64,000 nucleotides of DNA. Origin: an uncultured delta proteobacterium. Its GTDB lineage: Bacteria > Desulfobacterota > Deferrimicrobia > Deferrimicrobiales > Deferrimicrobiaceae. The stretch spans positions 255,022-319,021 of the forward strand of contig CAVXEY010000008.1 in NCBI GenBank assembly GCA_963760885.1, in the 5' to 3' direction. The notes under the pieces are model-generated. The model saw nothing but the letters and a program-made list of their open reading frames with translations, did not search any database and had not been told where the DNA came from. Both the position numbers and the translations under genes were made by a program. Below, one piece after another: positions 1 to 64,000 of the stretch (within the stretch, counting starts at the first letter, position 1; every line of letters starts with the position of its first letter).

Positions 1-882
1 ACGATGGACGCGCTGTTCAAGAACGCCGATATCGCCATGTACAACGCGAAAGAACAGGGCGGCAACTCCTACCGGTTCTATAACGCATCGATGAACATCC
101 GGTCGATGCAGCGCGTCCGGTTCGAAAGCTGGTTGCGCCATGCGCTGGACCGCGCGGAACTGGCCGTCTACTACCTGCCCCAATTCACGATCGACCCCCG
201 GCAGGTGGTTTGCGTGGAGGCGCTGGTGCGTTGGCGCCATCCGGAATTGGGCATGCTTGACCCCGCGCGTTTCCTTCCTTTTGCCGAGGAGATCGGATTC
301 ATCGCCGCGATCGACGCGTGGGTGCTCAAGACCGCGTGCGCGCGGGTCAAGGAATGGCAAAACGCGGGGTTCCCTCATCTTCGCCTGTCGGTGAACCTTT
401 CGTCGAAACATCTCCGGAACCCGCATCTCGTGGAGGGGATCGCGGGTGTACTGCGTGAGACCGGGTTGGATCCGCGCCATCTCGATGTGGAGATCGCCGA
501 GAGCGTAGCGATGAGACACCTGGAACAGACGATCCCGACGATCATCGGGCTGGCCGGGAAGGGAGTGGGCATTTCGATCGACAACTTCGGCACCGGCTAC
601 TCCTCAACCGATTACCTGAAGGAGCTGCCCATCAAATATCTCAAGATCGACAAATCCGTCGTCAAGGACATCCTCACCGACCCGTACCGCAGTGCGATCC
701 TCGGCGCCGCATCCGATATGGCCCGGAAGATGAAAATCGGGGTTGTCGCCGTAGGGGTGGAAACGGAGGAACAGCTCGAATTTCTCCGGTCCATCGGCTG
801 CAGGGAGATGCAGGGATTCCTCTTCAGCAGGCCGCTCCCCTGGGAAGAGATCCTGGAAAGGATTGCGCCCAGGATGGTATGA
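1..882 (+). CDS. GGDEF-EAL c-di-GMP phosphodiesterase, 5'-truncated at window edge. The end of a GGDEF domain is followed by a complete EAL domain.
   Basis: The translation carries the EAL-domain signatures (ELAVYYLPQ, EALVRW, DNFGTGYSS, KIDKSVV) preceded by a GGDEF tail (ADIAMYNAKEQGGN). The ORF runs off the 5' end. Confidence 0.85.
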   Translation, partial: TMDALFKNADIAMYNAKEQGGNSYRFYNASMNIRSMQRVRFESWLRHALDRAELAVYYLPQFTIDPRQVVCVEALVRWRHPELGMLDPARFLPFAEEIGFIAAIDAWVLKTACARVKEWQNAGFPHLRLSVNLSSKHLRNPHLVEGIAGVLRETGLDPRHLDVEIAESVAMRHLEQTIPTIIGLAGKGVGISIDNFGTGYSSTDYLKELPIKYLKIDKSVVKDILTDPYRSAILGAASDMARKMKIGVVAVGVETEEQLEFLRSIGCREMQGFLFSRPLPWEEILERIAPRMV

Positions 883-914
883 GGGTGGAAGGGGGCCGGG
901 CCTTGCGGATGCAC

Positions 915-975
915 TCCCGATCCTCCATCCCGATTCCATCCCGATTCCATCCTGATTCCATCCTGACCCCATCCG
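915..975. repeat. Tandem ~11-nt repeat (cgattccatcc / tgattccatcc, 4-5 units) in the intergenic region upstream of the csgG-like gene
   Basis: Direct reading of ccatcccgattccatcccgattccatcctgattccatcctgacccc. Confidence 0.6.
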
Positions 976-1195
976 GGTCTGCGCGACATCAAGAAATCGA
1001 CCCGCTCGAAACCTCGCCTGGATCAAGGGGAAGCCCGATTGTATGTCGCGCATGAAATCGATAGAATTTTACTTGTCATGGAAGGAACGGGGATTCGAAA
1101 CCGGGGGATCGAACCGGTTCCCCGAATCTCACGGCACGATCGGTGTGAACTGTAACGGGACCATGAAGTCGGGGTTCTCCCCAGGAGGGGCGAAG

Positions 1196-2080
1196 ATGAG
1201 AAACCATCCGTTTTCCGTGCATTGGCTGAGGCATTCCGCGACGGTTTTCTCCATGGTGGCGGTTTTCGTCGCGTGGATCCCGACCGCCGATGCGGGTACG
1301 ACGCCCACGCTGGGCGGGGGAGGGTCGGTGGCGACCGGTTCGGCGGGCGGGGCCGAATCTCAAGGCGCGAGCAGTCAGCTGGAAAAGTGCGACGAATCGC
1401 TGGGCACCATGGCGGTGGTGGAAGACCAGAACTCCGCCTGGTATCACCAGCTCTCCCAATACAAGCTGGGTTCGACGGTGCCGGTGTTGCGGATCATGAT
1501 CCAGCAATCGAACTGCTTTGTCGTTGTGGAACGCGGACGCGCCATGAACAACATGATGCAGGAGCGTGCGCTCAGTCAGTCCGGAGAGATGCGTCAAGGG
1601 AGCAACCTCGGGAAAGGTCAGATGGTCGCGGCGGACTACACCATGAGCCCGAATATCACCTTCAGCCAGAAAGGGACCTCCGGCATGGGAGGAGCATTGG
1701 GAGGATTGTTCGGCAGCGCCGGGAGAGTAATCGGCATGGTGGCGGGCGGCATCAAGGCGAACGAATCGTCGACGACGCTCCTGCTGATCGACAACCGTTC
1801 GGGGGTTCAATTGGCGGCGGCGGAAGGCAGTGCGAAGAACTTCGATTTCTCCCTCTTTGGTGGCGGTGCCGGCGGAGGCATGTTTGGTGGCGCCGGAGGG
1901 TACTCCGATACGCCGGAGGGGAAGGTATTGATCGCCGCATTCATGGATTCCTATAACAAATTGGTCAGAGCTACCCGTAATTACAAGGCGCAGACCGTAA
2001 AAGGAGGCCTGGGGACCGGCGGCAGGCTGGGGGTTCAAGGCGGGTCTACTCCGGCCTCGAAGGAGATTCCGAACAAGTAA
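1196..2080 (+). CDS. CsgG-family (curli secretion channel-like) periplasmic/outer-membrane protein, lone copy
   Basis: Block order resembles E. coli CsgG: MAVVEDQN (cf. VSVYNIQDETG), FVVVERGRAMNNMMQERAL (cf. FIPLERQGLQNLLNERK), Gly-rich loops. Start is at ATG 1196 after a signal-like MVAVFVAWIPTADA, with RBS GGAGGGG at 1183-1190. Confidence 0.6.
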   Translation: MRNHPFSVHWLRHSATVFSMVAVFVAWIPTADAGTTPTLGGGGSVATGSAGGAESQGASSQLEKCDESLGTMAVVEDQNSAWYHQLSQYKLGSTVPVLRIMIQQSNCFVVVERGRAMNNMMQERALSQSGEMRQGSNLGKGQMVAADYTMSPNITFSQKGTSGMGGALGGLFGSAGRVIGMVAGGIKANESSTTLLLIDNRSGVQLAAAEGSAKNFDFSLFGGGAGGGMFGGAGGYSDTPEGKVLIAAFMDSYNKLVRATRNYKAQTVKGGLGTGGRLGVQGGSTPASKEIPNK

Positions 2081-2102
2081 CGGAGAACGGATGGGATGAG
2101 GA

Positions 2103-2122
2103 TGGAAGGAGGCCGGCCTCCT
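2103..2122. terminator. Palindromic GC hairpin (GGAGGCCGGCCTCC) between the convergent csgG-like and histidine-kinase genes
   Basis: Perfect 14-nt palindrome seen directly; bidirectional terminator candidate. Confidence 0.4.
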
Positions 2123-2127
2123 TATCC

Positions 2128-4878
2128 TTAGGCCGGACGGGGGGAGTCGAGGACGGAGCGGACGGCTTTCACCAGCATGTCGGCGCGGTACGGCTTCGAA
2201 AGGAACGCCGTTCCGGGAGCCGGCTCGACGGGCGGGCTGCCGCTGGAGAGGAGGACCCGCACTCCCGGGTCGATGTTCCGGATCGCGCGAAAGACCTCCA
2301 TCCCGGACCGTTGGGGCATCGTGAGGTCGAGCACCACAAGGTCGATCGCCTCCCGGTTCAACCGGAAAAGATCGATCGCCTGAATTCCGTCCTCGGCCAG
2401 GAACACCTTGTACCCGTGCATCTCCATCACCTGGCGGCCAAGGTCGCGGATCAGCTCCTCGTCGTCCGCGAACAGCACGGTCTCCATCCCGGCCCCGGAA
2501 GGCAGGGTATCCGGGATCTTCTCCCTTTCCTCCGGGAGGCCCGTCGCCTCGGGGAAGTAGGCGCAGAAGGTCGTCCCCTTTCCCGTGCGGCTCTCCAGGT
2601 TGATCCACCCGTTGTGCTGCTTGATGATGCCGTACACGGTGGACAGCCCCAGCCCCGTCCCCCTCCCCATCTTCTTCGTGGTGAAGAACGGCTCGAACAC
2701 CCGCCGCTGCGTCGCTTCGTCCATCCCGGCACCGTTGTCGCCGATGGAGAGCCGGATAAAGGAGCCTTTCCGGGCGTACGGGAAGATCCGGCAGTAGTCG
2801 TCGTCCACCTCCACGTTCTCCGCCCGGATGTAGATCCAGTACCCCGTCAGCGGCCGCCTCCCCGACCTCTCCTCGGCCTCGAGACTCTCGATGATCGCGT
2901 CCCGGGCGTTTACGCACAGGTTCATGAGGACCTGGTGGACCTGGTTGGGATCGACAAAGGCCGGGAGCAGGTCGTCGGCGATGGAGCAGGTCACCCCGAT
3001 CCGGCGGTCGATCGTCTGGGAAAAGAGGGCGGTCACCTCCCGGGCCACGTTTCCGAGGTCCACGGGGCGGCACTCCGCGGGGGCGCGCCGGGAGAAGTCG
3101 AGGAGCTGGCGCACGAGCTGTACCGCGCGTTCCGAGGCCTTGATCCCTTCGGCGATCGGGGCCGACGCCGGGGAGCCGGGCGGCACGAACCCGCGGGCGA
3201 GGTCGAGACTGCCGAGGATCCCCGTGAGGATATTGTTGAAGTCGTGCGCGATCCCCCCGGCCAGTGTCCCGACGGCTTCCATCTTCTGCATCTCGATCAG
3301 CTGCTTTTCGAGCAGGCGCCGTTCCGTGACGTCGATCCCGGTCACGATGACGGAGACGATCGCCCCGGCCCCGTCGTGCAGGGGGGCATGGTTCCATGCG
3401 ATCATCCGCGGCGCATCGTGGGCGGTGACGATCGCGGTTTCGAGAGGGGGCGGCGTGCGCCCCGCGGCGACCCCCCGGATGGCGTCGCGGTGGAGGTCGC
3501 GGGCCGGCTCCGCGATCAGCAGGTCCCACATCATCTTTCCCTGCGCATCCCGCGCGTCGATCCCGGTCAGTTCCTCGCACTGCCGGTTGAAGAGCAGGAT
3601 CTCCCCTGCCCGGCTCACCTGCAGGACGAGCGCCCCGGAGATGTCCAGCATCCGGTTCGAGAAATCGCGCTCCTTCCGGAGTTCCCGGAGGACCCGCACC
3701 CTGTCGGTCACATCGCGAAGGACGATCATCCCGAGGGGGCCGCATCGCTTCGGGACGAACGAGTCGTTCCGGTCTTCCCGGGGCGCCCAGGTGAGACGGA
3801 TCTCCCCCGGGAAGGTCGATCCGTCCATGCGGAGGAGAGAGGTCTCCCACTCGCTCCGGAGCTCTCCCATGCCGGGCCTCAGCAATTCCTCCCGCAGATC
3901 GGCAACATCGTCGGGGTCCGCCAGGATCGAAACCGGGTCGGCGTCGAACAGCAGCCCCGGGGAAGCGTACCCGAGCATCTCGGCGGCCGCCGGATTGGCG
4001 CGCACCACCTTCCCCTCGCGCACCAGGATGACCCCGTCCCGCTGGTTCCTGAGCAGTTCGTCGTAGGAAGCCTTCGCGTTGACGAAGATCTCGTGGCGCC
4101 TGGCCCCCTGGATCGCGCTTCCCACCCGGCGGGCCATCGCGGCGAGCGCCTCCGATTCGACGGCGTCGAAGGCCGCGGCCGTGTCGGCGTGCACGACGAA
4201 AACCTTGTGCTGGAAACCGTGCTGCTCGATCCGGGCGGCGGCGCAGCGCTGGAGCCCGTGGCGCCGGCTCCCGTCCCGCCACTCCGCGGGGAGTCCGTCG
4301 CCGATGTCGCTCGCGGTGATCGTCCCGCCGTTCCGCAATGCGCTTCCGGGCGGCGTTCGCCCCAAGGGCGTGTCGTCCCAGCGGAGAGGGATTTCCCGGA
4401 GAAACTCCCCGGCGTCCCCCGCGCTGCACTCCACGCGGATCGATCCGTCGGCCTCGGCGGTTCCCACCCACACGAGGCGGTACCCGCGGGAGCGGGAGAG
4501 GATGCCGCACACCAGGGAGAGGACCATCCCCTCCTCCAGGACGCCCACAAGGGACCGCTCCACCTCGGCGATCAGCTCGAACCGCGCCTCGAGTCGATCC
4601 CTGTAGCGGAACCATTGGCCGGTGAGGAGGAAGCCCGCGGCGAGGAGCAGGGAGATGAAGAATTCGGCGATCACGACCGGCTGGTCGGCAAGCGGCGTAG
4701 CCGTGGACCAGGAAGAGGAGAAGACCACCCAGACCGAAAGAAGACCCTTCAGGAAGAGGGCAAGGGAGACGAAGGACCAGACACGGCCGAGCCGGCCGGT
4801 CGACAGAAACACGACCGACTGCCACGCGGCGACGAACTGAAAGAATGCCGAGACGCACTGGACCGCAGGAAGCACCAT
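2128..4878 (-). CDS. Membrane-anchored PAS/PAS hybrid sensor histidine kinase (HisKA + HATPase_c + C-terminal receiver)
   Basis: Four N-terminal TM segments, PAS repeats, the H-box AHDFNNILTGILG, the N/G boxes LMNLCVNARDA and GTGLGLS, and a receiver VLFADDEELIRD...VVLDLTMP. Start chosen at the internal ATG (MVLPAV...) with a GGGGAG RBS. Confidence 0.85.
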   Translation of the reverse strand: MVLPAVQCVSAFFQFVAAWQSVVFLSTGRLGRVWSFVSLALFLKGLLSVWVVFSSSWSTATPLADQPVVIAEFFISLLLAAGFLLTGQWFRYRDRLEARFELIAEVERSLVGVLEEGMVLSLVCGILSRSRGYRLVWVGTAEADGSIRVECSAGDAGEFLREIPLRWDDTPLGRTPPGSALRNGGTITASDIGDGLPAEWRDGSRRHGLQRCAAARIEQHGFQHKVFVVHADTAAAFDAVESEALAAMARRVGSAIQGARRHEIFVNAKASYDELLRNQRDGVILVREGKVVRANPAAAEMLGYASPGLLFDADPVSILADPDDVADLREELLRPGMGELRSEWETSLLRMDGSTFPGEIRLTWAPREDRNDSFVPKRCGPLGMIVLRDVTDRVRVLRELRKERDFSNRMLDISGALVLQVSRAGEILLFNRQCEELTGIDARDAQGKMMWDLLIAEPARDLHRDAIRGVAAGRTPPPLETAIVTAHDAPRMIAWNHAPLHDGAGAIVSVIVTGIDVTERRLLEKQLIEMQKMEAVGTLAGGIAHDFNNILTGILGSLDLARGFVPPGSPASAPIAEGIKASERAVQLVRQLLDFSRRAPAECRPVDLGNVAREVTALFSQTIDRRIGVTCSIADDLLPAFVDPNQVHQVLMNLCVNARDAIIESLEAEERSGRRPLTGYWIYIRAENVEVDDDYCRIFPYARKGSFIRLSIGDNGAGMDEATQRRVFEPFFTTKKMGRGTGLGLSTVYGIIKQHNGWINLESRTGKGTTFCAYFPEATGLPEEREKIPDTLPSGAGMETVLFADDEELIRDLGRQVMEMHGYKVFLAEDGIQAIDLFRLNREAIDLVVLDLTMPQRSGMEVFRAIRNIDPGVRVLLSSGSPPVEPAPGTAFLSKPYRADMLVKAVRSVLDSPRPA

Positions 4879-5069
4879 CCGGGTATTCCACTCCCCCGTT
4901 TTCTCTCGTGAACGACTCCCATGATCCCTATCGGCGGGATACACCCGGATCTTCAAGAGATTCTTTCGACCCGACGGCATTCTACCAGATGGAAGGGCCG
5001 CCCGCTCTTATGGCGAATGATTGCGGAAAATTATAGAATGCCGGCATCATCGTCCAACAGGAGACGCGG

Positions 5070-6491
5070 ATGGCGAACGGGGCACGGAGCGACTCGATCG
5101 TAAGGGGATTCGCCCTCTCTTCGGTGTTCTGGCTGCTGGTCGGGCTGGTGATCGGGCTCTGGCTGGCCGCCGAGATGGTCTTCCCCGCCCTCAACCTTGC
5201 GCCCTGGCTCGCGTACGGGCGCCTGCGCGTCGTCCACACGAACGGGCTGATCTACGGTTTCACCATCGCAGGGATCTTCGCCTGCAGTTACTACATTCTG
5301 GAAAAACTGACCCGGACCCCGCTCGCCTTTCCGGGCCTCGCGAAGGTTCAACTCTGGCTGTTCAACATCGCCATCGTTCTGGCGGCCCTCTCCCTGTTCG
5401 CAGGGATGAACACCTCCAAGGAGTACGCGGAGCTGGAGTGGCCCCTCGACATCGTGGTGGTGGTCCTTTGGGTGATGTTCGCCGTGATCGTGATGGGGAC
5501 GCTCGTGAAGCGGCGGGAGAAGCAGATGTACGTCTCCCTCTGGTTCCTGATCGCCTGCGTCGTCACGGTGGCGGTCGTCTACATCCTCAACAACCTCGCG
5601 ATCCCGGTAAGCCTCACCAAGTCGTACTCGGCGTACGCCGGAGTGAACGACGCCAACGTCCAGTGGTGGTTCGGGCACAACGCCGTGGCATCCGTCTTCA
5701 CCTTCCCGATCCTCGCGATGTTCTATTATTTCCTGCCGAAATCCTCGGGGCTTCCGATCTACAGCCACCGCCTCTCCATCATCGCCTTCTGGTCCCTCGT
5801 CTTCGGCTACCTGTGGACCGGGGCGCACCACCTGATGCTGAGCCCGGTGCCCGAGTGGATCCAGACGGTCGCGCTCGCGTTCAGCCTGTTCCTCATCGCC
5901 CCCTCCTGGGCCTCGGTCATCAACGGCTTCTACACGATGAACGGGAACTGGGACCGGATGAAGTCGAACTACCTGGTCAAGTTCTTCATTCTCGGGATCA
6001 CCTTCTACGGGCTCCAGACGATCCAGGGCCCGACCCAGGCGATCCGGGTGCTCTCGGCCCACCTCCACTACACCGATTACATCCCCGGCCACGTCCACAT
6101 GGGGACGATGGGGTGGGTGACGATGGTCATCACTGCGTCCATGTATTTCATGATGACGAAGATCTCCGGCCGGGAGGTCCACAGCGTCAAGCTGGCGAAC
6201 GTCCATTTCTGGCTGATCCTCGTGGGGCAGCTCCTGTTCACCGTGACCTTGTGGATCGCCGGCATCGTCCAGGGCGCCATGTGGAAGGCCACCAACCCCG
6301 ACGGCTCCCTCGCGTACACCTTCCTCGACTCCGTGGCGGCGATGTACCCGTACTGGACCGTGAGGCTCCTCGGCGGCCTTCTCTACTTCGCCGGGATCGT
6401 GGTCTTCTCCTACAACCTGTATATGACCTCCCGGTCGAAACCATGGGCGAAATCGCCGGCCGCGGCAGCGGCCACGTCCCAGGCGGCCTGA
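5070..6491 (+). CDS. ccoN: cbb3-type cytochrome c oxidase subunit I (CcoN)
   Basis: 12+ TM heme-copper oxidase fold, with the CcoN-typical motifs WFGHNAV, FPILAMFYYFLPK, GAHHLMLSPVPEW and HVHMGTMGWVTMV. RBS AGGAGA upstream. Confidence 0.95.
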   Translation: MANGARSDSIVRGFALSSVFWLLVGLVIGLWLAAEMVFPALNLAPWLAYGRLRVVHTNGLIYGFTIAGIFACSYYILEKLTRTPLAFPGLAKVQLWLFNIAIVLAALSLFAGMNTSKEYAELEWPLDIVVVVLWVMFAVIVMGTLVKRREKQMYVSLWFLIACVVTVAVVYILNNLAIPVSLTKSYSAYAGVNDANVQWWFGHNAVASVFTFPILAMFYYFLPKSSGLPIYSHRLSIIAFWSLVFGYLWTGAHHLMLSPVPEWIQTVALAFSLFLIAPSWASVINGFYTMNGNWDRMKSNYLVKFFILGITFYGLQTIQGPTQAIRVLSAHLHYTDYIPGHVHMGTMGWVTMVITASMYFMMTKISGREVHSVKLANVHFWLILVGQLLFTVTLWIAGIVQGAMWKATNPDGSLAYTFLDSVAAMYPYWTVRLLGGLLYFAGIVVFSYNLYMTSRSKPWAKSPAAAAATSQAA

Positions 6492-6506
6492 GTAAGGAGA
6501 CGGCGG

Positions 6507-7493
6507 ATGCGCTTCGACAGCCTCTACGAAAAACCCGTGCTCTTCGCCCTCGCGGCGGTGGTCGTCATCTCGGTGGGGACGCTGGTGACGACCTTCATCC
6601 CCCTCTTCCTCCCGTCGACCCAGCCGGTGAGCCCGCTGTTCAAGCCATACACGGCGGTCGAGACGGAAGGCAGGGACATCTACATCCGGGAAGGGTGCAA
6701 CAACTGCCACACCCAGACGGTACGGCCGCTGCGCTCCGAGGTCGCCCGGTACGGCGACTACTCCCGGGCCGAGGAGTCCGCCTGGGACCGCCCCTTCCTG
6801 TGGGGTTCGCGGCGAACGGGGCCCGACCTCGCCCGGGTGGGGGGAAAGTACCCGGACGCGTGGCATTACCGCCACATGGCGAACCCGCAGGCGATGTTCG
6901 ATAAATCGAACATGCCGGCGTATCCATGGCTCGCGAAAGCGAAGCTCGACACCTCCCTGACGGCCCGGAAGGTGAAAACCCTCGGTTTCGGCTACGACGA
7001 GGCGGAGGTCGCCCGGCAACTGGCCGGCTTCCGGCGGACGGTCACGGCGGCGACCTATCCGTCCGCGCAGGTCCGCTCCCAGGTGACGCCGGCCGAGCTT
7101 CGTGGGGAGACCACCGAACTCGACGCCCTGGTGGCGTATCTCCAGAAACTGGGGCGGGACATGAAAGCGTCGCAGAAACCGGCCGCGGGGGCTGTCTCCG
7201 CCGAGGCGGCCGAATTGAAGAACCCGTACGCGGGAAACCGCGCGGCGGAGGAGGCAGGCGAGAAGATCTTCAAGGAGAATTGCCGTCCCTGCCACGGCGA
7301 AAACGGGGTCGGCGGATTCGGCCCGAAGCTGGCGACGACCACCCACAAGTTCGGTGGTTCGGACGCGGACCTGTTCACATCCATCGCGGGGGGCCGCCCG
7401 GGAGGTATGCCCACGTTCCTTTCGCAGCTGGGGAAAGACAGGATCTGGAAGGCGGTCACCTACATCCGGCACCTTGAAAAGAGCGGCCAATGA
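6507..7493 (+). CDS. ccoO: cbb3 oxidase subunit II (CcoO) with a fused C-terminal monoheme cytochrome c domain
   Basis: N-terminal TM plus CNNCH heme site and the FixO-like block (WDRPFLWGSRRTGPDLARVGGKY). A second CXXCH (CRPCHGENG) and GGMP motif sit in the ~100-aa C-terminal extension. Confidence 0.9.
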   Translation: MRFDSLYEKPVLFALAAVVVISVGTLVTTFIPLFLPSTQPVSPLFKPYTAVETEGRDIYIREGCNNCHTQTVRPLRSEVARYGDYSRAEESAWDRPFLWGSRRTGPDLARVGGKYPDAWHYRHMANPQAMFDKSNMPAYPWLAKAKLDTSLTARKVKTLGFGYDEAEVARQLAGFRRTVTAATYPSAQVRSQVTPAELRGETTELDALVAYLQKLGRDMKASQKPAAGAVSAEAAELKNPYAGNRAAEEAGEKIFKENCRPCHGENGVGGFGPKLATTTHKFGGSDADLFTSIAGGRPGGMPTFLSQLGKDRIWKAVTYIRHLEKSGQ

Positions 7494-7669
7494 CACCGCG
7501 CGCGCTGGCGTATCTTTTCTTCACGCTGCTCCTCGCCGTGGTCTTCGCAGGGATCGTCGCGTATTATTTCAACCGGAAGCGGCACGACCGCGTGGAAGCC
7601 CCGAAGTACCGGATGCTGGACGACGACGATCCGCTGCCCGGCTCCACGGGCGGCCGCCGGGAGGTATGA
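7490..7669 (+). CDS. ccoQ: CcoQ-like small single-TM subunit (59 aa), absent from the ORF track
   Basis: ATG overlaps the ccoO stop (ATGA). Translation is MTPRALAYLFFTLLLAVVFAGIVAYYFNRKRHDRVEAPKYRMLDDDDPLPGSTGGRREV. It occupies the canonical ccoNOQP position, and its tail motif RMLDDD is shared with CcoS downstream. Confidence 0.5.
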   Translation: MTPRALAYLFFTLLLAVVFAGIVAYYFNRKRHDRVEAPKYRMLDDDDPLPGSTGGRREV

Positions 7670-7673
7670 TCCG

Positions 7674-8156
7674 ATGGACGAGCCGATCGGGAAGCTGGAG
7701 GCGCACAACAAGGTTCCCCGCGGTTTCCTCATCCTGCTGTTCGGGTTGATCGCAATCGGCGTCTACTACATCGCCGCGTACACGCCGGGGATCAGCGGCT
7801 GGTCGCAATACAAGACGTTATCGAAGGAGATGGAGGCGGACAAGCTGAAAGCCGCCGCCGACGCCGCGAAGATGACCGAGAACCCCTACGAGCGGGATGA
7901 AAAGGCCGTGGCGGAAGGGCAGGTCCTCTACGCCGCGAAATGCGCCGAGTGCCACGGGAAAGACCTGAAGGGAGCGGACGGCCCGTCCCTGGTCGGCCAC
8001 CTGAAGTTCGGCGAACAGGATCCCGGGAAATACGAGTCGATCGCGAAGGGGCGCCCGGGCGGGATGCCCGCGTTCGAGACGGAACTGGGACGGGACCGGA
8101 TCTGGAAGGTGCTGGCCTACGTCGACTCGGTACGGGAATACGGGAGGAAACCGTAA
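7674..8156 (+). CDS. ccoP: Monoheme membrane-anchored cytochrome c, CcoP-like (cbb3 subunit III with one heme domain)
   Basis: N-terminal TM (GFLILLFGLIAIGVYYIAAY), one CAECH heme site, and a GRPGGMPAF methionine ligand region. Confidence 0.75.
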   Translation: MDEPIGKLEAHNKVPRGFLILLFGLIAIGVYYIAAYTPGISGWSQYKTLSKEMEADKLKAAADAAKMTENPYERDEKAVAEGQVLYAAKCAECHGKDLKGADGPSLVGHLKFGEQDPGKYESIAKGRPGGMPAFETELGRDRIWKVLAYVDSVREYGRKP

Positions 8157-8185
8157 CCCTCCCGTCTCCGGGTTACACTCGTTCC

Positions 8186-9289
8186 ATGTGGAAAAATCGC
8201 CGACGGACCGTCGCCCTCCTCGGGGGAGCGGCGACCCTTCTCCTCCCTTTCCTCCGGATCCGCGGACGCAGCGCGGCGCGCTTCGACCTTCCGACCCTCT
8301 CGCTCCACTTCTTCGGGGCGGTCGTTCCGATCGACGAGTTCTACCTGGTCCTGCTGGGCGCGCTCTTCCTCGTGGCGCTCATCCTCTGGGTGACGGTCGT
8401 CTTCGGCAGATTGTGGTGCGGCTGGCTCTGCCCGCAGACGGTGATCCGGGAGATCGGCGAGTGGATCGCCTCCGCGCTCCCGGCCCGATTCCGCCGCGTC
8501 GGAAAGACGCTGGCGCTCCTCCCCTTCTCCGCTCTGGTGTCCCTCTCCCTCCTGTGGTACTTCGTCCCTCCCGCCGAGGCGACCCGCGACCTCTTCCGGT
8601 CCCCGATCCTGCTCGGCTTCTTCCTGTCCCAGTGGGGAGTGATCTACATCATGGTGGCCGTCATCGGGCCCCGCTTCTGCAAGACGGCGTGCCCGTACGC
8701 GATGCTCCAGAATGTCCTCTCCGACCGGGAGACGCTCGCGATCGCGTACGACCCGGCGCGGCCCGTATGCCTCCGGTGCGACGGCTGCATCCGGGTCTGC
8801 CCGGTGGGGATCGACGTCCGGAAGGGAGCGCAGCGGGAGTGCATCGCCTGCGCGTCGTGCATCGACGCCTGCCGGGAGGCGACGTCGGGGCGGGACATCG
8901 AGCCCTTCATCGCCTACCGGGGAACGGTCCTGCGCGGGAAAGCGTACCTCTTCGCGGGGGGGTGCCTCGCGGCGGCGCTCGTCCTCTTCGCGGCGGCCTG
9001 GAGCCGTCCCGACATCCGGTTCGCCGTGCAGTGGGAAGGGAAGGCCGGTGCGCGCCGCGGAAACGTCTACCGGTACTCCGTGCGGAACGATTCGGACCGG
9101 CCGGTCGCGCTCGCGCTTTCCGTCGATCGGCCTGCGCGCCTCCTCGACGATCCGGAGGTCGCGGTGCCCTCCCGGGGCCGCGTAACCGGGACGGTGACGG
9201 TGCAGGGAGAAAGCGGAACGACGGGGGAGATCCGGATCACGGCCACAGGGCCGGGCTTCCGGCTCGTCCGGAAGGCGGCGTTTCCGTGA
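8186..9289 (+). CDS. ccoG: CcoG/FixG polyferredoxin-like cbb3 assembly protein
   Basis: Carries WCGWLCPQ and two 4Fe-4S cysteine clusters (CLRCDGCIRVCP, CIACASCIDAC). Start chosen at the internal ATG MWKNRRR. Confidence 0.9.
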   Translation: MWKNRRRTVALLGGAATLLLPFLRIRGRSAARFDLPTLSLHFFGAVVPIDEFYLVLLGALFLVALILWVTVVFGRLWCGWLCPQTVIREIGEWIASALPARFRRVGKTLALLPFSALVSLSLLWYFVPPAEATRDLFRSPILLGFFLSQWGVIYIMVAVIGPRFCKTACPYAMLQNVLSDRETLAIAYDPARPVCLRCDGCIRVCPVGIDVRKGAQRECIACASCIDACREATSGRDIEPFIAYRGTVLRGKAYLFAGGCLAAALVLFAAAWSRPDIRFAVQWEGKAGARRGNVYRYSVRNDSDRPVALALSVDRPARLLDDPEVAVPSRGRVTGTVTVQGESGTTGEIRITATGPGFRLVRKAAFP

Positions 9290-9717
9290 AGCGCCTGATC
9301 GGAGGGCTGTTCGCCGCCTTCGCGCTCCTGATCGTCGCTACGGTCTACATCTCGTATCGCTCCTGGGACGGCCTCGTCGATCGCGGCGTTTCCGAAACGG
9401 CGGGCGGCCTGCGCGGCGCCATCGGCGGACAGGAGGTCCTCCTCTCGATCACCCCATGGCCACCGATCGCGATGCGGGAGGTCGATTTCACCGTGTCCCT
9501 TCCCGGGTATGCGGGGAAAGCCTCCCCCTACGTCGACCTGTCGATGGCGGGGATGGAGATGGGACGGAACCGCGTGGATCTCTCCCGCGGGGACGACGGG
9601 CGATACCACGGCACGGGGGTGTTCGTCCGGTGCCCGAGCGGCAGGCGCGACTGGGAAGCGACGGTGACGGCGCCGGGCGCCGGGAAGGCGGTATTCCGTT
9701 TTGCCGTGGCCGACTGA
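9286..9717 (+). CDS. FixH/CcoH-like small membrane-anchored protein
   Basis: GTG start overlaps the ccoG stop (GTGA). N-terminal TM (LIGGLFAAFALLIVATVYI) is followed by a ~110-aa soluble domain. Position between ccoG and ccoI. Confidence 0.55.
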   Translation: MKRLIGGLFAAFALLIVATVYISYRSWDGLVDRGVSETAGGLRGAIGGQEVLLSITPWPPIAMREVDFTVSLPGYAGKASPYVDLSMAGMEMGRNRVDLSRGDDGRYHGTGVFVRCPSGRRDWEATVTAPGAGKAVFRFAVAD

Positions 9718-10396
9718 CTCCCTCCCGTGGCTACTTTTCGTCACCGGGCTGGTGGGCGGGGCAGGCCATTGCGTCGGGATGTGCGGCCCGCTGGTCGCCG
9801 GGTACGCCATCACGCTGCGGAACCGCGCGGCGACCCTTCCGCACCTCTTCTTCCACATGGGCCGGGTGACCACGTACGGCATCGCGGGGGGAATCGTCGG
9901 GGCGTCGGGCTCCTTCGTCCGCGTCGCGGCGTGGGTCGCCCCCTTCCAGTCGTTCCTCCTCGCCGCGACCGGCGTGCTGATCGCCCTGATGGGGCTTTCG
10001 GTCGGCGGCTGGCTGCCGTGGGCGCGACGGATCGAGGGGAGCGGCCCTTTCCAGGGCGTCCTCGCCGGGGTCGCGCGGCGCGCGGCCGAGGCGGGCGGCC
10101 CGGGCGCCGCCTTCCCCCTCGGTATGGCGACGGGGTTGCTCCCGTGCGGGTTGGTCTACACCGCGCTCCTCTCGGCGGCGCGCTCCGGGATGGAAGGGGG
10201 GTCGCCGGCCGACGGCTTCGTCCGGGGGTTCCTCGCGATGGCCGCCTTCGGGGCGGGAACGTTCCCCGCCCTGTTCCTGTTCGGCAAAGTGGTCGCGGCG
10301 GCGGGGCCGCGCCTGCGCGGGGCGCTGGCGAAGGTCGCGGCCGCCCTCCTCGTCGCCGCCGGGGTGATGTTCGCCGCGCGCGCCCTCCTCCGTTGA
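9701..10396 (+). CDS. DsbD_2/TauE-like polytopic membrane protein with HCxxMCGP metal-binding motif
   Basis: GGAGHCVGMCGPLVAGY motif near the N-terminus, 6-7 TM segments, and a Gly-rich segment. Embedded between the fixH-like gene and ccoI. Confidence 0.5.
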   Translation: MPWPTDSLPWLLFVTGLVGGAGHCVGMCGPLVAGYAITLRNRAATLPHLFFHMGRVTTYGIAGGIVGASGSFVRVAAWVAPFQSFLLAATGVLIALMGLSVGGWLPWARRIEGSGPFQGVLAGVARRAAEAGGPGAAFPLGMATGLLPCGLVYTALLSAARSGMEGGSPADGFVRGFLAMAAFGAGTFPALFLFGKVVAAAGPRLRGALAKVAAALLVAAGVMFAARALLR

Positions 10397-10410
10397 GCGG
10401 GGATCCCGCG

Positions 10411-12816
10411 ATGGCGGTCTGCGCGCACTGCCTCCTGGAGGTGCCGGAGGAGTCCGCGACCCGGGAGACGATCGACGGGAGGGAGACGATCTTCTGCTGC
10501 CCCGGGTGCCGGGCGATCCACGGCCTCCTGCGGTCCGAAGGGTTGACCGGCTTCTACGCCCGGCGTCACGGGTGGACGCCCGGCCCTCCGGAGAGCGCCC
10601 GGGTTCCGATCGAAGCGTTCGACGGGGCCGTCCGCGCCTCGGGCCGGCAGGCCGAGGCGGATCTCGTCCTCTCCGGGATCCGGTGCGCCTCCTGCGTCTG
10701 GCTCATCGAGCGGTATCTCGGGGGGCGGCCCGGCATTCTCTCGACGCGCGTCAATTTCGCCACCGGCAGGGCGCGAATCTCCTGGAATCCGTCGGAAACC
10801 GGGATCGGAGACGTCGTCCTGGCGATCCGCGCCCTCGGGTACACGCCGTATCCCCCCGAATCGCTCCCCGTCGGGGACGCCCTTCGCCGGGAAACGTCGG
10901 ACCTGCTGCTGCGCTTCGGGACCGCGGCGTTCCTTTCGATGCAGGTGATGCTCTTCACCGCGGGGCTCTACGCAGGGTACTTCCAGGGGATCGACGCGCG
11001 GTACGGGCAGCTTTTCCGCTGGCTCTGTTTCCTCCTCGCCACCCCGGTCGTCTTCTACTCCGGAGCGCCCTTCTTCCGTGGCGCCCTCCGCGGGGCGCGC
11101 CACGGGGCGTTCGGGATGGATGCCCTCGTCTTCCTCGGCGCCTTCTCCGCGTACGCCTACAGCACCGTCTCGCTGTTCCTCGGGGGGGAGGTGTATTTCG
11201 ACACGGCGACGATGATCCTGACCCTGATCCTCCTCGGCCGGTACATCGAGGCCGGGGCGCGGTCCCGCGCGGCCGATGGCATCTCCAGGCTCGTGCGGCT
11301 CGCGCCCGTGATGGCCCGGAAGGCGGCATCGGGCGGCGGAGCGGTCGACGTCCCCGTCGCCTCCCTCGCCCCCGGGGATCTCGTGGAGATCGTCCCCGGG
11401 GAACGGATGCCGGTGGACGGGAACGTGGTCGAAGGGAATTCGGAGGCGGACGAATCGATGTTGACCGGGGAGTCGGCCCCCGTGTCCAAACTCGCGGGGG
11501 ACCCGGTCGTCGCCGGGTCGCTGAACGGGACCGGGCGGCTCCTGGTCCGGGTTGTCCGGACCGGAGGGGAGACCGTCCTGTCCCGCGTCGTGCAGGCCGT
11601 GGAGGAGGCGCAGGCGCGAAAGGCCCCGATCCAGCGGACGGCCGATCGCGTGGTCCGCTTCTTCGTGCCGGCGATCCTCCTCATCGCCGCGGGGACGGTT
11701 CTCCTGGGACTTCACGGCGGTTCCCTCCCCCACGCCGCGCTGATGGCGGGGATCTCGGTGCTGGTGATCGCCTGCCCGTGCGCCCTCGGGCTTGCCACGC
11801 CGCTCGCGGTACTCGTGGGAACCACCTCCGCGCAGGCGCGCGGGATCCTGGTCCGCGGCGGGGACGTTCTCGAACAGGCGGCAAGGGTGCGGTGCGTCCT
11901 GTTCGACAAGACGGGGACGCTCACCCTCGGCCGCCCCCGGCTGACCGACGTCGAGGGGATCGGGATCGGACGCGAGGACGCCCTCCGGCTCGCCGCGTCC
12001 CTCGAGGCGTCCTCGGAGCACGCCATCGGACGCGCGATCGCGGATGCGCTTCCGGCCTCCCGGCGCCTTCCGGTCCGGGGGTTCCGGTCGCACCCGGGGG
12101 AAGGGATCGAGGGGGAGATCGACGGGGTGCGCTACCTGCTGGGCAGCCCGGAACTCCTCGCGCGATTCGGGGTCGCCGTGGTCGGGGAGACCTCCCGGGC
12201 GTACGCGGCGCTCTCGGCGAAACGAAGGACCGCGGTCCTCCTCTCCGACGGTTCGAGGCCCCTCGCGCTCCTCGCCACGGAGGACGCCCTCCGGCCGGAG
12301 GCGGCCGGGGCCGTATCCCTCCTGCGGGCCGCGGGGACCGCCGTCGCGATGGTCACGGGGGACGACCCGGGCGTCGCCGCGCGCGTGGCCGGGGAGGCCG
12401 GAATCGGGGAGATCCGCGCCCGCGTCACTCCGGAAGGGAAGCGCGAGGAGGTGCGCCGCGCGCGGGAGCGGTTCGGCCCCGTCCTCGTCGTCGGCGACGG
12501 CGTGAACGACGCCCCCGCCCTCGCGGAGGCGGACGTCGGGATCGCGATGGGACGCGGGACGGGGCTGGCGATCCACAGCGCCGGCGCGACGCTGATGACG
12601 GAGGACCTGCTGCGGATCCCCGCCTTCCTCTCGCTGTCCCGCGCCACGATCCGGGTGATCCGGCAGAACCTGTTCTGGGCATTCTCCTACAACCTGGTGG
12701 CGATACCGCTCGCGGTCGCGGGGAAGCTCCACCCGATCGTCGCCGCGGCCTTCATGGCCGGGAGCTCCCTCGTCGTCGTCGGAAACTCGCTAAGACTGAG
12801 GAAAGGGGGACGGTAG
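10411..12816 (+). CDS. ccoI: Copper-translocating P1B-type ATPase CcoI/FixI
   Basis: N-terminal CxxC metal-binding region, an HMA-like domain, and the phosphorylation site DKTGTLT. Also has the CPC transmembrane motif (IACPCALG) and the GDGVNDAPAL hinge. Confidence 0.9.
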   Translation: MAVCAHCLLEVPEESATRETIDGRETIFCCPGCRAIHGLLRSEGLTGFYARRHGWTPGPPESARVPIEAFDGAVRASGRQAEADLVLSGIRCASCVWLIERYLGGRPGILSTRVNFATGRARISWNPSETGIGDVVLAIRALGYTPYPPESLPVGDALRRETSDLLLRFGTAAFLSMQVMLFTAGLYAGYFQGIDARYGQLFRWLCFLLATPVVFYSGAPFFRGALRGARHGAFGMDALVFLGAFSAYAYSTVSLFLGGEVYFDTATMILTLILLGRYIEAGARSRAADGISRLVRLAPVMARKAASGGGAVDVPVASLAPGDLVEIVPGERMPVDGNVVEGNSEADESMLTGESAPVSKLAGDPVVAGSLNGTGRLLVRVVRTGGETVLSRVVQAVEEAQARKAPIQRTADRVVRFFVPAILLIAAGTVLLGLHGGSLPHAALMAGISVLVIACPCALGLATPLAVLVGTTSAQARGILVRGGDVLEQAARVRCVLFDKTGTLTLGRPRLTDVEGIGIGREDALRLAASLEASSEHAIGRAIADALPASRRLPVRGFRSHPGEGIEGEIDGVRYLLGSPELLARFGVAVVGETSRAYAALSAKRRTAVLLSDGSRPLALLATEDALRPEAAGAVSLLRAAGTAVAMVTGDDPGVAARVAGEAGIGEIRARVTPEGKREEVRRARERFGPVLVVGDGVNDAPALAEADVGIAMGRGTGLAIHSAGATLMTEDLLRIPAFLSLSRATIRVIRQNLFWAFSYNLVAIPLAVAGKLHPIVAAAFMAGSSLVVVGNSLRLRKGGR

Positions 12817-12818
12817 TC

Positions 12819-12974
12819 GTGTGGACGATGCTCCTGCTGATCGCCGTGTCGCTGGCGCTGGGATTCGCCGCCTGGCTCCTCTTCCTGTGGGCGGTGAAGA
12901 GCGACCAGTACGACGACGTGGAGCGTCCCAAGCACCGTATGCTCGACGACGACCCGGAGGACCGTGACCGCTGA
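12819..12974 (+). CDS. ccoS: CcoS/FixS cbb3 maturation protein (about 51 aa)
   Basis: Translation is VWTMLLLIAVSLALGFAAWLLFLWAVKSDQYDDVERPKHRMLDDDPEDRDR. GTG start lies 7 nt after the RBS GGAAAGGGGGA. An alternative ATG start is at 12828. Confidence 0.7.
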   Translation: MWTMLLLIAVSLALGFAAWLLFLWAVKSDQYDDVERPKHRMLDDDPEDRDR

Positions 12975-13060
12975 CGAACGGGTTCGGAGTGCCGGTCCGG
13001 AAACTCATCGGCGGTGAAAGGACACTAATGGCATATGCCGAACGTGAAAGGGGAGAACGG

Positions 13061-14074
13061 ATGAAAGCAGCCGTGTGTGAGGTCTTCGGGAAACCGCTCA
13101 AGATCCGGGAAGTGCCGACCCCCTCCCCCGGTCCCGGGGAGCTTCTGATCCGGGTCCACGGGTGCGGGGTCTGTCACAGCGACCTTCACCTGGTCGACGG
13201 GGACTGGGCGGCGTGGGGTACCCCCCTTCCGATCATCCCCGGCCACGAGGTGACCGGCATCGTGGAAGGGATCGGCGACGGCGTGACCGGGTTCGCCCCG
13301 GGCGACCGCGCGGGAGTGCCGTGGATGCAGTACGCCTGCGGGCGGTGCGCCCCCTGCAAGGCCGGGGCGGAGATGCTGTGCGCGGCCCAGCGGAGCACCG
13401 GGGTGACGGTGAACGGCGGCTACGCCGAGTACGTTTCCGCGCCGGAGGCGTTCGTCCACAAGATCCCCGACGGGCTGGACCTGGTGGAGGCGGCCCCCCT
13501 GCTCTGCGCGGGGATCACGGTGTTCGCCCCGCTGCGGCGCGCGGGGAACCTCGCCGGGAAGACCGTCGCGGTGGCCGGGATCGGGGGCCTGGGGCATCTC
13601 GGCGTCCGGATGGCGGCTGCGATGGGCGCCCACGTGGTCGCCATCCTTCGGGGACCGGGGAAGGCGGATCTCGCCCGCTCCCTCGGAGCCGACGACGTCA
13701 TCGACTCGGAGGGGGAGAAGATCGGCCCTGCGTTGACGTTGATGGGCGGCGCCGACATCATCCTCCTCACCGGGATCTCCGCCCGGCTCTTCGAGGAGTG
13801 CATCCCGGGGCTGGGGCCGAACGGGACGCTGGTGATCCTCGCGGCGATCGCGGAGAACGCCTCGATCCTCCCGGCGGGGATCCTCATGGGGCAGAAGCGG
13901 ATCGTCGGATCGCTGATCGGCACCCGGGACGACATGGACGCGATGCTCCGGTTCTGCGCCGACCACGGCATCCGGTCGATGGTGGAGCGCCACCCCCTCT
14001 CCGCGGTCAACGGGGTGCTCGGGAAGTTGCGCGAGGGCAAGGTCCGCCTGCGGGCGGTGCTCACGCCGGGATGA
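13061..14074 (+). CDS. Zinc-dependent alcohol dehydrogenase (MDR family)
   Basis: Carries GHE, the structural-Zn cysteines CGVCHSD...C..C..C, and the Rossmann motif GIGGLGH. RBS GGGGAG precedes ATG 13061. Confidence 0.9.
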   Translation: MKAAVCEVFGKPLKIREVPTPSPGPGELLIRVHGCGVCHSDLHLVDGDWAAWGTPLPIIPGHEVTGIVEGIGDGVTGFAPGDRAGVPWMQYACGRCAPCKAGAEMLCAAQRSTGVTVNGGYAEYVSAPEAFVHKIPDGLDLVEAAPLLCAGITVFAPLRRAGNLAGKTVAVAGIGGLGHLGVRMAAAMGAHVVAILRGPGKADLARSLGADDVIDSEGEKIGPALTLMGGADIILLTGISARLFEECIPGLGPNGTLVILAAIAENASILPAGILMGQKRIVGSLIGTRDDMDAMLRFCADHGIRSMVERHPLSAVNGVLGKLREGKVRLRAVLTPG

Positions 14075-14088
14075 CGTTTGCGCTCCGA

Positions 14089-14447
14089 TTCGTATTCCCG
14101 GCAACATAAGCGGAGGCGCATGTATCTCCGAGGGGAGCTTCCTCTCTACTCCGCCGATTCCGCCTCCCCTTCCGTGGGATTCCCCTCCCTCGCTACGCTC
14201 ACCGGACGTCCCTGTCCGGCTCGCTGGCACCTCCCCGGCCTCCCGCCGTCCTGGCTCCGGGCCGCTCCTAGCGGATGCCTGCGCCCGCGGAGTTGGCCAT
14301 CCAAGGCGGTCGACGATCCGTAGCGGAGAGGAAGCCTCCCGCGAGGAACCCTGCGTATCAGTACCCCGAAGGCGCATCGTAGCGAGGAAGGGAGTATCCC
14401 GCGGAGAAAGAGGCGCCTCCTTTTATGTTGCCACAATCACGTAATGT
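14089..14447. mobile_element. MITE-like repeat element copy A (~340 bp) with terminal inverted repeats GGCAACAT...ATGTTGCC and an internal GA-rich inverted-repeat core
   Basis: Seen in sequence: an 8-bp perfect TIR at 14101-14108 and 14425-14432. Internal arms (cgcctcccc...cctcgctacg versus cgtagcgagg...gaggcgcctcc) are inverted copies of each other. Core motifs are shared with copies B and C. Confidence 0.55.
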
Positions 14448-14452
14448 CGCAT

Positions 14453-15685
14453 TCAGCGGACTGTGAGGACGGCCAGCGCTTCCACGTGGTGGGTGTTGGG
14501 GAAGAAGTCGTGCATCTCGAGCGCGGCGAGATCGTACCGGTCCGACAGGGAGCGGACGTCCCTCGCCAGGGTCGCCGGGTCGCACGAGACGTAGAGGACG
14601 TTCCCGGCGGCGATCTCCCGGACCCGCGCCATCGCGCGATCCGAAAGGCCCGCCCGCGGCGGGTCGAGAACCAGCGCGTCGAACCGCCCTTCCGGCCGGA
14701 ACGCCTCCACGCTCGAACGGACGATCCGCACGTTCCCGAGGGCGTTCTCCCGAACGTTCCCGCGCAACTCCCGGAACGACCGCGCCTCCCCTTCGACCGC
14801 GACGACCTCCCGGACCCTTGCCGCCAGGGGAAGCGCGAAGTTCCCGGCGCCCGCGTAGAGGTCGAGAAGCCGCGCTTCCGCGGACACCCCGAGGTCCCCG
14901 AGGATCGCATCGATCCGGCGCACCATCGCCCGGTTCATCCGCCAGTTCGCCTGGAAGAAGCCGCGGGGCGAGACGGAGTACGATATCCCGTCCAGCGGGA
15001 GAGTGATCCGCTCCTCCCCCCACGAACGATCCTCGAATCGCGCGCCGGAGAGCACGCCCCCGGTCCGTCCCGAGAGGTGCTCGACCATCCCGGCCCCGAA
15101 CGGGACCCCGGGAAAGGAGGCGGACACCCGGACCCCGTCGCTGGCCACCTGGACCTCGGAGACCCTCGCGAAGGGGCCGAGCCCGCGCAAACCGGGGAGG
15201 ACGGCGTTGATCGCGTCGATCATCAGCGGGCAGCGGGATATCGCCACGAGGCGATGGGAGTGCGGGGCGTGGAACCCGACCGCCTCCCCATCCACCCGGA
15301 ATCTCCCGCGGTGCCGGTACCCGAACGGCTCCAGCGGGGGGGCGATCTCCGGCGCGACGTCCGTCTTTCCGATCCGGCGGAACGCCTCCCGCAGGATCTC
15401 CCGCTTCATCTCGAGCTGGTACGGGTAGTCCGCGTGCTGCAGCTGGCATCCCCCGCACTCCCCGAACACCTCGCACGGCGGGTCCACGCGATGCGGCGAG
15501 GGGGACAAGACCTCCACCGCATCGGCGAAGGCGTACTCCCGCCTCTTCCCGACGAGTCGCACCGAGACGACCTCTCCCGGGAGGGCCCACCGGACGAAGA
15601 GGACTCCCATCCCCTCCGGACGCGCGAGGGCGTATCCCCCGTGCACCGGCGCGCCCGTCGTCACCGTCATCAGACCTTCCGCCAA
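14453..15685 (-). CDS. rlmD: 23S rRNA (uracil-C5)-methyltransferase RlmD/RumA family (TRAM + 4Fe-4S + SAM MTase)
   Basis: TRAM-like N-terminus, Cys cluster (C...CGGCQ), the SAM motif LDLYAGAGNF, and the catalytic region VLYVSCDPATL. Start is TTG 15685 with a GGAGG RBS; an alternative ATG is at 15670. Confidence 0.85.
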   Translation of the reverse strand: MAEGLMTVTTGAPVHGGYALARPEGMGVLFVRWALPGEVVSVRLVGKRREYAFADAVEVLSPSPHRVDPPCEVFGECGGCQLQHADYPYQLEMKREILREAFRRIGKTDVAPEIAPPLEPFGYRHRGRFRVDGEAVGFHAPHSHRLVAISRCPLMIDAINAVLPGLRGLGPFARVSEVQVASDGVRVSASFPGVPFGAGMVEHLSGRTGGVLSGARFEDRSWGEERITLPLDGISYSVSPRGFFQANWRMNRAMVRRIDAILGDLGVSAEARLLDLYAGAGNFALPLAARVREVVAVEGEARSFRELRGNVRENALGNVRIVRSSVEAFRPEGRFDALVLDPPRAGLSDRAMARVREIAAGNVLYVSCDPATLARDVRSLSDRYDLAALEMHDFFPNTHHVEALAVLTVR

Positions 15686-15707
15686 CCAGAGCCTCCGCAG
15701 GGCTGTG

Positions 15708-15925
15708 TTTCACAAGTACGGCAACGTATCAAGTCGGGGACGCAGGCGCAGCGGAGGGGGCCTCGCAGCGGCGTCTGGAGCGAGTGGAGACATGGACGTC
15801 GGGAACGAGCGGAGGCGCAGGCGACGAGACCATGGAAGGTCGAGGAGCCGTAGCGGAGAGGAAGCCCCACGCGAGCCCGAAGTCCCGCTCCCCAACGATA
15901 ACATGTTACCGTAATGTTAATTGAA
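15708..15925. mobile_element. MITE-like repeat element copy B (~215 bp), same family as copy A
   Basis: Left end TTTCACAAGTACGGCAACGT and right end ACATGTTACCGTAATGTTAATTGAA are imperfect inverted repeats. It shares gcggaggcgcagg and gaccatggaaggtcgaggagccgtagcggagaggaagcc with copy A. Confidence 0.5.
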
Positions 15926-15947
15926 TCACTACATCAGGAGGGTGCGC

Positions 15948-18944
15948 ATGCGGCCCGACGCCGAACACCGAATGGATCGGGATGTTCTCCGGAGCCTCCG
16001 GGCCACCTGCGGCGACGCGAGGGCGAATCTCGCGTGGCTCCACGCCAGCATGGCGCCGATCTTCTTCCACGCGATGCGGGAGGAGCCGGAGGCGGTCGCG
16101 TCCCTGTGCCTTCACCTGCGGGACCTCTCCCGGAACCGGCACCTCGTCCTCGCCGACCGGGAGAAGGAAATCATGCTCGGGCGCCTCTCCGTGCCCGGCT
16201 CCCTGTACGAGACGCTGCGGTTTCTCGGCTCCCGCGAGATCTCCTACGCGGAGATCGCCCACTCGTATTCGAACGTCCCGGGGGCGGACAAGGAACTCGA
16301 GTTCCAGCGGTACGAGTTCGACCGGAAAGCGGAGTCCGAGATCTCCGTGGCGGAGGACCCCGGAATTCCGGACCGGGTCCGGCGTGGCATCTTCGCTTCC
16401 CTGCGAAGCTTCTCCCCCCAGGTCCCTTCGTCGGGCCGGGAGGATCTCCTGCGCATGCTGTGGCTCAACAACCCCGGATACGTCCGCCTCTCCCCGCCGG
16501 AGCGCGTGGCCCGGATCCTGTGGCTCCTCCACCAGGCAAGGAGCCACATGGGGATCCACATCGGCGTGGAGGAAGCCAAAACGGTGGGAGGCGAGGGAAA
16601 CCGGGAAAGCCGCGTTTACTTCTCCGTCGGGAACCCGCCGCAGAAGGACCACCTGCTCCAGGTGATGGAAGTGTTCAACCGGCTCAACCTCGGCGTCCGG
16701 CGCGCGTACACCCTGACGATCTCCACCGGCTCCTTCCCCTACTTCCTCGGGACGTTCTACGTGATCCGCCGCGAGGGGGGACTCCTCGCGAAAGATTCCC
16801 CCCTCTTCCGCCGGCTGTGCCGCGAACTCTACAACACGCAGATCCTGGCCACCGGCTCGGAGGTGTACCGGGAGTTCGTCCTCGCGCGCCTGATGACGGG
16901 GGACGAGGCGTCGCTCGTGAACGCCTTCATCGGCTTCTGCCACACGAGCCTCGCCCACAACCAGTCCCACCGCTTCACCCTCGAGGACGTTTCCCGGGCG
17001 TTCCACTCCCACCCCGACATCGCGCTCCAGCTCACGCGCCTCTTCGAGCTGCGGTTCGACCCGGAGATCGCCGACCGGGCGCCTGCCTACGAAGCGGCGC
17101 TCGCGGCGGCGTTGACGGAGATCGAGGAGTACAACACGGGCCATCGGCAGCTGGACGAGTTCCGCCGCACGATCTTCCGGACCGCCCTCTCCTTCGTCCG
17201 CCGGACGCTCAAGACGAACTTCTTCGTCCCGGAGAAGCACGCGCTCTCCTTCCGCCTCGACCCGTTGTTCCTCGACGATCTCGGTACGGAATTCACCTCG
17301 GACCTTCCCGCGGGCCGGCCCTTCCGGGTCACCTACTTCTTCGGGCGCAACGGCCTCGGGTACCACATCGGCTTCTCCGACATCGCCCGCGGGGGGTGGC
17401 GGACCCTGTTCACCCGAACCCGCGACGACTACGTCACGGTGGCGAACACCCTGTTCCGCGAAAACTACGTCCTCGCCCACACGCAGCACCTGAAGAACAA
17501 GGACATCTACGAGGGCGGCTCGAAGATGGTGGTGGTGATCAACGCGCCGGACCTCCAGACGAAGGACCGGATGAACCGGCGGCTCCACAAGGTCCAGTAC
17601 GCCTTCATCAACGCCTTCCTCGACATCTTCGTCACGGAAAACGGGAGGGCGAAGGATCCGAGGGTGGTCGACTATTACGGCGAGGACGAACCGATCGAAC
17701 TGGGGCCCGACGAGAACATGCACGACGAGATGATCGAGACGATCGCGGAGCTTTCCCTCCGGAGGGGGTACATGCTCGGGATCGGCATCATGTCGAGCAA
17801 GCGGATCGGGATCAACCACAAGGAGTACGGCGTCACCTCGACCGGGGTGGTGAAATTCGCCGAGATCGCCATGCGCGAGATGGGCGTGGACATCCGGACC
17901 GATCCGTTTTCCGTGAAGTTCACCGGGGGGCCGAACGGGGACGTGGCCGGGAACGCCATGCGCATCCTCCTCGACCGGTGCCCGAAGGCGGCGATCCGGC
18001 TGATCCTCGACGGCACCGGGGCCCTCTGCGATCCGACCGGGATCGACCGCGGCGAGCTCTCCCGGATCGTCCTTCAAGGCGACGTCGAGGCGTTCCGCCC
18101 CGAGAAGCTCCACCCCGGGGGATTTCTCCTCTACAGGAACGAGCGGCGCACGGAGGGGCTGCGGGAACTGTACAAGCGGATGGACCGGACCGAGGCGGGG
18201 GTCGTTCCGTCGTGGGTCACGGTGGACGAGTTCAACAAGGAGACCGACGGGCTCCTCTTCTCCGTCCCCGCCGACCTCTTCCTCCCGGCGGGGGGACGAC
18301 CCGAAACGGTGGACGCCACGAACTGGAAGCGCTTCTTCGGTGCGGACGGCGCCCCCACGGCCCGCGTGATCGTGGAGGGGGCGAACTCCTTTTTCACCCC
18401 GGAGGCCCGGACGGAGCTGCAGAAACGGGGCATCGTGATCCTCCGGGACGCATCCGCGAACAAGTGCGGCGTCATCTCCTCCTCCTACGAGATCATCGGC
18501 AACCTGCTGATGACCGGGAAGGAGTTCCTCGCGCACAAGGAGGAGTACGTCCGGGACGTGCTGGAGATCCTCGAAAAACGGGCGGAGGACGAGGCGCTTC
18601 TCATCTTCCGGCGAAAGCGGGAAGCGGGGGCGTCGCTGTCGTACACGGAGATCTCCGACGCGATCAGCGTGGAGATCAACGGCCACTACGCCCGGATGTT
18701 CGATTTCTTCCGGTCGCGGCCCGCCTTGGCCCAGTCGCCCCCGTTCCGCCGCGCGCTCCTGTCGCACCTTCCGCGGTTCCTGAGCGGGAACGCCAGGTTT
18801 CGCCGCCGGATCCCCCGGCTCCCCGCCAAGTACCGGTTCGCGATCCTCGCGAGCGAGATCGCGTCGACGATCGTCTACCGGGGCGGGTTCGAGCGGAACC
18901 TCGAAGGGGACCTGAACCGGTACGCGGAAAAGATGTTTCCCTGA
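15948..18944 (+). CDS. Large NAD-specific glutamate dehydrogenase (about 1000 aa, 115-kDa class)
   Basis: The size matches the large bacterial NAD-GDH family; its central region has the Glu/Leu/Phe/Val dehydrogenase-like fold. Start is ATG 15948, 5 nt after AGGAGGG. Confidence 0.7.
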   Translation: MRPDAEHRMDRDVLRSLRATCGDARANLAWLHASMAPIFFHAMREEPEAVASLCLHLRDLSRNRHLVLADREKEIMLGRLSVPGSLYETLRFLGSREISYAEIAHSYSNVPGADKELEFQRYEFDRKAESEISVAEDPGIPDRVRRGIFASLRSFSPQVPSSGREDLLRMLWLNNPGYVRLSPPERVARILWLLHQARSHMGIHIGVEEAKTVGGEGNRESRVYFSVGNPPQKDHLLQVMEVFNRLNLGVRRAYTLTISTGSFPYFLGTFYVIRREGGLLAKDSPLFRRLCRELYNTQILATGSEVYREFVLARLMTGDEASLVNAFIGFCHTSLAHNQSHRFTLEDVSRAFHSHPDIALQLTRLFELRFDPEIADRAPAYEAALAAALTEIEEYNTGHRQLDEFRRTIFRTALSFVRRTLKTNFFVPEKHALSFRLDPLFLDDLGTEFTSDLPAGRPFRVTYFFGRNGLGYHIGFSDIARGGWRTLFTRTRDDYVTVANTLFRENYVLAHTQHLKNKDIYEGGSKMVVVINAPDLQTKDRMNRRLHKVQYAFINAFLDIFVTENGRAKDPRVVDYYGEDEPIELGPDENMHDEMIETIAELSLRRGYMLGIGIMSSKRIGINHKEYGVTSTGVVKFAEIAMREMGVDIRTDPFSVKFTGGPNGDVAGNAMRILLDRCPKAAIRLILDGTGALCDPTGIDRGELSRIVLQGDVEAFRPEKLHPGGFLLYRNERRTEGLRELYKRMDRTEAGVVPSWVTVDEFNKETDGLLFSVPADLFLPAGGRPETVDATNWKRFFGADGAPTARVIVEGANSFFTPEARTELQKRGIVILRDASANKCGVISSSYEIIGNLLMTGKEFLAHKEEYVRDVLEILEKRAEDEALLIFRRKREAGASLSYTEISDAISVEINGHYARMFDFFRSRPALAQSPPFRRALLSHLPRFLSGNARFRRRIPRLPAKYRFAILASEIASTIVYRGGFERNLEGDLNRYAEKMFP

Positions 18945-21074
18945 TCAGGCCCCCGCCTCCGCGCGAAGCAGGTTCCTCCTGCGGATCCACTGGCTTCCGA
19001 TCGCCAGGGCTCCCAGCCCCACCCCGACCGTGTCCGTGGCCAGCCCGGGAACGATGAGACAGAGCGCGGCCGCGACGAAGACGGCGCGCTCGTAATATTT
19101 CGCCTGGGTCACGAAGTACCCGATCGCCCCCGCCCCCAGGAAGATGATCCCCACGACGGCGGTCAGCGTGATCTCGACTGCGTGGTACGTGGTCGTGTTG
19201 AGGAGCAGGAGCGAGTTGTCGTAAACGAAGATGAAGGGAACCAGGAAGCCGGCCAGGGCCAGTCGGAACGCGACGAACCCGGTCTTCGTGGGATCCGCCT
19301 TCGCGATCCCGGCGGCGGCGAAGGCCGCCAGCGCCACCGGCGGGGTGAGATCGGCGAGCAGCCCGTAGTAGAAGACGAACATGTGCGACACCAGGGGAGG
19401 CACGGCGAACATCGCGAGCGCGGGCGCGGCCATCGTGGAGGTGATGATGTAGTTCGGGATCGTGGGGACGCCCATCCCCAGGACCAGCGAGGCCAGCATC
19501 GTGAAACAGAGGGTAAGGAACAGTATCCCGTGCGCCAGCGAGGTGATGGCGCCGGAGAGCTTCACGCCGAACCCGGTCATGGTCGCCACTCCCACGACGA
19601 TTCCGATCACGGCGCAGGCGGTTGCCACCCCGAGCGCGCTCCGCGCGCCGTTGTGAAGGCTCCTCACGAGCTCGAACAGGGTCGTTCGGGTCGCAGGCCG
19701 GAACAGGCACAGCACGGCCAGGAATCCGTGAAGGGCCAGCACGCCGGGGAGGTTGTACCGGTAGATCAGGGTCCCCCCGACCGCCACCGCCGCCGCGGTC
19801 AGCCCCCGGAACGCGGGGCTTTTGTGTACCTCCACCAGCCTCCGGACCATGATCAGGGCGATGGCGAGGACGATGCCGTAGAACCCCGCGAACAGGGGGG
19901 TGTACCCCGCAAGGAGCAGGTAGATCAGCGCCGCCAGCGGGACCAGGAGGAACCACCCGTTCGCGATGACGCGGGAAAACTTCGGAAGGTCGGCCCGGGG
20001 AATCCCTTTGAGCCCGGTCCTCCCGGCCTCGAAATGGACCATCACCGCCACCCCGAGGAAGTACAGGACGGCGGGGATCACGGCGGCCTTGCAGATCTCG
20101 ATGTACGGGATCCCCAGGGTGTCCGCCATGATGAAGGCCACGGCGCCCATGACCGGCGGCATGATCTGCCCCCCCATGGAGGCGGTCGCCTCGACGGCTC
20201 CGGCGAACTCCGGGCGGAATCCGGTCCGCTTCATGAGGGGGATGGTGAAAGCGCCGGTGGTGACGACGTTGGCGATGGCCGAGCCGTTCACCGTCCCCAG
20301 AAGGGCGCTCGAGAAGATGGCGACCTTCGCCGGCCCCCCTTTCGTGTGCCCCGCCAGGCACATCGCAAGATCGGAGAAGAAACCGATGATCCCCGCCTGC
20401 TCGAGGTAGGCGCCCAGGAGGATGAACAGGAAGATATAGGTGGCGGAGACGCCGAGCGGAATTCCGAAGATCCCCTCGGTTGTCAGGTACATGTAATCCG
20501 CGATCTCGTTTACGGAGTATCCCCGGTGCCCGAAGATGCCCGGCATGTAGGGGCCGAAGTACGCGTACAGGAGGAACACGACGGAAAGGATCACCATCGG
20601 CAACCCGATGACCCGGCGGCTGGCCTCCATGACGAGGAGGATGCAGGCGAAGGCCAGGGCCAGGTCCGTCGTCGACGGCATCCCGGCGCGAAGAACGATC
20701 TGCTGGTAATCCAGGAAGATGTACAGACCGACCCCGGCGCCCGCCACCGCCAGCGCGAAGTCGAGCGGCGGGACCCCTTCGGCCCGGGTCTTCCGCCCGG
20801 GCCGAAGGGGGTACAGCAGGAAGGCAAGCGACAGGACGAAAGCGAGGTGGATCGCCCGCTGCACATGGGCGTTGAGGAGCCCGACCCCCGCCGTGTAGAC
20901 CTGGAAGAGGGACATCCCCACCGCGATGGCGAAGACGACCCACTTCCACACCCCCCCGAGGTCGCGGAAGCGGAACTCCGGGTCGTACTTCGCGATCGTC
21001 CGTTCGATGTCGAGGTGTTCGACTTCCGTCACCACCTCGAGGTCCCGACGAACCTCGTCCCCGATCTCCGTCAT
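18945..21074 (-). CDS. TAXI-type TRAP transporter fused permease (DctQ-DctM fusion, 4TM/12TM)
   Basis: 709 aa with ~18 TM segments in DctM-like hydrophobic repeat patterns. GAGGGA RBS; convergent with the gdh stop. Confidence 0.85.
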   Translation of the reverse strand: MTEIGDEVRRDLEVVTEVEHLDIERTIAKYDPEFRFRDLGGVWKWVVFAIAVGMSLFQVYTAGVGLLNAHVQRAIHLAFVLSLAFLLYPLRPGRKTRAEGVPPLDFALAVAGAGVGLYIFLDYQQIVLRAGMPSTTDLALAFACILLVMEASRRVIGLPMVILSVVFLLYAYFGPYMPGIFGHRGYSVNEIADYMYLTTEGIFGIPLGVSATYIFLFILLGAYLEQAGIIGFFSDLAMCLAGHTKGGPAKVAIFSSALLGTVNGSAIANVVTTGAFTIPLMKRTGFRPEFAGAVEATASMGGQIMPPVMGAVAFIMADTLGIPYIEICKAAVIPAVLYFLGVAVMVHFEAGRTGLKGIPRADLPKFSRVIANGWFLLVPLAALIYLLLAGYTPLFAGFYGIVLAIALIMVRRLVEVHKSPAFRGLTAAAVAVGGTLIYRYNLPGVLALHGFLAVLCLFRPATRTTLFELVRSLHNGARSALGVATACAVIGIVVGVATMTGFGVKLSGAITSLAHGILFLTLCFTMLASLVLGMGVPTIPNYIITSTMAAPALAMFAVPPLVSHMFVFYYGLLADLTPPVALAAFAAAGIAKADPTKTGFVAFRLALAGFLVPFIFVYDNSLLLLNTTTYHAVEITLTAVVGIIFLGAGAIGYFVTQAKYYERAVFVAAALCLIVPGLATDTVGVGLGALAIGSQWIRRRNLLRAEAGA

Positions 21075-21108
21075 CCGCCGCCCGCCGTCCCTCGCGGTCC
21101 GCGATCCG

Positions 21109-22077
21109 TTACTTTATCAGGCCCTTCTCCCGGTAATACTTCGCCGCGCCGGGGTGCAGCGGAACGGGCAACCCTTTCGCCGCGTTCTCCAGCTTGATCC
21201 CCTTCGCGGCCGCGTGCGCCTGAACGAGCCGGTCGAGGTTCTCGAACATCGCCTTGGTGATCTCGTACACGGTCTCATCGTCCAGGTCCGCCCGGACGAT
21301 GAGGAAGTTCGGGATGCCCACGCTCGACACGTCGTGGTCCTGCCCCTTGTAGGTCCCCTTCGGGATGACGGCGGGTACGAAGAAGGGAGTCTCCTTGTCC
21401 AGGACCTTCAGCAGTTCGCCCTCGATGGGGACGAGGGTGATGTCCTGCGACGTGGCGATGTCCATGATCCCGGGGTTGGGCAGGCCCGAACTCATCAGGG
21501 TGACGTCGATCGCCCGGTTCTTCATCTGGTCGGCGCTCTCCGAGAAGCTCAGGTAGTCGGTCCGTCCGAAATCCCCGTAGGACATCCCGGCGGCCGCGAA
21601 GATCTGGCGCGCGTTGATCTCGGTGCCGGAGCCCGGCGCCCCGACGGAGACCTTCTTCCCTTTCAGGTCGGTGAGCTTCGTGATCCCGGAATCCTTGCGC
21701 GCCACGATCTGGATCGTGTTCGCGTAGATGTTCGCGATGACCCGGAGGTTCGTCAGCGGCTTCGTGAAACCGCCGAGCTTCTCCCCCTTGTAGCCGTACG
21801 ACAGCGTGTCGCCCAGCACGAGGGCGATGTCGCTCTTCCCGTCGTTGACCATGATGCAGTTGACCTTCGACGCCGCCGTCACTTCCGCGGAGGCGTTGTA
21901 CCCGACCAGCTTCTTGTTGATGATGTCGGCCAGCCCCGCGCCGATCGGGAAGTACGCGCCCCCCGTGCCCCCGGTGGCGATCGAGATGAATTTCGGCGCG
22001 GCCCACGCCGCGGTCGACAGAACCAGAACGCACGCGACGGCGATCCCCACTCCTGCCTTGAAGCGTTTCATCGACAT
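21109..22077 (-). CDS. TAXI family TRAP transporter solute-binding protein
   Basis: Signal peptide plus ISIATGGTGGAYFPIGAGLADI, the characteristic TAXI receptor N-terminus. AAGGAGG RBS. Confidence 0.8.
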   Translation of the reverse strand: MSMKRFKAGVGIAVACVLVLSTAAWAAPKFISIATGGTGGAYFPIGAGLADIINKKLVGYNASAEVTAASKVNCIMVNDGKSDIALVLGDTLSYGYKGEKLGGFTKPLTNLRVIANIYANTIQIVARKDSGITKLTDLKGKKVSVGAPGSGTEINARQIFAAAGMSYGDFGRTDYLSFSESADQMKNRAIDVTLMSSGLPNPGIMDIATSQDITLVPIEGELLKVLDKETPFFVPAVIPKGTYKGQDHDVSSVGIPNFLIVRADLDDETVYEITKAMFENLDRLVQAHAAAKGIKLENAAKGLPVPLHPGAAKYYREKGLIK

Positions 22078-22550
22078 CCTCCTTTTCGTGGTGGTTCTTC
22101 TTCCACCCTTATGGTGACGACACCTTCACCGAACACGGAATTCAGGTCGACGGCCCGCCCCCCCACGTGCAGGACGTGCGGGGAAATGTCGGAGAGCCGC
22201 ACCCGCAGATCACCGACCGGAACCCGCCGCCCCTCGATGCGCATCTTCCCGCCTTTCAGCCGGAAAACCTCCCCGTCGGCAAGACGGTCCGGCAGACCCG
22301 CGCCGGCGGATTCGAACGTCGACGCCGTGAGAAGAATCACCCCGCAGGGTCCGACCGAGTACGTCTCGCGCCATTCCGTCCGCTCGACCGAGTGCGCCCA
22401 GGACAATTCGAAGACGTTCCCCGGAAGAGGGAAGCGGACGCTCTTCGCCGCACCGTCGACCCGGAGGGTGAACCCCCCGGCGAAGGAAACGGCCGCCCAC
22501 GCCATCGCCGCGACCCACAGGAACCCCGAGGCTGTCGTCTTCCGGTTCAC
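22068..22550 (-). CDS. DUF1850-like protein associated with TAXI-TRAP systems
   Basis: About 160 aa with an N-terminal hydrophobic segment. Its stop overlaps the TAXI receptor start. Start is ambiguous (GTG 22550 or upstream ATG 22592). Confidence 0.5.
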   Translation of the reverse strand: MNRKTTASGFLWVAAMAWAAVSFAGGFTLRVDGAAKSVRFPLPGNVFELSWAHSVERTEWRETYSVGPCGVILLTASTFESAGAGLPDRLADGEVFRLKGGKMRIEGRRVPVGDLRVRLSDISPHVLHVGGRAVDLNSVFGEGVVTIRVEEEPPRKGGCR

Positions 22551-22787
22551 CGCAACGATATCCAGGCCCCCACCGCACCCACGTGTCGGCACGACGCATT
22601 ATATCCAATGGCAAACGACGTTTCAAAATAAAATCCCCCCGATTCTTCCCGAAATATCCTCCCGCCGCCCCGGCCCCTGCACACTGTATCCATTGACATT
22701 TCCTCGGCGTTCATCCTATTCTTAGCCCATTCCGGCATCTTGTCGCGACCCCTAAGGCCGCAGAAAATCCACCAATGAGGGAGGCTC

Positions 22788-23453
<666 letters not shown>

Positions 23454-23466
23454 GGGAGGAAACACC

Positions 23467-25382
<1,916 letters not shown>

Positions 25383-25383
<1 letters not shown>

Positions 25384-26186
25384 TGAGCGCGCAAACTTCC
25401 GAACACGGGACGATGACACTGAAGCTGATCGTCTGGCGGCAGAAAGGGCCGGGAGACCGCGGCCGTTTCGAGACGTACGTCGCCAGGGACATCACCCCGC
25501 ATCACTCCTTCCTCGAGATGCTCGACGTGGTGAACGAGGACCTGATCAAGGCGGGGAAGGATCCGATCGCCTTCGACCACGACTGCCGGGAGGGGATCTG
25601 CGGAACGTGCTCCACCGTCGTCAACGGGGTTCCCCACGGCGGGCAGGAGCGGACCACCCTCTGCCAGCTCCACATGCGGAAGTTCAAGGACGGCGACGCG
25701 ATCTACCTCGAGCCGTGGCGGGCGCGCGCCTTCCCGATCATCCGCGACCTGGTGGTGGACCGCGGGGCGCTGGACAAGCTGATCCAGGAGGCCGGCTACG
25801 TGTCCTGCCACACCGGCGGCGTCCCCGACGCCAACGCGATCCCGATCTCGAAGCCCGATTCCGACTACGCGATGGACGCGGCGGAGTGCATCGGCTGCGG
25901 GGCGTGCGTGGCGGCGTGCCCCAACGGCGCGGCGATGCTCTTCGCCGGGGCGAAGGTGTCCCAGTTCGCGGCCCTTCCCCAGGGCCAGGTGGAGGCGCCG
26001 GAGCGCGTCGCCGCCATGGTCAATGCGATGAGGGATTGCGGCTTCGGGAACTGCACGAACCATTACGAGTGCCAGGCGGCGTGCCCGAAGGGGATCGACG
26101 TGAAGTTCATCGCCCGCCTCAACCGGGAGTTCCACAAGGCCCTGTTCAAGGCGAAGGCGGGGACGTTCACCCCGGTCGGGGAATAA
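25383..26186 (+). CDS. sdhB: Succinate dehydrogenase/fumarate reductase iron-sulfur subunit
   Basis: 2Fe-2S cluster CREGICGTC plus 4Fe-4S/3Fe-4S cysteine clusters ([21 protein letters not shown]). Confidence 0.9.
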
Positions 26187-26212
26187 TCGCGGCGAGGACC
26201 GGTTCGCGTCGG

Positions 26213-26257
26213 GAACGGCCACGGGGCAGGGGCGGAAGCGCCCCTGCCCCGTTTCGT
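26213..26257 (+). terminator. Rho-independent terminator after sdhB
   Basis: GGGGCAGGGGCG-gaa-GCGCCCCTGCCCC hairpin followed by GTTTCGTT. Confidence 0.6.
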
Positions 26258-26281
26258 TCCGGACGGTAAGGAGACACGACC

Positions 26282-27337
26282 ATGCACATGGCGGACGCGC
26301 TGCTCTCCCCCGCCGTGGGGGCCGCCTTCTGGGCCGGGACGATCGGCACGATCGGCTACGCGTCGAAGAAGCTGGCGGGACATATCGACGACCGGAAGAT
26401 TCCGCTGATGGGGGTGGTGGGCGCCTTCATCTTCGCATCCCAGATGATCAACTTCACGATCCCCGGCACCGGGTCGAGCGGACACCTCGGGGGCGGGATG
26501 ATCCTGGCGATCCTCCTCGGGCCGCACGCCGCCTTCCTGGTCATGGCCTCGGTGCTGACGGTCCAGGCGCTCTTCTTCGCCGACGGCGGTCTGCTCGCGC
26601 TGGGGTGCAACATCTGGAACCTCGGGATCTACCCGTGCTTCGTCGCCTACCCGCTCGTCTACAAGCCGCTGTCGGGGGACGGCCGGAGCGCCCGACGCAT
26701 CCTCGTCGCGTCGTTGGCGAGCGGGATCGTCGCGCTCCAGCTGGGCGCCTTCTCGGTCGTCCTGCAGACGCTCCTGTCGGGGAAGACCGCGCTCCCGTTC
26801 GGCACATTCCTCCTGATGATGCAGCCGATCCACTTCGCCATCGGGATCGTCGAAGGGTTCGTCACGGCGGGCGTCGTCAACTACGTCCGGGCGGTCCGTC
26901 CCGAGATCCTCGACAGCACCGCCTCCTCCGCACCGCTCGCCGCGGGGGTCTCCCTCCGGAACGTCCTGATCGGCTTCGCCGCCCTCGCGTTCGTTGCGGG
27001 AGGGGCGCTGTCGTGGTTCGCGTCGGCCCACCCCGACGGGCTGGAATGGGCGATCACGAAGGTGACCGGCAAAGGGGAACTCCCCGATCAGGAGCGCGGC
27101 ATCCCGGCGGCGTTGAAGAGCGTGCAGGAGAAAACGGCCTTTCTTCCCGGGTACGGCCGCAAGCCGCCGGCGAACGAGCCGGGGGAAAAGAAGGAGGCGC
27201 CGTCCTGGCCGTCCGTCGACGCGGGCACCTCGGCCTCGGGATTGATCGGCGGCGTACTGGTCCTCGCGATGGCTTTCGGGATCGGTTGGGTGGTCCGGAC
27301 CTGTCGACGCCTGGCAAAGCCGCCGCGGTCCGGCTGA
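26282..27337 (+). CDS. cbiM: CbiM/NikM-type ECF transporter substrate-capture subunit with a C-terminal PDGLE domain
   Basis: N-terminal MHMADALLS (cf. CbiM MHIMEG), 5-6 TM segments, the C-terminal HPDGLEW motif, and a final TM. No adjacent cbiQ/cbiO. Confidence 0.75.
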   Translation: MHMADALLSPAVGAAFWAGTIGTIGYASKKLAGHIDDRKIPLMGVVGAFIFASQMINFTIPGTGSSGHLGGGMILAILLGPHAAFLVMASVLTVQALFFADGGLLALGCNIWNLGIYPCFVAYPLVYKPLSGDGRSARRILVASLASGIVALQLGAFSVVLQTLLSGKTALPFGTFLLMMQPIHFAIGIVEGFVTAGVVNYVRAVRPEILDSTASSAPLAAGVSLRNVLIGFAALAFVAGGALSWFASAHPDGLEWAITKVTGKGELPDQERGIPAALKSVQEKTAFLPGYGRKPPANEPGEKKEAPSWPSVDAGTSASGLIGGVLVLAMAFGIGWVVRTCRRLAKPPRSG

Positions 27338-27363
27338 TCGGTTTGCCTTATGAAAGTACCGGT

Positions 27364-27927
27364 TCAGGTCAAGCAGCCCCCCTGTGACCGGTTCCTCCTC
27401 GAGCAACCATTCCTGAAACCAGCGATCTCCTCGCCGGATTGGATGTAGTTGATCCTGTCGAACGTGATCCCGGTGTCCTTGTTGATCTCACTCGAGATCA
27501 GGTGTTCGACGAACTCGCGCTTGGGGTCGGGTGTCGAAAAACGGATTCCCGACGGCAGCGCCCCCGGGTAATAGCCCACATCCTCCAGATCCATACCCAG
27601 GTACCACGACCGCATGATCCCCTTCCGCGTATCCCGGGGGAGAAAATCGAGGAAATAACTTTCCCCCTCGATCCGGAGCCTGTCCATGTAGAGCCTTTCG
27701 ACCAGCTGGTGTCCGACCGTTCCGTAGACATCGAACCCGGCGACGAGCGCGTAGTAGATACGTTCCAGGAGCGGGTAATCGATCACCCAGAGGGTCTTCG
27801 GCAGATTCCCCAGCGCCCCCTTGTGCACCGATGCGCTGTCGAAATGACGGTAGACCGTCAGGACCGGCGCATCGGATGCGCGGTTCCCCTTCCAGATCGC
27901 GTCGTAACCGAGTCCGCCGTAATTCAA
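27364..27927 (-). CDS. Hypothetical protein (187 aa, TTG start); not recognised
   Basis: ORF only; no strong RBS. It sits 30 nt downstream of the ndvB stop, in a different frame. Confidence 0.3.
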   Translation of the reverse strand: MNYGGLGYDAIWKGNRASDAPVLTVYRHFDSASVHKGALGNLPKTLWVIDYPLLERIYYALVAGFDVYGTVGHQLVERLYMDRLRIEGESYFLDFLPRDTRKGIMRSWYLGMDLEDVGYYPGALPSGIRFSTPDPKREFVEHLISSEINKDTGITFDRINYIQSGEEIAGFRNGCSRRNRSQGGCLT

Positions 27928-27958
27928 AGGGCAATCGCGATAACAGGAACGATCGAAC

Positions 27959-30900
27959 TCATCGGGGTTCCCTTCGGGAAGCGGGTTCTATCAACACCGA
28001 ATGGTTCCGGCGGTCGTCGACAAGGGGAATCGCCTCGTCCCGCAGTTCAACCCCGTCCATGGTCACGATCGTCCGTTCCTCCCCCGCGGGTAGTTGCCGA
28101 ACGTCGATTTCGTGGACCGTCTCGCGATACCGGTAATACACCTTGAACCCTTTCCATCCCGGCGGGAGGCATGGAGCAAAGCGCAGCCGGTCCACTTCCA
28201 GCGTCAGGCCCAGGAGGGATTCCACGATCAGGCGGTACATCCAGCCGGCCGAGCCCGTGTACCAGGTCCATCCTCCGCGCCCGGTGTGCGGCGGGAGCGC
28301 GTAGACGTCGGCGGCGACCACGTACGGTTCCACTTTGTAGATCGCCACCCCTTCCGGGGACTTCGAGTGGGTCACCGGGTTGATGATCCCCAGCAGCTCC
28401 CACGCGCGCCGGCTGTCCCCCAGCGCCGCGAACGCCATCGCCGTCCAGATCGCCCCATGCGTGTACTGGCCGCCGTTTTCCCTCACGCCCGGGACGTACC
28501 CCTTGATGTAGCCGGGATTCAGGGCCGATTTGTCGAACGGCGGATCCAGGAGCTGGATCAACGCGTCGTCGCGGCGAACGAGGCGCTGATCCACCGCCTC
28601 CATCGCCATGCGGGATCGCCCGGCATCGCCGGCCCCGGAGAGTACCGACCAGCTTTGCGCGATCGAATCGATCCGGCATTCGGCATTGGTCGCCGACCCG
28701 AGCGGCGTGCCGTCGTCGAAGTACGCCCGGCGGTACCACTCCCCGTCCCAGCCGTTCTGCTCGATATTCCGGCGCACCTGGGCCGCCTCCTTCCGGCAGC
28801 GATCGGCGAAGGCCGCGTCACCGGCCTGGAGCGCAACCCCGGCGAACCGCGTCAGCACTTCGTACAGGAAGAATCCCAGCCAGACGCTTTCCCCTTTGCC
28901 GTGCTCTCCCACGAGGTTCATCCCGTCGTTCCAGTCCCCGGACCCCATGAGCGGCAGGCCGTGCGTACCGGTGCCGAGACCTCTCAGGATGGCCCGCCTG
29001 CAATGTTCGTACAGGGGGGCCGCTTCCTCCGACCGGACGGGAAGATCGTAGTAGGAATCCTCCTCCGCGTTCACGGGGCGCCCTTCGATGAAGTGGACGT
29101 GTTCGTCCAGCACGCCGGTATCCCCCGTGCTCAGAACGTAACGGCACGTCGCCAGGGGGAGCCAGAGGAAATCGTCGGAACATTTCGTGCGCACTCCCCG
29201 GCCCGAGGGGGGATGCCACCAGTGCTGTACGTCCCCCTCGCGGAACTGGCGACCCGCGCACCGCAGCAGATGTTCGCGCAGAAGGCGCGGCTCCGAGTGC
29301 ACCAGCGCCATGGTGTCCTGCAGCTGGTCGCGGAACCCGAAGGCGCCCCCCGACTGGTAGTACCCGCTCCGGGCAAAGAGACGGGACGCGAGAACCTGGT
29401 ATTGGAGCCATCCGTTGGCCAGGACGTTGACGGCCGGGTCGGGGGTTTCCACCTGCACGGCGCCGAGGGTATGCTTCCAGTATTGCCAGACCGATTCCTG
29501 CACCTCGCGCGCCGCGGCGGATCCGCGGAAGCGACCCACCAGGTTCCTGGCGTCGTCCGCGTTCTTCCCCGCCCCAAGCCGGAAGACGATCTCGCGCTCC
29601 TGACCGTCGGCCAGTTCGAACGGCACCTGGATCGCGGCGCAGGGGTCCAGGGCGGCCCCCACCTTGCCCGAAAGCCGCGCGCGGGCCATGGCGGCCGGGC
29701 TCCGAAGCGAGCCGTTGCGTCCGAGGAATTCCACCCGGTCCCCGCTTACGGTCCGGGCCGGATCGTCCACGTCGAAGAACGCGACCCGGCCGTCGAACTC
29801 GGTGTTGTAGGAGTTCCGCGCAAGGAGCGCTCCGCTGCCGGGCTCGATCCGGGTGACCACGTGCATCGCCGATTTCGGCCGCAGATCCCCCAGCACCCAT
29901 TCCACGTATCCCGTGGCGGAGAGTTTGCGCGATCGGCCGGACTCGTTCCGCACTTTCAACACGGAGAACTTGACCGGCGCGTCCATGGCCACGTAAACCC
30001 GCAGCTCCGAGCGGATGCCGCCCTCCGCGTACTCGAAGACGCTGTAGCCGAATCCGTGCCGGGTGACGTACGGCTGCCTCCCGCGGCAGGGCAGCGGCGT
30101 GGGGGACCAGAAGCGGCCGCTCTCCTCGTCACGGATGTAAATCGCCTCCCCGCCCGAATCGCACACGGGGTCGTTGTTCCAGGGGGTGAGGCGGAATTCG
30201 TGCGCGTTTTCGCTCCACGTGTACGACTGGCCGCTTTCCGAGAGGATGCACCCGAAGTCCGGATTCGCCAGCACGTTCACCCACGGCGCCGGCGTCTCCT
30301 CCCCGTGCGCGGTCGAAATCACGTATTCGCGCCCATCCGGCGTGAACCCTCCCAATCCATTGAAGAAGATCAGGTCCCGCGGGGGCGGCCCGGACGGGGG
30401 CGGGGTTTCGTCGCGGCGATTCCGGGAAGGCCGGAGAGGCGGAACCGGCACCTCCGCGACCCTGCGGCGGTGGATCTGGTCCCACAGCGTTCCCCGGCTG
30501 TCGGTGAGGATGACGCGGGAGACCGTCTGGAACAGGACCCGGTCCTCGCTCGATATCTGGTCGCCGATCCGCAGGAAGATGCCGCCCGGCCGATCCGTGA
30601 ACCTCGCTTCCAGGCCCGCGGCGATCAGCCCCTGGATCTGTTCCTGGAGCATCTGCCGGTAACCGGCGTGGTCTTCGTTCCAGATCACCAGGTCCACCGC
30701 CAGCCCTTTCAACCGCCAGTACGCGTGGGCCTCCACGAGCTGGCGCACCAGCTCGATGTTGGACGGGTCTCCGATCTGCAGCAGCACGATCGGAAAATCG
30801 CCGGATATGGAGTAGCCCCACAGGCCGGATTGTCCGCGGCGGTTCTTGCCGAGGAGGCTCGCGTCGGCGCGCAGCAACGGATTGGCGTAGATGACGGAGC

Positions 30901-33900
30901 TGGCGAGGTGGCCGTACAGCTGCGCGTCGGCCTCCGTGGCGTTGATCTGCTGCAGAAGCACCTGGCTGTGGGTCCACGCCAGGTCGAAGACGCGATCGGC
31001 GAGCCGCCGATCCTGGTGCTTCTCGATGAGGCCCATGCAGACGTCCCGGGATTCCCCGACCCCGGTGACGATGTTGACGGTCGCCTCCTCGTCGGGGCCG
31101 AGCGTGATCCGGTGCCGGATCGCGACGATCGGATCGAGTACGGACCCCTGGCTGTCCGACAGGTCCGCGGTGCCGCGCAACGCCTGCGGATCCGCGACGG
31201 TGTTCCCCCGGCCCAGAAACCGCATGCGGTCGGTCTCGAAGGAAACTTCCCCGACGTCCCCCCCGCGTACCGACATCAGGTGAAACATCCACGGCGCCGG
31301 CTCGCCGGAGGAGCGGGGCCGGCGCGTGCAGAGGATCGCCTTCCGCTCGCGAACGATCTCGGTCTGGACGAAGAGGTTCCCGAACGCCGGGTGCAGCGCG
31401 TCCGCGGCGGGCGTTCCAAGGACCACTTCCGCGTAACTCGTGATCTCCACCGACCTGCGCGCCTGGGAGCGGTTGACGATCCGGACCCGGCGCACCTCGG
31501 CGTCGTCCTCGGGGGAAACGGCGATTTCCGTATGCGTTTCGAAATCGTGATCGCGGCGGCGGAACTCCACCCGCGCCTCCGAGAATATCGCCTCGTACTT
31601 CTCCGGTCGCTTGAGCGTCGGCTGGTGACGCGGTGGACCAGAACTCCCCGCTCGCGGCATCGCGGAGGTAGCAGAACGTCCCCCAGTTGTCGCAGGTGCC
31701 GTCCTCGCGCCAGCGCGTCACCGCGATGTCCTTCCAGCGGCTGTACCCGGCGCCCGAATTCGTGATCATCACGTGGTATCTGCCGTTCGACAGCAGCTGC
31801 ACCTCCGGTACGGGAGTGTCGGGGGTGCCGAACGAGCGCACCGGCATCTCGGGGACGCCGGAAGCCGTGGGGAGGCCGGAGAGCTCGGCGGCGAGGGTGT
31901 AGGACGCCGTGGCCTTCGGAACCCGTTCCTGAAGCAGGAGCGTGGTCGCCTGGAACAGCGGATCCGACTCGAACCGCTTCTGCATCGGACGGTCCAGGAG
32001 CAGGGAATCCAGGGAGAGGAGGCTCATGCCCTGGTGGTGCGCCATGAAGGACCGGACGACCACGCTCGTCTGCCCGCGTCGCTGTCGCGAGGGGGTGTAG
32101 TCGATGGCCTCGTAAAAGCCGTATTTACCGATCAACTCCTTGTCCTCGAGCAACTGCAGATTCCGGCACGCCTCCTCGGGGGCCACCATCAGCGCGAGAA
32201 CGGACGCATACGGCGCCACGACCAGATCCGACGCCAGCCCCCGCTTGAGCCCGAGGCCGGGCACCCCGAACGCCCGGTACTGATAGTTGAGGCGGACGTC
32301 GACCTGGTTGTATCCGGATTCCGACATGCCCCACGGCACGCCGCGCTTCTTCCCGTACTCGATCTGCCGCCTCACCGCCGCCTTGCAGGTACGGTCGATC
32401 AGCGTGTTCTCGTACGTCGGCATCACCAGGAGCGGCATGAGGTACTCGAACATCGAACCGCTCCACGAAAGGAGAATCGGTTCCCCCCCGGTGGCGGTGA
32501 GCAGGCGCCCCAGGGCGAACCACGACTCCTGCGGCAGTTGTCCCTGCGCGATCGCCACGAACGAGCACAGTCTCGCTTCCGAAGCCAGCAGATCGTAATA
32601 CCCGGAGTCCCGTCGGCGCTGGCTGACGTTGTAGCCGATCGCCAGGAGATGGCGCCCCTTGTCGTAGAGGAAGTCGTACTCCACGCGGGCGAGCTCCCCG
32701 CATTGCAGCGCGAGGCGGTCGATCTCGGAAATCCTTTCCCTCGCGCGCCGGTTCGCCTCCGGTACCAGCAGCCGGAGCTCGGTTGACCAATCGCTCTTCT
32801 CCTCGAGCGCCGCCAGCGCGCGCAAAGTCGGGATCCCGTCGAGGCCGGGGAAGTCGCCGATGAACGCCACGTCGTCGAATGCGGCACGGCATTGACGCTC
32901 GAGGGACCGCGCCCACCGGCTCGGCGCGCCGTCCTCGTCCCCCCGGAAACTCCCGGCGATCTCCCCGGCGCACCCCGTCAGCCGCTCGAGGCAGAGTTTC
33001 GCCGTCCCGGGCGTGGCGGGAGGGGAACCGAGCGAGGAATCCAGGATCTCCCGGAATTGCGCGAGCGGGGGAGGCGGGGGCCCGTCCACGGCATCCGCGA
33101 GAACCTGAAAGGTGTCGCGGATGCCCTCCAGCCATCGCTCCCCGAGGACGCCGTGACCCGGAAGCTCGAGCAGGCCCTGCCGCAACGTCAGCAGGTGGCC
33201 CGAGAGGTTCCCGCTGTCCACCGTCGAGACGTAGAGAGGGAGCAGCGGTTCCAGGGATTGCGTGTCGTACCAGTTGTAGAAATGGCCTCTGTGCCGCGCC
33301 AAGGTTTCCATCGTGCGCAGCGCATTCTCCGTGCGCTCGAGGAGTTGCCCCGACGGAATGTACCCGAAGTCGTAGGCGGCCAGGTTCGCGAGGAGCGCGA
33401 GCCCCATGTTGGTCGGCGACGTACGGTGGGCGATCGCGCCGATGCGGTATTCCTGGTAGTTGTCCGGCGGCAGCCAATGCTCTTCCGGACCGACGAACGT
33501 CTCGAAGAACGCCCAGGTCCTGCGCGAAAGCTTCCGGAGAAAGAGGATCTGGCTCGCCGAAAGGGCGGCCCTGCGGCGGGCGAGCGGGAGGCTGATCCAC
33601 CAGGCGACGGCGGGAGAGGCGAACCACAGGGCGAGGACGGGCCCGGCCGTCGCCAGCGCGGCCGGCCTCGAAACCACGAGGTCGATCGTCGCGGCGGCGG
33701 CGATCGCGGGGGCGATCCACATCGACCGGAAAAAAACCGCCGGACCCTCGCCGCGCCGGCGATCCGGGGTCCCCGACGGGCGCCATTCGAGAAGACGCCT
33801 GCGCGTGAACAGCATCCGCCCGGCCGTGCGCACGACCGCGTCCAGGCTGAAAAACGCCTCGTGCGGAAGGCACGCGAGCGTAAACCCCGCCTGGGCGAAG

Positions 33901-36518
33901 CGCCGTCCCGCGGAGCGCGCTTCGGCGGCGAGGTGCTGCGGCAGCAGCACGTCGGGGGGCTTCCGGAACATCTCGAGGCCGGAAGCCATCACCGAAGGAA
34001 GCAGGAGGATCCCGACTACCGACACGGTCCAATACCAGGCGGCGGGCAGGGAGGTCCAGCCCGCCAGCAGCAGGAGCGTCAACGCGGAAGGCTCGAGGCT
34101 GCGCCGAAGATTGTCGAAGACCTTCCATTGGGAGAGCCCGGAGAGCGGGTTCCTGCGGCGGGCGTCGCCGGGACCGGGAACGCGCGACAGCAGCCACCCG
34201 GCGATCTGCCAATCCCCGCGGATCCATCGGTGGCGGCGGCTTACGTCCGCGAGGTAACTGGACGGGTACTCCTCGTACAGGCTCGCATCGCTCAGCAGTC
34301 CCGCCCGCGCGTGGCACCCTTCCAGGAGATCGTGGCTGAGGATCCGGTTCTCGGGAAGCCGTCCCTTGAGGGCCTGGTCGAACGCGTCGACGTCGTAGAT
34401 CCCCTTTCCGATGAAGGAGCCTTCCCCGAACACGTCCTGGTACACGTCGGAGACGGCGCGCGTGTACGGGTCGATCCCCGGTTCGCTCCCGAACAATCGC
34501 GCGTACCGCGACCGGTTCGTGCCCGACAGGCTGTCGGCCACGCGCGGCTGCAGGATGCCGTGCCCCTCGGAGATCCGCTCCATCCGCCCGTCGTACCGCG
34601 CGCGGTTCAGCGGGTGCGCCATGGCTCCGACGAACTGGCGGGCCGAGTCCCGCGGCAGCTGCGTATCCGTGTCGAGGGGGATCACGAATTTGACGTTCGA
34701 CAGATCCGCGGTCCTGCCGACGACGACGGAAAAACGGTCCCGTGCGTCGCCGCGAAGAAACAGGTTCAGTTCCGCGAGCTTCCCCCGCTTGCGTTCGTAG
34801 CCCATCCAGGTCCGCTCCCGCGGGTTCCATCGCCGCGGGCGGTGGAAAAGGAAGAACGGATCGCTCTTCGCGCTCCCGTACTTGCCGTTCAGCTCCTCGA
34901 TCCCCTTCCGGGCCAGCCGCAACAGCTCGCCGTCTTCCGGGGCCGTTTCCTCGTCCGCATCCAGGAAGTCCGTCAGCAGGGCGAAGTGCAGGTTTTCATC
35001 CCGGTTCGCCAGGAACCGGACTTCCAGGGACTCGACCAGGGACTCGATGTTCCGGGGGCTCGCGAGCATCGCCGGAATCACCACCAGGGTGCGCGATTCC
35101 GGCGGAATGCCTTCGGAGAAGTCCATTCGCGGCAGCGGATGCGGCGCCACGAGCACCGTGGAGAGCCAGTTCACCAGCGCGACCGCCAGCCGGCTGGCGC
35201 ACAGCAGGGAGAGGGCGCCGAACAGGGCGAGCGGTCCCTCCCGCACCCCGCCGGCATGCGCCTTCGCCAGCAAGGCCCCGGAAAAAACGACCGTCAACAG
35301 CGTGATCGAGCCCAGATAGAGGTGCAGGGAAAACCGACCCGCCGTCCGCCGAAGGGTCTCGGGAAGGGGCAGCCGCGCCCCCGCCGCCCGCTCCAACCGC
35401 GGCAAACCCTTGTCGACCAGGTAAAACCCGACGTGCGCCGCGCGATCGTCCGGTCCGCTCCCGGCGGCGGCTTCACCGGCCAGCAGGATCGCCTCGCGCG
35501 CCACGTCGGCTTCGTGCAGACGGCTCCACTTCGCGATCTTCTCGACGACGTGGCGGTACCTGTCGCGGGTGGTGAAATCCATCCGGCCGTAGGTTCCTCC
35601 CGGGTCCTCGCGCAACGCCTGCTCGACGGCGCTCATCGTCTCGACGAATTCGCGCCAGTCCATCGCCCCCAGGAACCGGAGGCTGGCGATGCTGTTGCTG
35701 ACGGAAACCTGGTCGGCGGCCTTTTGCTGGTTCTCCGACCGGACCATCTCCTCGATCGTCAGGCCGGACTCCGAAAGCCGCTGTTCGATCCAGGTGAGGG
35801 GCAACGCCAGGGCGGTGCTCTGCCCCTGCAGCCGGCGGGCGAATTCCGCGACGAAGGAGCTCACCATCGGCGGATCCGACCGCGCCATGTCCGCGGTCAG
35901 CAATATCAGGCTCTTCGGGTCCTTTTCGGAGATCACCACCATCTGCTCCGCCCAGCGGGCGGCGAGATCCCGGTCGATGGAACCGGCGGCGACCCGCGCT
36001 CCGACGCGCCGGAGATTCTCGATCAGCGCCAGGCGCAGCATGATGGGGATGGCCCACAATTCCCCCAGCGTCAGGACGGTCACCTTCTGGTAGGACGCCA
36101 CGAAACCGGTGAGACTTTCCGGGTCCACCCGCCCATCGCCGTGCGAGATCGCCTCGTGCGCGATGTCGTACACGCGCGGGAGTCCGGCCGACGGCCCGTC
36201 CAGCAGGCGGGGCAGTTCCCGGCTGTACCCCTTCGGCAAGTGTCTCTTGGCCGTGCGGATCTGTTCCTCGATCAGGTAGAAGTTGTCGAGGAGCCATTCC
36301 CCGGCCGGGGCGATCCGGCGGTTCGCATCCACCGCCGAGGTCAACAGGCTGCAGGCTCCCGTCAGAACGCGTTCATTCTCCGCCAGCCGGTTCAGAAGCT
36401 TGTCCCGGGTTCCTTCCGGTCCCAGCCTGTGGGAGCCCGCGAGCGTCTCGCCGTGAATCTTCATCCGGTCGCTGCTGAACAGTTCCGAACGCAGCGGCGA
36501 CTCGTCGCCGGCGTACAT
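27959..36518 (-). pseudogene. ndvB: Cyclic beta-1,2-glucan synthase (NdvB/Cgs, ~2850 aa) interrupted by a single-base frameshift near 31628
   Basis: N-terminal SPLRSELFSSD...ETLAGSHRL and a GT-84 glycosyltransferase region. The C-terminal GH94-like phosphorylase domain (YEAIFSEARVEFRR, IAVSPEDDAEVRRV) lies in a second frame; the two ORFs overlap at 30129-31660. Removing one a at + strand ~31628 restores ...FWSTAHQPTLKRPEKYEAIF... Confidence 0.8.
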
Positions 36519-36803
36519 TTTCGCCGATCCTCTCCCGCGGATGCCGGCGCCCAAGAGGCGCATCTTCGCGAGGATGGTCTTTCCGCCTGCCTTCAAGCTC
36601 GATGTCTCCCGGGGTTATGAACGTTGTTCCCGCCGGCGATGACCAGGACCCCACGCGGCGAAGGCCCGCCTGCCCCTTCGCCGGTTCGAAACGGAATGCG
36701 GGGTTCTTTGCGACGGGTCCTTGTTCCCCTACATGGTGACAGGAACACGGCGTACCGTAAACGACATTCCCATGAAGCGATACGCGGTACCGGCGGGGAC
36801 GGC

Positions 36804-38684
36804 CTATTCGACCAGGCCGGAAGCGGTTTCCTTGTCCGGGTCGACGTTCTCCCCGGCCGGGCCCGGAGAGGGCTTCTGCCACCGGCTCAGGGTGATCGAC
36901 TGGATCGCGGCGGCGAGGCCGAAGGAGAAGATGCTCGACACCAGCGGCATGCCCCTGGTGCCCAGCAGGTCGGAGGTGGACTTTACCGCACCCACCGCGA
37001 TGACCAGGATGGCCACGTTGCGGATCTCCCGGTTGCGGGTGCGGAAGGCGTAGAGGCCAAGCCCCAGGGCGGCGAGGTTGATGACGACCGACTGGGTGCA
37101 CTGGAAGGCGTCCGGCCCTCCGGGCCCGGCGGGAAGGATGATCCACCAGGCGATCACGCGAAGGAGGAAGAAGGATCCGGTCAGGGCGGCCAGGAGGGTG
37201 ACGGCGCCGCTCAGATCCCGCGTGTCGTAGGCCCCGAAGAAGGGGGAGCGGGCGGGCGGGGCGTGGTGTCTGCACCATCGGTAATGGACCAGGGCGGCCG
37301 CGGCCAGCACGGCGCTGGGGACCGCTCCGGCCAGGGGCGACGCGGGGAGTCCGTCGGCAAGGAAAGAGAACGCCAGGGACACGACGGCGTAGACCTGGAG
37401 CAGGTAGGAGGTCGCCCGTACGGCGCCGCTCCCCCACCGATCGGAGAGGACGGCCACGCCAAGGGCCGCGGCTCCCAGAACGGGGGCGGCGGCCAGCACG
37501 CTGCCGAGGGCGGCGGGGAGTGCCAGCACCATGAGGGCGCTCCCGGCGACGACGAAGGAGTTGGTGCCGGGGGCTCCCTCGATTCTTCGCGTCGCGAGCC
37601 AGATGGCGGCCCCGAAATGGAGGAGGGCGAACGCGATCGCCACCAGGCTGAGCGCGAGGGCGCTTCCTGCGGTCTCTCCCACGACGACCCGGGCCGCCAG
37701 GTACGACCCGACGACGTTGATCGTGGGAAGGCAGAAATCGAAGACGGAGAGTTTCGCGCCGCGGCTCCGGACAATGCCCAGGAGGGCGATCGTCAGGAAG
37801 ACGACGCCGACGACGGCCAGGACCGGAAGGAACCACTCGGGGGCCAGGGTGCGCGCCGCGGTGATCCTGTGGGCGGCGACGGCCTCGAGCCGCATCCCCC
37901 AGAGAAGGAACATGGCCAGGGTGACGAGGAGCACGGTCCAGCGGAGCCAACCGCAACGCCTGAGGGACCCCGCGTAGTATCCCAGGAGGTTGGCCGTAAG
38001 GAGGACCATGAAGAGGTACGGGAAGAAAGGGTCGGGGTAGTCGATGGCCGCGCCGGCCAGGCACATCCCCAGGGTACCGACCGACACCGGGAGAAAAACC
38101 GAGAACCGGCGGCTGACGAACGCCATGCCGGCGCCGGTGGCCATCAGCGTCCAGTAGGCGGGAACGAGGGGGAGCGACCCGAACCGGCCGTGGGTCTCGA
38201 CGACGATGCTCGACATGAGGATCGCCCCGCAGGCGACGAACACCGGGGCCAGGGAGCTGCCCCGGCGATACTGGTACCAGCCGGCAACCATGAGGGCCGC
38301 GGCGTAGCCCATGCCGAGCCCCATGCCGGGGAGGGGGTTGACGATGCCGCTGTCCGTGATGGTCCGCAGGATCAGGGCGACCACCATCAGGAAGCAGAGC
38401 GTGGCCAGGCGGGGAAAGAGCGACGCCTGGCTCGCCCAGCGGATCGCCTCGTCGGAGAGGTTGTCGGACTCCCCTGCGGCGGGCTTGCCCGGCGGTTTCC
38501 CGGGGCGCGGGGGAACCGCCGGCGGGAGGATCGTCTCCGGGCGGGCCGTGGATGCGGCGGCCGATCGATCCCGGGCGGATGCCGGCCGTCGTCCCTCGAG
38601 ATCCGCGACCCGCCGGCTCAGGCTCTCGACATGCTCGTAAAGCCGGTCGACCTTCTCCTCGATCGTCAGCTTCTGATCGCGCAT
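36804..38684 (-). CDS. Large polytopic membrane protein (DUF2339-like): N-terminal cytoplasmic coiled region, then ~16 TM segments
   Basis: Hydrophobic periodicity throughout. N-terminal KLTIEEKVDRLYEHVESLSRRVADLE. Start chosen at the ATG with a GGAG RBS. Confidence 0.45.
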   Translation of the reverse strand: MRDQKLTIEEKVDRLYEHVESLSRRVADLEGRRPASARDRSAAASTARPETILPPAVPPRPGKPPGKPAAGESDNLSDEAIRWASQASLFPRLATLCFLMVVALILRTITDSGIVNPLPGMGLGMGYAAALMVAGWYQYRRGSSLAPVFVACGAILMSSIVVETHGRFGSLPLVPAYWTLMATGAGMAFVSRRFSVFLPVSVGTLGMCLAGAAIDYPDPFFPYLFMVLLTANLLGYYAGSLRRCGWLRWTVLLVTLAMFLLWGMRLEAVAAHRITAARTLAPEWFLPVLAVVGVVFLTIALLGIVRSRGAKLSVFDFCLPTINVVGSYLAARVVVGETAGSALALSLVAIAFALLHFGAAIWLATRRIEGAPGTNSFVVAGSALMVLALPAALGSVLAAAPVLGAAALGVAVLSDRWGSGAVRATSYLLQVYAVVSLAFSFLADGLPASPLAGAVPSAVLAAAALVHYRWCRHHAPPARSPFFGAYDTRDLSGAVTLLAALTGSFFLLRVIAWWIILPAGPGGPDAFQCTQSVVINLAALGLGLYAFRTRNREIRNVAILVIAVGAVKSTSDLLGTRGMPLVSSIFSFGLAAAIQSITLSRWQKPSPGPAGENVDPDKETASGLVE

Positions 38685-39044
38685 GCGTGAATCTCCGTGG
38701 CTCTGCCGCGGACGTCCGTGCGGACGGGGGGGAGAGCCCTCTTCCAAAACGCGGTTTTAATATATTACCAGTGACGATTGCCCGGATGGCAAGAAAATCT
38801 TTCGGCGGGAAGGACCGCGCCCCGGCCAAGGCAGGCTGGCGGCGTCGATTTCCGGTTCCGGACGGGAGGATGGGACCCGGACTTCGGTGAGCATAGGACA
38901 AATACCGGTGAGGGAATCAGACAGAAAGCGGCGCGCGGTTCGGACAGAAGCCGATACCGAAGACCGGCGGACGGGATTATGTTGGTTGCAATCCTCAAAG
39001 GCTTGCGCCTGCCGGGTGAAGGACGAGGGAAGCAGGAGGGAATG

Positions 39045-39365
39045 ATGGGAGCGGTAACGGTCTATCGATTGGATGACGGCAGGAATACCGGATATCGAAC
39101 CAGACACCCTATCGGGACCGTATTGGAGCTGCGGATATCCGAACGGGGGAACAACGACAGGGACCTGTTGCGGCTGGCACGGAAACTCTTCGCTTTGGAT
39201 CCGGCGGACGCCGCCCACGTCCTCATCGACGTGGGTCAAGGCCGGGATCCATACCTCGCGGGCGGACCCGGTCCGGCTTGGCGGGGTAGTTTCGGAGATA
39301 CCCCTTTTTCACGAATGGTTGATGCTCCTCCACGTATTCCTGGTCGTCAAGGTCCTGTAGACTGA
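39045..39365 (+). CDS. Small conserved hypothetical protein, paralog 1 (AVTVYRLDDG...RTRHPIG...DLLRLAR family), C-terminally extended relative to paralog 2
   Basis: RBS AGGAGGG lies 7 nt upstream. About 60% identical to the 40916-41161 product. The ~150-nt upstream leader is also duplicated. Confidence 0.5.
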   Translation: MGAVTVYRLDDGRNTGYRTRHPIGTVLELRISERGNNDRDLLRLARKLFALDPADAAHVLIDVGQGRDPYLAGGPGPAWRGSFGDTPFSRMVDAPPRIPGRQGPVD

Positions 39366-39404
39366 TTCTGCAGAGGAAGGCGGTTTCATCGGGATGGTGC
39401 GATC

Positions 39405-39695
39405 ATGACGGTAAATTGGTTGTTGAGAATCATGACGGGAAGCGCATTGTTTGCGTTGGCAACGGATTCGTTCGGAGCCGATGCCGCCGGGGTACTGGGG
39501 CCTGGCTCCACGGCCGGGTTGTTGATCCTGATCGGGTTGGGCCTGGTCGGGTTGGGGTTACGGGGTCGGAAGACGGACTTTCAAGAAAAACCTGTCGACG
39601 GTCGCTACCTGTCCTTGGGAATGAGGGAGGTGAATCTTCGCGGGACATCCCTGTTCCGGCGAACAAGGGGTAAGGAGGGCAAACGGAAAGGATGA
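39405..39695 (+). CDS. Small secreted/membrane mini-protein with signal peptide and a PEP-CTERM-like segment (GPGS + TM + RGRK)
   Basis: MTGSALFALATDSFGADAA signal-like segment, then LLILIGLGLVGLGLRGRK. Weak RBS. Confidence 0.3.
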   Translation: MTVNWLLRIMTGSALFALATDSFGADAAGVLGPGSTAGLLILIGLGLVGLGLRGRKTDFQEKPVDGRYLSLGMREVNLRGTSLFRRTRGKEGKRKG

Positions 39696-39773
39696 AGTAC
39701 CGGGATTCATCGGCCGATACGAGGGGAAGCGGCGGGCTTCCGCTTCCCGCAACCTGGAATCAAGGAGGTTCCC

Positions 39774-39887
39774 ATGTGCCAGACCTGTGGATGCAGTGCG
39801 TGCAAGACCTGCGGCAAGGAGATCAAGAACGGGGTATGCGTCGGCTGCAGCAAGCCCTCCGAAAAATGCACTTGCAAGAAGCCGTAG
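39774..39887 (+). CDS. 37-aa cysteine-rich peptide (9 Cys), metallothionein-like
   Basis: Translation is MCQTCGCSACKTCGKEIKNGVCVGCSKPSEKCTCKKP. Strong RBS AAGGAGG 6 nt upstream; a perfect terminator hairpin follows directly. Absent from the ORF track (shorter than 60 aa). Confidence 0.5.
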   Translation: MCQTCGCSACKTCGKEIKNGVCVGCSKPSEKCTCKKP

Positions 39888-39902
39888 AGGGGATTCCGTA
39901 AC

Positions 39903-39950
39903 GAGGAAAGGAGGGAATCCGGCCTGAGGCCGGATTCCCTCCGGTTTTTA
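39903..39950. terminator. Strong (likely bidirectional) intrinsic terminator between the Cys-peptide gene and sodA
   Basis: GGAGGGAATCCGGCC-tgag-GCCGGATTCCCTCC followed by GGTTTTT. Confidence 0.7.
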
Positions 39951-39983
39951 TCGCGGTGGATCCGAAGGCGGGGTTTACGCCGT

Positions 39984-40595
39984 TTACGCCTTGGCCTTCC
40001 CGAAGTTGTCCGCGACCTGCGCCCAATTGACGGTGTTCCACCACGCCTCGATGTATTCGGGACGCCGGTTCTGATACTTCAGGTAATAGGCGTGCTCCCA
40101 GACGTCGAGGCCGAAGATCGCCTTGCCGCCGTCGATGACGGGATTGTCCTGGTTCGCGGTCGACTCGACGACGAGTTTCCCGCCGCGGATCAGCAGCCAC
40201 GCCCAACCGGACCCGAATCGCGATGTCGCGGCCTGGGTAAACGTTTTCTTGAAATCCCCGAAGTTGCCGAATGTGCTCTTGATGGCGTCGGCCAGATCCC
40301 CCGACGGCTCGCCGCCGCCTCCCTTTTTCATGATCTTCCAGAACATGGAATGATTCATGTGGCCGCCGCCGTTGTTGCGCACGGCGGTACGAACGGCCTC
40401 CGGCACGTTGCCGATCCGTTCGAGCAGCTCCTCGACCGGAAGTTTTTGAAGCTCGGGGTGGCCTTCGAGAGCCTTGTTGAGATTGTTGACATACCCCCCA
40501 TGGTGCTTGTCGTGGTGAATCTCCATCGTCTTCGCGTCAACGTACGGTTCAAGTGCGTCGAAGGCGTATGGGAGCGGCGGCAAAATATGTGTCAT
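39984..40595 (-). CDS. sodA: Fe/Mn-family superoxide dismutase (Mn-type signatures)
   Basis: Carries [17 protein letters not shown], the ANQD Gln position, and DVWEHAYY. Confidence 0.9.
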
Positions 40596-40915
40596 CGGGC
40601 AAATCTCCTTTCCAGCCGGCTCGTGACCGGTATCATCTTTCCCTTAAGATGCATCGGGGACACGGGAACGTTTCCCCGCGCGATCTTCTTTATCCGGCGC
40701 AAGCCGTGGGTCCGTTCCGGAGCCCGCGAGCGCGCGCGGCGGCGAATGCGGTTCCCCGCGGCTATAGGACAAACACCGGTCCGGGAATCAGACAGACGGC
40801 GGATCGCGTATCGGACAAAAGCCGATACCGGGGGCTTGCGGGCGGGATTACGTTGTAGGTAATCCCTGAAGGCTTGCGCCTGCAAAGTGATGGACGAGGG
40901 AAGCGGGAGGAAACG

Positions 40916-41161
40916 ATGCGAGCGGTCACGGTTTATCGGTTGGATGACGGCGGCAATTTCAGTTTTCGCACCAGGCACCCCATCGGGTCCGTAATGGAAC
41001 TGCGAACACAGGATCGGGTGAACAACTCCAAGGACCTGTTGCGCATGGCACGACGACTCTTCGCGGTGGATACGACGGACACCGTGCGCATCGTCATCGA
41101 CGTGGGTCAGGGACGGCAGGCAACCCCGCAGGAGCGGACCCGGGACGGCTTGGCGGGGTAG
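40916..41161 (+). CDS. Small conserved hypothetical protein, paralog 2 (81 aa), heading the radical-SAM operon
   Basis: MRAVTVYRLDDGGNFSFRTRHPIGSVMELR...DLLRMARRLFAVD...VIDVGQGR. The leader matches the paralog 1 leader. Confidence 0.5.
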   Translation: MRAVTVYRLDDGGNFSFRTRHPIGSVMELRTQDRVNNSKDLLRMARRLFAVDTTDTVRIVIDVGQGRQATPQERTRDGLAG

Positions 41162-41300
41162 TTTCCGTGGATGTCGCCTCTTTGCGCATGCCTGTCGCCG
41201 GATTCCTAACACCGGAAATTTCACCACACAAGGGCGCGATGAGAGATAATGATCGACAGCGCATCCGGTCGTCGACTCTCCTCCCGACGAAAGGTCAGGC

Positions 41301-42788
41301 ATGAAGGTTCTGCTGCTGTATCCCCAATTCCCCGATACGTTCTGGAGCTTCCGCCACGCCCTCCCGTTCATCGGAAAACGGTCCGCCTATCCCCCCCTGG
41401 GACTGCTCACCGTTTCGGCGATGCTCCCGCCGCACTGGGAACGGAAACTGGTGGACCTCAACGTGGAGGAGCTCCGCGACAAGGACATCGCCTGGGCCGA
41501 CGTGGCCTTCCTGAGCGCCATGCTGGTCCAGGGGCCGTCCCTTGCGCAGGTGATCGCCCGTTGCCGGAGGGCGGGATTGCGGACGGTGGTGGGCGGACCG
41601 GTCACGAGCGACGGCAACCCTTCGTACGAAGGCGCGGACCACATCGTCCGGGGCGAGGCGGAAAGGGTGATCGACGAGCTGGTCTCCGACCTCGAGGCGG
41701 GCAATGCGCGCCGCGGTTACGAAGCCGACGGGCGAACGGACATGACCCGGGTCCCTCCCCCCGACCTGCGCCTGGCGCGATTGCGACGCTACAGCGCGAT
41801 GCCCATCCAGTACTCCCGGGGGTGCCCGTTCTCCTGCGAGTTCTGCGACGTCATCGAGCTCTTCGGGCGAAACCCGCGCACCAAGTCGGCGGGGCAGGTC
41901 CTGGAGGAGTTCGAACAGCTCTACCGCATGGGGTGGCGGGGGTCGGTGTTCATCGTCGACGACAACTTCGTCGGCAACCGGCAGGCCATCAAGGACCTGC
42001 TTCCCCGGCTCGCCGCGTGGATGGGCGCCCACGGCAATCCGTTCTCCCTGTTCACCCAGGCGTCGATCAACCTGGCCGAAGACGACGAACTGCTCTCCCT
42101 GATGCGTGCGGCCCGCTTCAACAAGGTGTTCATCGGGATCGAGACCCCTTCCGCGGAATGCAACCGGGCGGCGGGCAAGATGCAGAACGTGAAGGCCGAT
42201 CTCTTGGCGTGCGTGCGGCGTATCCAGGAGCACGGGATGGAAGTGATGGGAGGGTTCATCGTCGGCTTCGACCAGGATCCCCCGGAGATCTTCGAGAGGC
42301 AGATCGCCTTCATCAGGGAGGCGGCCATCCCCATCTCCATGGTAGGCGTCCTGATCGCGCTCCCCAACACGCGGCTGTGGCGGCGGCTCTCCGAAGAGGG
42401 CCGGATCCTGCGGCAGAGCATGGGGAACAACACGGAGGCGCTGCTGAATTTCATCCCCAGGATGGACCCGGAAGCGCTCCTCGCGGGCTACCGGAAGGTG
42501 CTGGCATCCATCTACAGCCCGTCCGAGTATTTCGAACGCGCCCAGGCGATGATCAGCCGCCTGGGGATCCGGCCGAAAACGCGCCTGGTCGGCTCGGACT
42601 ACCTCGCACTGTTCCGGTCGTTCGTCCGGCAGGGGATCATCGCCCGGTACCGGGTCCACTACTGGCGATTCATCGGCAGAACCGCCCTCCGCACGCCGAG
42701 GCACCTGGGCCTGGCGGTCACGCTGGCCATCATGGGGCACCACTTCTTCGTCCTTTCCCGCCGGATGCAAGCGAAACCGACCCGGTGA
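41301..42788 (+). CDS. B12-binding-domain radical SAM protein with C-terminal DUF4070 (BchE/HpnJ-like class)
   Basis: N-terminal B12-binding fold (LLLYPQFPDTFWS...LGLLTVSA), the radical SAM motif CPFSCEFC, and a DUF4070-like tail (LLNFIPRMDPEALLAGYRKVLASIYSP). Confidence 0.85.
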   Translation: MKVLLLYPQFPDTFWSFRHALPFIGKRSAYPPLGLLTVSAMLPPHWERKLVDLNVEELRDKDIAWADVAFLSAMLVQGPSLAQVIARCRRAGLRTVVGGPVTSDGNPSYEGADHIVRGEAERVIDELVSDLEAGNARRGYEADGRTDMTRVPPPDLRLARLRRYSAMPIQYSRGCPFSCEFCDVIELFGRNPRTKSAGQVLEEFEQLYRMGWRGSVFIVDDNFVGNRQAIKDLLPRLAAWMGAHGNPFSLFTQASINLAEDDELLSLMRAARFNKVFIGIETPSAECNRAAGKMQNVKADLLACVRRIQEHGMEVMGGFIVGFDQDPPEIFERQIAFIREAAIPISMVGVLIALPNTRLWRRLSEEGRILRQSMGNNTEALLNFIPRMDPEALLAGYRKVLASIYSPSEYFERAQAMISRLGIRPKTRLVGSDYLALFRSFVRQGIIARYRVHYWRFIGRTALRTPRHLGLAVTLAIMGHHFFVLSRRMQAKPTR

Positions 42789-42859
42789 TCCCCGGCGCGA
42801 CTCCCTTCCGGATGATTGGAATACGAAAGACCGAATGACTTCATGCAGTTATAATCATA

Positions 42860-43579
42860 ATGTCCGTCGCGTTCCTGGCGTCGCTTCTCAGTTCCATGAG
42901 CGGCGCCGGCGCAGCGATGCTGACGACTCCGGTCTGGCTCTCCCTTGGCTTTCCCCTCCCGGTGGCGATCGCCTCAAACCAGTTGAATGGTGCGGCCTGG
43001 ACCCTGATCGCGGCCCGTAATTACCTGAAAGGCAAAACCGTGGACTGGGCGCTGATCAGGATCATGATATTCTGCGGGCTTGCGGGCGCCTATGTCGGGA
43101 CCATCATTGTGCGCGGCGTGGATGCGCATATCCTGCAACGCGTCATCGGCATGATCATCATCGCCCTGGTCGTAGTAGTGGCATTCAACCCCGCGCTGGG
43201 CCGCACGGAAAGGGAGCCGCTCCTCTCACGCCGCCTGACCGGCGTTCTGGCCTTTCCTCTTGGGGTGTACGAATCCTTCTTCGGATCGGGCAACGGCCTG
43301 TTCACTTCATTACTGCTGTCGAAAACCCGCGGGATGCCCTTGCTCACCGCTCTCGGCTGTTATTACCTTGTCGCCTTCTTCTGGAACGGCTTCGCCGTAT
43401 CCGTCTACAGTGCGGCCGGATTCGCCGACAGCAGCCTGATGGTCCCCTCCACGGCGGGTTCCATGCTGGGAGCCTATATCGGCTCACGGGTCGGCCGACG
43501 GAAGGGATATGGTCTGGTAAGGGCGATGTTTCTCACGGCAGGAGGAGCGCTGGGAGTGAAATTGGCGCTGGGGTGGTAA
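42860..43579 (+). CDS. TauE/SafE (DUF81) family anion exporter
   Basis: Two 4-TM repeats with Gly-rich motifs (SGAGAAMLTTP, FGSGNGLF). Confidence 0.75.
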   Translation: MSVAFLASLLSSMSGAGAAMLTTPVWLSLGFPLPVAIASNQLNGAAWTLIAARNYLKGKTVDWALIRIMIFCGLAGAYVGTIIVRGVDAHILQRVIGMIIIALVVVVAFNPALGRTEREPLLSRRLTGVLAFPLGVYESFFGSGNGLFTSLLLSKTRGMPLLTALGCYYLVAFFWNGFAVSVYSAAGFADSSLMVPSTAGSMLGAYIGSRVGRRKGYGLVRAMFLTAGGALGVKLALGW

Positions 43580-43653
43580 TGTTTCATCCCCCTTGGCAAG
43601 GCACTGCAATACTTTTACTTATCGAAAGGTAAGATTCCCGAATTGCCGAACCC

Positions 43654-46425
43654 TTAGTGCGCCGGCCCGGTCAGCAAGCGCTTGAGCACATCCATCGCCT
43701 TGCCGAATTTCCCCCAGTCCCCCTGCTGCATCGCTTTCTGGGCATCCTCGAACTGCGCCCTCGCCTGGTCCAATTCCGGTTGCCGGAGGGACACCTGCGC
43801 AGGATTCCGGGGTTGCCGTGTCCCGAAGAGCGATTGGATTGCCTCATCGAGTGTAGACTCCATTACCACCTTATCCCCCGAAATCATGATCACGCGCTTG
43901 AGTTGGGGGAAATCCGTGCCTTCCGCCGTGAGGTACACCGGCACTACATAGAGAAACGAGTTCTCGATCGGAACCGCGATCAGGTTCCCGCGAATGACTC
44001 TCGACCCTTTTTGATCCCAGAGGCTCAGTTGCTGGGAGATCGTAGTGTTCTGATCGATCATCGCCTCGATTTGCATCGGGCCGTAGACCAGCTTCTCCTT
44101 GGGAAGTTGGTAATAGAGCATCTTCCCGTATTCGGGGAAATCGCACCTGGCGGCCATCCAGGAGATCATGTTGTCTCGCTTCTGAGGCGTGAAAGAAGTC
44201 ATGAGGAGGTACTCAAGCCGGTCGCTTCCGGGGAGCTTCATCAGGATGTAATAGGGCTGCATGGGCGCGACCTTGCCCGCGTACTTCTCTTGGGGGAGCA
44301 CCCAGAGGTCCTCCCGGTTATAGAAGACCTGCGGAACCGTCATGTGGAACGTTCTGTACAGGTCGGCCTGGAGGGAAAAGAGATCCTCCGGATACCGCAG
44401 ATGATTTTTAAGATCCGCCGAGAGCCGATTCAGGTCCATGAAAACACCAGGAAACGCGCGGCGATAAACCGCCAAGACGGGGTCGTTCGGATCCATGATG
44501 TAGAATCGAACGGTTCCGTCGTACATGTCCACAACGATTTTCACGGAGTTTCGAATGTAGTTCAGCCCTTCTCCGAAGGCCGCCGCGTGGGGACTGGAGT
44601 AGGGAAAGTGATCCGAGACGGTGTAGGCATCCTGGATCCAATACAGTTTGCCCTCGCTCACCACGGCGTAGGGATCCTGGTCGAGGCGCAGGAAAGGAGC
44701 GATCTGCCACACGCGCTCCTGAACGCGCCTCCAGATCTGGATCCTGCTTTCCGGCCGGAGATAGGAGGTGAACAGGATGTTGATGTCGGATTGCGTCCAG
44801 GCGAACAGGAGCCGCTTCCACAAGCCGTCCAGCGGGATACCTCCTGTTCCCTTGTAACTCGTGTACACATTCTGATTCCCCTTGGGGTAGTCGAGCTCTT
44901 TGACGCCCGTCGCGACGATCCGATATCCCGGCATCGACTTGCCGTAGTAGATGGAAGGCCGTTTTATGGTTAGGCCGTAAGCGGATTCGGGTGGGATGTT
45001 CTCGATAAGATACTCCGGAAAGCCTCCCCCGATAGCCTTCGAGACGAAGCTCATGACCAAACCATAACCATGCGTAAACTGCAACTTCTGGTTAACCCAG
45101 GTTTGGGCTTCAGCGGGGAGGCTCGCGGAGAGCTCGCGGGCCGAAAGCATCACCTGATGATAACCATCCGGCAGATGGTAGCGGTCCACGTCCGCCTCGT
45201 AAAACTGGTAATAGAGTCGTATCTCCTGGGCTTGTTTGTACGTCTGCAGCAATGGGCGCCAGTCCCAGAGTCGGATGTTCTGGATCGTGTCTTGATTTCT
45301 GGCAATCACCTCGGACGTCAGATCCGACAGCGCCGGGTAAGATGTTTCCTGGATCGCGTCGAGCCCGTAGGCCTTTCGGGTGAACTCTATGTTGTTCTTG
45401 AGATACGGGGTTTCGAGGACCAGTTCGTTCGGCTGTACAATGAACCTCTGAAAGAGTGACGGCACCAGCAAGACCGCGACGATGTACAACCCCACGTAGA
45501 TCCAGGATCCAACAACGATCGCCCTGAGTCGCGGACGGAAGACATTGAGCGCAAGCAGCGCGCACAGCGCCGCCGAGGCGCCGGCCATGATCCATAAGGC
45601 GATCCGGGTCACATGGCTCGCCGTATAGCCGGCTCCGTAAACTACTCCCAGTGTGGAGTAGAGGAGTTCGTAGTGATCCAGGTAAAACCCCCACCCCCAA
45701 TTGGCGACCAGTACGAAGAACAGGATGGACAGATGTGGAACGGCCTTCGCGCTCCGGCCTTCCATCTGTCCGCTGCGGATGAACCGCAGTACCCCGAAGA
45801 ACGCGTAGAAGACCAGTACGGCCACGACCGTCATCAGCGTCAATACGGTCAGGCTGCTTTGCAAAAGCTCATAAAAGGGGAGACGGAACAGATAAAACCC
45901 GGCATCGACCCCGAAGAGGGGATCGGATAAACCAAAAGATCCGCCATAACGGAATCGGAGATACGTATCCCATTGCGCATAGAAGACCTGCGCAAAAATC
46001 AGGGCGGCGAAAGCAGCGACCGCGCCCATGGCCAGTTTCAAAATCGTGGGGGAGATCTGGATACCGAGTCTCGCGGCAACGGTAGACTCGCTTGTCAAAG
46101 TACCCGCCAGGAACGTGGCGCCGTTCCTCATCGCGAAGCGAAGATTGATCCAGAGGAACAGAAGTGCGACAACGAAAGCCGCGCAAAACAGCTTCCACTG
46201 CAGGAACAGGAGGGTCCAGAAGACGCCGGAGTAGCCGACCTCCCGCATCCACAGCCCCTTCTGTATCCAGCCGGAAATGACGGTCAGGAGAAGGATGAAT
46301 ACGACCGCGGCAACAGTGATGATTTTCAGCGGACGCCATCGCCGGGGGATGGGGTAATTTCCGGCAAATCTACCCTTTTCGCCCGCAAGCAGCCTTGGCT
46401 GCTCGCCGTGTGTCGGTTTCTCCAT
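43654..46425 (-). CDS. UPF0182-family large membrane protein (N-terminal ~7 TM, large extracytoplasmic domain)
   Basis: Size, N-terminal TM block, and C-terminal ...AQKAMQQGDWGKFGKAMDVLKRLL. Start chosen at the ATG after the GGGAGGG RBS. Confidence 0.55.
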   Translation of the reverse strand: MEKPTHGEQPRLLAGEKGRFAGNYPIPRRWRPLKIITVAAVVFILLLTVISGWIQKGLWMREVGYSGVFWTLLFLQWKLFCAAFVVALLFLWINLRFAMRNGATFLAGTLTSESTVAARLGIQISPTILKLAMGAVAAFAALIFAQVFYAQWDTYLRFRYGGSFGLSDPLFGVDAGFYLFRLPFYELLQSSLTVLTLMTVVAVLVFYAFFGVLRFIRSGQMEGRSAKAVPHLSILFFVLVANWGWGFYLDHYELLYSTLGVVYGAGYTASHVTRIALWIMAGASAALCALLALNVFRPRLRAIVVGSWIYVGLYIVAVLLVPSLFQRFIVQPNELVLETPYLKNNIEFTRKAYGLDAIQETSYPALSDLTSEVIARNQDTIQNIRLWDWRPLLQTYKQAQEIRLYYQFYEADVDRYHLPDGYHQVMLSARELSASLPAEAQTWVNQKLQFTHGYGLVMSFVSKAIGGGFPEYLIENIPPESAYGLTIKRPSIYYGKSMPGYRIVATGVKELDYPKGNQNVYTSYKGTGGIPLDGLWKRLLFAWTQSDINILFTSYLRPESRIQIWRRVQERVWQIAPFLRLDQDPYAVVSEGKLYWIQDAYTVSDHFPYSSPHAAAFGEGLNYIRNSVKIVVDMYDGTVRFYIMDPNDPVLAVYRRAFPGVFMDLNRLSADLKNHLRYPEDLFSLQADLYRTFHMTVPQVFYNREDLWVLPQEKYAGKVAPMQPYYILMKLPGSDRLEYLLMTSFTPQKRDNMISWMAARCDFPEYGKMLYYQLPKEKLVYGPMQIEAMIDQNTTISQQLSLWDQKGSRVIRGNLIAVPIENSFLYVVPVYLTAEGTDFPQLKRVIMISGDKVVMESTLDEAIQSLFGTRQPRNPAQVSLRQPELDQARAQFEDAQKAMQQGDWGKFGKAMDVLKRLLTGPAH

Positions 46426-46794
46426 CATTGCCCTCCCGGATTCCCCATGCAACGATGTGCGGGCATTCTCCTGCGGGCCGTTCCAACGAGCCTGGCAGGA
46501 CACTCTCCGTGTGCCACCGCGCCTGCGGCCGAAACGGATTTCAAGGTTTGCCTACCCCCCGCCCGAATATATCCTGAAACCCTCGCCGTTGGCAACGCCG
46601 CCACGCAACGCCTCCCCACCAGCAGAACGGTCCTCTCTGCCAAATGCCTGGAAAATAGCAGGGGCCAACATGGGAGGAGGCGGCGTAAGATATGGTGGGA
46701 TTAAAGTTTGCAGGAAAATGTTCATCGGAGAGAACAAGGTCATCGGTTGCATCATGCGGACAGATGAAATCATGACTGGATTCATGGGGCAATC

Positions 46795-48039
46795 ATGGGT
46801 GTGAGGAAGATAAACCGCAAGCAATTCCTCGTCGGGATCGTCGGCATTGCCGCGGGCCTTGTCATCGCCTTTTTCCTGGGCCGCCAGGTTTCGGGCATCT
46901 CCCTCCCTTCGGACAAGATACCTTCGAGTGCAAATTCCGATTTCGGGTTGATGGCGGAGGCCTGGAACTCCATCCGGACCCACTATGTGGACCGGGCGGC
47001 CATTCAACCCCGCCCGCTGACGTACGGCGCCATCAGCGGGATGGTGGATGCCCTCGGAGACACCGGCCACAGTACGTTTCTCTCTCCCGAAATGATCAAA
47101 GCGGAGCAGGATTTCACCGCGGGCAAGTACAAAGGGATCGGCGCGGAGATCAGAATGAAGGGCGGGCATGTGGTAATCGTGACGCCGCTGGACGGTTCTC
47201 CCGCCCAAAAAGCCGGCCTCCGTCCGGGACAGATCATCATGGGGGTCGACGGCAAAGGCATCACGGGTCTCGGCCTGATCCAGGTGGTAAGGCTGATTTG
47301 GGGGCCTGCGGATACCAGGGTCACCCTCAGGATACTGGATCCGGGCACCGGGCAGACCCGGGATGTCACTCTGGTGAGGGCCGCCATTACGATGAACAAC
47401 ATCGCCTGGCATCGGCTGCCGGGAACGAAGCTTGCCCACCTTCGGATTGCGGGCTTCAGCCAGGGCGTTACAGATGACCTGAAGCAGGCGCTGCAGGCCA
47501 TCAGGCGAGAAGAATCGGCGGGACTCATCCTGGACCTGCGCAATAATCCCGGAGGGCTGCTCACCGAGGCGGTCTCTACGGCGAGCCAGTTTCTCTCAAA
47601 GGGCAACGTGGTCCTGGAAAAGGACGCCGAGGGCCGGATTACCCCCATGGCGGTGGAGAAAGGCGGGCTTTCCGAGCTCATCCCCATGGTATGCCTGGTG
47701 AACGGCGGAACAGCCAGCGGCGCCGAGATCGTGGCCGGCGCTTTGCAGGACCATCGGCGGGCGAACCTGGTGGGAACGACCACTTTCGGCACCGGCACCG
47801 TGCTGGAACAGTTTCCCCTCTCCGACGGTTCGGCCCTCCTGCTGGCTGTGCGGGAATGGCTGACACCGGATGGCCACACCATCTGGCATAAAGGAATCAC
47901 GCCGAACACGGTCATCCCCCTTCCGCCCGACATCGGGCCTCTCTTCCCCGAGGAGGAGCGGGACATGTCGCCACAGCAGCTGGAGGCACGCAAAGACGCT
48001 CAGCTGATGCGGGCCGTGGATCTGCTTCGCAATAGATGA
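46795..48039 (+). CDS. ctpA: Carboxyl-terminal processing protease (S41, tail-specific protease) with PDZ domain
   Basis: N-terminal TM, a PDZ domain (GIGAEI...PLDGSPAQKAGLRPGQIIMGVDGK), and the S41 catalytic region (LILDLRNNPGG, TASGAEI). Confidence 0.9.
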   Translation: MGVRKINRKQFLVGIVGIAAGLVIAFFLGRQVSGISLPSDKIPSSANSDFGLMAEAWNSIRTHYVDRAAIQPRPLTYGAISGMVDALGDTGHSTFLSPEMIKAEQDFTAGKYKGIGAEIRMKGGHVVIVTPLDGSPAQKAGLRPGQIIMGVDGKGITGLGLIQVVRLIWGPADTRVTLRILDPGTGQTRDVTLVRAAITMNNIAWHRLPGTKLAHLRIAGFSQGVTDDLKQALQAIRREESAGLILDLRNNPGGLLTEAVSTASQFLSKGNVVLEKDAEGRITPMAVEKGGLSELIPMVCLVNGGTASGAEIVAGALQDHRRANLVGTTTFGTGTVLEQFPLSDGSALLLAVREWLTPDGHTIWHKGITPNTVIPLPPDIGPLFPEEERDMSPQQLEARKDAQLMRAVDLLRNR

Positions 48040-48260
48040 CCCAAACCCCGATTCCTGGACATTCCCGAAGTTATAATCGCGGGCAGACGCGGTCCCGACG
48101 AAAGGGCGACGACGATGCGAAGAAGACGATCGAAGAATGGCGGGTCGAGTACAACAAGGTACGGCCGCATCGTTCGCTGAAAAACGCGACGCCGGCGGCG
48201 TTCGCAACCAAGTTCAGCGAGCAGAAACCGGCGGGGAATCCCCTGCCGCAGTTGGCATAA
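48036..48260 (+). mobile_element. Remnant of an IS3-family (rve integrase) transposase C-terminus
   Basis: ...TIEEWRVEYNKVRPHRSLKNATPAAFA is the typical end of an rve domain. No catalytic region upstream. Confidence 0.55.
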
Positions 48261-48362
48261 ATCCGGGGGGGCAGGTCAGATTCCGGAACGAATGGATCGT
48301 CGTCCGCCACAAGAATTGCGCCTTTTTCATCCGGGTTCATATTTCGTGTCTCTCCCCGCGAA

Positions 48363-50995
48363 TCATCGCGAATCCAGAACCTCCCTTACCTTCCTTGCCA
48401 GGATCGTAGGGCCGAACGGCTTCTGCAGAAACGGCACACCGGCGATCAGAACAAAGGAATCGTGGATCGCGTCGGCGGTATATCCGCTCATGAGGATCAC
48501 CTTGAGGTTCGGGTTTGCCTTGTGCATCGCTTCGAACGCTTCCTTGCCCCCCTTCCGCGGCATGACCACGTCCAGTACGGCGAGAGCGATCTCTTTGTTC
48601 TGCCTGAAGATCTCGATCGCCTCCTCCCCGTCTTTGGCGACAAGAACGTTGTACCCAAGCTCCTTCAACGTCCGTTCGACAAGAGCACGAATGCTTTCCT
48701 CGTCTTCCGCCAGAAGGATCGTCTCCGTCCCCCCGCGAAGAATCTCTTCCTTGAGCTTCGCAGGCGACGGCATCCGGTTCCGCCTCGATGGCGGGGAAAT
48801 ACACCTTGAAGGACGTCCCCTTCCCCAGTTCGCTGTAGAGGTGGATGAATCCATCGTGCTGCTTCACGATCCCGTACACCATCGCAAGCCCCAGCCCCGT
48901 CCCCTTGTCCGGGCCCTTCGTCGTGAAAAACGGATCGAACACCCGCTCCCGGGTCTTCTCATCCATCCCGATCCCCGTGTCGGAAACCGTCAGCAGAGCG
49001 TATCTCCCTGTCCTCATGTACGGGTTCTGGCGGGCATACTCCTCCTCCAGAACCACATTCTCGGTTTCGACCGTGAGCCGTCCGCCTTCCGGCATCGCAT
49101 CCCTGGAGTTCAGACAAAGGTTCATGACCACCTGTTCGAGCTGTCCGCGATCGGCATGTATGGTCGGAACATTCTTTCCCAGGAGATGTTTTCATCTCGA
49201 TATGTTCGCCCACCACTTTGCCGATCAGCTTCATCAAGTCCGCAATCAGGGTGCTCAAGTTCAGATTGACAGGCTCCATGACCTGCCGGCGGGCGTACGT
49301 AAGGAGCTGTCTTGTCAACGTGGCCGCCCGCTCCGCGCAACGCATAATCTCGTCCAGATCGTGCAACGCCTGCGGGTCTCCCTCCATCCTCATGCGCAAA
49401 AGTTCTCCAAATCCGACAATCCCCGTCAGGGCGTTATTGAAATCGTGGGCAATCCCTCCCGCAAGCGTTCCCACGGCCTCCATTCTTTGAGCGGTCTTGA
49501 GCTGCCTCTCCAGGAGGTATTGTTTCGTCATATCCTCGGCGAACACTTCGAAGTACGCGGGTGATCCGTCAAGATTCTGCATCAATCTGCCGATGGCCCG
49601 CACATTGATGGGCCTTCCATCTTTCCGTTTCCATACGAGCTCGGCCCCGATAATCGTGTCCCGGGGCGTGTACTCCCTCAGAACCCGTTGTCTGTCCTCG
49701 GGGTTCACGTAGATATCTTTGTCAAGGTTCATTGTTATAAGTTCCGACTCGGACTCGTAACCGAGCATCTTCACCAGAGCCGGATTCGCCATCAAGATTT
49801 TCCCATCCGGCGTGGACCGGAATATCCCGAGCGGGGAATTGCTCAAGATGCTTCGATGCTCCTCTTCCGAGCGACGAAGTGCCTCCTCGGCCCGGTTACG
49901 TTCCTCCTTCCTGGCGGCAAGTGACGTGGCCATTTCATCAAAACTGCGAGACAGCTCCCCAAGCTCTCCTTTCGGATACGAAGGCCCCATCCTGACATCC
50001 AGGCTTCCATCCGCCAGTCGTTGCGTGGCCAGAATAAGTTTGCGCACCGGGTTCAATACGAAGGAATTGCTTCCCACCCAGCCAGCGACAAAAATCAATA
50101 AGGCAATGATGGCCAGCATTGCGATATTCCTGATAAATTCCCTTTCGACCCCTTGATAGAGGATCCCTACCGGAATGCTCAGGACCACGTAAATCGGCTC
50201 CATACCCAAATGTCCCGGCACCATCGCTACGGAAAGAAGCGACTTCTCTCCCCCTGCTTCTTTCCATACTGCCGTCCCTTCCCCCTTCCCGAGAAGGGGT
50301 TCGATGGCAGAGAATTCGAGGAGTTGTTTCCCTGGCCACCCCTCCTTGTCGGGAAGACGGGAGAGGATCGTTCCGTCACTGTCAATCTTTGTGATCGTTG
50401 TACCTTTGCGCAACCCATTGAATATATCTTTCTCGAGGCGTCCAAGTTGTTCGATATCCAGCACGATGTATATGATGCCCTTCAGATGCTCGTCATCGTC
50501 GACGATTGGATACGCCATATTCAAGCCTGGGCGCTCCGTGATCCTGCCGATCTGGAACTCTCCCACTGTGAACTCGCGCTTTGCAATCGCCTGTTGGAAG
50601 TATTCTCGATCCGCAATATTGGTCGGCTTCGATAATGGTATGGCGCTGCAAACCACATTCCCTTTCAAATTCACAACCCCGATATTCGTATATCGTTGAA
50701 AATGTTCCAGCAAATGAGATAAATACCTGTTACATGTCTTGGGGTCCGGTCGACGCACTGCATCTATATGGGAGAGGGCCAGCAGCAGTTCCCGTGCCTC
50801 GTCGAAGAGTCGCTCCTCTTCCACCGCGATGATTTTCGCCTCTCGGGACACATCCGCTTGCGCTTCACGGATCTCCCGTTTTCGCTCATTGGAGGCGTGG
50901 TACACCGTTAACCCGAGGGACGGGAGAATCACTAGAAGTATGATCAGGGCAAGACGGCCGCGAAGACCGAAGTCGGAGAACCACTTCATGATCAT
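48363..50995 (-). pseudogene. Hybrid sensor histidine kinase (TM-Cache-like-HAMP-PAS-HisKA-HATPase-REC) broken into three frames by two 1-nt frameshifts
   Basis: ORFs 48959-50995 (sensor + HisKA H-box AHDFNNALTGIVG), 48337-49131 (HATPase) and 48363-48854 (receiver) are collinear pieces of one gene. Shift 1 is at the gggaaag run near 49170; shift 2 is near 48780. Confidence 0.75.
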
Positions 50996-51238
50996 GCCTC
51001 CGGATTTCGTGCAGCTCTCGAATGAGGTCGTGGTTTTTCTGCTTGTACCTCCGACCGTCTTGAAAAGACATCGAACCAGATAAATCCAAAAATAAGTTTA
51101 CCAAAACAAGGAATGTGGCGCGATGATGGCTACGACTCCCGCGGAAGGAGCCGCTCTATGGAGCAGGTGGAGAAGCTGAACGGGATGCGGATTCCGTCCC
51201 CTCCGGCCGCCTCAAACGGAAAACAAGCGGCCTGACGA

Positions 51239-54237
51239 TCACGCCTTGTCGAGCACCTCCCGCACCTTCCTTGCGAGTGCCACCGGGGTGTACGGCTTAC
51301 CGATGAACGACACCCCCTCGTCCAGCACCCCGTGGCGCGTGATCGCGTCGTCCGTATATCCGGAGGTGAACAGAACCTTCATCTCCGGGTAGTGCAGGAC
51401 CAGTTGCGTCGCCAGTTCGCTTCCGTTCATCCCCGGCATCACCACGTCCGTCAGCAGCAAGTCGATCCGCATGCCGTTCGCTTCAGCTGACGCGACCGCC
51501 TCGAAACCGTTTCGGGCCTGCAGCACTTCGTACCCCAACCGCTCCAGGATTCGGGTGCACAAGTTCCGCACGATGTCTTCGTCCTCCACCACCAGCACCT
51601 TCTCCACCCCGCCGGGAAGGTTGGACCGCCGGTCGTCTTCCACCGGTTCGACGACCTCCCCTTCGACACGCGGCAGGTAGATCTTGATGGTCGTCCCGAT
51701 CCCGACCTCCGAGGACACCTCGATGGAGCCACCCGACTGATGTACCGCACCGTAGGCCGTCGCAAGACCCAGCCCCGTCCCGCTCCCACGCTCCTTCGTG
51801 GTGAAGAACGGCTCGAAGATCCGCGCCTTGACCTCTTCGCTCATCCCTTTCCCCGTGTCGCTTACCGCCAGCATCACGAACCGTCCCGGTTTGACGTATG
51901 GGTGAAGGGCACAGTACCCTTCGTCCAGGTCCACGTTCGCGGTCTCGATCGTGATCTTCCCGCCGTCCGGCATCGCATCCCGGGAGTTCACCACCAGATT
52001 CATCAGGATCTGCTGGAACTGCCCCGGGTCGACCTTCACCGATCCCGGGGATCCGCCGGTAATGGACTGCAACGCGATGTCCTCGCCGATCAGGCGCGTC
52101 AGCATCTTGTGCATCTCCGCCACCAGGCTGTCCAGGTGGAGAACCTTCGGCTCGATGATCTGCTTCCGGGAGAACGCCAGCAGCTGCTGCGTCAGCGACG
52201 CCGCACGCTCCCCCGCGCGCCGGATCTCCTCCACTTCCCCGTGCATCGGGTCTTCCTCCCCTATCTTCTGCAGCAGGAGCTCGCTGTACCCCGTGATCAC
52301 CGTCAGGAGGTTGTTGAAGTCGTGCGCCACGCCGCCCGCCAGACGGCCCACGGATTCCATCTTCTGCGACTGCTGAAACTGGTTCGCAAGCCGGAGGTGT
52401 TCCGTGATGTCCCGCTTGACGGCGACATAATTGACGATCTTTCCCCCACGTCGAACACCGGAGAGATCGTGGCGTCCTCGGTGTAGAAAGTGCCATCCTT
52501 GCGCTTGTTGACCATGCGCCCTTTCCAAGTGCTTCCTCCGGATATCGTCCCCCACATCCGGCGGTAGAACGCCTCGTCCTGGTTGCCGCTTTTGAGGATA
52601 CGCGGATTCTTCCCGATAGCCTCCACCACCGAATACCCCGTAATGCCTTCGAACGCCGGGTTGACGTACTGGATCGACCCTTCCTGGTCCGTGATGACAA
52701 TCGTCTCGACGGACTGCTCCACGGCCAGCGCAAGACGATTCCGATCCGTTTCCAGCTGGCGCCGATCCGTGATGTCCAACAACAACCCGTCGACGCTGGC
52801 GAAGACACCGCTTTCGTTGTAGAGCAACTGCCGCCTGTCCTCCAGCCACCGGATACTGCCGTCCTTGTGAAGGATTCTGTACTCCAGACAAAGGGTATCC
52901 AATCTTTTCTTTGTGGCCTTACGGAAGACTTCCTTGACTATCGCCAGGTCGTCCGGGTGGATGATCTCCTTCCATTTTGCGGTCCCGCTTGCGAACTCCT
53001 CCGGAATATGGCCCGTAGACTGTTCCACCTCGGCGCTGATGAAAGAAATCGACCAGTCCCGATGCCCCCGGTAGACAATCCCCGGGACGTTGTTTATCAA
53101 GGACGTAAGCTCCCGCTGCTTTGCCGTAAGATTATCAACCATGTTTCTGAATTCGGAAGCGAGGACGCCAACCTCGTCTTTTCTGTCACCGAGGGAGGGA
53201 GGTTCATAGACGTCGGTCCCGAACGTCTGCACCGCCCTGGTCAGTTTTCGAAGCGGAACCAAGTAGTGACTCACGAAGAAAAATCCCGATGCGACGATGA
53301 CGACCAGGTAAAGGAAGACCCGGATCTTGTTTGCAGACTCGAAAAAGGAGAGAAAGGATTGTTTGGGAACCGTTAACACCATGTAATACTGCGGATCCCG
53401 CGTGAACGAGAAGGGCCTTCGCACCGCGTAAAAAGACTTACCGGAGGAAGTGAAGGAAAGAAAGTCGGATCTTGCGCTATCGAACGCGTGGAACGCTGCC
53501 GAGAGATCCCGGTAACCGTCGTCCGAAATCCGTGGAAGCTCGTTCGAACCATTCCGGAGGATCCCGAGGAAATGATCCAAATCGGATGACGCAAGTATGT
53601 CTCCCTGCATGGAAACCAGGTTGATGGAAAGATCCGCATTCCTGCTCTTGAGACCCGAAACGAACTGGGAAAGGTCCTTGAGCATGACATCCGCGCCGAT
53701 CACCCCGGGAGGGCCGCTCGTTCCGTGGTCGATCGCCATGGACGCCGTGATCCCGATATCGCGGGTGGTGCGGAAAATGTAGGGGTAGCTCCAGTGGATC
53801 CCCGGGGAACCGACCGCGTCCGCATACCACGGCCTGACCCTGGGGTCGTAATCATCCTTCCGTTGTTCCTGCGACAAGACCTTTCCATCGTCGTCGACGA
53901 AAACCCACGTGACGATCCCCTTGTCCCCCCCTTTCCTGATCCGGTTTCTCCACCGCCCCGACTCAAGCAGGATGAGATACCCATTGCCGGCCGAATCACC
54001 GTAATTGATGGAGGTGATGTGCGGATGCGCCTCCATGTGCTCCATGAAAAACCCGTTCGCGGACCGGAAGTCGGAAAAGTCGAGCGCCCTCCGCGCAGCG
54101 AAATTCCCCGTATTGCGAAGAGTATCTTCCGTGGACTTGCGGATGGACGCAACCTCGTGTTCGACGATCTCGGCGGTCAGGCGTAATACTTCCCTGCTCG
54201 CCCTTTTCGCGGTCGACACGGATACGACATATTGCAA
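51239..54237 (-). pseudogene. Second tandem hybrid sensor histidine kinase (paralog of 48363-50995) with a homopolymer frameshift and an N-terminal lesion
   Basis: Sensor/PAS ORF 52303-54237 and HisKA-HATPase-REC ORF 51239-52891 overlap. The frame changes at a G5A3 run near 52455. The first TM (RFGLLEAFLLFVVFLF) lies upstream of the annotated TTG and is cut off from any ATG by an in-frame stop at ~54316. Confidence 0.75.
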
Positions 54238-54535
54238 TGCCGTGTCCGCGAGGAACAGGAATACGACGAACAGAAGAAATGCCTCGAGGAGGCCGAACCG
54301 GTGCCTTTTTATCGGTTATTTCCCCCGATCGTTCACTTTCGACCTCCGCGGCATCTTTCCACGTGGTTACTTATCGGCACAACCAACCCATAAATTGCAT
54401 GATCCTTTCCTCTTGATAAAAATGGAGGTTTCCCACGGGATCTGCCCGGAGTGCATGGAGAAGCTCTACGTGGCCGGAGGGAGTCCCACCGAAAGTTGAC
54501 GTGCGAGCCACAAATTAGCCGCTCGAGTCGTATTC

Positions 54536-54578
54536 AAGAAAAAAGGGACCTCGGCGGAAAGCCGAAATCCCTTTTGGT
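54536..54578 (-). terminator. Hairpin plus T-run downstream of tRNA-Leu (minus strand)
   Basis: GGGATTTCGGC...GCCGAGGTCCC followed by TTTTTT on the minus strand. Confidence 0.5.
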
Positions 54579-54585
54579 ATTGCGA

Positions 54586-54670
54586 TGGTGCCGAAGGCGG
54601 GATTTGAACCCGCACGGGTTTCCCCACCACCCCCTCAAGATGGCGTGTCTGCCAGTTCCACCACTTCGGC
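54586..54670 (-). tRNA. tRNA-Leu (anticodon GAG) with long variable arm and encoded CCA
   Basis: Cloverleaf folded by hand: acceptor GCCGAAG/CTTCGGC, anticodon stem CCATC/GGTGG with loop TTGAGGG, T-arm CGGGTTCAAATCCCG, 3' ACCA. Confidence 0.85.
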
Positions 54671-54799
54671 ATGCGGCAGGAAAAACATCTTAATCCACGG
54701 CGCCGCGCAAAATCAAGACGAAGATAAGGTTTCCCTGTTAAAATGGACCCCGAACCTGTACTCTTTTCCGGGAAATCTCATACCTTTCGGGGGACGGTC

Positions 54800-56638
54800 A
54801 TGGCGGACGAAGAAGCGCCGCGTCGCGGGGGCTTGTACCGGAACGCAATCAGTCTTGTAGGGGCGATGATCTCGGGGGGAAGCATCCTCCTCATCATCTT
54901 CGCGCTCGCGCTCGAATACAGCGGCAAGCGGCCCAGCCCCTACATCGGCATCTTCACCTACATGATCTTCCCGATGTTCTTCGCCGTGGGCGGCGCCGTC
55001 TTCCTGTACGGGATGCGCCACGAGAGCTTGCGCCGACGCAAGGCGGGAAGCGAAGACGCCCTCCCGTATCCCCTCATCGACCTGAACATCCCGAGGCACC
55101 GGAAACGGTTCATCTACGTCGTTCTCGGGGGAACGTTTCTCTCCGTGTTCATGGCCTTCATCACGTACAACGCATTCCTGTACAGCGAGTCCGTCCCGTT
55201 CTGCGGCACCCTGTGCCACACGGTGATGAAGCCCGAATACACGTCCTACCTCGCATCCCCCCATGCGCGCGTGGCCTGCGTGGATTGCCACGTCGGGCGC
55301 GGCGCCTCCTGGTACGTCAAGGCAAAGATCTCGGGGCTGCGCCAGGTGATCGCCGTGCTGACGAAGTCGTACCCCACTCCAATTCCCACCCCGATCGAGA
55401 ACCTGCGCCCCGCGCGGGAGACGTGCGAGGAGTGCCACTGGCCCGCCAAATTCTTCGGGACCCAGCTGATGCAGAACCCCCACTTCCGGTACAACGAGGC
55501 GAACACGGCGGAGCAGATCAGCATCGGTGTGAAGACGGGGGGCGGCAGTTCGACGCTGGGCGGGAACGCCGGGATCCACTGGCACATGATCATCAAGAAC
55601 CGGGTCAGCTACATCGCGTTGGACCGGCAGAAGCAGGAGATCCCGTATCTCGAGGTCCGCGACAGGCAGGGGAACCTCGAGGAGGTGTACACCAGCCTCG
55701 ACTACCAGGGGACCAAGGAGCAGCTCGAGGCCCTCCCCAAGAACGTCATGGACTGCATGGACTGCCACAACCGGCCCACGCACATCTACCCCCCCCCGGA
55801 CACCGCCGTGGACCGCGCCATGACCACGGGGCTCATCCCGCGGACGCTCCCCTGGGCCAAGAAGGTGGTCGTGGACGCGCTGGTTCGTGAATACCCGACG
55901 ACCGAAAAGGCCCACGAGGGGCTCACCGCCGAGATCGAGGGGTATTACCGCCAGAAGTACCCCTCCGTGTTCCAGGCGCGCAAGGCCGACGTGGACATGA
56001 CCGTCGCCCAGGCGATCGCCATCTTCGACCGGAGCGTCTTTCCCGCCATGAAGGTGAACTGGAAGACGTACAACTCCAACATCGGGCACCGGAACTGGCC
56101 CGGATGCTTCCGGTGCCACGACGGGCGGCACGTTTCCAGGTCCGGCAAGGCCCTGAGCATGGGGTGCACCGATTGCCACACCATGCCGGAGCGGGGACCG
56201 CTGATGCCGCTTGGATTCATATCCACCGCCGGGAAGATGCCGTGGCACCCCGTGGAACTGCAGGGGAAACACGCCCGGATCCTGTGCAACCAGTGCCACT
56301 CCGCGGGCTATCGCCCGCCGACCGAGTGCGCCGAATGCCACAAGTTCGACACCGGAGTCCCGATGATGAAGATGGCGTGCGCGGATTGCCATCAGAAACC
56401 GGGGGAGGTGAAACCTCTCACCGCGTGCAAGGAGTGCCACGACACGCTTCGGGGGCTGCACACGAAGGGCGGACACCCCGATGCCGCCTGCACGGATTGC
56501 CACAAGCCGCACGTCTGGGTGGTCACGGGCCGCGACACGTGCCTTGCGTGCCACAGCGACATGAAGGAGCACAACGCGCCCAAGCCGTGCGCCGGGTGCC
56601 ACGACTTCCGCAAGAAGGCCGGGGCGAAATCCGGCTAG
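54800..56638 (+). CDS. Inner-membrane multiheme c-type cytochrome (13 CXXCH), NapC/NirT- or ImcH-like
   Basis: Three N-terminal TM helices, then 13 CXXCH motifs (CGTLCH, CVDCH, CEECH, CMDCH, CFRCH, CTDCH, CNQCH, CAECH, CADCH, CKECH, CTDCH, CLACH, CAGCH). ATG 54800 follows a GGGGGA RBS. Confidence 0.85.
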   Translation: MADEEAPRRGGLYRNAISLVGAMISGGSILLIIFALALEYSGKRPSPYIGIFTYMIFPMFFAVGGAVFLYGMRHESLRRRKAGSEDALPYPLIDLNIPRHRKRFIYVVLGGTFLSVFMAFITYNAFLYSESVPFCGTLCHTVMKPEYTSYLASPHARVACVDCHVGRGASWYVKAKISGLRQVIAVLTKSYPTPIPTPIENLRPARETCEECHWPAKFFGTQLMQNPHFRYNEANTAEQISIGVKTGGGSSTLGGNAGIHWHMIIKNRVSYIALDRQKQEIPYLEVRDRQGNLEEVYTSLDYQGTKEQLEALPKNVMDCMDCHNRPTHIYPPPDTAVDRAMTTGLIPRTLPWAKKVVVDALVREYPTTEKAHEGLTAEIEGYYRQKYPSVFQARKADVDMTVAQAIAIFDRSVFPAMKVNWKTYNSNIGHRNWPGCFRCHDGRHVSRSGKALSMGCTDCHTMPERGPLMPLGFISTAGKMPWHPVELQGKHARILCNQCHSAGYRPPTECAECHKFDTGVPMMKMACADCHQKPGEVKPLTACKECHDTLRGLHTKGGHPDAACTDCHKPHVWVVTGRDTCLACHSDMKEHNAPKPCAGCHDFRKKAGAKSG

Positions 56639-56648
56639 CTTAGTGGCC

Positions 56649-56780
56649 CATTTCATAAATACGGGAACGTATCCGGATGCACATCGAAGCGGGATACCCC
56701 TTCCGAGCGGGCGTGAGGGAGGGAGTATCACGCGGAGAGAGAGGCGCCTCCGGGTGAAATGTACCCGTAATTGTGAAATG
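56649..56780. mobile_element. MITE-like repeat element copy C (132 bp) with 22-bp imperfect TIRs
   Basis: Left CATTTCATAAATACGGGAACGT versus right reverse-complement CATTTCACAATTACGGGTACAT (18 of 22 match). Internal gggagtatcacgcggagagagaggcgcctcc matches copy A. Confidence 0.55.
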
Positions 56781-56794
56781 GAGCACTTGGGGGG

Positions 56795-58045
56795 TTACTT
56801 TTCCGGGATCGGGGGATCGTTGCGGGGAAGCGACCCGGGGACGATCCCCCCGGGTCCGAACTTCTCCCGGATCCGGTCCACCGCGCGGTTGAGCCTTTCC
56901 TTTTTCTCCGGGTCCGCGGCGACCGGGGGCTGGACTTTCCCGGCGCGCGGCCGGCCGAAGAGACCGAGCTGCTCCATCCGGTCCTTCCTCGGCGGATCCG
57001 CCGCCGGGACGAGCTTCGACGCCGAGATCCCGAGGAGCCGCACGGGCCGGGCGCCCGCCTCGGTGTCGAGCAGCAGGTCGAGCGCGCACCGGTAGATCGT
57101 TCCACCGTCGTCGGTGGGGTCGGACAGGGTGATCGCACGGGTCACCTGGACGAAGTCGTGGTACTTCACCTTAAGCGTGACCGTTTTCCCGCGGATCCCC
57201 CCGCGACGCAGGCGCGACGACACCCGGTCGGCAAGCGAGAGCAGCTCCCTACGCATCGCCCCGCGATCGCGCAGGTCGTGGTCATAGGTGTCTTCGTGGC
57301 CGACCGACTTCGCCTCGTGTTCCGTCTCGACGGGGCGGTCGTCGATCCCGCGGGCCAGTTCGTGGAGGTGCTCCCCGTTCGCGCCGAAGGTTCGCGCCAG
57401 CGTCTCCCGCGACGCGCGGCGCAGGTCGCCGATCGTCCGGATCCCCCGCCTCAGGAGCGCCTCCTCCGTCACCTTCCCCACACCCCACAGCTTCCCCACC
57501 GGGAGAGGGTCCAGGAAATCCTGCTCCGTTCCGGGGGGGACGACGACGAGGCCGTCGGGTTTCCCGAGATCCGACGCGATCTTCGCGAGGAACTTGTTCC
57601 GGGCCACGCCGGCGGAAACGGTCAGCCCCGTCTCTTCCCGCACCGCCGCCTTGATCTTGCGCGCCGCCACCTCCGCGCCCCCGAAGAGCCGCTCGCACCC
57701 CGTGACGTCGAGGAACGCCTCGTCGATGGAGAGCGGCTCCACCAGGGGGGAGAACCGCCGGTAGATCGCGAAGACCGCGTCGGACATCTCCGAGTAGCGG
57801 GACATGCGGACGGGAAGAAAGATCCCCTTCGGGCAGAGCCGCTTCGCCGTCGCCGTCGGCATCGCCGAGTGCACCCCGAATCCGCGCGCCTCGTACGAGG
57901 CCGCCGCCACGACGCCCCGACGCTCGTCGCCGCCGACGATCACCGGCTTCCCCCGGAGTTCCGGGCGGTCCAGCGCCTCGACCGAGGTGTAGAACGCGTC
58001 GAGATCGAGGTGCAGGATGCTCCGGTTCGCGGGAGGCGCGTTCAT
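56795..58045 (-). CDS. dinB: DNA polymerase IV (DinB, Y-family)
   Basis: Translation begins ILHLDLDAFYTSVE, followed by the palm/finger motifs and GIGDLRR. The real ATG start at 58045 overlaps the lipA stop (ATGA). The long upstream ORF extension is GC-rich noise. Confidence 0.9.
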   Translation of the reverse strand: MNAPPANRSILHLDLDAFYTSVEALDRPELRGKPVIVGGDERRGVVAAASYEARGFGVHSAMPTATAKRLCPKGIFLPVRMSRYSEMSDAVFAIYRRFSPLVEPLSIDEAFLDVTGCERLFGGAEVAARKIKAAVREETGLTVSAGVARNKFLAKIASDLGKPDGLVVVPPGTEQDFLDPLPVGKLWGVGKVTEEALLRRGIRTIGDLRRASRETLARTFGANGEHLHELARGIDDRPVETEHEAKSVGHEDTYDHDLRDRGAMRRELLSLADRVSSRLRRGGIRGKTVTLKVKYHDFVQVTRAITLSDPTDDGGTIYRCALDLLLDTEAGARPVRLLGISASKLVPAADPPRKDRMEQLGLFGRPRAGKVQPPVAADPEKKERLNRAVDRIREKFGPGGIVPGSLPRNDPPIPEK

Positions 58046-58896
58046 GCCGGGGAGTGCGGGTGGTAGGAGCTTCGGACGAGAGGTCCGGACAGGACGCGGT
58101 CGAAGCCGATCCCGCGCGCCGATTCCGCGAGGAGGTCGAACCGTTCCGGGGGGACGTATTCGGACAGCGGCAGATGCTCCCTGGAAGGCGGCAGGTATTG
58201 CCCCACCGTGATCGAACGGCACCCCGCGGCGAAAAGGTCCCGGAAGACCGCGGCCACCTCCCCCTCGCTCTCCCCGAATCCGACCATGATCCCGGACTTC
58301 AGCAGCAGGGAGGGACGCATCGCGGCGGCGCGGCGGAAGAGCTCCAGGGACCGGCCGAACGAAGCCCCCTTCCGGACCACCGGGTAGAGGCGGGGGACGG
58401 TCTCCACGTTGTGGGCGAGGATGTCGGGGGCGGAGTCGACGACGCACCGCAACGCGTCCGCGTTTCCGGCGAAGTCCGGGACCAGCAGCTCGACGACGGC
58501 CCCCGGGGCTCCGCGCCGCAGCGCGCGCACCACGGAGGCGAAGTGCGCCGCTCCCCCGTCGGGAAGATCGTCCCGGGTGACGGAGGTGACGACCACGTGC
58601 CGCCAGGAGAGCTCCGCCGCCGCCTTCGCCACGCGATCGGGCTCGGAGGGATCCGGCGGGGAGGGCGTCCCCGCGGTCACGCCGCAGAAGGCGCAACCCC
58701 TCGTGCACACGTCCCCCAGCAGGATCACGGTCGCCGCCCCGGCCCCCCAGCACTCCCCGACATTGGGGCACCGCGCTTCGCGGCACACCGTGCGGAGACC
58801 GTGCCGGGCGAGCGTCCCCGACACCTCCTCCACCCGTTTTCCGGAAGGGGCGCGGACTTTCAGCCAGTCGGGACGCGGGGCGCGGTCCGGGCTCAC
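58042..58896 (-). CDS. lipA: Lipoyl synthase
   Basis: Begins RPDWLKVRAPSG and carries CPNVGECW and the radical SAM CTRGCAFC. GTG start overlaps the lipB stop. Confidence 0.9.
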   Translation of the reverse strand: MSPDRAPRPDWLKVRAPSGKRVEEVSGTLARHGLRTVCREARCPNVGECWGAGAATVILLGDVCTRGCAFCGVTAGTPSPPDPSEPDRVAKAAAELSWRHVVVTSVTRDDLPDGGAAHFASVVRALRRGAPGAVVELLVPDFAGNADALRCVVDSAPDILAHNVETVPRLYPVVRKGASFGRSLELFRRAAAMRPSLLLKSGIMVGFGESEGEVAAVFRDLFAAGCRSITVGQYLPPSREHLPLSEYVPPERFDLLAESARGIGFDRVLSGPLVRSSYHPHSPA

Positions 58897-59519
58897 GCGA
58901 ACCCCTCGAGATACCGGTTGCAGGAGGCGGCCACCGCCTCGCGCACCGCCTCCATCGCCGGGGCGCTCCCCGTCTCCTCGGCGATCGACGTCGCTTCCCG
59001 CCCCTTCAGGCCGCAGAGGTGGATCCGACGGAACCGGGAAAGATCGGTCGTCACGTTCAGGGCGAAGCCGTGGTAGGTGACCCACTTCCGGATGCCGACG
59101 CCGATGGAGGCGATTTTGCGCTCCCCCGCCCACACGCCCGTCAGCCCGTCGATCCGCCGGGACTCCACGCCGAACACGCGCACGGCGTCGATCAGCGCCG
59201 CCTCGATCGACCGGACGAACTTGTGGACGTCCGGCTTCTCCATCAGGACGATCGGGTATCCGACCAGCTGCCCCGGACCGTGGTAGGTGATGTCTCCGCC
59301 CCTTCCGACGCGCTCCACCGAGATCCCCTCCGCCGCGAGCGATTCCCTCGGGACGAGCAGGTTCGCCTCGTCCCCGGCGCGGCCCAGGGTGTAAACGTGC
59401 GGGTGGGTGAGAAGAAGGAGGGTGTCCGGGATCCGCCGGGTCGCCCTGCGGTCCAGGCAGGAGAGCTGCAGGTCGAGCGCCTCCCGATACGCGACCTCCC
59501 CCAGCCAGACGGTTTCCAC
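58893..59519 (-). CDS. lipB: Octanoyl/lipoyl transferase
   Basis: HPHVYTLGRAG, GGDITYHGPGQ, and the catalytic K in the GIGIRKWVTYHGFALN region. Confidence 0.85.
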   Translation of the reverse strand: METVWLGEVAYREALDLQLSCLDRRATRRIPDTLLLLTHPHVYTLGRAGDEANLLVPRESLAAEGISVERVGRGGDITYHGPGQLVGYPIVLMEKPDVHKFVRSIEAALIDAVRVFGVESRRIDGLTGVWAGERKIASIGVGIRKWVTYHGFALNVTTDLSRFRRIHLCGLKGREATSIAEETGSAPAMEAVREAVAASCNRYLEGFA

Positions 59520-59549
59520 GGAGCGCCCTTTCGGCCGGGTTCCCCGCCT

Positions 59550-60944
59550 CTACGGGAAATCCCCCGCCTCGAGGATCTCCCGGACACGGTACAGGAAGCC
59601 GTTTCCCGCCACGCCGTCGATGACGCGGTGGTCGTACGCGCAGCAGAGGTACATCATCGGCCGGATGACGATGGAGTCTTCGCCGTCCACGTCGATCACC
59701 ACGGGGCGCTTCACGATCTGCCCCAGCCGGAGGACCCCCACCTGCGGCTGGTTGATGATCGGGGTGCCGAAGAGGTTCCCCCGGATCCCCGGGTTGGTGA
59801 TGCTGAAGGTGCCCCCCGAGAGCTCGTCCGGCGAGATCTTCCCCGACTTCGCCCGCGCGCCGAAGTCGTCCATCGCCGCGGAGATCTCCTTCAGGGACAT
59901 CCGGTCCGCGTGGCGCAGCACGGGGACGAGCAGCCCTTTTTCGGTGTCGACGGCGACGGCGATGTGGATGTCCTTTTTCAGCACCGTGCTCTCTTCGGAC
60001 ACGGTCGCGTTCATGATCGGGGTCTCCCGCAGCGCCTTCGCCGCGGCGTGGATCACGAACGGAAGGTAGGTGAGGTTCACGCCCTCCTTTTTCGCCCTGG
60101 CCCGCGCCCCCACCACCCGGTGCATGTCCACCTCGGCGAAGATGTGGACGTGGGGCGAGGTGTGCTTGCTCCGGACCATGTGGTCGGCGATCTTCTTCCG
60201 GATCGGCGTCCACGGCACGACCTGGTCCCCCCCGGGCTTGCCCTCCGCAGCTTTAGCGGCAACGGGCTTCCCCTCCGCGGCCTTCGGGACGACGGCCTTG
60301 CCCTCCGTAGCCTTGGCGGCAACGGGCTTGCCCTCCGCGGCCTTCGGGACGACGGCCTTGCCCTCCGTAGTCTTGGCGGCAACGGGCTTCCCCTCCGCGG
60401 CTTTCGGCTTCCTCGCAGAGGCGCCGGAAGCCAGATACCCCTCCACGTCCTTCCGCGTCACCCGTCCGTCGATGCCGGTCCCGGGGATCTTCGACAGGTC
60501 CAGGTCGTGCTCGGCGGCCATCCGGGCCACCACGGGGGTGATCCGGACCCGGCCGGTCGCCGGGGGCGGCGGCGCGGGGGCGGACGGTTCGACGCGCGGG
60601 GGCGCGGGGATCGGCGGTCCCGACGTACGCGCCATGTGCCCGGGGAACCCCTCGGTCTCCTCGTCCCATTTCGGCGCCGCTTCGGGCGCGGGCTGGGACG
60701 CCGCCGCGTCCGTCTGGAGTTTCGCCAGCACCGCCAGAACGGGGACCGTCTCGCCCGGCTTGACCAGGATCTGCGCGACCCGCCCCGCGGACGGCGAGGG
60801 GATCTCCGCGTCCACCTTGTCCGTGGAGATCTCGAGCAGGGGCTGGTCCTTGGCGACCAGATCCCCCACCTCCACGAGCCACTTCACCACGACCCCTTCC
60901 ACCACGCTCTCCCCGAGCTGGGGCATCACGACGTCGATGAGCAT
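59550..60944 (-). CDS. 2-oxoacid dehydrogenase E2 dihydrolipoamide acyltransferase
   Basis: Lipoyl domain (EISTDKVDAEIPSP), peripheral subunit-binding domain, a repetitive Ala/Pro/Lys linker, and the catalytic domain ending DHRVIDG. AAGGAG RBS. Confidence 0.9.
   Translation of the reverse strand: MLIDVVMPQLGESVVEGVVVKWLVEVGDLVAKDQPLLEISTDKVDAEIPSPSAGRVAQILVKPGETVPVLAVLAKLQTDAAASQPAPEAAPKWDEETEGFPGHMARTSGPPIPAPPRVEPSAPAPPPPATGRVRITPVVARMAAEHDLDLSKIPGTGIDGRVTRKDVEGYLASGASARKPKAAEGKPVAAKTTEGKAVVPKAAEGKPVAAKATEGKAVVPKAAEGKPVAAKAAEGKPGGDQVVPWTPIRKKIADHMVRSKHTSPHVHIFAEVDMHRVVGARARAKKEGVNLTYLPFVIHAAAKALRETPIMNATVSEESTVLKKDIHIAVAVDTEKGLLVPVLRHADRMSLKEISAAMDDFGARAKSGKISPDELSGGTFSITNPGIRGNLFGTPIINQPQVGVLRLGQIVKRPVVIDVDGEDSIVIRPMMYLCCAYDHRVIDGVAGNGFLYRVREILEAGDFP
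60235..60420. repeat. 48-nt tandem repeat (3.5 units) encoding the repeated AAEGKPVAAKxTEGKAVVPK linker of E2
   Basis: Direct reading of near-identical 48-nt units gccctccg(c/t)ag(c/t)cttggcggcaacgggcttgccctccgcggccttcgggacgacggcctt. Confidence 0.7.
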
Positions 60945-60963
60945 CGCTTCACGCTCCTTGCGT

Positions 60964-61938
60964 TTAATACGCGGCGAGTTTCCGGATCGCCTCGGTGATC
61001 TTCTCCTGGTTCGGCAGGACGTAGTCCTCGAGCGCCGGGGCGAACGGGGTGTGGACATCCCGCGACGCCAGCCGCATGACCGGCCCGTCCAGCTCCTCGA
61101 AGCAGTCCTGCGCGATCCGCGCGGCGACCTCCCCCCCGACTCCCCCGGTCAGGCGCGCCTCGTGGACGATCAGGACCTTTCCCGTCTTCCGGACGGAACC
61201 CTTCACCGTCGTCCAGTCGATCGGGAGGAGGGTGCGCAGGTCGATCACCTCGATGTCCACCTCCGCGGCCATGTCCCGCGCCGCTTTCATCACCGCGTGA
61301 ACCGGAGAACCGTAGGTGATGACGGTGAGGTCGCGCCCTTCCTTGCGCAGCGCCGCCTTCCCGATGGGGACCAGGTACTCCTCCTCGGGGATCTCTTCCT
61401 TGATCCGCCGGTAGAGGAACTTGTGCTCGAAATAGATCACCGGGTCGTCGTCCCGGATGGCGGACTTGAGCAGCCCCTTCGCGTCGTACGCCGTCGCCGG
61501 GGCCACCACCTTGAGGCCGGGGACGTGGCAGAACCACGCCTCCGGGTTCTGGGAGTGGTACAGGCCGCCGTGGACCCCGCCGCCCGACGGGCCCCGGATC
61601 ACGATCGGGCAGGCCGTCTGCCCTCCGTGCCGGTAGCGCAGCGTAGCGGCCGAGTTCACGATCTGGTCGAAGCCGCAGGAGATGAAGTCGATGAACTGCA
61701 TCTCGAGGATCGGGCGCATCCCCTGGACCGCGAGCCCGACGCCGGCCCCGACGATCAGCGACTCGGAGATGGGCATGTCGACCACCCGGTCGGCGCCGTG
61801 CTTCTCCTGGAGCCCCGCGGACGCCTTGAAGGCGCCGCCCAGCACCCCGACATCCTCCCCCATCAGCAGGACATTCCTGTCCCGCCCCAGCTCCTCGTCC
61901 ATGGCCTGCCGGATCGCCTCGATGTAGGTGACGAGCAT
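60964..61938 (-). CDS. 2-oxoacid dehydrogenase E1 beta subunit (transketolase-like)
   Basis: The family-typical blocks LMGEDVG, PISESLIVGAGVGLA and IRGPSGGG. Confidence 0.9.
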   Translation of the reverse strand: MLVTYIEAIRQAMDEELGRDRNVLLMGEDVGVLGGAFKASAGLQEKHGADRVVDMPISESLIVGAGVGLAVQGMRPILEMQFIDFISCGFDQIVNSAATLRYRHGGQTACPIVIRGPSGGGVHGGLYHSQNPEAWFCHVPGLKVVAPATAYDAKGLLKSAIRDDDPVIYFEHKFLYRRIKEEIPEEEYLVPIGKAALRKEGRDLTVITYGSPVHAVMKAARDMAAEVDIEVIDLRTLLPIDWTTVKGSVRKTGKVLIVHEARLTGGVGGEVAARIAQDCFEELDGPVMRLASRDVHTPFAPALEDYVLPNQEKITEAIRKLAAY

Positions 61939-61940
61939 GG

Positions 61941-62918
61941 TCAGCGGGCCTCCGTGTCGATCGGCATGGCGTACAGGTCTTCCATCGCCTCGGGCCCCTC
62001 CGGAGACGGGCTGGCCTCCGCGAACGCGACCGCCTCCTCAACGATCCGCGACACCTCCTCGGTCGTCTCCTTCTTGATGGCGGCGATGTCGTACTTCCGC
62101 TTCCCGAGATAGTTCTCCCACAGGAAGATCGGGTCCATGCTCTCCCACGTGATGACCTCCTCCTCCGAACGGTAGTCGGCCCGGTCGTGCTCGGAGTGGC
62201 CGTGGTACCGGTACGTCTTGCACTCGACCAGCGTGGGGCCGTCCCCCTTGCGCGCGCGGGCGATCGCCTTCCCGGCCGTCTTCATCACGGCGTGGAGGTC
62301 GTTCCCGCTCACCACCTCGCCCTTGAAGCCGTACCCGGCCGCCCGGTCCGCCACGTTGTCCACGCCGAACTGCAGCTCGTTGGGGGTGGAGTAGGCGTAG
62401 AAATTGTTCTCGCAGACGAAGACCACCGGGAGCTTGTGCACGCCGGCGAAGTTCATCGCCTCGTGGACGTCCCCCCGGCTGCTCGCCCCCTCGCCGAAGA
62501 AGGCGACCGCCACGCGGTCCTCCTTGCGGATCCTGAACTTGTACGCCATCCCCGCCGCGACCGGCAAGGTGGCCGCCAGCATGGAGGTGGCGCCGAAGAT
62601 CCCGTTCGAGAGGTCCCCGCCGTGCAGGTAGGAGTCCTTCCCCTTCGCGAAGCCGTCCCGTTTGCCGAAGATCTGCGCCATCAGCCGCTTCGGGTCGGCC
62701 CCCTTGACGAGAAAGGCGCCCAGGTCCCGGTGCAGCGGGAAGACCCAGTCGTCCCACCGCAGGTCGTGGCAGAATCCCACCGTAACCGCCTCCTGCCCCT
62801 TCCCCGAGTAGACCCCGCCCATGAGCTTCCCCTGCTTGTCCAGCGCGGAGACCCGGTCCTCGAACTCCCGGATGAGGCGGAGCCAGCGGTACAGCTCCCG
62901 GTCTTTCTGCTCGTTCAT
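61941..62918 (-). CDS. 2-oxoacid dehydrogenase E1 alpha subunit (TPP-binding)
   Basis: TPP motif GEGASSRGDVHEAMNFAGVHKLPVVFVCENN and YRYHGHSEHD. Confidence 0.9.
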   Translation of the reverse strand: MNEQKDRELYRWLRLIREFEDRVSALDKQGKLMGGVYSGKGQEAVTVGFCHDLRWDDWVFPLHRDLGAFLVKGADPKRLMAQIFGKRDGFAKGKDSYLHGGDLSNGIFGATSMLAATLPVAAGMAYKFRIRKEDRVAVAFFGEGASSRGDVHEAMNFAGVHKLPVVFVCENNFYAYSTPNELQFGVDNVADRAAGYGFKGEVVSGNDLHAVMKTAGKAIARARKGDGPTLVECKTYRYHGHSEHDRADYRSEEEVITWESMDPIFLWENYLGKRKYDIAAIKKETTEEVSRIVEEAVAFAEASPSPEGPEAMEDLYAMPIDTEAR

Positions 62919-62937
62919 GGCGTCCTCTCGTCGGATG

Positions 62938-64000
62938 TTATAGGTCGATCGCCTCGCCGCCCAGCATGAGCGCCGCCTCCCGGATCGCCTCCGGAAGGGT
63001 GGGGTGCGCGTGGACGGTGCGGCCGATCTCGTGGAACGTCGTCTCGAGGGAACGGGCGAGGGAGAGCTCCGCGATCATGTCCGGCGCGCCGGCGCCGAGG
63101 ATGTGGCAGCCGATCACCTCGCCGTATTCCGCCTCCGCGATCATCTTGACGAACCCCTCGGTGTGCCCGGAGGCGACCGCCTTCCCGAGCGCGGTGAAGG
63201 GGAACTTCGACACCTTGCATTCGATCCCGCGCCGCTTCGCCTCCTCCTCCGACAGGCCGATCGTGGCCACCTCGGGACGGCAGTAGACGCACGCGGGAAT
63301 CTTGTCCGGGTCGGGGCGGCGGACGTCCCTCCCCGCGATCGCCTCGACCGCGACGACGCCTTCCGCGGACGCCTTGTGGGCGAGCATCATCCCGCCGATC
63401 ACGTCGCCGATGGCCCAGATCGTGGGACAGGAGGTTCGGAGCCGGTCGTCGACCTTGACGAAGCCGCGCTCGATCTCGACTCCGCACGCTTCCAGCCCCA
63501 GGTCGGCGGAGAGCGCCTTGCGCCCCACGGCGACGAGGAGATTCTCGGCGGTGAGGGTCTCCTCCTTGCCGCCGGAGGTGACCGTCAACGTCCGGGTCGC
63601 CTTGTCGAATCCCTTCGCCGGGGCGGAGGTCAGCACCCGGATCCCCTGCCTGCCGAGCGCTTTCTCCAGCTCCTTCGCCACCTCGCGGTCGGTCCGCGGG
63701 AGGAGCTGGTCCTCCATCTCCACCACCGTGACCTCGGCGCCGAACGCCCGGTAGACGTAGGCGAACTCCACCCCCACCGCGCCGCCCCCGAGGACGATCA
63801 CGGAGCGAGGAAGCGTCTCGCGCGCGAGGGCGTCGTCGCTGGTCAGGATCACCCGGCCGTCGGGCTCGATTCCCGGCAGCCCCCGCACCGAGGTCCCGGA
63901 GGCCACGAGGATGTTCTTCGCCGAGAGCTCCTCCTCCCCCGCCCGGACGGTAGTGGGCGAGAGCACCGTCGCGCTCGCGGGGAACAGCTCGATCCCGTTC
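62938..64000 (-). CDS. lpd: Dihydrolipoyl dehydrogenase (E3), N-terminus beyond the window edge
   Basis: NAD-binding VIVLGGGAVGVEFA and the C-terminal dimerisation/His-Pro-Glu region HAHPTLPEA. The ORF runs off the 3' end of the window. Confidence 0.9.
   Translation of the reverse strand, partial: NGIELFPASATVLSPTTVRAGEEELSAKNILVASGTSVRGLPGIEPDGRVILTSDDALARETLPRSVIVLGGGAVGVEFAYVYRAFGAEVTVVEMEDQLLPRTDREVAKELEKALGRQGIRVLTSAPAKGFDKATRTLTVTSGGKEETLTAENLLVAVGRKALSADLGLEACGVEIERGFVKVDDRLRTSCPTIWAIGDVIGGMMLAHKASAEGVVAVEAIAGRDVRRPDPDKIPACVYCRPEVATIGLSEEEAKRRGIECKVSKFPFTALGKAVASGHTEGFVKMIAEAEYGEVIGCHILGAGAPDMIAELSLARSLETTFHEIGRTVHAHPTLPEAIREAALMLGGEAIDL

Follow-up and report, generated by a model that had tools for sequence, protein, structure and literature searches.

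The window (the whole stretch of 64,000 nucleotides of DNA analysed here) comes from an uncultured Deferrimicrobiaceae-like bacterium and contains what is likely to be a functional operon for a cytochrome c oxidase of the cbb3 type (C family), in which the three predicted c hemes of the electron-entry module are divided two and one: two would be carried by CcoO and the third by a short CcoP. In the overall explanation that we favor, and judge likely, the third heme was gained rather than redistributed, and the three hemes form a serial path in which the extra one plays a cp2-like role. The cbb3 oxidases let bacteria respire at nanomolar oxygen, and their c-type cytochrome subunits are their variable, partner-specific part.

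The genes of the cluster, listed in Table 1, are packed compactly on the + strand in the order ccoN-ccoO-ccoQ-ccoP-ccoG-(fixH-like)-dsbD2-ccoI-ccoS, with ccoN directly upstream of ccoO and ccoQ between ccoO and ccoP; read from the sequence, the start of ccoQ overlaps the stop of ccoO (ATGA). This is a complete set of subunit and assembly genes. Among the latter, the ccoG-like, ccoI and ccoS matches are clear, whereas the ccoH/fixH-like assignment is weak. The ccoG-like protein scores 147.8 bits on TIGR02745, under that model's cutoff, and the coordinates of its gene rest on a chosen start codon. The position of the fixH-like gene is kept in most related loci, and a "remote CcoH homolog" is found at the matching position in green sulfur bacteria (PMC10158934). 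Upstream of ccoN (4981-5069) there is no match to an FNR/Anr box. The cluster shows no sign of a pseudogene.

Table 1. Genes and protein segments of the cco cluster, in positions of the window.
Feature	Position	Strand	Description
ccoN	5070..6491	+	cbb3 oxidase catalytic subunit I, 473 aa
ccoO, whole ORF	6507-7493	+	328 aa; CNNCH aa 64-68, CRPCH aa 259-263
ccoO core, aa 1-220	6507..7166	+	N-terminal TM helix and FixO one-heme domain; CNNCH 6696-6710
Linker, aa 221-240	7167..7226	+	Ala/Pro/Gly-rich; between CcoO core and extra c domain
CcoO C-terminal cytochrome c domain, aa 241-328	7227..7493	+	CRPCH 7281-7295; presumed axial Met301 7407-7409
ccoQ/fixQ	7490..7669	+	59 aa; Pfam FixQ E 6.3e-10, 39.3 bits (cutoff 29)
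One-heme CcoP	7674..8156	+	160 aa; N-terminal TM anchor and one cytochrome c domain; CAECH 7941-7955
ccoG-like ferredoxin-type assembly protein	8186..9289	+	Pfam Fer4_18, Fer4_5 and FixG_C matches
Small membrane protein, probably FixH/CcoH-like	9286..9717	+	weak FixH match only, E 0.049
DsbD_2-family membrane protein (dsbD2)	9701..10396	+	Pfam DsbD_2 E 4.6e-41
ccoI, copper-type P1B ATPase	10411..12816	+	E1-E2_ATPase, Hydrolase, ATPase-cat_bd and HMA matches
ccoS/fixS	12828..12974	+	48 aa; Pfam FixS E 1.2e-18

The catalytic subunit belongs with those of the cbb3-type heme-copper oxidases. CcoN matches Pfam COX1 (E 3.5e-102), scores 533 bits on TIGR00780, slightly under the equivalog cutoff of 583, and aligns end to end with P. 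stutzeri CcoN (3mk7_A, 482 bits). Every residue that aligns with H60, H207, Y251, H257, H258, H345 or H347 of 3mk7_A is conserved; we take these to be the histidine ligands of heme b, heme b3 and CuB plus the cross-linked helix-VII tyrosine (Buschmann et al. 2010). Two further features by which we recognized this class are also found in the cluster: a membrane-anchored one-heme CcoO unit (FixO) is encoded adjoining ccoN, and the dedicated assembly genes ccoG, ccoH, ccoI and ccoS are present, with ccoH only weakly identified.

The CcoO of the window consists of the expected FixO core (aa 6-218, E 9.5e-75, 251 bits) followed by a Pfam Cytochrome_CBB3 domain (aa 247-320, E 3e-15). The protein exceeds the cutoffs of both TIGR00781 (222.4 bits, cutoff 200.65) and NF011055 (254.3 bits, cutoff 218), and its core aligns at 182-189 bits to solved CcoO chains; the C-terminal domain matches positions 206-291 of NF011054 and 199-281 of TIGR00782. 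When 42 fused CcoOs are aligned, the second CXXCH, several glycines and a GMP motif containing the presumed axial Met301 are invariant, and conservation is 78% in the core and 66% in the c domain, falling to its lowest value, 46%, in the linker. The invariance of the second CXXCH and of Met301, together with the variability of the linker, indicates that the extra domain is under purifying selection on a variable tether. In most loci 193-198 residues separate one CXXCH from the other, but in five Nitrospirota loci the distance is 167-169. AlphaFold2 gave a poor model of the fused CcoO as a single chain (mean pLDDT 60, pTM 0.46) from a 50-sequence alignment whose members, at 76-97% identity, were too alike; linker residues 222-236 had pLDDT values below 50 in this generally poor model.

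The protein encoded after ccoQ has a single CAECH motif (aa 90-94) within a Cytochrome_CBB3 domain (aa 78-150, E 7.4e-14), and its N-terminus gives a weak match to Pfam FixP_N (aa 9-36, 20.3 bits, cutoff 24.9). Canonical CcoPs combine FixP_N with two cytochrome c domains and score at least 179.95 bits on TIGR00782; this protein has one c domain and aligns to positions 21-191 of that model at 54.2 bits. It does have the makeup of the green-sulfur-type one-heme CcoPs (~140-160 aa, with FixP_N and just one Cytochrome_CBB3 domain, from a gene that follows ccoQ), being 41-47% identical to the Chlorobiaceae proteins and syntenic with them in gene position. A FixP_N score under the Pfam cutoff and a TIGR00782 score far under its own could also be expected if the protein were no oxidase subunit at all but an independent cytochrome c donor, anchored in the membrane and co-transcribed by chance. 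We consider that very improbable: its orthologues in related loci score above the FixP_N cutoff (27.8-40.8 bits), its gene follows ccoQ, as is canonical, in all of the loci surveyed, and the protein aligns with solved CcoPs from the anchor region onward. Three c hemes are thus predicted for the enzyme, from the motifs CNNCH, CRPCH and CAECH and from conserved Met residues. An earlier note on this DNA, made from the sequence alone, had described a CcoO of 328 aa with two CXXCH motifs (CNNCH and CRPCH), a CcoP-like protein of 160 aa with a single CAECH, and hence three c-heme motifs split two and one, all of which agrees with the open reading frames (6507-7493 and 7674-8156) and, for CcoO, with Pfam. 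Its expectation that the C-terminal domain of CcoO would align to CcoP-type cytochrome c also holds, whether judged by Pfam Cytochrome_CBB3, by the TIGR00782 model or by solved chains.

This layout recurs well beyond the window. The best 120 CcoO homologues that we drew from a collection of 5.8 billion proteins are 76-97% identical to the window's protein and 318-329 aa long (one is 300 aa), and all have FixO plus Cytochrome_CBB3. The earlier note had also proposed a survey of the architecture in related taxa, which we carried out on 80 loci, one genome per species, by tblastn and ORF extraction. In 41 loci, ccoN is accompanied by a CcoO with two hemes (295-331 aa), by ccoQ and by a CcoP with one heme (~155-163 aa), and most of these continue with ccoG, a fixH-like gene and dsbD2. 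All 41 are metagenome-assembled genomes (MAGs), assigned to Candidatus Deferrimicrobiaceae/Deferrimicrobium ("MBNT15"), to the older label 'Deltaproteobacteria bacterium', to Nitrospirota or to Thermodesulfovibrio-like organisms; the window is nearest the Deferrimicrobiaceae set, with CcoN 92-95% identical. The other 38 complete loci encode a 223-aa one-heme CcoO, then CcoQ, then a one-heme CcoP of ~153 aa, and thus have a 1+1 layout: 36 are from Chlorobiaceae (including Chlorobaculum thiosulfatiphilum DSM 249) and two are MAGs (L041 and L043). Within the clade of Nitrospirota and Deferrimicrobiota, the 2+1 layout is present in 41 of 43 complete loci; the pairing is the norm for this uncultured lineage and is conserved across two phyla of MAGs. 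A frameshift or misassembly that fused ccoO with a cytochrome c gene lying downstream would have to have arisen many times over, since a two-heme ORF of 295-331 aa recurs both in 41 MAG contigs that are independent of one another and in the best 120 protein clusters, from several sources. Given this conservation across assemblies, and having found nothing in favor of an artefact, we rejected that reading as almost certainly wrong.

Each part of this module has a known relative. The fused CcoO is already catalogued as NCBIfam NF011054/PRK14486 ("bifunctional cbb3 subunit II/cytochrome c"), which has the same architecture: a single polypeptide with a FixO core and, C-terminal to it, a cytochrome c domain. 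The window CcoO aligns over aa 5-323 to positions 4-290 of the 294 in this model, although its 343.7 bits fall short of the cutoff for an equivalog, 447. We also searched 1.84 billion cluster representatives exhaustively: among the best 150 that are CcoO-like, about 20 have between two and four CXXCH motifs, and all 10 of the multi-CXXCH representatives that we scanned match NF011054, one of them (P0122) above the cutoff. Those members that pass or come near the cutoff (P0122, P0125 and P0127) belong to operons without a separate ccoP, whereas the window keeps its one-heme CcoP. Three CcoO-c fusion families (L081-L083) have an operon with no separate ccoP, and in such CcoP-less families the extra CcoO domains evidently replace CcoP.

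The short CcoP has its counterpart in green sulfur bacteria: a CcoP of half the usual length, with one Cytochrome_CBB3 domain, is on record there, in a cco cluster that also contains a remote CcoH homologue and a TauE-like gene (PMC10158934). The resemblance to the window extends to the syntenic ccoN-O-Q-P-G order, the domain content of the ~153-aa CcoP (FixP_N and one Cytochrome_CBB3) and CcoN, which in Chlorobiaceae is 66-70% identical to that of the window. However, the Chlorobiaceae CcoO is the ordinary 223-aa one-heme protein, giving two c hemes in all, whereas the window has three, with the extra domain on CcoO. The canonical CcoNOQP enzymes (P. stutzeri 3MK7, R. capsulatus 6XKW) share with the window CcoN, the CcoO core, CcoQ, ccoG/ccoI/ccoS and a total of three c hemes, but place one of these on CcoO and two on CcoP. 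Looser analogies can be drawn to other oxidases with an extra attached cytochrome c domain: in the tri-heme CcoP of Neisseria (PMC2924362) the host is CcoP rather than CcoO, and in the caa3 oxidases the domain is likewise on the electron-entry side, but its host is the subunit II of an A-family enzyme.

The earlier note had allowed that this arrangement might turn out to be the described norm for the lineage. A norm it is, and its parts are known separately, but the 2+1 combination appears to be undescribed, as does the relationship between the 1+1 and 2+1 enzymes across Chlorobiaceae, Nitrospirota and Deferrimicrobiota. A full-text literature search turned up no account in which a two-heme CcoO is paired with a one-heme CcoP; outside the reach of that search was the cbb3 operon survey of Ducluzeau et al. 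2008 (Mol Biol Evol 25:1158), which is said to have found only ccoN and ccoO to be universal and the third subunit to vary. The paper naming Deferrimicrobium records only the presence of a cbb3 oxidase (PMC9386147). Given the known plasticity of the cbb3 cytochrome c subunits, the combination is unsurprising.

The same three motifs had led the earlier note to propose a natural domain swap: a diheme CcoP would have been split and one of its heme domains moved to the C-terminus of CcoO, repartitioning the canonical set of hemes. The total of three CXXCH motifs does equal the canonical total, and whole-protein scans with TIGR00782 place the C-terminus of CcoO on domain 2 (positions 191-281) and the short CcoP on the anchor and domain 1 (positions 21-191). 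However, the latter assignment is driven by the N-terminal anchor of CcoP: scanned alone, both c domains of the window align to the second heme domain of the model, from position 198 (CcoP) or 199 (CcoO) to 281, and both score higher on the C-terminal domain of NF011054 than on TIGR00782. Comparison with individual domains of solved CcoPs, a small set comprising Pseudomonas, Rhodobacter and one other enzyme, gives scores for domains 1 and 2 that are a few bits apart and flip between references. For the CcoO C-terminal domain the respective scores are 31.7 and 35.2 bits with 8snh_G, 33.6 and 29.1 with 3mk7_C, and 13.5 and 27.2 with 6xkw_p; for the short CcoP domain they are 31.4 and 27.3 with 8smr_G and 5.5 and 17.6 with 6xkx_p. 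Because these scores are close and inconsistent, neither c domain of the window can be recognized as an orthologue of domain 1 or domain 2 of canonical CcoP.

The two c domains of the window are much closer to one another (41% identity, 77 bits, E 4e-24, each the other's best match) than to any domain of a solved canonical CcoP (about 35 bits at most). The same pattern holds over all loci, where the CcoO C-terminal domains have mean identities of 44% to the CcoP domains of fused loci and 42% to those of unfused loci, versus 34% to domain 1 and 37% to domain 2 of Pseudomonas CcoP. In addition, the nearest outgroup has 1+1 hemes, not the 1+2 from which a swap would have to start. With both domains falling on the same TIGR00782 region, matching each other best and set against a 1+1 layout in Chlorobiaceae, the proposed swap is unsupported and in our view improbable.

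The mutual closeness of the c domains and the 1+1 layout of the Chlorobiaceae make it more likely that the third heme was a gain on a 1+1 background than that a diheme CcoP was repartitioned. We infer an ancestral enzyme of the green-sulfur type, in which CcoO and CcoP had one heme each; a third heme domain was then probably added at the C-terminus of CcoO by duplication of a CcoP-type c domain. The CcoO C-terminal and one-heme CcoP domains do group in a neighbor-joining tree of the ~90-aa c domains, but with bootstrap support of 0/100; we set that tree aside, and it is pairwise similarity on which the duplication scenario rests. (A search of a plasmid collection with the short CcoP, looking for rhizobial FixP, returned mostly small unrelated c-type cytochromes and was not used.)

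The corresponding tree of CcoN, for which the root was assumed, separates Chlorobiaceae from the Nitrospirota and Deferrimicrobiota clade at 100/100. The two unfused MAG loci, L041 and L043, nest within the Deferrimicrobiota-like clade (100/100), and L041 joins the fused loci at 75/100. This nesting suggests that within the fused clade the extra domain was lost at least once, or else was gained more than once. It also bears on another possible history, in which the common ancestor was already 2+1 and the domain was lost in Chlorobiaceae: that history would be compatible with a root that is only assumed, and the position of L041 and L043 inside the fused clade can be read in its favor as showing that loss occurs.

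In the canonical enzyme, the donor passes electrons to the distal CcoP heme (cp2), from which they reach b3/CuB by way of the proximal CcoP heme (cp1), then the CcoO heme and then heme b (PMC7876108). The entry module of the window's oxidase would also have three c hemes, two of them on CcoO (one in the core and one in the c domain on its flexible linker) and the third on the short, anchored CcoP. From the sequences we infer where the extra domain is located and in which order the hemes act. Canonical CcoP is positioned by its FixP_N anchor, which the short CcoP has retained, and so the heme of the short protein would most likely be held by this anchor at the proximal (cp1) site of the canonical enzyme. 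The distal, donor-facing entry heme, in a role like that of cp2, would then most likely be the one on the tethered CcoO domain, and electrons would move from the donor to the CcoO C-terminal heme, the CcoP heme, the CcoO core heme, heme b and heme b3/CuB.

A parallel rather than serial arrangement is possible: the CcoO-c fusion families that lack CcoP (L081-L083) show that a fused domain by itself can feed the CcoO heme directly. Taken further, the tethered c domain could be a mobile built-in carrier, or a second parallel entry port, that collects electrons from a partner complex and hands them straight to the heme of CcoO or of CcoP. The linker, poorly conserved, variable in length and rich in Ala, Pro and Gly, would suit such a role, which might be compared to that of the fused cytochrome c of caa3 oxidases or of membrane-anchored cytochrome cy, and shuttling by a tethered cytochrome cy is documented for a cbb3 enzyme (PMC7876108). 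However, about 20 residues make a short linker for long-range shuttling, and no partner complex is encoded adjoining the cco operon; we therefore regard this option as rather unlikely and prefer the serial path with a cp2-like CcoO domain.

More speculatively, the extra CcoO domain may be a lineage-specific, flexibly tethered carrier, evolved by duplication of the CcoP heme domain, that wires a periplasmic multiheme or alternative complex III network of the iron-cycling Deferrimicrobiota and Nitrospirota into a high-affinity oxidase with no need of a soluble cytochrome. We think it doubtful that all of this is correct, but if it were, the tethered CcoO domain would be the cbb3 counterpart of the caa3 solution.

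None of this changes our understanding of how cbb3 oxidases work. It does correct the automated annotation of these proteins, which labels them simply 'subunit II' and 'subunit III'. It also delineates one clade, comprising Chlorobiaceae, Nitrospirota and Deferrimicrobiota, that uses a one-heme CcoP and part of which would then have added a heme domain to CcoO, implying that there is more than one evolutionary path to an entry wire of three hemes. The clade thereby provides, for comparison, natural forms of almost the same enzyme with 1+1 and with 2+1 hemes.

Two loci, L041 and L043, have CcoN proteins that are nested, with 100/100 bootstrap support, within the clade of loci that otherwise encode the fused CcoO (ccoO-c, a FixO core plus a C-terminal cytochrome c domain), and their own CcoO is the ordinary one-heme form. 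The ccoO stop codon lies only a few bases 5′ of ccoQ in both, and no trace of the extra c domain is left. These loci are natural 1+1 counterparts (one c-heme each on CcoO and CcoP) of nearly the same enzyme.

Additional heme motifs are found in the CcoO proteins of six cluster representatives from the protein search (P0121, P0122, P0133, P0134, P0199 and P0215) and of the CcoO-c fusion family locus L081, which are 362-509 aa long, with CXXCH present three or four times. The L081 protein is a three-heme form; 3′ of its gene lie small ORFs and fixQ, and a separate ccoP is absent from the locus. These proteins look like complete CcoO–CcoP fusions.

Several Nitrospirota loci differ in layout (see table for L034 and L037). 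L037 contains, past ccoO-c and ccoP, a partial second copy of ccoO-c (aa 125-325 matched) as well as a second ccoP; the region may have been duplicated in tandem, or the repeat may come from the assembly. In L037 and L039, ccoQ is found 3′ of ccoG, not in the ccoO–ccoP interval, and no ccoQ was detected in L040; the fused CcoO of all three MAGs is the 295-aa short-linker form. The broken ccoP of L034 could result from a frameshift or from an error in sequencing. Among the Chlorobiaceae loci, L051 and L057 each have a tandem ccoN pair 5′ of a single ccoO.

L011, L024, L023 and L028 are near-identical operons from MAGs whose contig titles name Actinomycetota, Gemmatimonadota or Thermodesulfovibrio. 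The phylogeny of the operon points to mis-binning, or to a generic label, in at least the first two cases.

Locations of features discussed in the text
Feature	Source	Position	Strand	Description
Hybrid sensor kinase, 950 aa	window	2128-4980	-	GAF, two PAS, HisKA, HATPase_c, receiver
Small membrane protein	window	9286-9717		between ccoG and ccoI; weak FixH match only
DsbD_2-family protein	window	9701-10396		between ccoG and ccoI
L034	Nitrospirae MAG	5135-5604		one-heme ccoP broken across two reading frames
L037	Nitrospirae MAG, JAMCQB010000001.1	1874-4430		repeated ccoO-c/ccoP region
L041	MAG contig CAYILU010000066.1			unfused locus
L043	MAG contig JACRIV010000032.1			unfused locus
L051	Chlorobiaceae MAG	776-3958		ccoN pair
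L057	Chlorobiaceae MAG	915-3976		ccoN pair

The genes for the small membrane protein and the DsbD_2-family protein are both kept in Deferrimicrobiota and Nitrospirota loci, and tblastn found no match to the latter within the 4-kb flanks of the Chlorobiaceae loci. The hybrid sensor kinase gene is divergent from ccoN, and the 90-bp gap upstream of ccoN contains no FNR/Anr-type box (TTGAT-N4-ATCAA, allowing up to two mismatches); ccoN may therefore be controlled through this kinase rather than by FNR.

Follow-up and report, generated by a model that had tools for sequence, protein, structure and literature searches.

Why should two small genes of no recognised family, each at the head of its own operon, share some 150 nt of upstream sequence? 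The question arises from the window analysed here, a stretch of 64,000 nt from an uncultured member of the Deferrimicrobiaceae, in which a preliminary description had noticed two leaders about 77% identical. It took them to have been duplicated together with the genes that follow them and saw in them a possible redox- or metal-responsive RNA element. The reading favoured here, with moderate confidence and from sequence comparison, is a different one: the first 94 nt of the region would be an activator-dependent promoter/operator cassette of a general-stress-like regulon, of which the two units in the window are paralogous members.

The upstream region is composite

The two regions, 38892-39044 and 40763-40915, align without gaps at 121 of 153 positions (79%). 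The similarity noted before is thus borne out, and the start of the second copy moves from 40767 to 40763/40764. Similarity sets in abruptly at (C/T)ATAGGACAAA, exactly at CATAGGAC (38892) in copy 1 and TATAGGAC (40763) in copy 2, and extends into both paralogous ORFs; the 100 nt immediately 5' of each region are only 32% identical to each other, which is the random level. Both copies hold the inverted repeat GGGATTA..TAATCC, with the GGATT..AATCC stem sequence described earlier, and the block GGCTTGCGCCTGC...GGACGAGGGAAGC.GGAGG.

Both upstream regions are conserved well outside this genome, and the small proteins have homologues elsewhere; neither of the outcomes named beforehand as refuting the observation, a lack of wider conservation or of homologues, has come about. 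What does not stand is the idea of a single co-duplicated leader. The first 94 nt form a cassette that is used throughout a regulon; specificity to the small-protein family is confined to the final ~58 nt. The cassettes, delimited by nhmmer profile matches, alignments and column statistics over 77 copies, lie on the forward strand at 38892-38985 (E=1.5e-21) and 40763-40856 (E=4.9e-24). The family-specific leader of copy 1 (38986-39044, forward) contains the GGCTTGCGCCTGC block, a fourth GGAC box (GAAGGACGAGGG) and the Shine-Dalgarno (SD) sequence GGAGG; that of copy 2 (40857-40915, forward) includes the SD sequence GGGAGG. This segment is conserved before genes for 77- or 81-aa proteins and is not conserved after cassettes that precede other genes. 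The cassette terminates in a -10-like TAnnnT, so that most of the ~150 nt is more likely to be promoter and operator DNA than 5' UTR.

The small-protein family

Paralogue 2 (40916-41161, forward strand) has the canonical length of 81 aa, while paralogue 1 (39045-39365, forward strand) has 106 aa, or 107 aa from the ATG at 39042; the two proteins are 56-62% identical. They had been described as paralogues that could not be placed, and both points hold. The 81-aa protein has 216 homologues, most of them exactly 81 aa long, and a profile search with clustering at 50% gave 101 representatives, nearly all small proteins; no match was found in Pfam, NCBIfam or the PDB, or at the level of the fold. 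Family members occur mostly in MAGs of Candidatus Deferrimicrobiaceae and Deferrimicrobium, often several to a genome. The proteins are Arg-rich and basic (pI 8-11), and a soluble protein of beta-beta-alpha-beta topology is predicted (AF2 model of paralogue 2, pLDDT 76). In closely related pairs the third codon positions diverge faster than the first and second (0.88 versus 0.96), which indicates that the ORF is under purifying selection. An RNA-level constraint on the ORF, whose fourfold-degenerate sites are 77-87% identical, was considered and rejected, since unrelated genes of the same genomes give 0.71-0.81. A diversity-generating or hypermutation origin of this fast-evolving ORF was likewise rejected, the substitutions between the window and locus L001 of a related genome not being adenine-specific.

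The 1-nt deletion seen near the 3' end of paralogue 1 is confirmed. It lies between 39261 and 39262, where the family consensus is CCGGAGCGG and copy 1 reads GCGG-GCGG, and it puts the ancestral TAG (39287-39289) out of frame; the resulting net extension of the protein is 25 aa rather than the 30 aa first given. An intact orthologue of 84 aa (P0071) exists in the syntenic locus L146. The frameshift could be an assembly indel, given that the neighbouring GH94 gene of the window, at 30129-31660, is likewise split by a frameshift.

The two operons and their history

The gene order is as first described: copy 1, a 96-aa ORF, a 37-aa Cys-rich ORF, a terminator, a superoxide dismutase (SOD) gene on the reverse strand, copy 2, a B12-binding radical SAM gene and TauE. 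Under the frameshifted tail of paralogue 1, similarity suggests the 3'-end remnant (..LLHVFLVVKVL*) of a DUF5670 (lmo0937-like) gene at 39313-39360 on the forward strand; the comparison is with L005, L011, L064 and L114, where an intact DUF5670 gene stands behind the family gene. The 96-aa protein (39405-39695, forward) carries a signal-like segment at its N terminus and, at the C terminus, a hydrophobic stretch before RGRK; the 37-aa peptide (39774-39887, forward) reads MCQTCGC...CTCKKP. Neither has a Pfam match, and both are recurrent operon partners: homologues of the former lie 3' of family genes in L006, L067, L057 and L010, near-identical versions of the latter in L020, L021, L067, L072 and L114. 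A 15-bp hairpin followed by a T-run (39910-39942), also kept in L001 and L146, is likely to be a bidirectional terminator that serves the copy-1 operon and the convergent SOD gene.

The Fe/Mn superoxide dismutase gene itself (39984-40595, reverse strand; Pfam Sod_Fe_N and Sod_Fe_C) lies between the two units. No cassette precedes it within this window; L146 has, facing it, a partial cassette in reverse orientation that comprises boxes 1-2. Beyond the stop codon of paralogue 2, a conserved tail at 41162-41215 (forward; TTTCCGTGGATGTCGCCTCTTTGCGCATGCCTGTCGCCGG) is matched in the tail alignment to the spacer that ancestrally separated the family gene from DUF5670; in L010, L011 and L114 a DUF5670 gene follows this spacer. 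Pfam identifies the genes that follow, both on the forward strand, as a B12-binding radical SAM/DUF4070 protein (41301-42788) and TauE (42860-43579); they are probably co-transcribed with paralogue 2, and the same order is found in L001.

Have the units simply spread as repetitive or mobile DNA, or by recent duplication, so that their similarity reflects copying or gene conversion and not regulation? Such a history would suit the speed with which units are gained, lost and eroded. The window, L001 and L146 represent three genomes whose flanking genes are 98-99% identical and which nevertheless differ in the units present: L001 has lost copy 1, and L146 has lost the small ORF of copy 2 but kept the cassette and leader before the radical SAM operon. 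Divergence in the 81-aa gene is 13%, against 2-5% at fourfold-degenerate sites of the flanks; many copies occur per genome, and identity at neutral fourfold sites is itself ~0.7-0.8 in these genomes. Against this, the two window copies are 21% diverged, which means that their duplication is not recent, and no terminal inverted repeats, target-site duplications or association with a transposase were seen. The placement and conservation of the cassette, described next, speak against it as well, and spread without regulatory meaning is regarded as very unlikely.

A cassette in front of stress-type genes

A profile of the first 94 nt found 87 copies in the retrieved loci; in the window it found only the two described. 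The most frequent cargo, in ~40 copies, is the small-protein family itself. The other genes behind the cassette include those for DUF5670, CsbD, BON/OsmY-like proteins, alpha/beta hydrolase, acetate kinase, an ECF sigma factor, a PAS-GAF-GGDEF protein, Usp, PBP and MlaE. The presence of the same element before dozens of stress-type genes defines a regulon, and the common regulation of the two operons that had been proposed is upheld on these grounds.

The cassette is always oriented toward the gene behind it, at a distance of 113-211 nt from the start codon, and its flanks are unalignable right up to column 1. Conservation within it is position-specific, with invariant columns beside free ones; recent copying would instead have left uniform conservation. 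There is little room in front of it. Between the 5' ends of divergent, back-to-back cassettes there are 8-9 nt in L002/L003 and L119 (29-118 nt elsewhere), the upstream gene in L004 ends 6 nt before the cassette, a stop codon falls inside box 1 in L005, and terminators in L004 and L015 end ~27 nt before the cassette. These arrangements leave no space for a separate upstream promoter.

Immediately 5' of the cassettes in L005 and L016 lie a histidine-kinase fragment and a Response_reg+GerE regulator, of which a remnant is found in L019. A search of the literature found nothing on the motif, the papers on Deferrimicrobium being confined to MBNT15 genomics.

Is the region a structured RNA?

The suggestion of a structured, redox- or metal-responsive RNA could be followed up directly, and the tests came out negative throughout. 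With cmscan at E<=10 over 36000-44000 neither leader matched an Rfam family, and the whole window at the gathering threshold contained only a tRNA. RNAalifold on 20 leaders returned only an invariant 4-bp hairpin. Single sequences folded no more stably than their shuffles (z-scores -1.3 to +0.9), the mean z over 77 cassettes was -0.42 on the forward and -0.35 on the reverse strand, and alifold of the whole unit gave equal energies on both strands. The top pairs of a mutual-information scan were not Watson-Crick, the GGATT/AATCC stem was paired in only 62% of cells, and covariation in five candidate helices over 75 sequences scored 0.081 against 0.075 for shuffled alignments (56/500 shuffles as high). 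In the 260 nt that follow each of the 87 cassettes no hairpin with a T-run was found, and no terminator or SD-sequestering helix in the window leaders.

A riboswitch-like element that senses a redox or metal signal has in its favour the strong conservation of ~150 nt before genes that adjoin SOD and a Cys-rich peptide, and, in copy 2 of the window, a stable hairpin formed by GGGAUUAC and GUAAUCCC. Nothing specific to redox or metal sensing was found, and the downstream genes form a broad stress set rather than one pathway. With the matches, consensus structure, covariation and expression platform all lacking, and with folding energies equal to those of shuffles and of the opposite strand, the riboswitch reading is already largely refuted by these computations and must be considered extremely improbable. 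An sRNA or attenuator was also tried and rejected, no terminators being found, as was coding potential inside the leader: a sense-frame ORF is stopped in copy 2, and in homologues indels interrupt the long antisense ORFs.

Architecture of the cassette

What, then, is conserved? Three direct repeats of 14 nt, TnRGACARAMnSCG, occupy columns 3-16, 26-39 and 49-62 at a spacing of 23 nt and are present in 77 copies; they lie at 38894-38907, 38917-38930 and 38940-38953 in copy 1 and at 40765-40778, 40788-40801 and 40811-40824 in copy 2. Box 2 is AGAC and not GGAC in most copies, and the cassette also contains a TCGG-N7-CCGA dyad. At columns 87-92 stands the -10-like hexamer, TATGTT in copy 1 (38978-38983, forward) and TACGTT in copy 2 (40849-40854, forward). 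Across copies its first position is T in 67/75, its second A in 75/75 and its last T in 75/75, with the three between variable. The signature of a sigma-70-type -10 element, in which A(-11) and T(-7) are the most conserved positions, is therefore present in the cassette.

Conservation common to different gene families ends 2 nt past the hexamer. TAnnnT occurs at its fixed column in 59/73 copies, whereas in the 80 nt upstream of the cassette, over 73 contexts, it reaches at most 6/73 at any position. Upstream of the hexamer no TTGACA-like -35 is found at 16-18 bp, columns 64-69 reading TWCCGA with only T64 invariant, and a generic sigma-70 consensus scan called no promoter at either window cassette. 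The absence of a -35 element is compatible only with an activator-dependent promoter. As expected of an operator, the repeated boxes stand at a fixed distance from the putative core promoter and are shared by a coherent set of stress genes.

The cassette is proposed to act as DNA. It would contain a sigma-70-type promoter whose -10 is TAnnnT and whose -35 is poor, and the repeats would be putative sites for a transcription activator. Transcription is predicted to start ~7 nt past the hexamer, at about 38990 (38988-38992) and 40861 (40859-40863), which would leave a true 5' UTR of ~55 nt: purine-rich, unstructured, specific to the small-protein family and ending in a strong SD. Both window operons would then be co-induced in a general-stress-like response, as suggested by the cassette that they have in common with CsbD, BON/OsmY-like, Usp, DUF5670, ECF-sigma and GGDEF genes. 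The best candidate for the regulator is the NarL/GerE response regulator encoded beside cassettes in several genomes.

Some features of the cassette do not sit easily with a promoter. A promoter/operator would not usually be conserved almost without a break over as many as 94 bp, the 23-bp repeat spacing does not correspond to an integral number of helical turns, and a divergent variant before FN3-like genes is without a clean TAnnnT. Others resemble an unstructured leader, and raise the question of whether the whole ~150 nt is transcribed, its GGAC boxes being bound by an RNA-binding protein or sRNA that controls translation or stability across the regulon. The sharp 5' edge at CAT suits a transcription start, CAT being a classic start context; the sense strand is rich in purines (60%) and poor in T (15%); and a platform for single-strand binding would be expected to lack secondary structure, as the region does. 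The fourth GGAC box lies just before the SD, past the start site proposed above, and an ACAGGAGG stands at the SD. Hairpins that begin in or beside the hexamer (GGAUUA/UAAUCC or CGUGU/ACACG) show a weak, forward-only folding excess over columns 80-120 (z -0.40 versus -0.02); such hairpins could form only if transcription began further upstream. The Arg-rich small protein, basic and the most frequent cargo, could itself be the binder.

Several observations count against a transcribed cassette. No conserved promoter element lies 5' of it in 73 contexts, and cassettes 8-9 nt apart, or abutting stops and terminators, leave no room for one. The invariant TAnnnT exactly where cross-family conservation ends has no obvious rationale in RNA, the AGAC of box 2 departs from the supposed binding motif, and no likeness of the small protein to a known RNA-binding fold was detected. 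A transcribed leader is a serious possibility though an unlikely one. More doubtful is its fullest form. There the cassette, with four GGAC boxes, would be a docking site on RNA free of structure, the Arg-rich protein of 77-81 aa would be its cognate binder, and the two together would constitute an autoregulated post-transcriptional stress regulon; if true, this would be a previously unknown regulon with a logic like that of CsrA or CspA and an unrelated sequence and fold.

Significance

The Deferrimicrobiota, formerly MBNT15, are an uncultured candidate phylum of peat and soil with a predicted iron-reducing metabolism. The activator-dependent promoter cassette would provide a first handle on how their stress response is organised, and one 94-bp signature now makes it possible to enumerate the full regulon of any MAG from the lineage. 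An unannotated family of more than 200 small proteins is flagged as the regulon's flagship product, and recurrent mini-proteins (the 37-aa Cys-rich peptide, the 96-aa anchored protein, DUF5670 and CsbD) are flagged for functional study. The case also carries a caution for RNA-motif discovery: long conserved blocks upstream of paralogues can be promoter/operator cassettes, and TAnnnT at the 3' edge together with back-to-back arrangement offers cheap discrimination from RNA motifs.

Comparison with known systems

How does the cassette compare with known regulatory elements? With riboswitches and other Rfam leaders it shares the upstream position, a length of ~100-150 nt for the region and the contrast between a conserved 5' and a variable 3' part; it differs in lacking structure, covariation, an expression platform and an Rfam match. 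The 5' UTRs of the cspA family, with their 'cold box', and the GGA leaders bound by CsrA/Rsm are closer in kind, being long regions conserved in sequence and not in structure before several stress genes, with multiple GGA-containing motifs, one of them at the SD. By contrast with these, the Rfam cspA and CsrB/Rsm models are unmatched, box 2 reads AGAC in most copies, the cassette itself includes a promoter-like -10 and many loci have no room for an upstream promoter.

The general stress regulons, under sigma-B in Bacillus and Listeria, EcfG in Alphaproteobacteria and sigma-S in Enterobacteria, likewise place one short upstream signature before many small stress genes. The overlap in cargo is striking (CsbD, BON/OsmY-like, Usp and DUF5670, the lmo0937 family), and here too the gene of an ECF sigma factor itself lies behind the signature. 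The sigma-B motif is GTTT-N12-15-GGGTAT and that of EcfG GGAAC-N16-17-CGTT. Inspection of the column table against these motifs shows neither at a workable spacing: the distance from GGAC/AAAC to CGTT is only 9-13 nt, and no GTTT is suitably distant from GGGCAG/GGATTA. Motifs for sigma-54, sigma-28 and sigma-32 were rejected along with these two, the likeness seen by inspection being partial only (TGGCGG without the -12 GC, GCCGATAC misplaced). Unlike general stress promoters, the cassette is 94 bp long and has three direct repeats and a housekeeping-type TAnnnT, a combination that points to an activator working with a sigma-70-type holoenzyme and not to an alternative sigma factor.

Arrays of repeated boxes upstream of and overlapping a weak -35 are also known from regulons that depend on response regulators and have repeated operator boxes, such as the DosR/DevR dormancy regulon, the PhoB/PhoP boxes and the SARP heptad repeats. 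The DosR box is a 20-bp palindrome, and the PhoB and SARP repeats have periods of 11 or 22 bp; the cassette differs in its 14-bp direct repeats at 23 bp and its TCGG-N7-CCGA dyad, and in a link to the regulator that is one of gene adjacency. With this class of regulons it has in common a NarL/GerE-type regulator gene beside cassettes, Usp among the targets and a box core that contains GGAC.

Two Paralogous Genes with a Composite Upstream Region

In the window, nucleotides 38892-39044 and 40763-40915 align without gaps and share 121 of 153 bases (79%), whereas identity over the preceding 100 nt is at the random level (32%). These two regions form repeat family D3 in the repeat listing of the window. 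Their similarity sets in exactly at CATAGGACAAA / TATAGGACAAA and runs on into two open reading frames (ORFs), copy 1 (39045-39365, 106 aa) and copy 2 (40916-41161, 81 aa). This confirms the paired leaders and ORFs of the preliminary description, and the GGATT..AATCC inverted repeat reported there (GGGATTA..TAATCC) is seen in both copies, as is the block GGCTTGCGCCTGC..GGACGAGGGAAGC.GGAGG. Compared with the family consensus CCGGAGCGG, copy 1 is indeed one base short between 39261 and 39262, which puts the ancestral TAG (39287-39289) out of frame; the product is extended by 25 residues and not by 30 as first stated. The frameshift may be an assembly indel, because the adjacent GH94 (cyclic beta-1,2-glucan-synthase-like) gene (27959-36596, minus strand) is likewise split and reads as two overlapping ORFs, 27959-31660 and 30129-36596, that lie in different frames. 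In two comparison loci, L001 and L146, each relative of the GH94 gene is a single gene (2867-2878 aa), and the split in the window is either a real frameshift or an assembly indel.

Across 20 homologues drawn from different genomic contexts, the upstream sequence can be aligned over ~153 nt and always begins at CATAGGAC. A simple pattern search found the first part of this region elsewhere in the same loci. When loci fetched by protein and by DNA pattern were scanned with a profile of this part, 87 copies were found; there are only two in the 64-kb window. The upstream region is thus a composite of a common 94-nt cassette (CATAGGACAAACACCGGTCCGAGAATCAGACAAACAGCGACTCGCGTTTCGGACAGAAGCCGATACCGAAGGCTGGCGGGCAGGATTAYNNTGT) and a ~58-nt segment (..GAATGCGTGCGCCTGCCGGTTGAAGGACGAGGGAAACAGGAGGnnACG-ATG). 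Only the latter is specific to the small protein, and it is absent even from some family members (L016:3343, L067:2857).

The cassette precedes about 40 family genes and distant paralogues. Its other cargo, with some identities confirmed by Pfam, comprises DUF5670 (lmo0937-like) peptides, CsbD, BON proteins with one and three domains, Usp, an alpha/beta hydrolase, acetate kinase, an ECF sigma factor, a PAS-GAF-GGDEF protein, a class A PBP, MlaE, and several small membrane or secreted proteins. The earlier proposal of shared control of both units is therefore upheld and widened to a regulon. That the cassette is a repeat of no regulatory function is very unlikely.

Is the Cassette an RNA Element or a Promoter?

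A redox- or metal-responsive RNA leader had been proposed, but all tests for a folded RNA were negative. RNAalifold predicts only the invariant UCGG/CCGA hairpin. Neither leader matches Rfam, even with the threshold relaxed to E<=10. Single-sequence folding z-scores range from -1.3 to +0.9, with means over 77 cassettes of -0.42 for the sense and -0.35 for the antisense strand. The top mutual-information pairs are not Watson-Crick and reflect two sequence variants of repeat 2. Pair counts on 75 sequences for five candidate helices, among them the GGATT/AATCC stem (paired in 62% of cells), give a covariation score of 0.081 versus 0.075 when shuffled, with 56 of 500 shuffles as high, and no intrinsic terminator follows any cassette. 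The RNA mechanism is therefore unsupported, and a riboswitch-like RNA is extremely improbable. Nothing specific ties the element to redox or metal sensing beyond proximity to the superoxide dismutase (SOD) gene and a Cys-rich peptide.

The cassette is somewhat more probably than not a promoter/operator. Columns 87-92 (cassette positions) carry T in 67 of 75 sequences, A in all 75, three free positions, and T in all 75, and so show the -10 signature of sigma-70, whose two flipped-out bases are invariant here. TAnnnT occurs at these columns in 59 of 73 non-redundant copies, compared with at most 6 of 73 at any position of the 80 nt that precede the cassette. The conservation common to unrelated downstream genes stops 2 nt past the hexamer. 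Transcription would start near column 99, giving 5' UTRs of ordinary length (14-112 nt). Three 14-nt direct repeats, TnRGACARAMnSCG, lie at columns 3-16, 26-39, and 49-62, together with a TCGG-N7-CCGA dyad centred at about -43 from the presumed start; one natural variant (L016:1962) lacks exactly one 23-nt repeat unit.

The placement of cassettes also speaks for a promoter. In divergent pairs the outer ends lie 8-9 nt apart (L002/L003, L119) or 29-118 nt apart (L060, L079, L094, L022, L039), an arrangement natural for promoters with a common upstream region and awkward for two 5' UTRs that each require a promoter. Cassettes begin 6 nt past an upstream stop codon (L004), overlie one (L005:1739), or follow a terminator by ~27 nt (L004:1397, L015:2680). 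A histidine-kinase fragment and a Response_reg+GerE regulator stand directly upstream of cassettes in L005 (8-1208) and L016 (521-1934), with a remnant in L019 (~3700-3800); this two-component pair ends ~35 nt before the cassette. The ECF sigma and GGDEF genes themselves sit behind cassettes. The last ~45 nt of the regulator and the spacer (..AACAAGCTGGTGGATTGATCCGAACCCTCCGG..) also precede cassettes in L006, L007, and L013, from which the regulator gene is absent.

Several features count against a promoter. Columns 64-69 read TWCCGA and there is no -35 element, and a generic promoter scan made no call at the cassettes. Near-continuous conservation over 94 bp is long for a promoter/operator, and the 23-bp spacing of the repeats is out of step with the helical turn. 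The cassette opens with CAT, its sense strand is purine-rich and T-poor, and a fourth GGAC box adjoins the Shine-Dalgarno sequence (SD). Small hairpins starting in or beside the hexamer show a slight excess of stability on the sense strand only (z -0.40 vs -0.02), and the variant cassette of FN3-like genes has no clean TAnnnT. Because of these points, a transcribed, unstructured leader bound by protein is kept as a serious rival to the promoter/operator, albeit an unlikely one.

A New Family of Small Proteins

The family could not be placed from sequence at first reading, and no curated library recognises it. Neither window copy matched Pfam, and 70 diverse relatives gave only noise there (six unrelated families, one member each, E 0.002-0.09). 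NCBIfam, PADLOC, and a PDB sequence-profile search returned no match, and PHROGs a single one at E 0.048. The 81-aa protein has 216 relatives in a 90%-clustered database, most of exactly 81 aa and 62-83% identity, all without a name; a profile search of 1.8 billion representatives found 101 clusters, nearly all of proteins of 40-120 aa. This is a new family without annotation, with the core TVYR(V/L)DY..(P)IG.V.ERR..ER.NN..LLRLARK.FA. Genome matches, often at least two per genome, are to Candidatus Deferrimicrobiaceae/Deferrimicrobium MAGs (Deferrimicrobium belongs to the candidate phylum Deferrimicrobiota, formerly MBNT15) and a few soil MAGs labelled differently. The family is broader than the cassette, since tandem distant members (64 and 80 aa) occur without it in a lower-GC organism (L143:810-1282).

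The ORF is a real gene, because length, start codon, and SD are all maintained, indels occur in the leader and none in the gene core, and third codon positions change faster in closely related pairs. Identity at fourfold-degenerate sites is 0.77-0.87; RNA-level constraint on the ORF was considered and rejected, as 0.71-0.81 is found for a response regulator, a kinase, and an FN3-like gene and high identity at such sites is typical of these genomes in general.

This is a fast-evolving gene. When the window is compared with the syntenic L001, SOD, B12-radical-SAM (rSAM), and TauE proteins are 98-99% identical and the small protein only 83%, with substitutions spread equally over all codon positions and without adenine bias. 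The DNA divergence of the small gene (40916-41161 vs L001:4001-4246) is 13%, compared with 2-5% at flanking fourfold sites and ~6% in intergenic DNA. This excess points to positive selection or to gene conversion from paralogues.

Operon Partners and Local Turnover

The recurrent operon order is cassette, family gene, DUF5670 and/or CsbD, a 95-aa anchored protein, and a 37-aa Cys-rich peptide, with Usp joining in some loci. Copy 1 heads an eroded version, in which the frameshift is followed by a DUF5670 remnant (39313-39360) and by the 96-aa and 37-aa genes; the conserved ~45 nt past the stop codon are the ancestral spacer toward the DUF5670 gene. The 95-96-aa protein (39405-39695; homologues in L006, L010, L057, and L067) combines a signal-like segment at the N-terminus with a C-terminal hydrophobic stretch, rich in Gly and Leu and followed by RGRKK, that resembles a PEP-CTERM-type anchor. 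The 37-aa peptide (39774-39887; MCQTCGC(S/E)PCKTCG..NGVCVGCSKPSEKCTCKKK) contains 10 Cys, is almost invariant between genomes, and lies repeatedly downstream of the small-protein gene (L020:4928, L021:4413, L067:2050(-), L072:1179(-), L114:926). It has no Pfam match; it may resemble a metallothionein or serve as a RiPP precursor. Both L014 and L067 encode a second Cys peptide (MCYNCGCGKPGDDMGDPKN.., 54 aa).

The locus varies among three closely related genomes. Both units are present in the window. In L001 the copy-1 unit is gone, as is most of its operon; the terminator and a fragment matching 39597-39705 are kept, and of the gene for the 95-96-aa protein a deletion has left only the last ~100 nt. 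In L146 copy 1 is intact (84 aa) and abuts SOD, while the copy-2 ORF is destroyed by ATG to ATT and an internal deletion (L146:5913-6516; flanking genes ~98% identical). Despite this loss, the cassette and UTR are kept before the B12-rSAM operon. L146 also carries a 47-nt partial cassette in reverse orientation, with repeats 1 and 2 only, facing SOD. Given these differences, the units are dispensable and turn over quickly; the cassette before rSAM-TauE is retained.

Other Repeats and Known Systems

Further repeats are present in the window. GAGGRAGGGAGTATCNCGCGGAGARAGAGGCGCCTCC occurs at 14384-14420 and 56715-56751 (92% identical, 42 kb apart), and GGTCGAsGAkCCGTAGCGGAGAGGAAGCC at 14308-14345 and 15838-15875 (89% identical, 1.5 kb apart); both look non-coding and may represent another common regulatory motif. 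At 60203-60434 a 30-nt unit (CGGGCTTGCCCTCCGCRGCCTTNGSGRCRA) is repeated six times in tandem and probably encodes a decapeptide repeat within a coding region. The stretches at 2550-3333, 48792-49534, and 51670-52411 (D2, D4, D5) are 61-73% identical over segments of 117-191 nt, two lying 2.9 kb apart and the third 46 kb off, and are likely a paralogous gene family.

Although the cassette matches no motif of these known systems, its gene set is similar in content to the sigma-B, EcfG, and sigma-S general stress regulons, and its architecture resembles that of response-regulator-dependent promoters with direct-repeat arrays.

Follow-up and report, generated by a model that had tools for sequence, protein, structure and literature searches.

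Genes and signals at the Cys9 locus

The window, by which we mean the whole 64,000-nt stretch of DNA that was analysed, has a G+C content of 65% and carries on its forward strand a short run of small genes, the last of which encodes a 37-residue peptide with nine Cys residues (positions 2, 5, 7, 10, 13, 22, 25, 32, and 34). The features discussed below are:

38893–38979, + strand: copy 1 of a triple-repeat motif (found with nhmmer), a putative promoter/operator and presumed operon start
39045–39365, + strand: first cistron, the VYR small protein of a family without a name (MGAVTVYRLDDG...), recognized by conservation
39405–39695, + strand: second cistron, 96 aa with a signal-like N-terminus, conserved in two related loci (L006 and L001)
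39692–39729, + strand: csbD remnant, a start (ATGAAG) fused to the last ~9 codons (GATTCATCGGCCGATACGAGGGGAAG) with the stop lost, recognized by alignment
39762–39768, + strand: Shine-Dalgarno sequence AAGGAGG, read from the sequence, 5 nt 5′ of the Cys9 ATG
39774–39887, + strand: Cys9 mini-protein gene, 37 aa, translation MCQTCGCSACKTCGKEIKNGVCVGCSKPSEKCTCKKP, stop TAG at 39885–39887
39910–39949, + strand: intrinsic terminator, a 15–16 bp G+C-rich hairpin followed by TTTTT, the presumed operon end
40764–40850: motif copy 2

The Cys9 ORF reads exactly as the first-pass annotation had it and is an extreme compositional outlier: Cys makes up 24.3% of its residues versus a mean of 2.4% (sd 2.5%) among the 456 window ORFs of at least 30 aa, the next-best of which reaches 16%. 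The expression signals reported earlier need minor corrections: the AAGGAGG ribosome-binding site is present, but its spacing is 5 nt by count rather than 6; the terminator is indeed a perfect hairpin with a T-run (inverted repeats of 16 nt each, 39910–39925 and 39927–39942, then GGTTTTTATC), but it begins 22 nt past the Cys9 stop and does not quite follow "immediately". The gene has a strong ribosome-binding site and a terminator and encodes, as had been proposed, a genuine and probably well-expressed small protein.

The flanking genes are also as first described. Upstream is the 96-aa ORF; downstream, at 39984–40595 (−), is a convergent gene for a Fe/Mn-family superoxide dismutase (sodA) with Pfam Sod_Fe_N and Sod_Fe_C matches, whose best NCBIfam model is the Mn type, although the score is below that model's cut-off. 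The terminator lies 42 nt beyond the sodA stop. Does the proximity of sodA reveal what Cys9 does? Because window sodA is convergent, it should be transcribed separately from the Cys9 gene, and a superoxide dismutase (SOD) gene occurs within 6 kb of the Cys9 gene in only three of ~95 related loci: the window, L075, and L073. The two other SODs, 26–28% identical to that of the window, are encoded ~110 nt after the Cys9 gene and convergently (L075:6221–6706, −) and 4 kb away (L073:7541–8026, −). This is a mild enrichment, as yet unproven, and the role tied to sodA that had been suggested for Cys9 is only weakly backed.

The window also encodes a radical SAM enzyme (41301–42788; B12-binding, class B, with a C-terminal DUF4070 domain and without SPASM) 1.4 kb from the Cys9 gene. 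This gene sits beyond sodA and the terminator, just downstream of motif copy 2 and a second VYR paralog, and may belong to the same regulon as the other genes that follow the motif; apart from an unlinked, 27%-identical gene in L059, it is absent from the other Cys9 loci. A functional link of Cys9 to either sodA or the B12 radical SAM gene was rejected, since neither adjacency is conserved.

A giant GH94/glucoamylase-type protein, which resembles cyclic β-1,2-glucan synthase, is encoded farther upstream (27959–36596, −) in two overlapping long ORFs (27959–31660 and 30129–36596); a frameshift or an error in sequencing could account for the split. A giant gene of this type lies directly 3′ of the Cys9 gene in L001, and the very large unannotated ORF that follows the Cys9 gene in L005 is possibly another.

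A presumed small operon that ends in Cys9

The presumed operon starts at motif copy 1, in which the repeats GGACAAAT, AGACAGAA, and GGACAGAA are found at 38896, 38919, and 38942, and the GGATTA end at 38974–38979. The VYR protein encoded by the first cistron has relatives in seven other loci (tblastn matches in L002, L008, L010, L014, L018, L027, and L052); the family has no Pfam or NCBIfam match. A paralog is encoded at 40916–41161 (MRAVTVYRLDDG...), and the two genes, together with their motif copies, are parts of a 400-nt direct repeat (38893–39293 vs. 40764–41165; 79% identity) that flanks the block of the 96-aa ORF, the Cys9 gene, and sodA. The 96-aa protein has a PEP-CTERM-like Gly/Leu-rich helix (GPGSTAGLLILIGLGLVGLGLRGRK) followed by RGRK and a basic tail of ~40 aa; homologs occupy the corresponding place in the operons of L006 (68% identity) and L001 (52%), and the one in L001 has a weak PEP-CTERM match that remains below the cut-off (E = 0.014).

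The spacer between the 96-aa ORF and the Cys9 gene preserves a trace of another cistron: it aligns to the 3′ end of intact csbD (..FIGRYKGK*), which is found directly 5′ of the Cys9 gene in 11 other aligned loci (Pfam CsbD, E = 5e-21). The csbD-Cys9 pair is conserved and is intact in most Deferrimicrobium-like loci, where the typical order is motif, VYR protein, small membrane protein, CsbD, Cys9, and terminator. For the interval from csbD to the Cys9 gene no consensus structure is predicted, and the idea of a conserved hairpin there was dropped. In the window, motif copy 1 lies 5′ of the Cys9 gene on the same strand, and there is no other terminator-like site on the + strand between 38893 and 39910; the same layout, with no terminator between motif and gene, is present in 15 other loci. 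We infer that the window Cys9 gene is the last cistron of a small co-transcribed stress operon, which would be read from the motif (38893–38979) to the terminator (39910–39949).

Outside the Deferrimicrobium-like lineage the Cys9 gene stands alone. It is preceded by a near-consensus σ70 promoter or −10 element in several clades, including at least Nitrospirota (TTGACA-N17/18-TATAAT), delta-type lineages, and Patescibacteria (extended −10). In three patescibacterial loci (L040, L046, and L085), a 71-aa Cys-containing membrane protein without a Pfam match is encoded upstream, its gene ending 113 nt before the Cys9 gene.

The triple-repeat motif and a putative stress regulon

The motif upstream of the VYR gene is ~90 bp long; its core (CATAGGACAAACACCGGTCCGAGAATCAGACAAACGGCGACTCGCGTTTCGGACAGAAGCCGATACCGAAGGCTGGCGGGCAGGATTA) contains three GGACA-type (GGACAAAC-type) boxes spaced 23 nt apart, and the motif ends in GGATTA. 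An nhmmer search found 25 copies in the window and Deferrimicrobium-like loci; besides the window, motif loci are L001 (5 copies), L002, L004, L006–L008, L012, L014, L016–L018, L021, L022, L027, L029, L052, and L096–L215. A scan of metagenome contigs yielded more than 120 contigs with the motif; with these and the other loci taken together, 135 loci contain 176 sites. In 16 loci, including the window, a Cys9 gene follows the motif, in L004 and L021 directly.

What does this element control? Downstream of the 176 sites are genes for DUF5670 proteins (51), the VYR protein (MRAVTVYR...; 33), three-BON OsmY-like proteins (27), a Met-rich LTXXQ/Spy-like protein (11), and also CsbD, a lipoprotein, and other small membrane proteins. 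Twenty of the sites have the Cys9 gene, typically ~630 nt downstream and as the final gene. At eight sites an ECF σ factor gene is directly behind the motif, which suggests autoregulation. The motif forms divergent back-to-back pairs (L001), and, together with the lack of RNA structure and covariation, this leads us to read it as a DNA-level promoter/operator; a riboswitch or sRNA was rejected (RNAalifold, −4.6 kcal/mol, no covariation), and so was, by eye, a σ54 promoter (GG and GC stand one base too close together, and TTGC is missing). The motif also has no Rfam match. To judge from gene content, the motif and the genes behind it look like a stress regulon of MBNT15/Deferrimicrobia.

Two further observations concern this putative regulon. 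A second family of unannotated small proteins (MCYNCGCGRPADDMGDPKNITDKTFEEAAKA..., 54 aa) is encoded at L021:4542–4706, directly 3′ of the Cys9 gene, and at four other motif sites; it shares an N-terminal MCxxCGC with Cys9 and comprises 151 clusters, all labelled "hypothetical", from Deferrimicrobiaceae, Gemmatimonadota, Blastocatellia, and other groups. In an Omnitrophota MAG (L077:6001–7150), the Cys9 gene is followed by genes for an ECF σ factor 35% identical to the motif-linked one, a putative anti-σ factor that contains a Cys/His motif of zinc-binding type (HLAGCRDCKE), and an LTXXQ/Spy-like protein; this is a second, independent juxtaposition of a Cys9 gene with an envelope-stress module.

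Cys9 relatives and their coding status

The first-pass annotation had named absence of the ORF or its Cys pattern from orthologous loci as the observation that would speak against it; the opposite was found. A homologous-protein search with the Cys9 peptide extended by three in-frame upstream codons returned six close homologs (80–94% identity); phmmer over 1.8 billion representative proteins gave 20 representatives at E < 1e-3, and a profile search extended the relatives to at least 153 protein clusters, all unnamed or "hypothetical protein" and none with a Pfam domain. Among the genomes of 185,579 species (one per species), 241 loci encode Cys9 relatives. The best 80 of these 241 loci all come from metagenome-derived assemblies, nearly all labelled as MAGs, and include Ca. 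Deferrimicrobium/Deferrimicrobiaceae (MBNT15; 89–97% identity to the window peptide), many Planctomycetota (Phycisphaerae, Pirellulales, and Brocadiia), Nitrospirota, Omnitrophota, Patescibacteria, Micrarchaeota, Dehalococcoidales, and several delta-type lineages. Given the identity to the Deferrimicrobium relatives, the window probably derives from that lineage; Jettenia and Brocadiaceae, known from anammox enrichments, carry the gene as well (L063 and L069). The family spans at least eight phyla, almost exclusively lineages of anoxic or suboxic habitats, and some MAGs carry two or three copies. No relatives were found in plasmid and phage collections.

All 86 recovered peptides (34–50 aa) start with MC and keep the nine Cys residues. 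The invariance of Cys2, Cys5, Cys7, and Cys10 is partly built in, because the genome scan required MC[QD]xCGCx[PA]C; however, the last five Cys residues and the unbiased phmmer matches give the same pattern. Across phyla, identity is 60–70% over 34 aa, with non-Cys residues unusually well conserved. Of the 86 family loci, 71 have an SD-like core 5′ of the gene and 31 a hairpin with a T-run 3′ of it.

Is the peptide made, or is the ORF a chance reading frame in a non-coding transcript, whose ribosome-binding site and terminator serve something else? The ORF is short and most of its relatives are missing from annotated protein sets, as one would expect of a chance frame. However, in 85 distinct nucleotide sequences the summed entropy at codon positions 1, 2, and 3 is 16.9, 15.0, and 44.1, and each of the nine Cys codons alternates between TGC and TGT; the variation at third positions and the TGC/TGT alternation point to purifying selection at the protein level. 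Together with the conservation across at least eight phyla, the fixed start and length, and the lack of an Rfam match (window positions 36000–44000, E ≤ 1), these data effectively refute the chance-ORF explanation, whose probability we consider negligible, and the non-coding transcript envisaged as an alternative at the outset is not borne out. By these comparative criteria, Cys9 is confirmed as a genuine protein-coding gene under purifying selection.

Why has it been overlooked? Of ten exact sequences from NCBI MAG loci, eight are missing from a collection of 15 billion proteins, which implies that the gene is usually not called, and an exact-sequence look-up found no record of the window peptide. 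Literature searches for sequence strings and for the Cys pattern returned nothing relevant. The family has no counterpart among curated families or in the literature, although molecules of this kind, small Cys-rich metal-binders such as zinc ribbons and metallothioneins, are familiar; the peptide described here is the founding example of an unnamed family.

Anatomy and predicted fold of the peptide

The family consensus, MCQTCGCxPCKxCGxxIxNGVCxGCxKPxxxCxC, carries a short tail that varies between members. Besides the Cys residues, G6, G14, and I17 (V in 2 of 85 sequences) are invariant and V21 and G24 nearly so; Q3 and P9 are invariant or almost invariant as well, and Phe, Tyr, Trp, and His are not among the common residues at positions 1–34 of the 85 sequences. 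The tails range from KKK to EEDLGEEGMEEE and include long acidic runs, while some members stop at Cys34; tails and cores range between strongly basic and strongly acidic, so that the family keeps no common net charge. Neither a signal peptide nor a leader is present in the Cys9 protein, and no enzyme is conserved as its partner. Two variants hint at a modular organization: in L083 (6001–6153) the C-terminal VCxGCxxPxxxCxC module is repeated to give 13 Cys residues, and in P0023 the first three Cys are missing.

The middle of the peptide, C10xxC13G-x8-C22xGC25, is laid out like a zinc ribbon. A profile-based comparison with the PDB gave weak matches only (E 0.01–0.1), all on Cys4 zinc ribbons or C4C4 RING sites, with Cys10, Cys13, Cys22, and Cys25 aligned to the Zn ligands of the eL37 and bL32 ribbons or the NOT4 RING; E-values in this range denote similarity at the level of a motif only. 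The AF2 model has a mean pLDDT of 80 (62 for residues 1–10 and 82–89 for the remainder) and contains a β-hairpin at residues 16–18/21–22; structure searches gave no significant match. From its sequence, Cys9 is almost certainly a translated cytoplasmic mini-protein with a fold that depends on metal-thiolate bonds.

How could nine thiolates be arranged? Cys10/13 and Cys22/25 may form two CxxC knuckles joined by a β-hairpin (residues 16–22), i.e., a Cys4 zinc-ribbon-like site. Cys2/5/7 and Cys32/34 could then make a second Cys4 site, leaving one Cys over, or join into a small bridged M2-3Cys9 cluster. Methionine aminopeptidase probably removes Met1, since it accepts a small residue such as the Cys at position 2; this would leave an N-terminal Cys. 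The zinc-ribbon-like CxxCG-x8-CxxC, the csbD partner, and the stress-type promoter motif had all been missed in the first-pass annotation.

Cys9 and the known small Cys-rich proteins

Cys9 has no Pfam or NCBIfam match at E ≤ 1, and for 45 relatives searched at E ≤ 10 these databases returned only chance-level matches to zinc fingers and eukaryotic metallothioneins. The models for bacterial metallothionein (PF02069), rubredoxin, and ferredoxin have no match among the 45 relatives at E ≤ 10, and PF12749 is hit at chance level only (E = 0.66; 4 of 45 members). The metallothionein-like label that had been given to the peptide is apt for its composition but not for its ancestry: at 37 aa, with 24.3% Cys (>~20%), CxC and CxxC spacings, and no aromatics or His in its core, it fits the operational description of a metallothionein, whereas homology to either family is not supported.

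The closest analogs are instructive. The bacterial metallothionein SmtA carries a local CxCEPC string. SmtA/BmtA proteins (PF02069), like Cys9, are small, cytoplasmic, and have nine Cys; they hold a zinc-finger-like fold inside a metal-thiolate cluster and protect against metal and oxidative stress, and the CxCEPC of SmtA resembles the CGCEPC of many Cys9 members. Unlike Cys9, SmtA is ~56 aa long and has aromatics, other Cys spacing, and two His ligands; the Cys9His2 ligand set of SmtA/BmtA has no counterpart in the Cys9 core, which lacks His, and homology is not detectable. The β-domain of vertebrate metallothioneins (M3Cys9) also packs nine Cys into ~30 residues with CxC and CxxC spacings, is Lys-rich, lacks aromatics, and has a C-x-C-K-K ending; however, the conserved GxxIxNGV hairpin of Cys9 suggests a defined zinc-ribbon fold, unlike the disordered apo-protein of the β-domain. 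The eL37 ribbon and the NOT4 C4C4 RING, the best, though weak, profile matches, are domains of larger proteins that bind nucleic acids or act as E3 ligases.

CxxCG knuckles are the signature of rubredoxins, and desulforedoxin is ~36 aa long. Cys9 shares the knuckles with rubredoxin and desulforedoxin, the size with the latter, and an association with anaerobes with both; however, these proteins have four Cys and an aromatic core, whereas Cys9 has neither aromatic residues nor an HMM match to them.

The Zrd protein of P. aeruginosa, compared here by description, is an unannotated small double zinc-ribbon protein that is induced by Zn and Cd via the MerR-type regulator CadR and has been proposed to act as a metallothionein-like metal sink (PMC12301328). 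Zrd and Cys9 are both encoded by small ORFs missed by annotation and contain CxxC pairs; in Zrd, two CXXC-N10-CXXC ribbons follow a disordered N-terminus, whereas Cys9 starts at residue 1 and combines one putative ribbon with five extra Cys, and it has no link to a metal sensor such as the one that controls Zrd (PMC12301328). The case of Zrd shows that similar unannotated genes are now being recognized (PMC12301328).

Metal buffer, adaptor, redox protein, or peptide precursor?

Several observations favor a buffer or stress role for Cys9 over service to a fixed partner: the tails vary, some genomes have two or three paralogs, and ORF clustering within 5 kb of the 86 loci found no partner common across phyla. 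Pfam contexts in other lineages are mutually unrelated (glycoside hydrolases, G6PD, DUF2231, and others). The patchy distribution and the operational metallothionein composition are also in line with a buffer. Because the motif in relatives precedes csbD, BON/OsmY-like, DUF5670, Spy/CpxP-like, and ECF genes as well, Cys9 is probably produced during a general or envelope stress response. Ca. Deferrimicrobium is predicted to live as a facultatively anaerobic iron reducer equipped with SOD and catalase (PMC9386147), a lifestyle that makes metal and oxidant stress plausible. On balance, we give about even odds (~50%) to the reading that Cys9 is a cytoplasmic metal-thiolate protein of ~4 kDa that would serve as a metallothionein-like metal or redox buffer and would be expressed under stress in this lineage. 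Thiophilic metal ions (Zn2+, Cu+, Cd2+, and possibly Fe2+) would be sequestered or kept buffered by the protein, whose thiolates could also take up oxidants. Against this reading, neither a metal transporter nor a regulator that responds to metals (MerR, ArsR, Zur, or CsoR type) is conserved near the Cys9 genes.

The conservation of non-Cys residues and the near-consensus promoters count against a buffer and would fit a housekeeping adaptor too. Could the Cys residues simply hold a rigid mini-fold, a structural zinc ribbon that docks onto one macromolecular partner such as RNA polymerase, the ribosome, or a protease? The highly conserved core (G6, P9, G14, I17, N19, G20, V21, G24, and P28), the presence of the family in the reduced genomes of Patescibacteria and Micrarchaeota, and the weak profile similarity to the ribosomal eL37 and bL32 zinc ribbons all speak for such an adaptor or regulator, as do monocistronic genes that combine a near-consensus promoter or −10 element with a strong SD in several clades, an arrangement that suggests constitutive high expression. 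Yet we judge it unlikely: the lack of a conserved net charge speaks against a common function in nucleic-acid or ribosome binding, nine Cys exceed the needs of a single ribbon, 241 loci among 185,579 species genomes, with two or three paralogs in some, is a patchy distribution, and in MBNT15 the gene resides within stress operons. A redox-active iron protein, which would use a rubredoxin/desulforedoxin-like Fe(Cys)4 site or a small Fe-S cluster to supply electrons to oxidative-stress enzymes in anaerobes and microaerophiles, would make sense of the CxxCG knuckles, the desulforedoxin-like size, the near confinement of the family to lineages of anoxic or suboxic habitats, and the convergent SOD gene that adjoins Cys9 in two unrelated lineages (the window and L075). 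It appears quite improbable nonetheless, given that rubredoxin and ferredoxin models do not match, that the aromatics which pack around rubredoxin iron sites are missing from the core, that there is no ferredoxin-type CxxCxxCxxxCP motif, and that no reductase or oxidase is conserved nearby, the SOD adjacency being limited to the three loci noted above.

The last alternative, a RiPP precursor of the SCIFF/ranthipeptide kind, perhaps matured by the B12 radical SAM enzyme encoded at 41301–42788, draws on the local resemblance of CQTCGCSACKTC to the SCIFF core and on the 1.4-kb distance to that gene. SCIFF peptides (TIGR03973) and Cys9 do share a short Cys-rich string and occurrence in anaerobes; however, SCIFF has a conserved leader of ~20 aa, six Cys, and an adjacent radical SAM/SPASM maturase, and Cys9 has none of these. 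All 86 peptides begin with MC, and since conservation in every member sets in at residue 1, there is no room for a leader; TIGR03973 and other RiPP-precursor models match neither the peptide (E ≤ 1) nor the 45 relatives (E ≤ 10); no radical SAM cluster is shared among the 86 loci, and neither a follower nor a maturase, protease, or exporter is conserved. The one nearby enzyme lacks SPASM and lies on the far side of sodA and the terminator. We therefore rejected this identity, against which the first-pass annotation had already argued from the missing leader, and regard it as extremely improbable.

At slightly less than even odds, Cys9 would represent a new, widely distributed class of ultra-small prokaryotic metalloproteins. 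In effect this would be a new metallothionein family, 34–45 aa long, in which an N-terminal Cys ligand is combined with a zinc-ribbon core and which in MBNT15 would act as an effector of a newly recognized general stress regulon of the ECF type.

Implications

[quoted passage not shown] Pfam, NCBIfam, the PDB, and the majority of genome annotations lack the Cys9 family. Its gene is real, widespread, and easily tested, and it does not overturn current understanding. Should the proposed role hold, a 4-kDa protein present in at least eight phyla would become a new tractable model for minimal metal-thiolate folds, one that, at ~35 residues, is within reach of chemical synthesis; the class would be abundant in uncultured, mostly low-oxygen lineages, including CPR bacteria and DPANN archaea, and would have stayed invisible because gene callers skip it. 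Cys9 would then also be a marker for the handling of metal and redox stress in uncultured bacteria of sediment, peat, and groundwater, and the triple-repeat motif offers a first handle on a stress regulon in MBNT15/Deferrimicrobiota.
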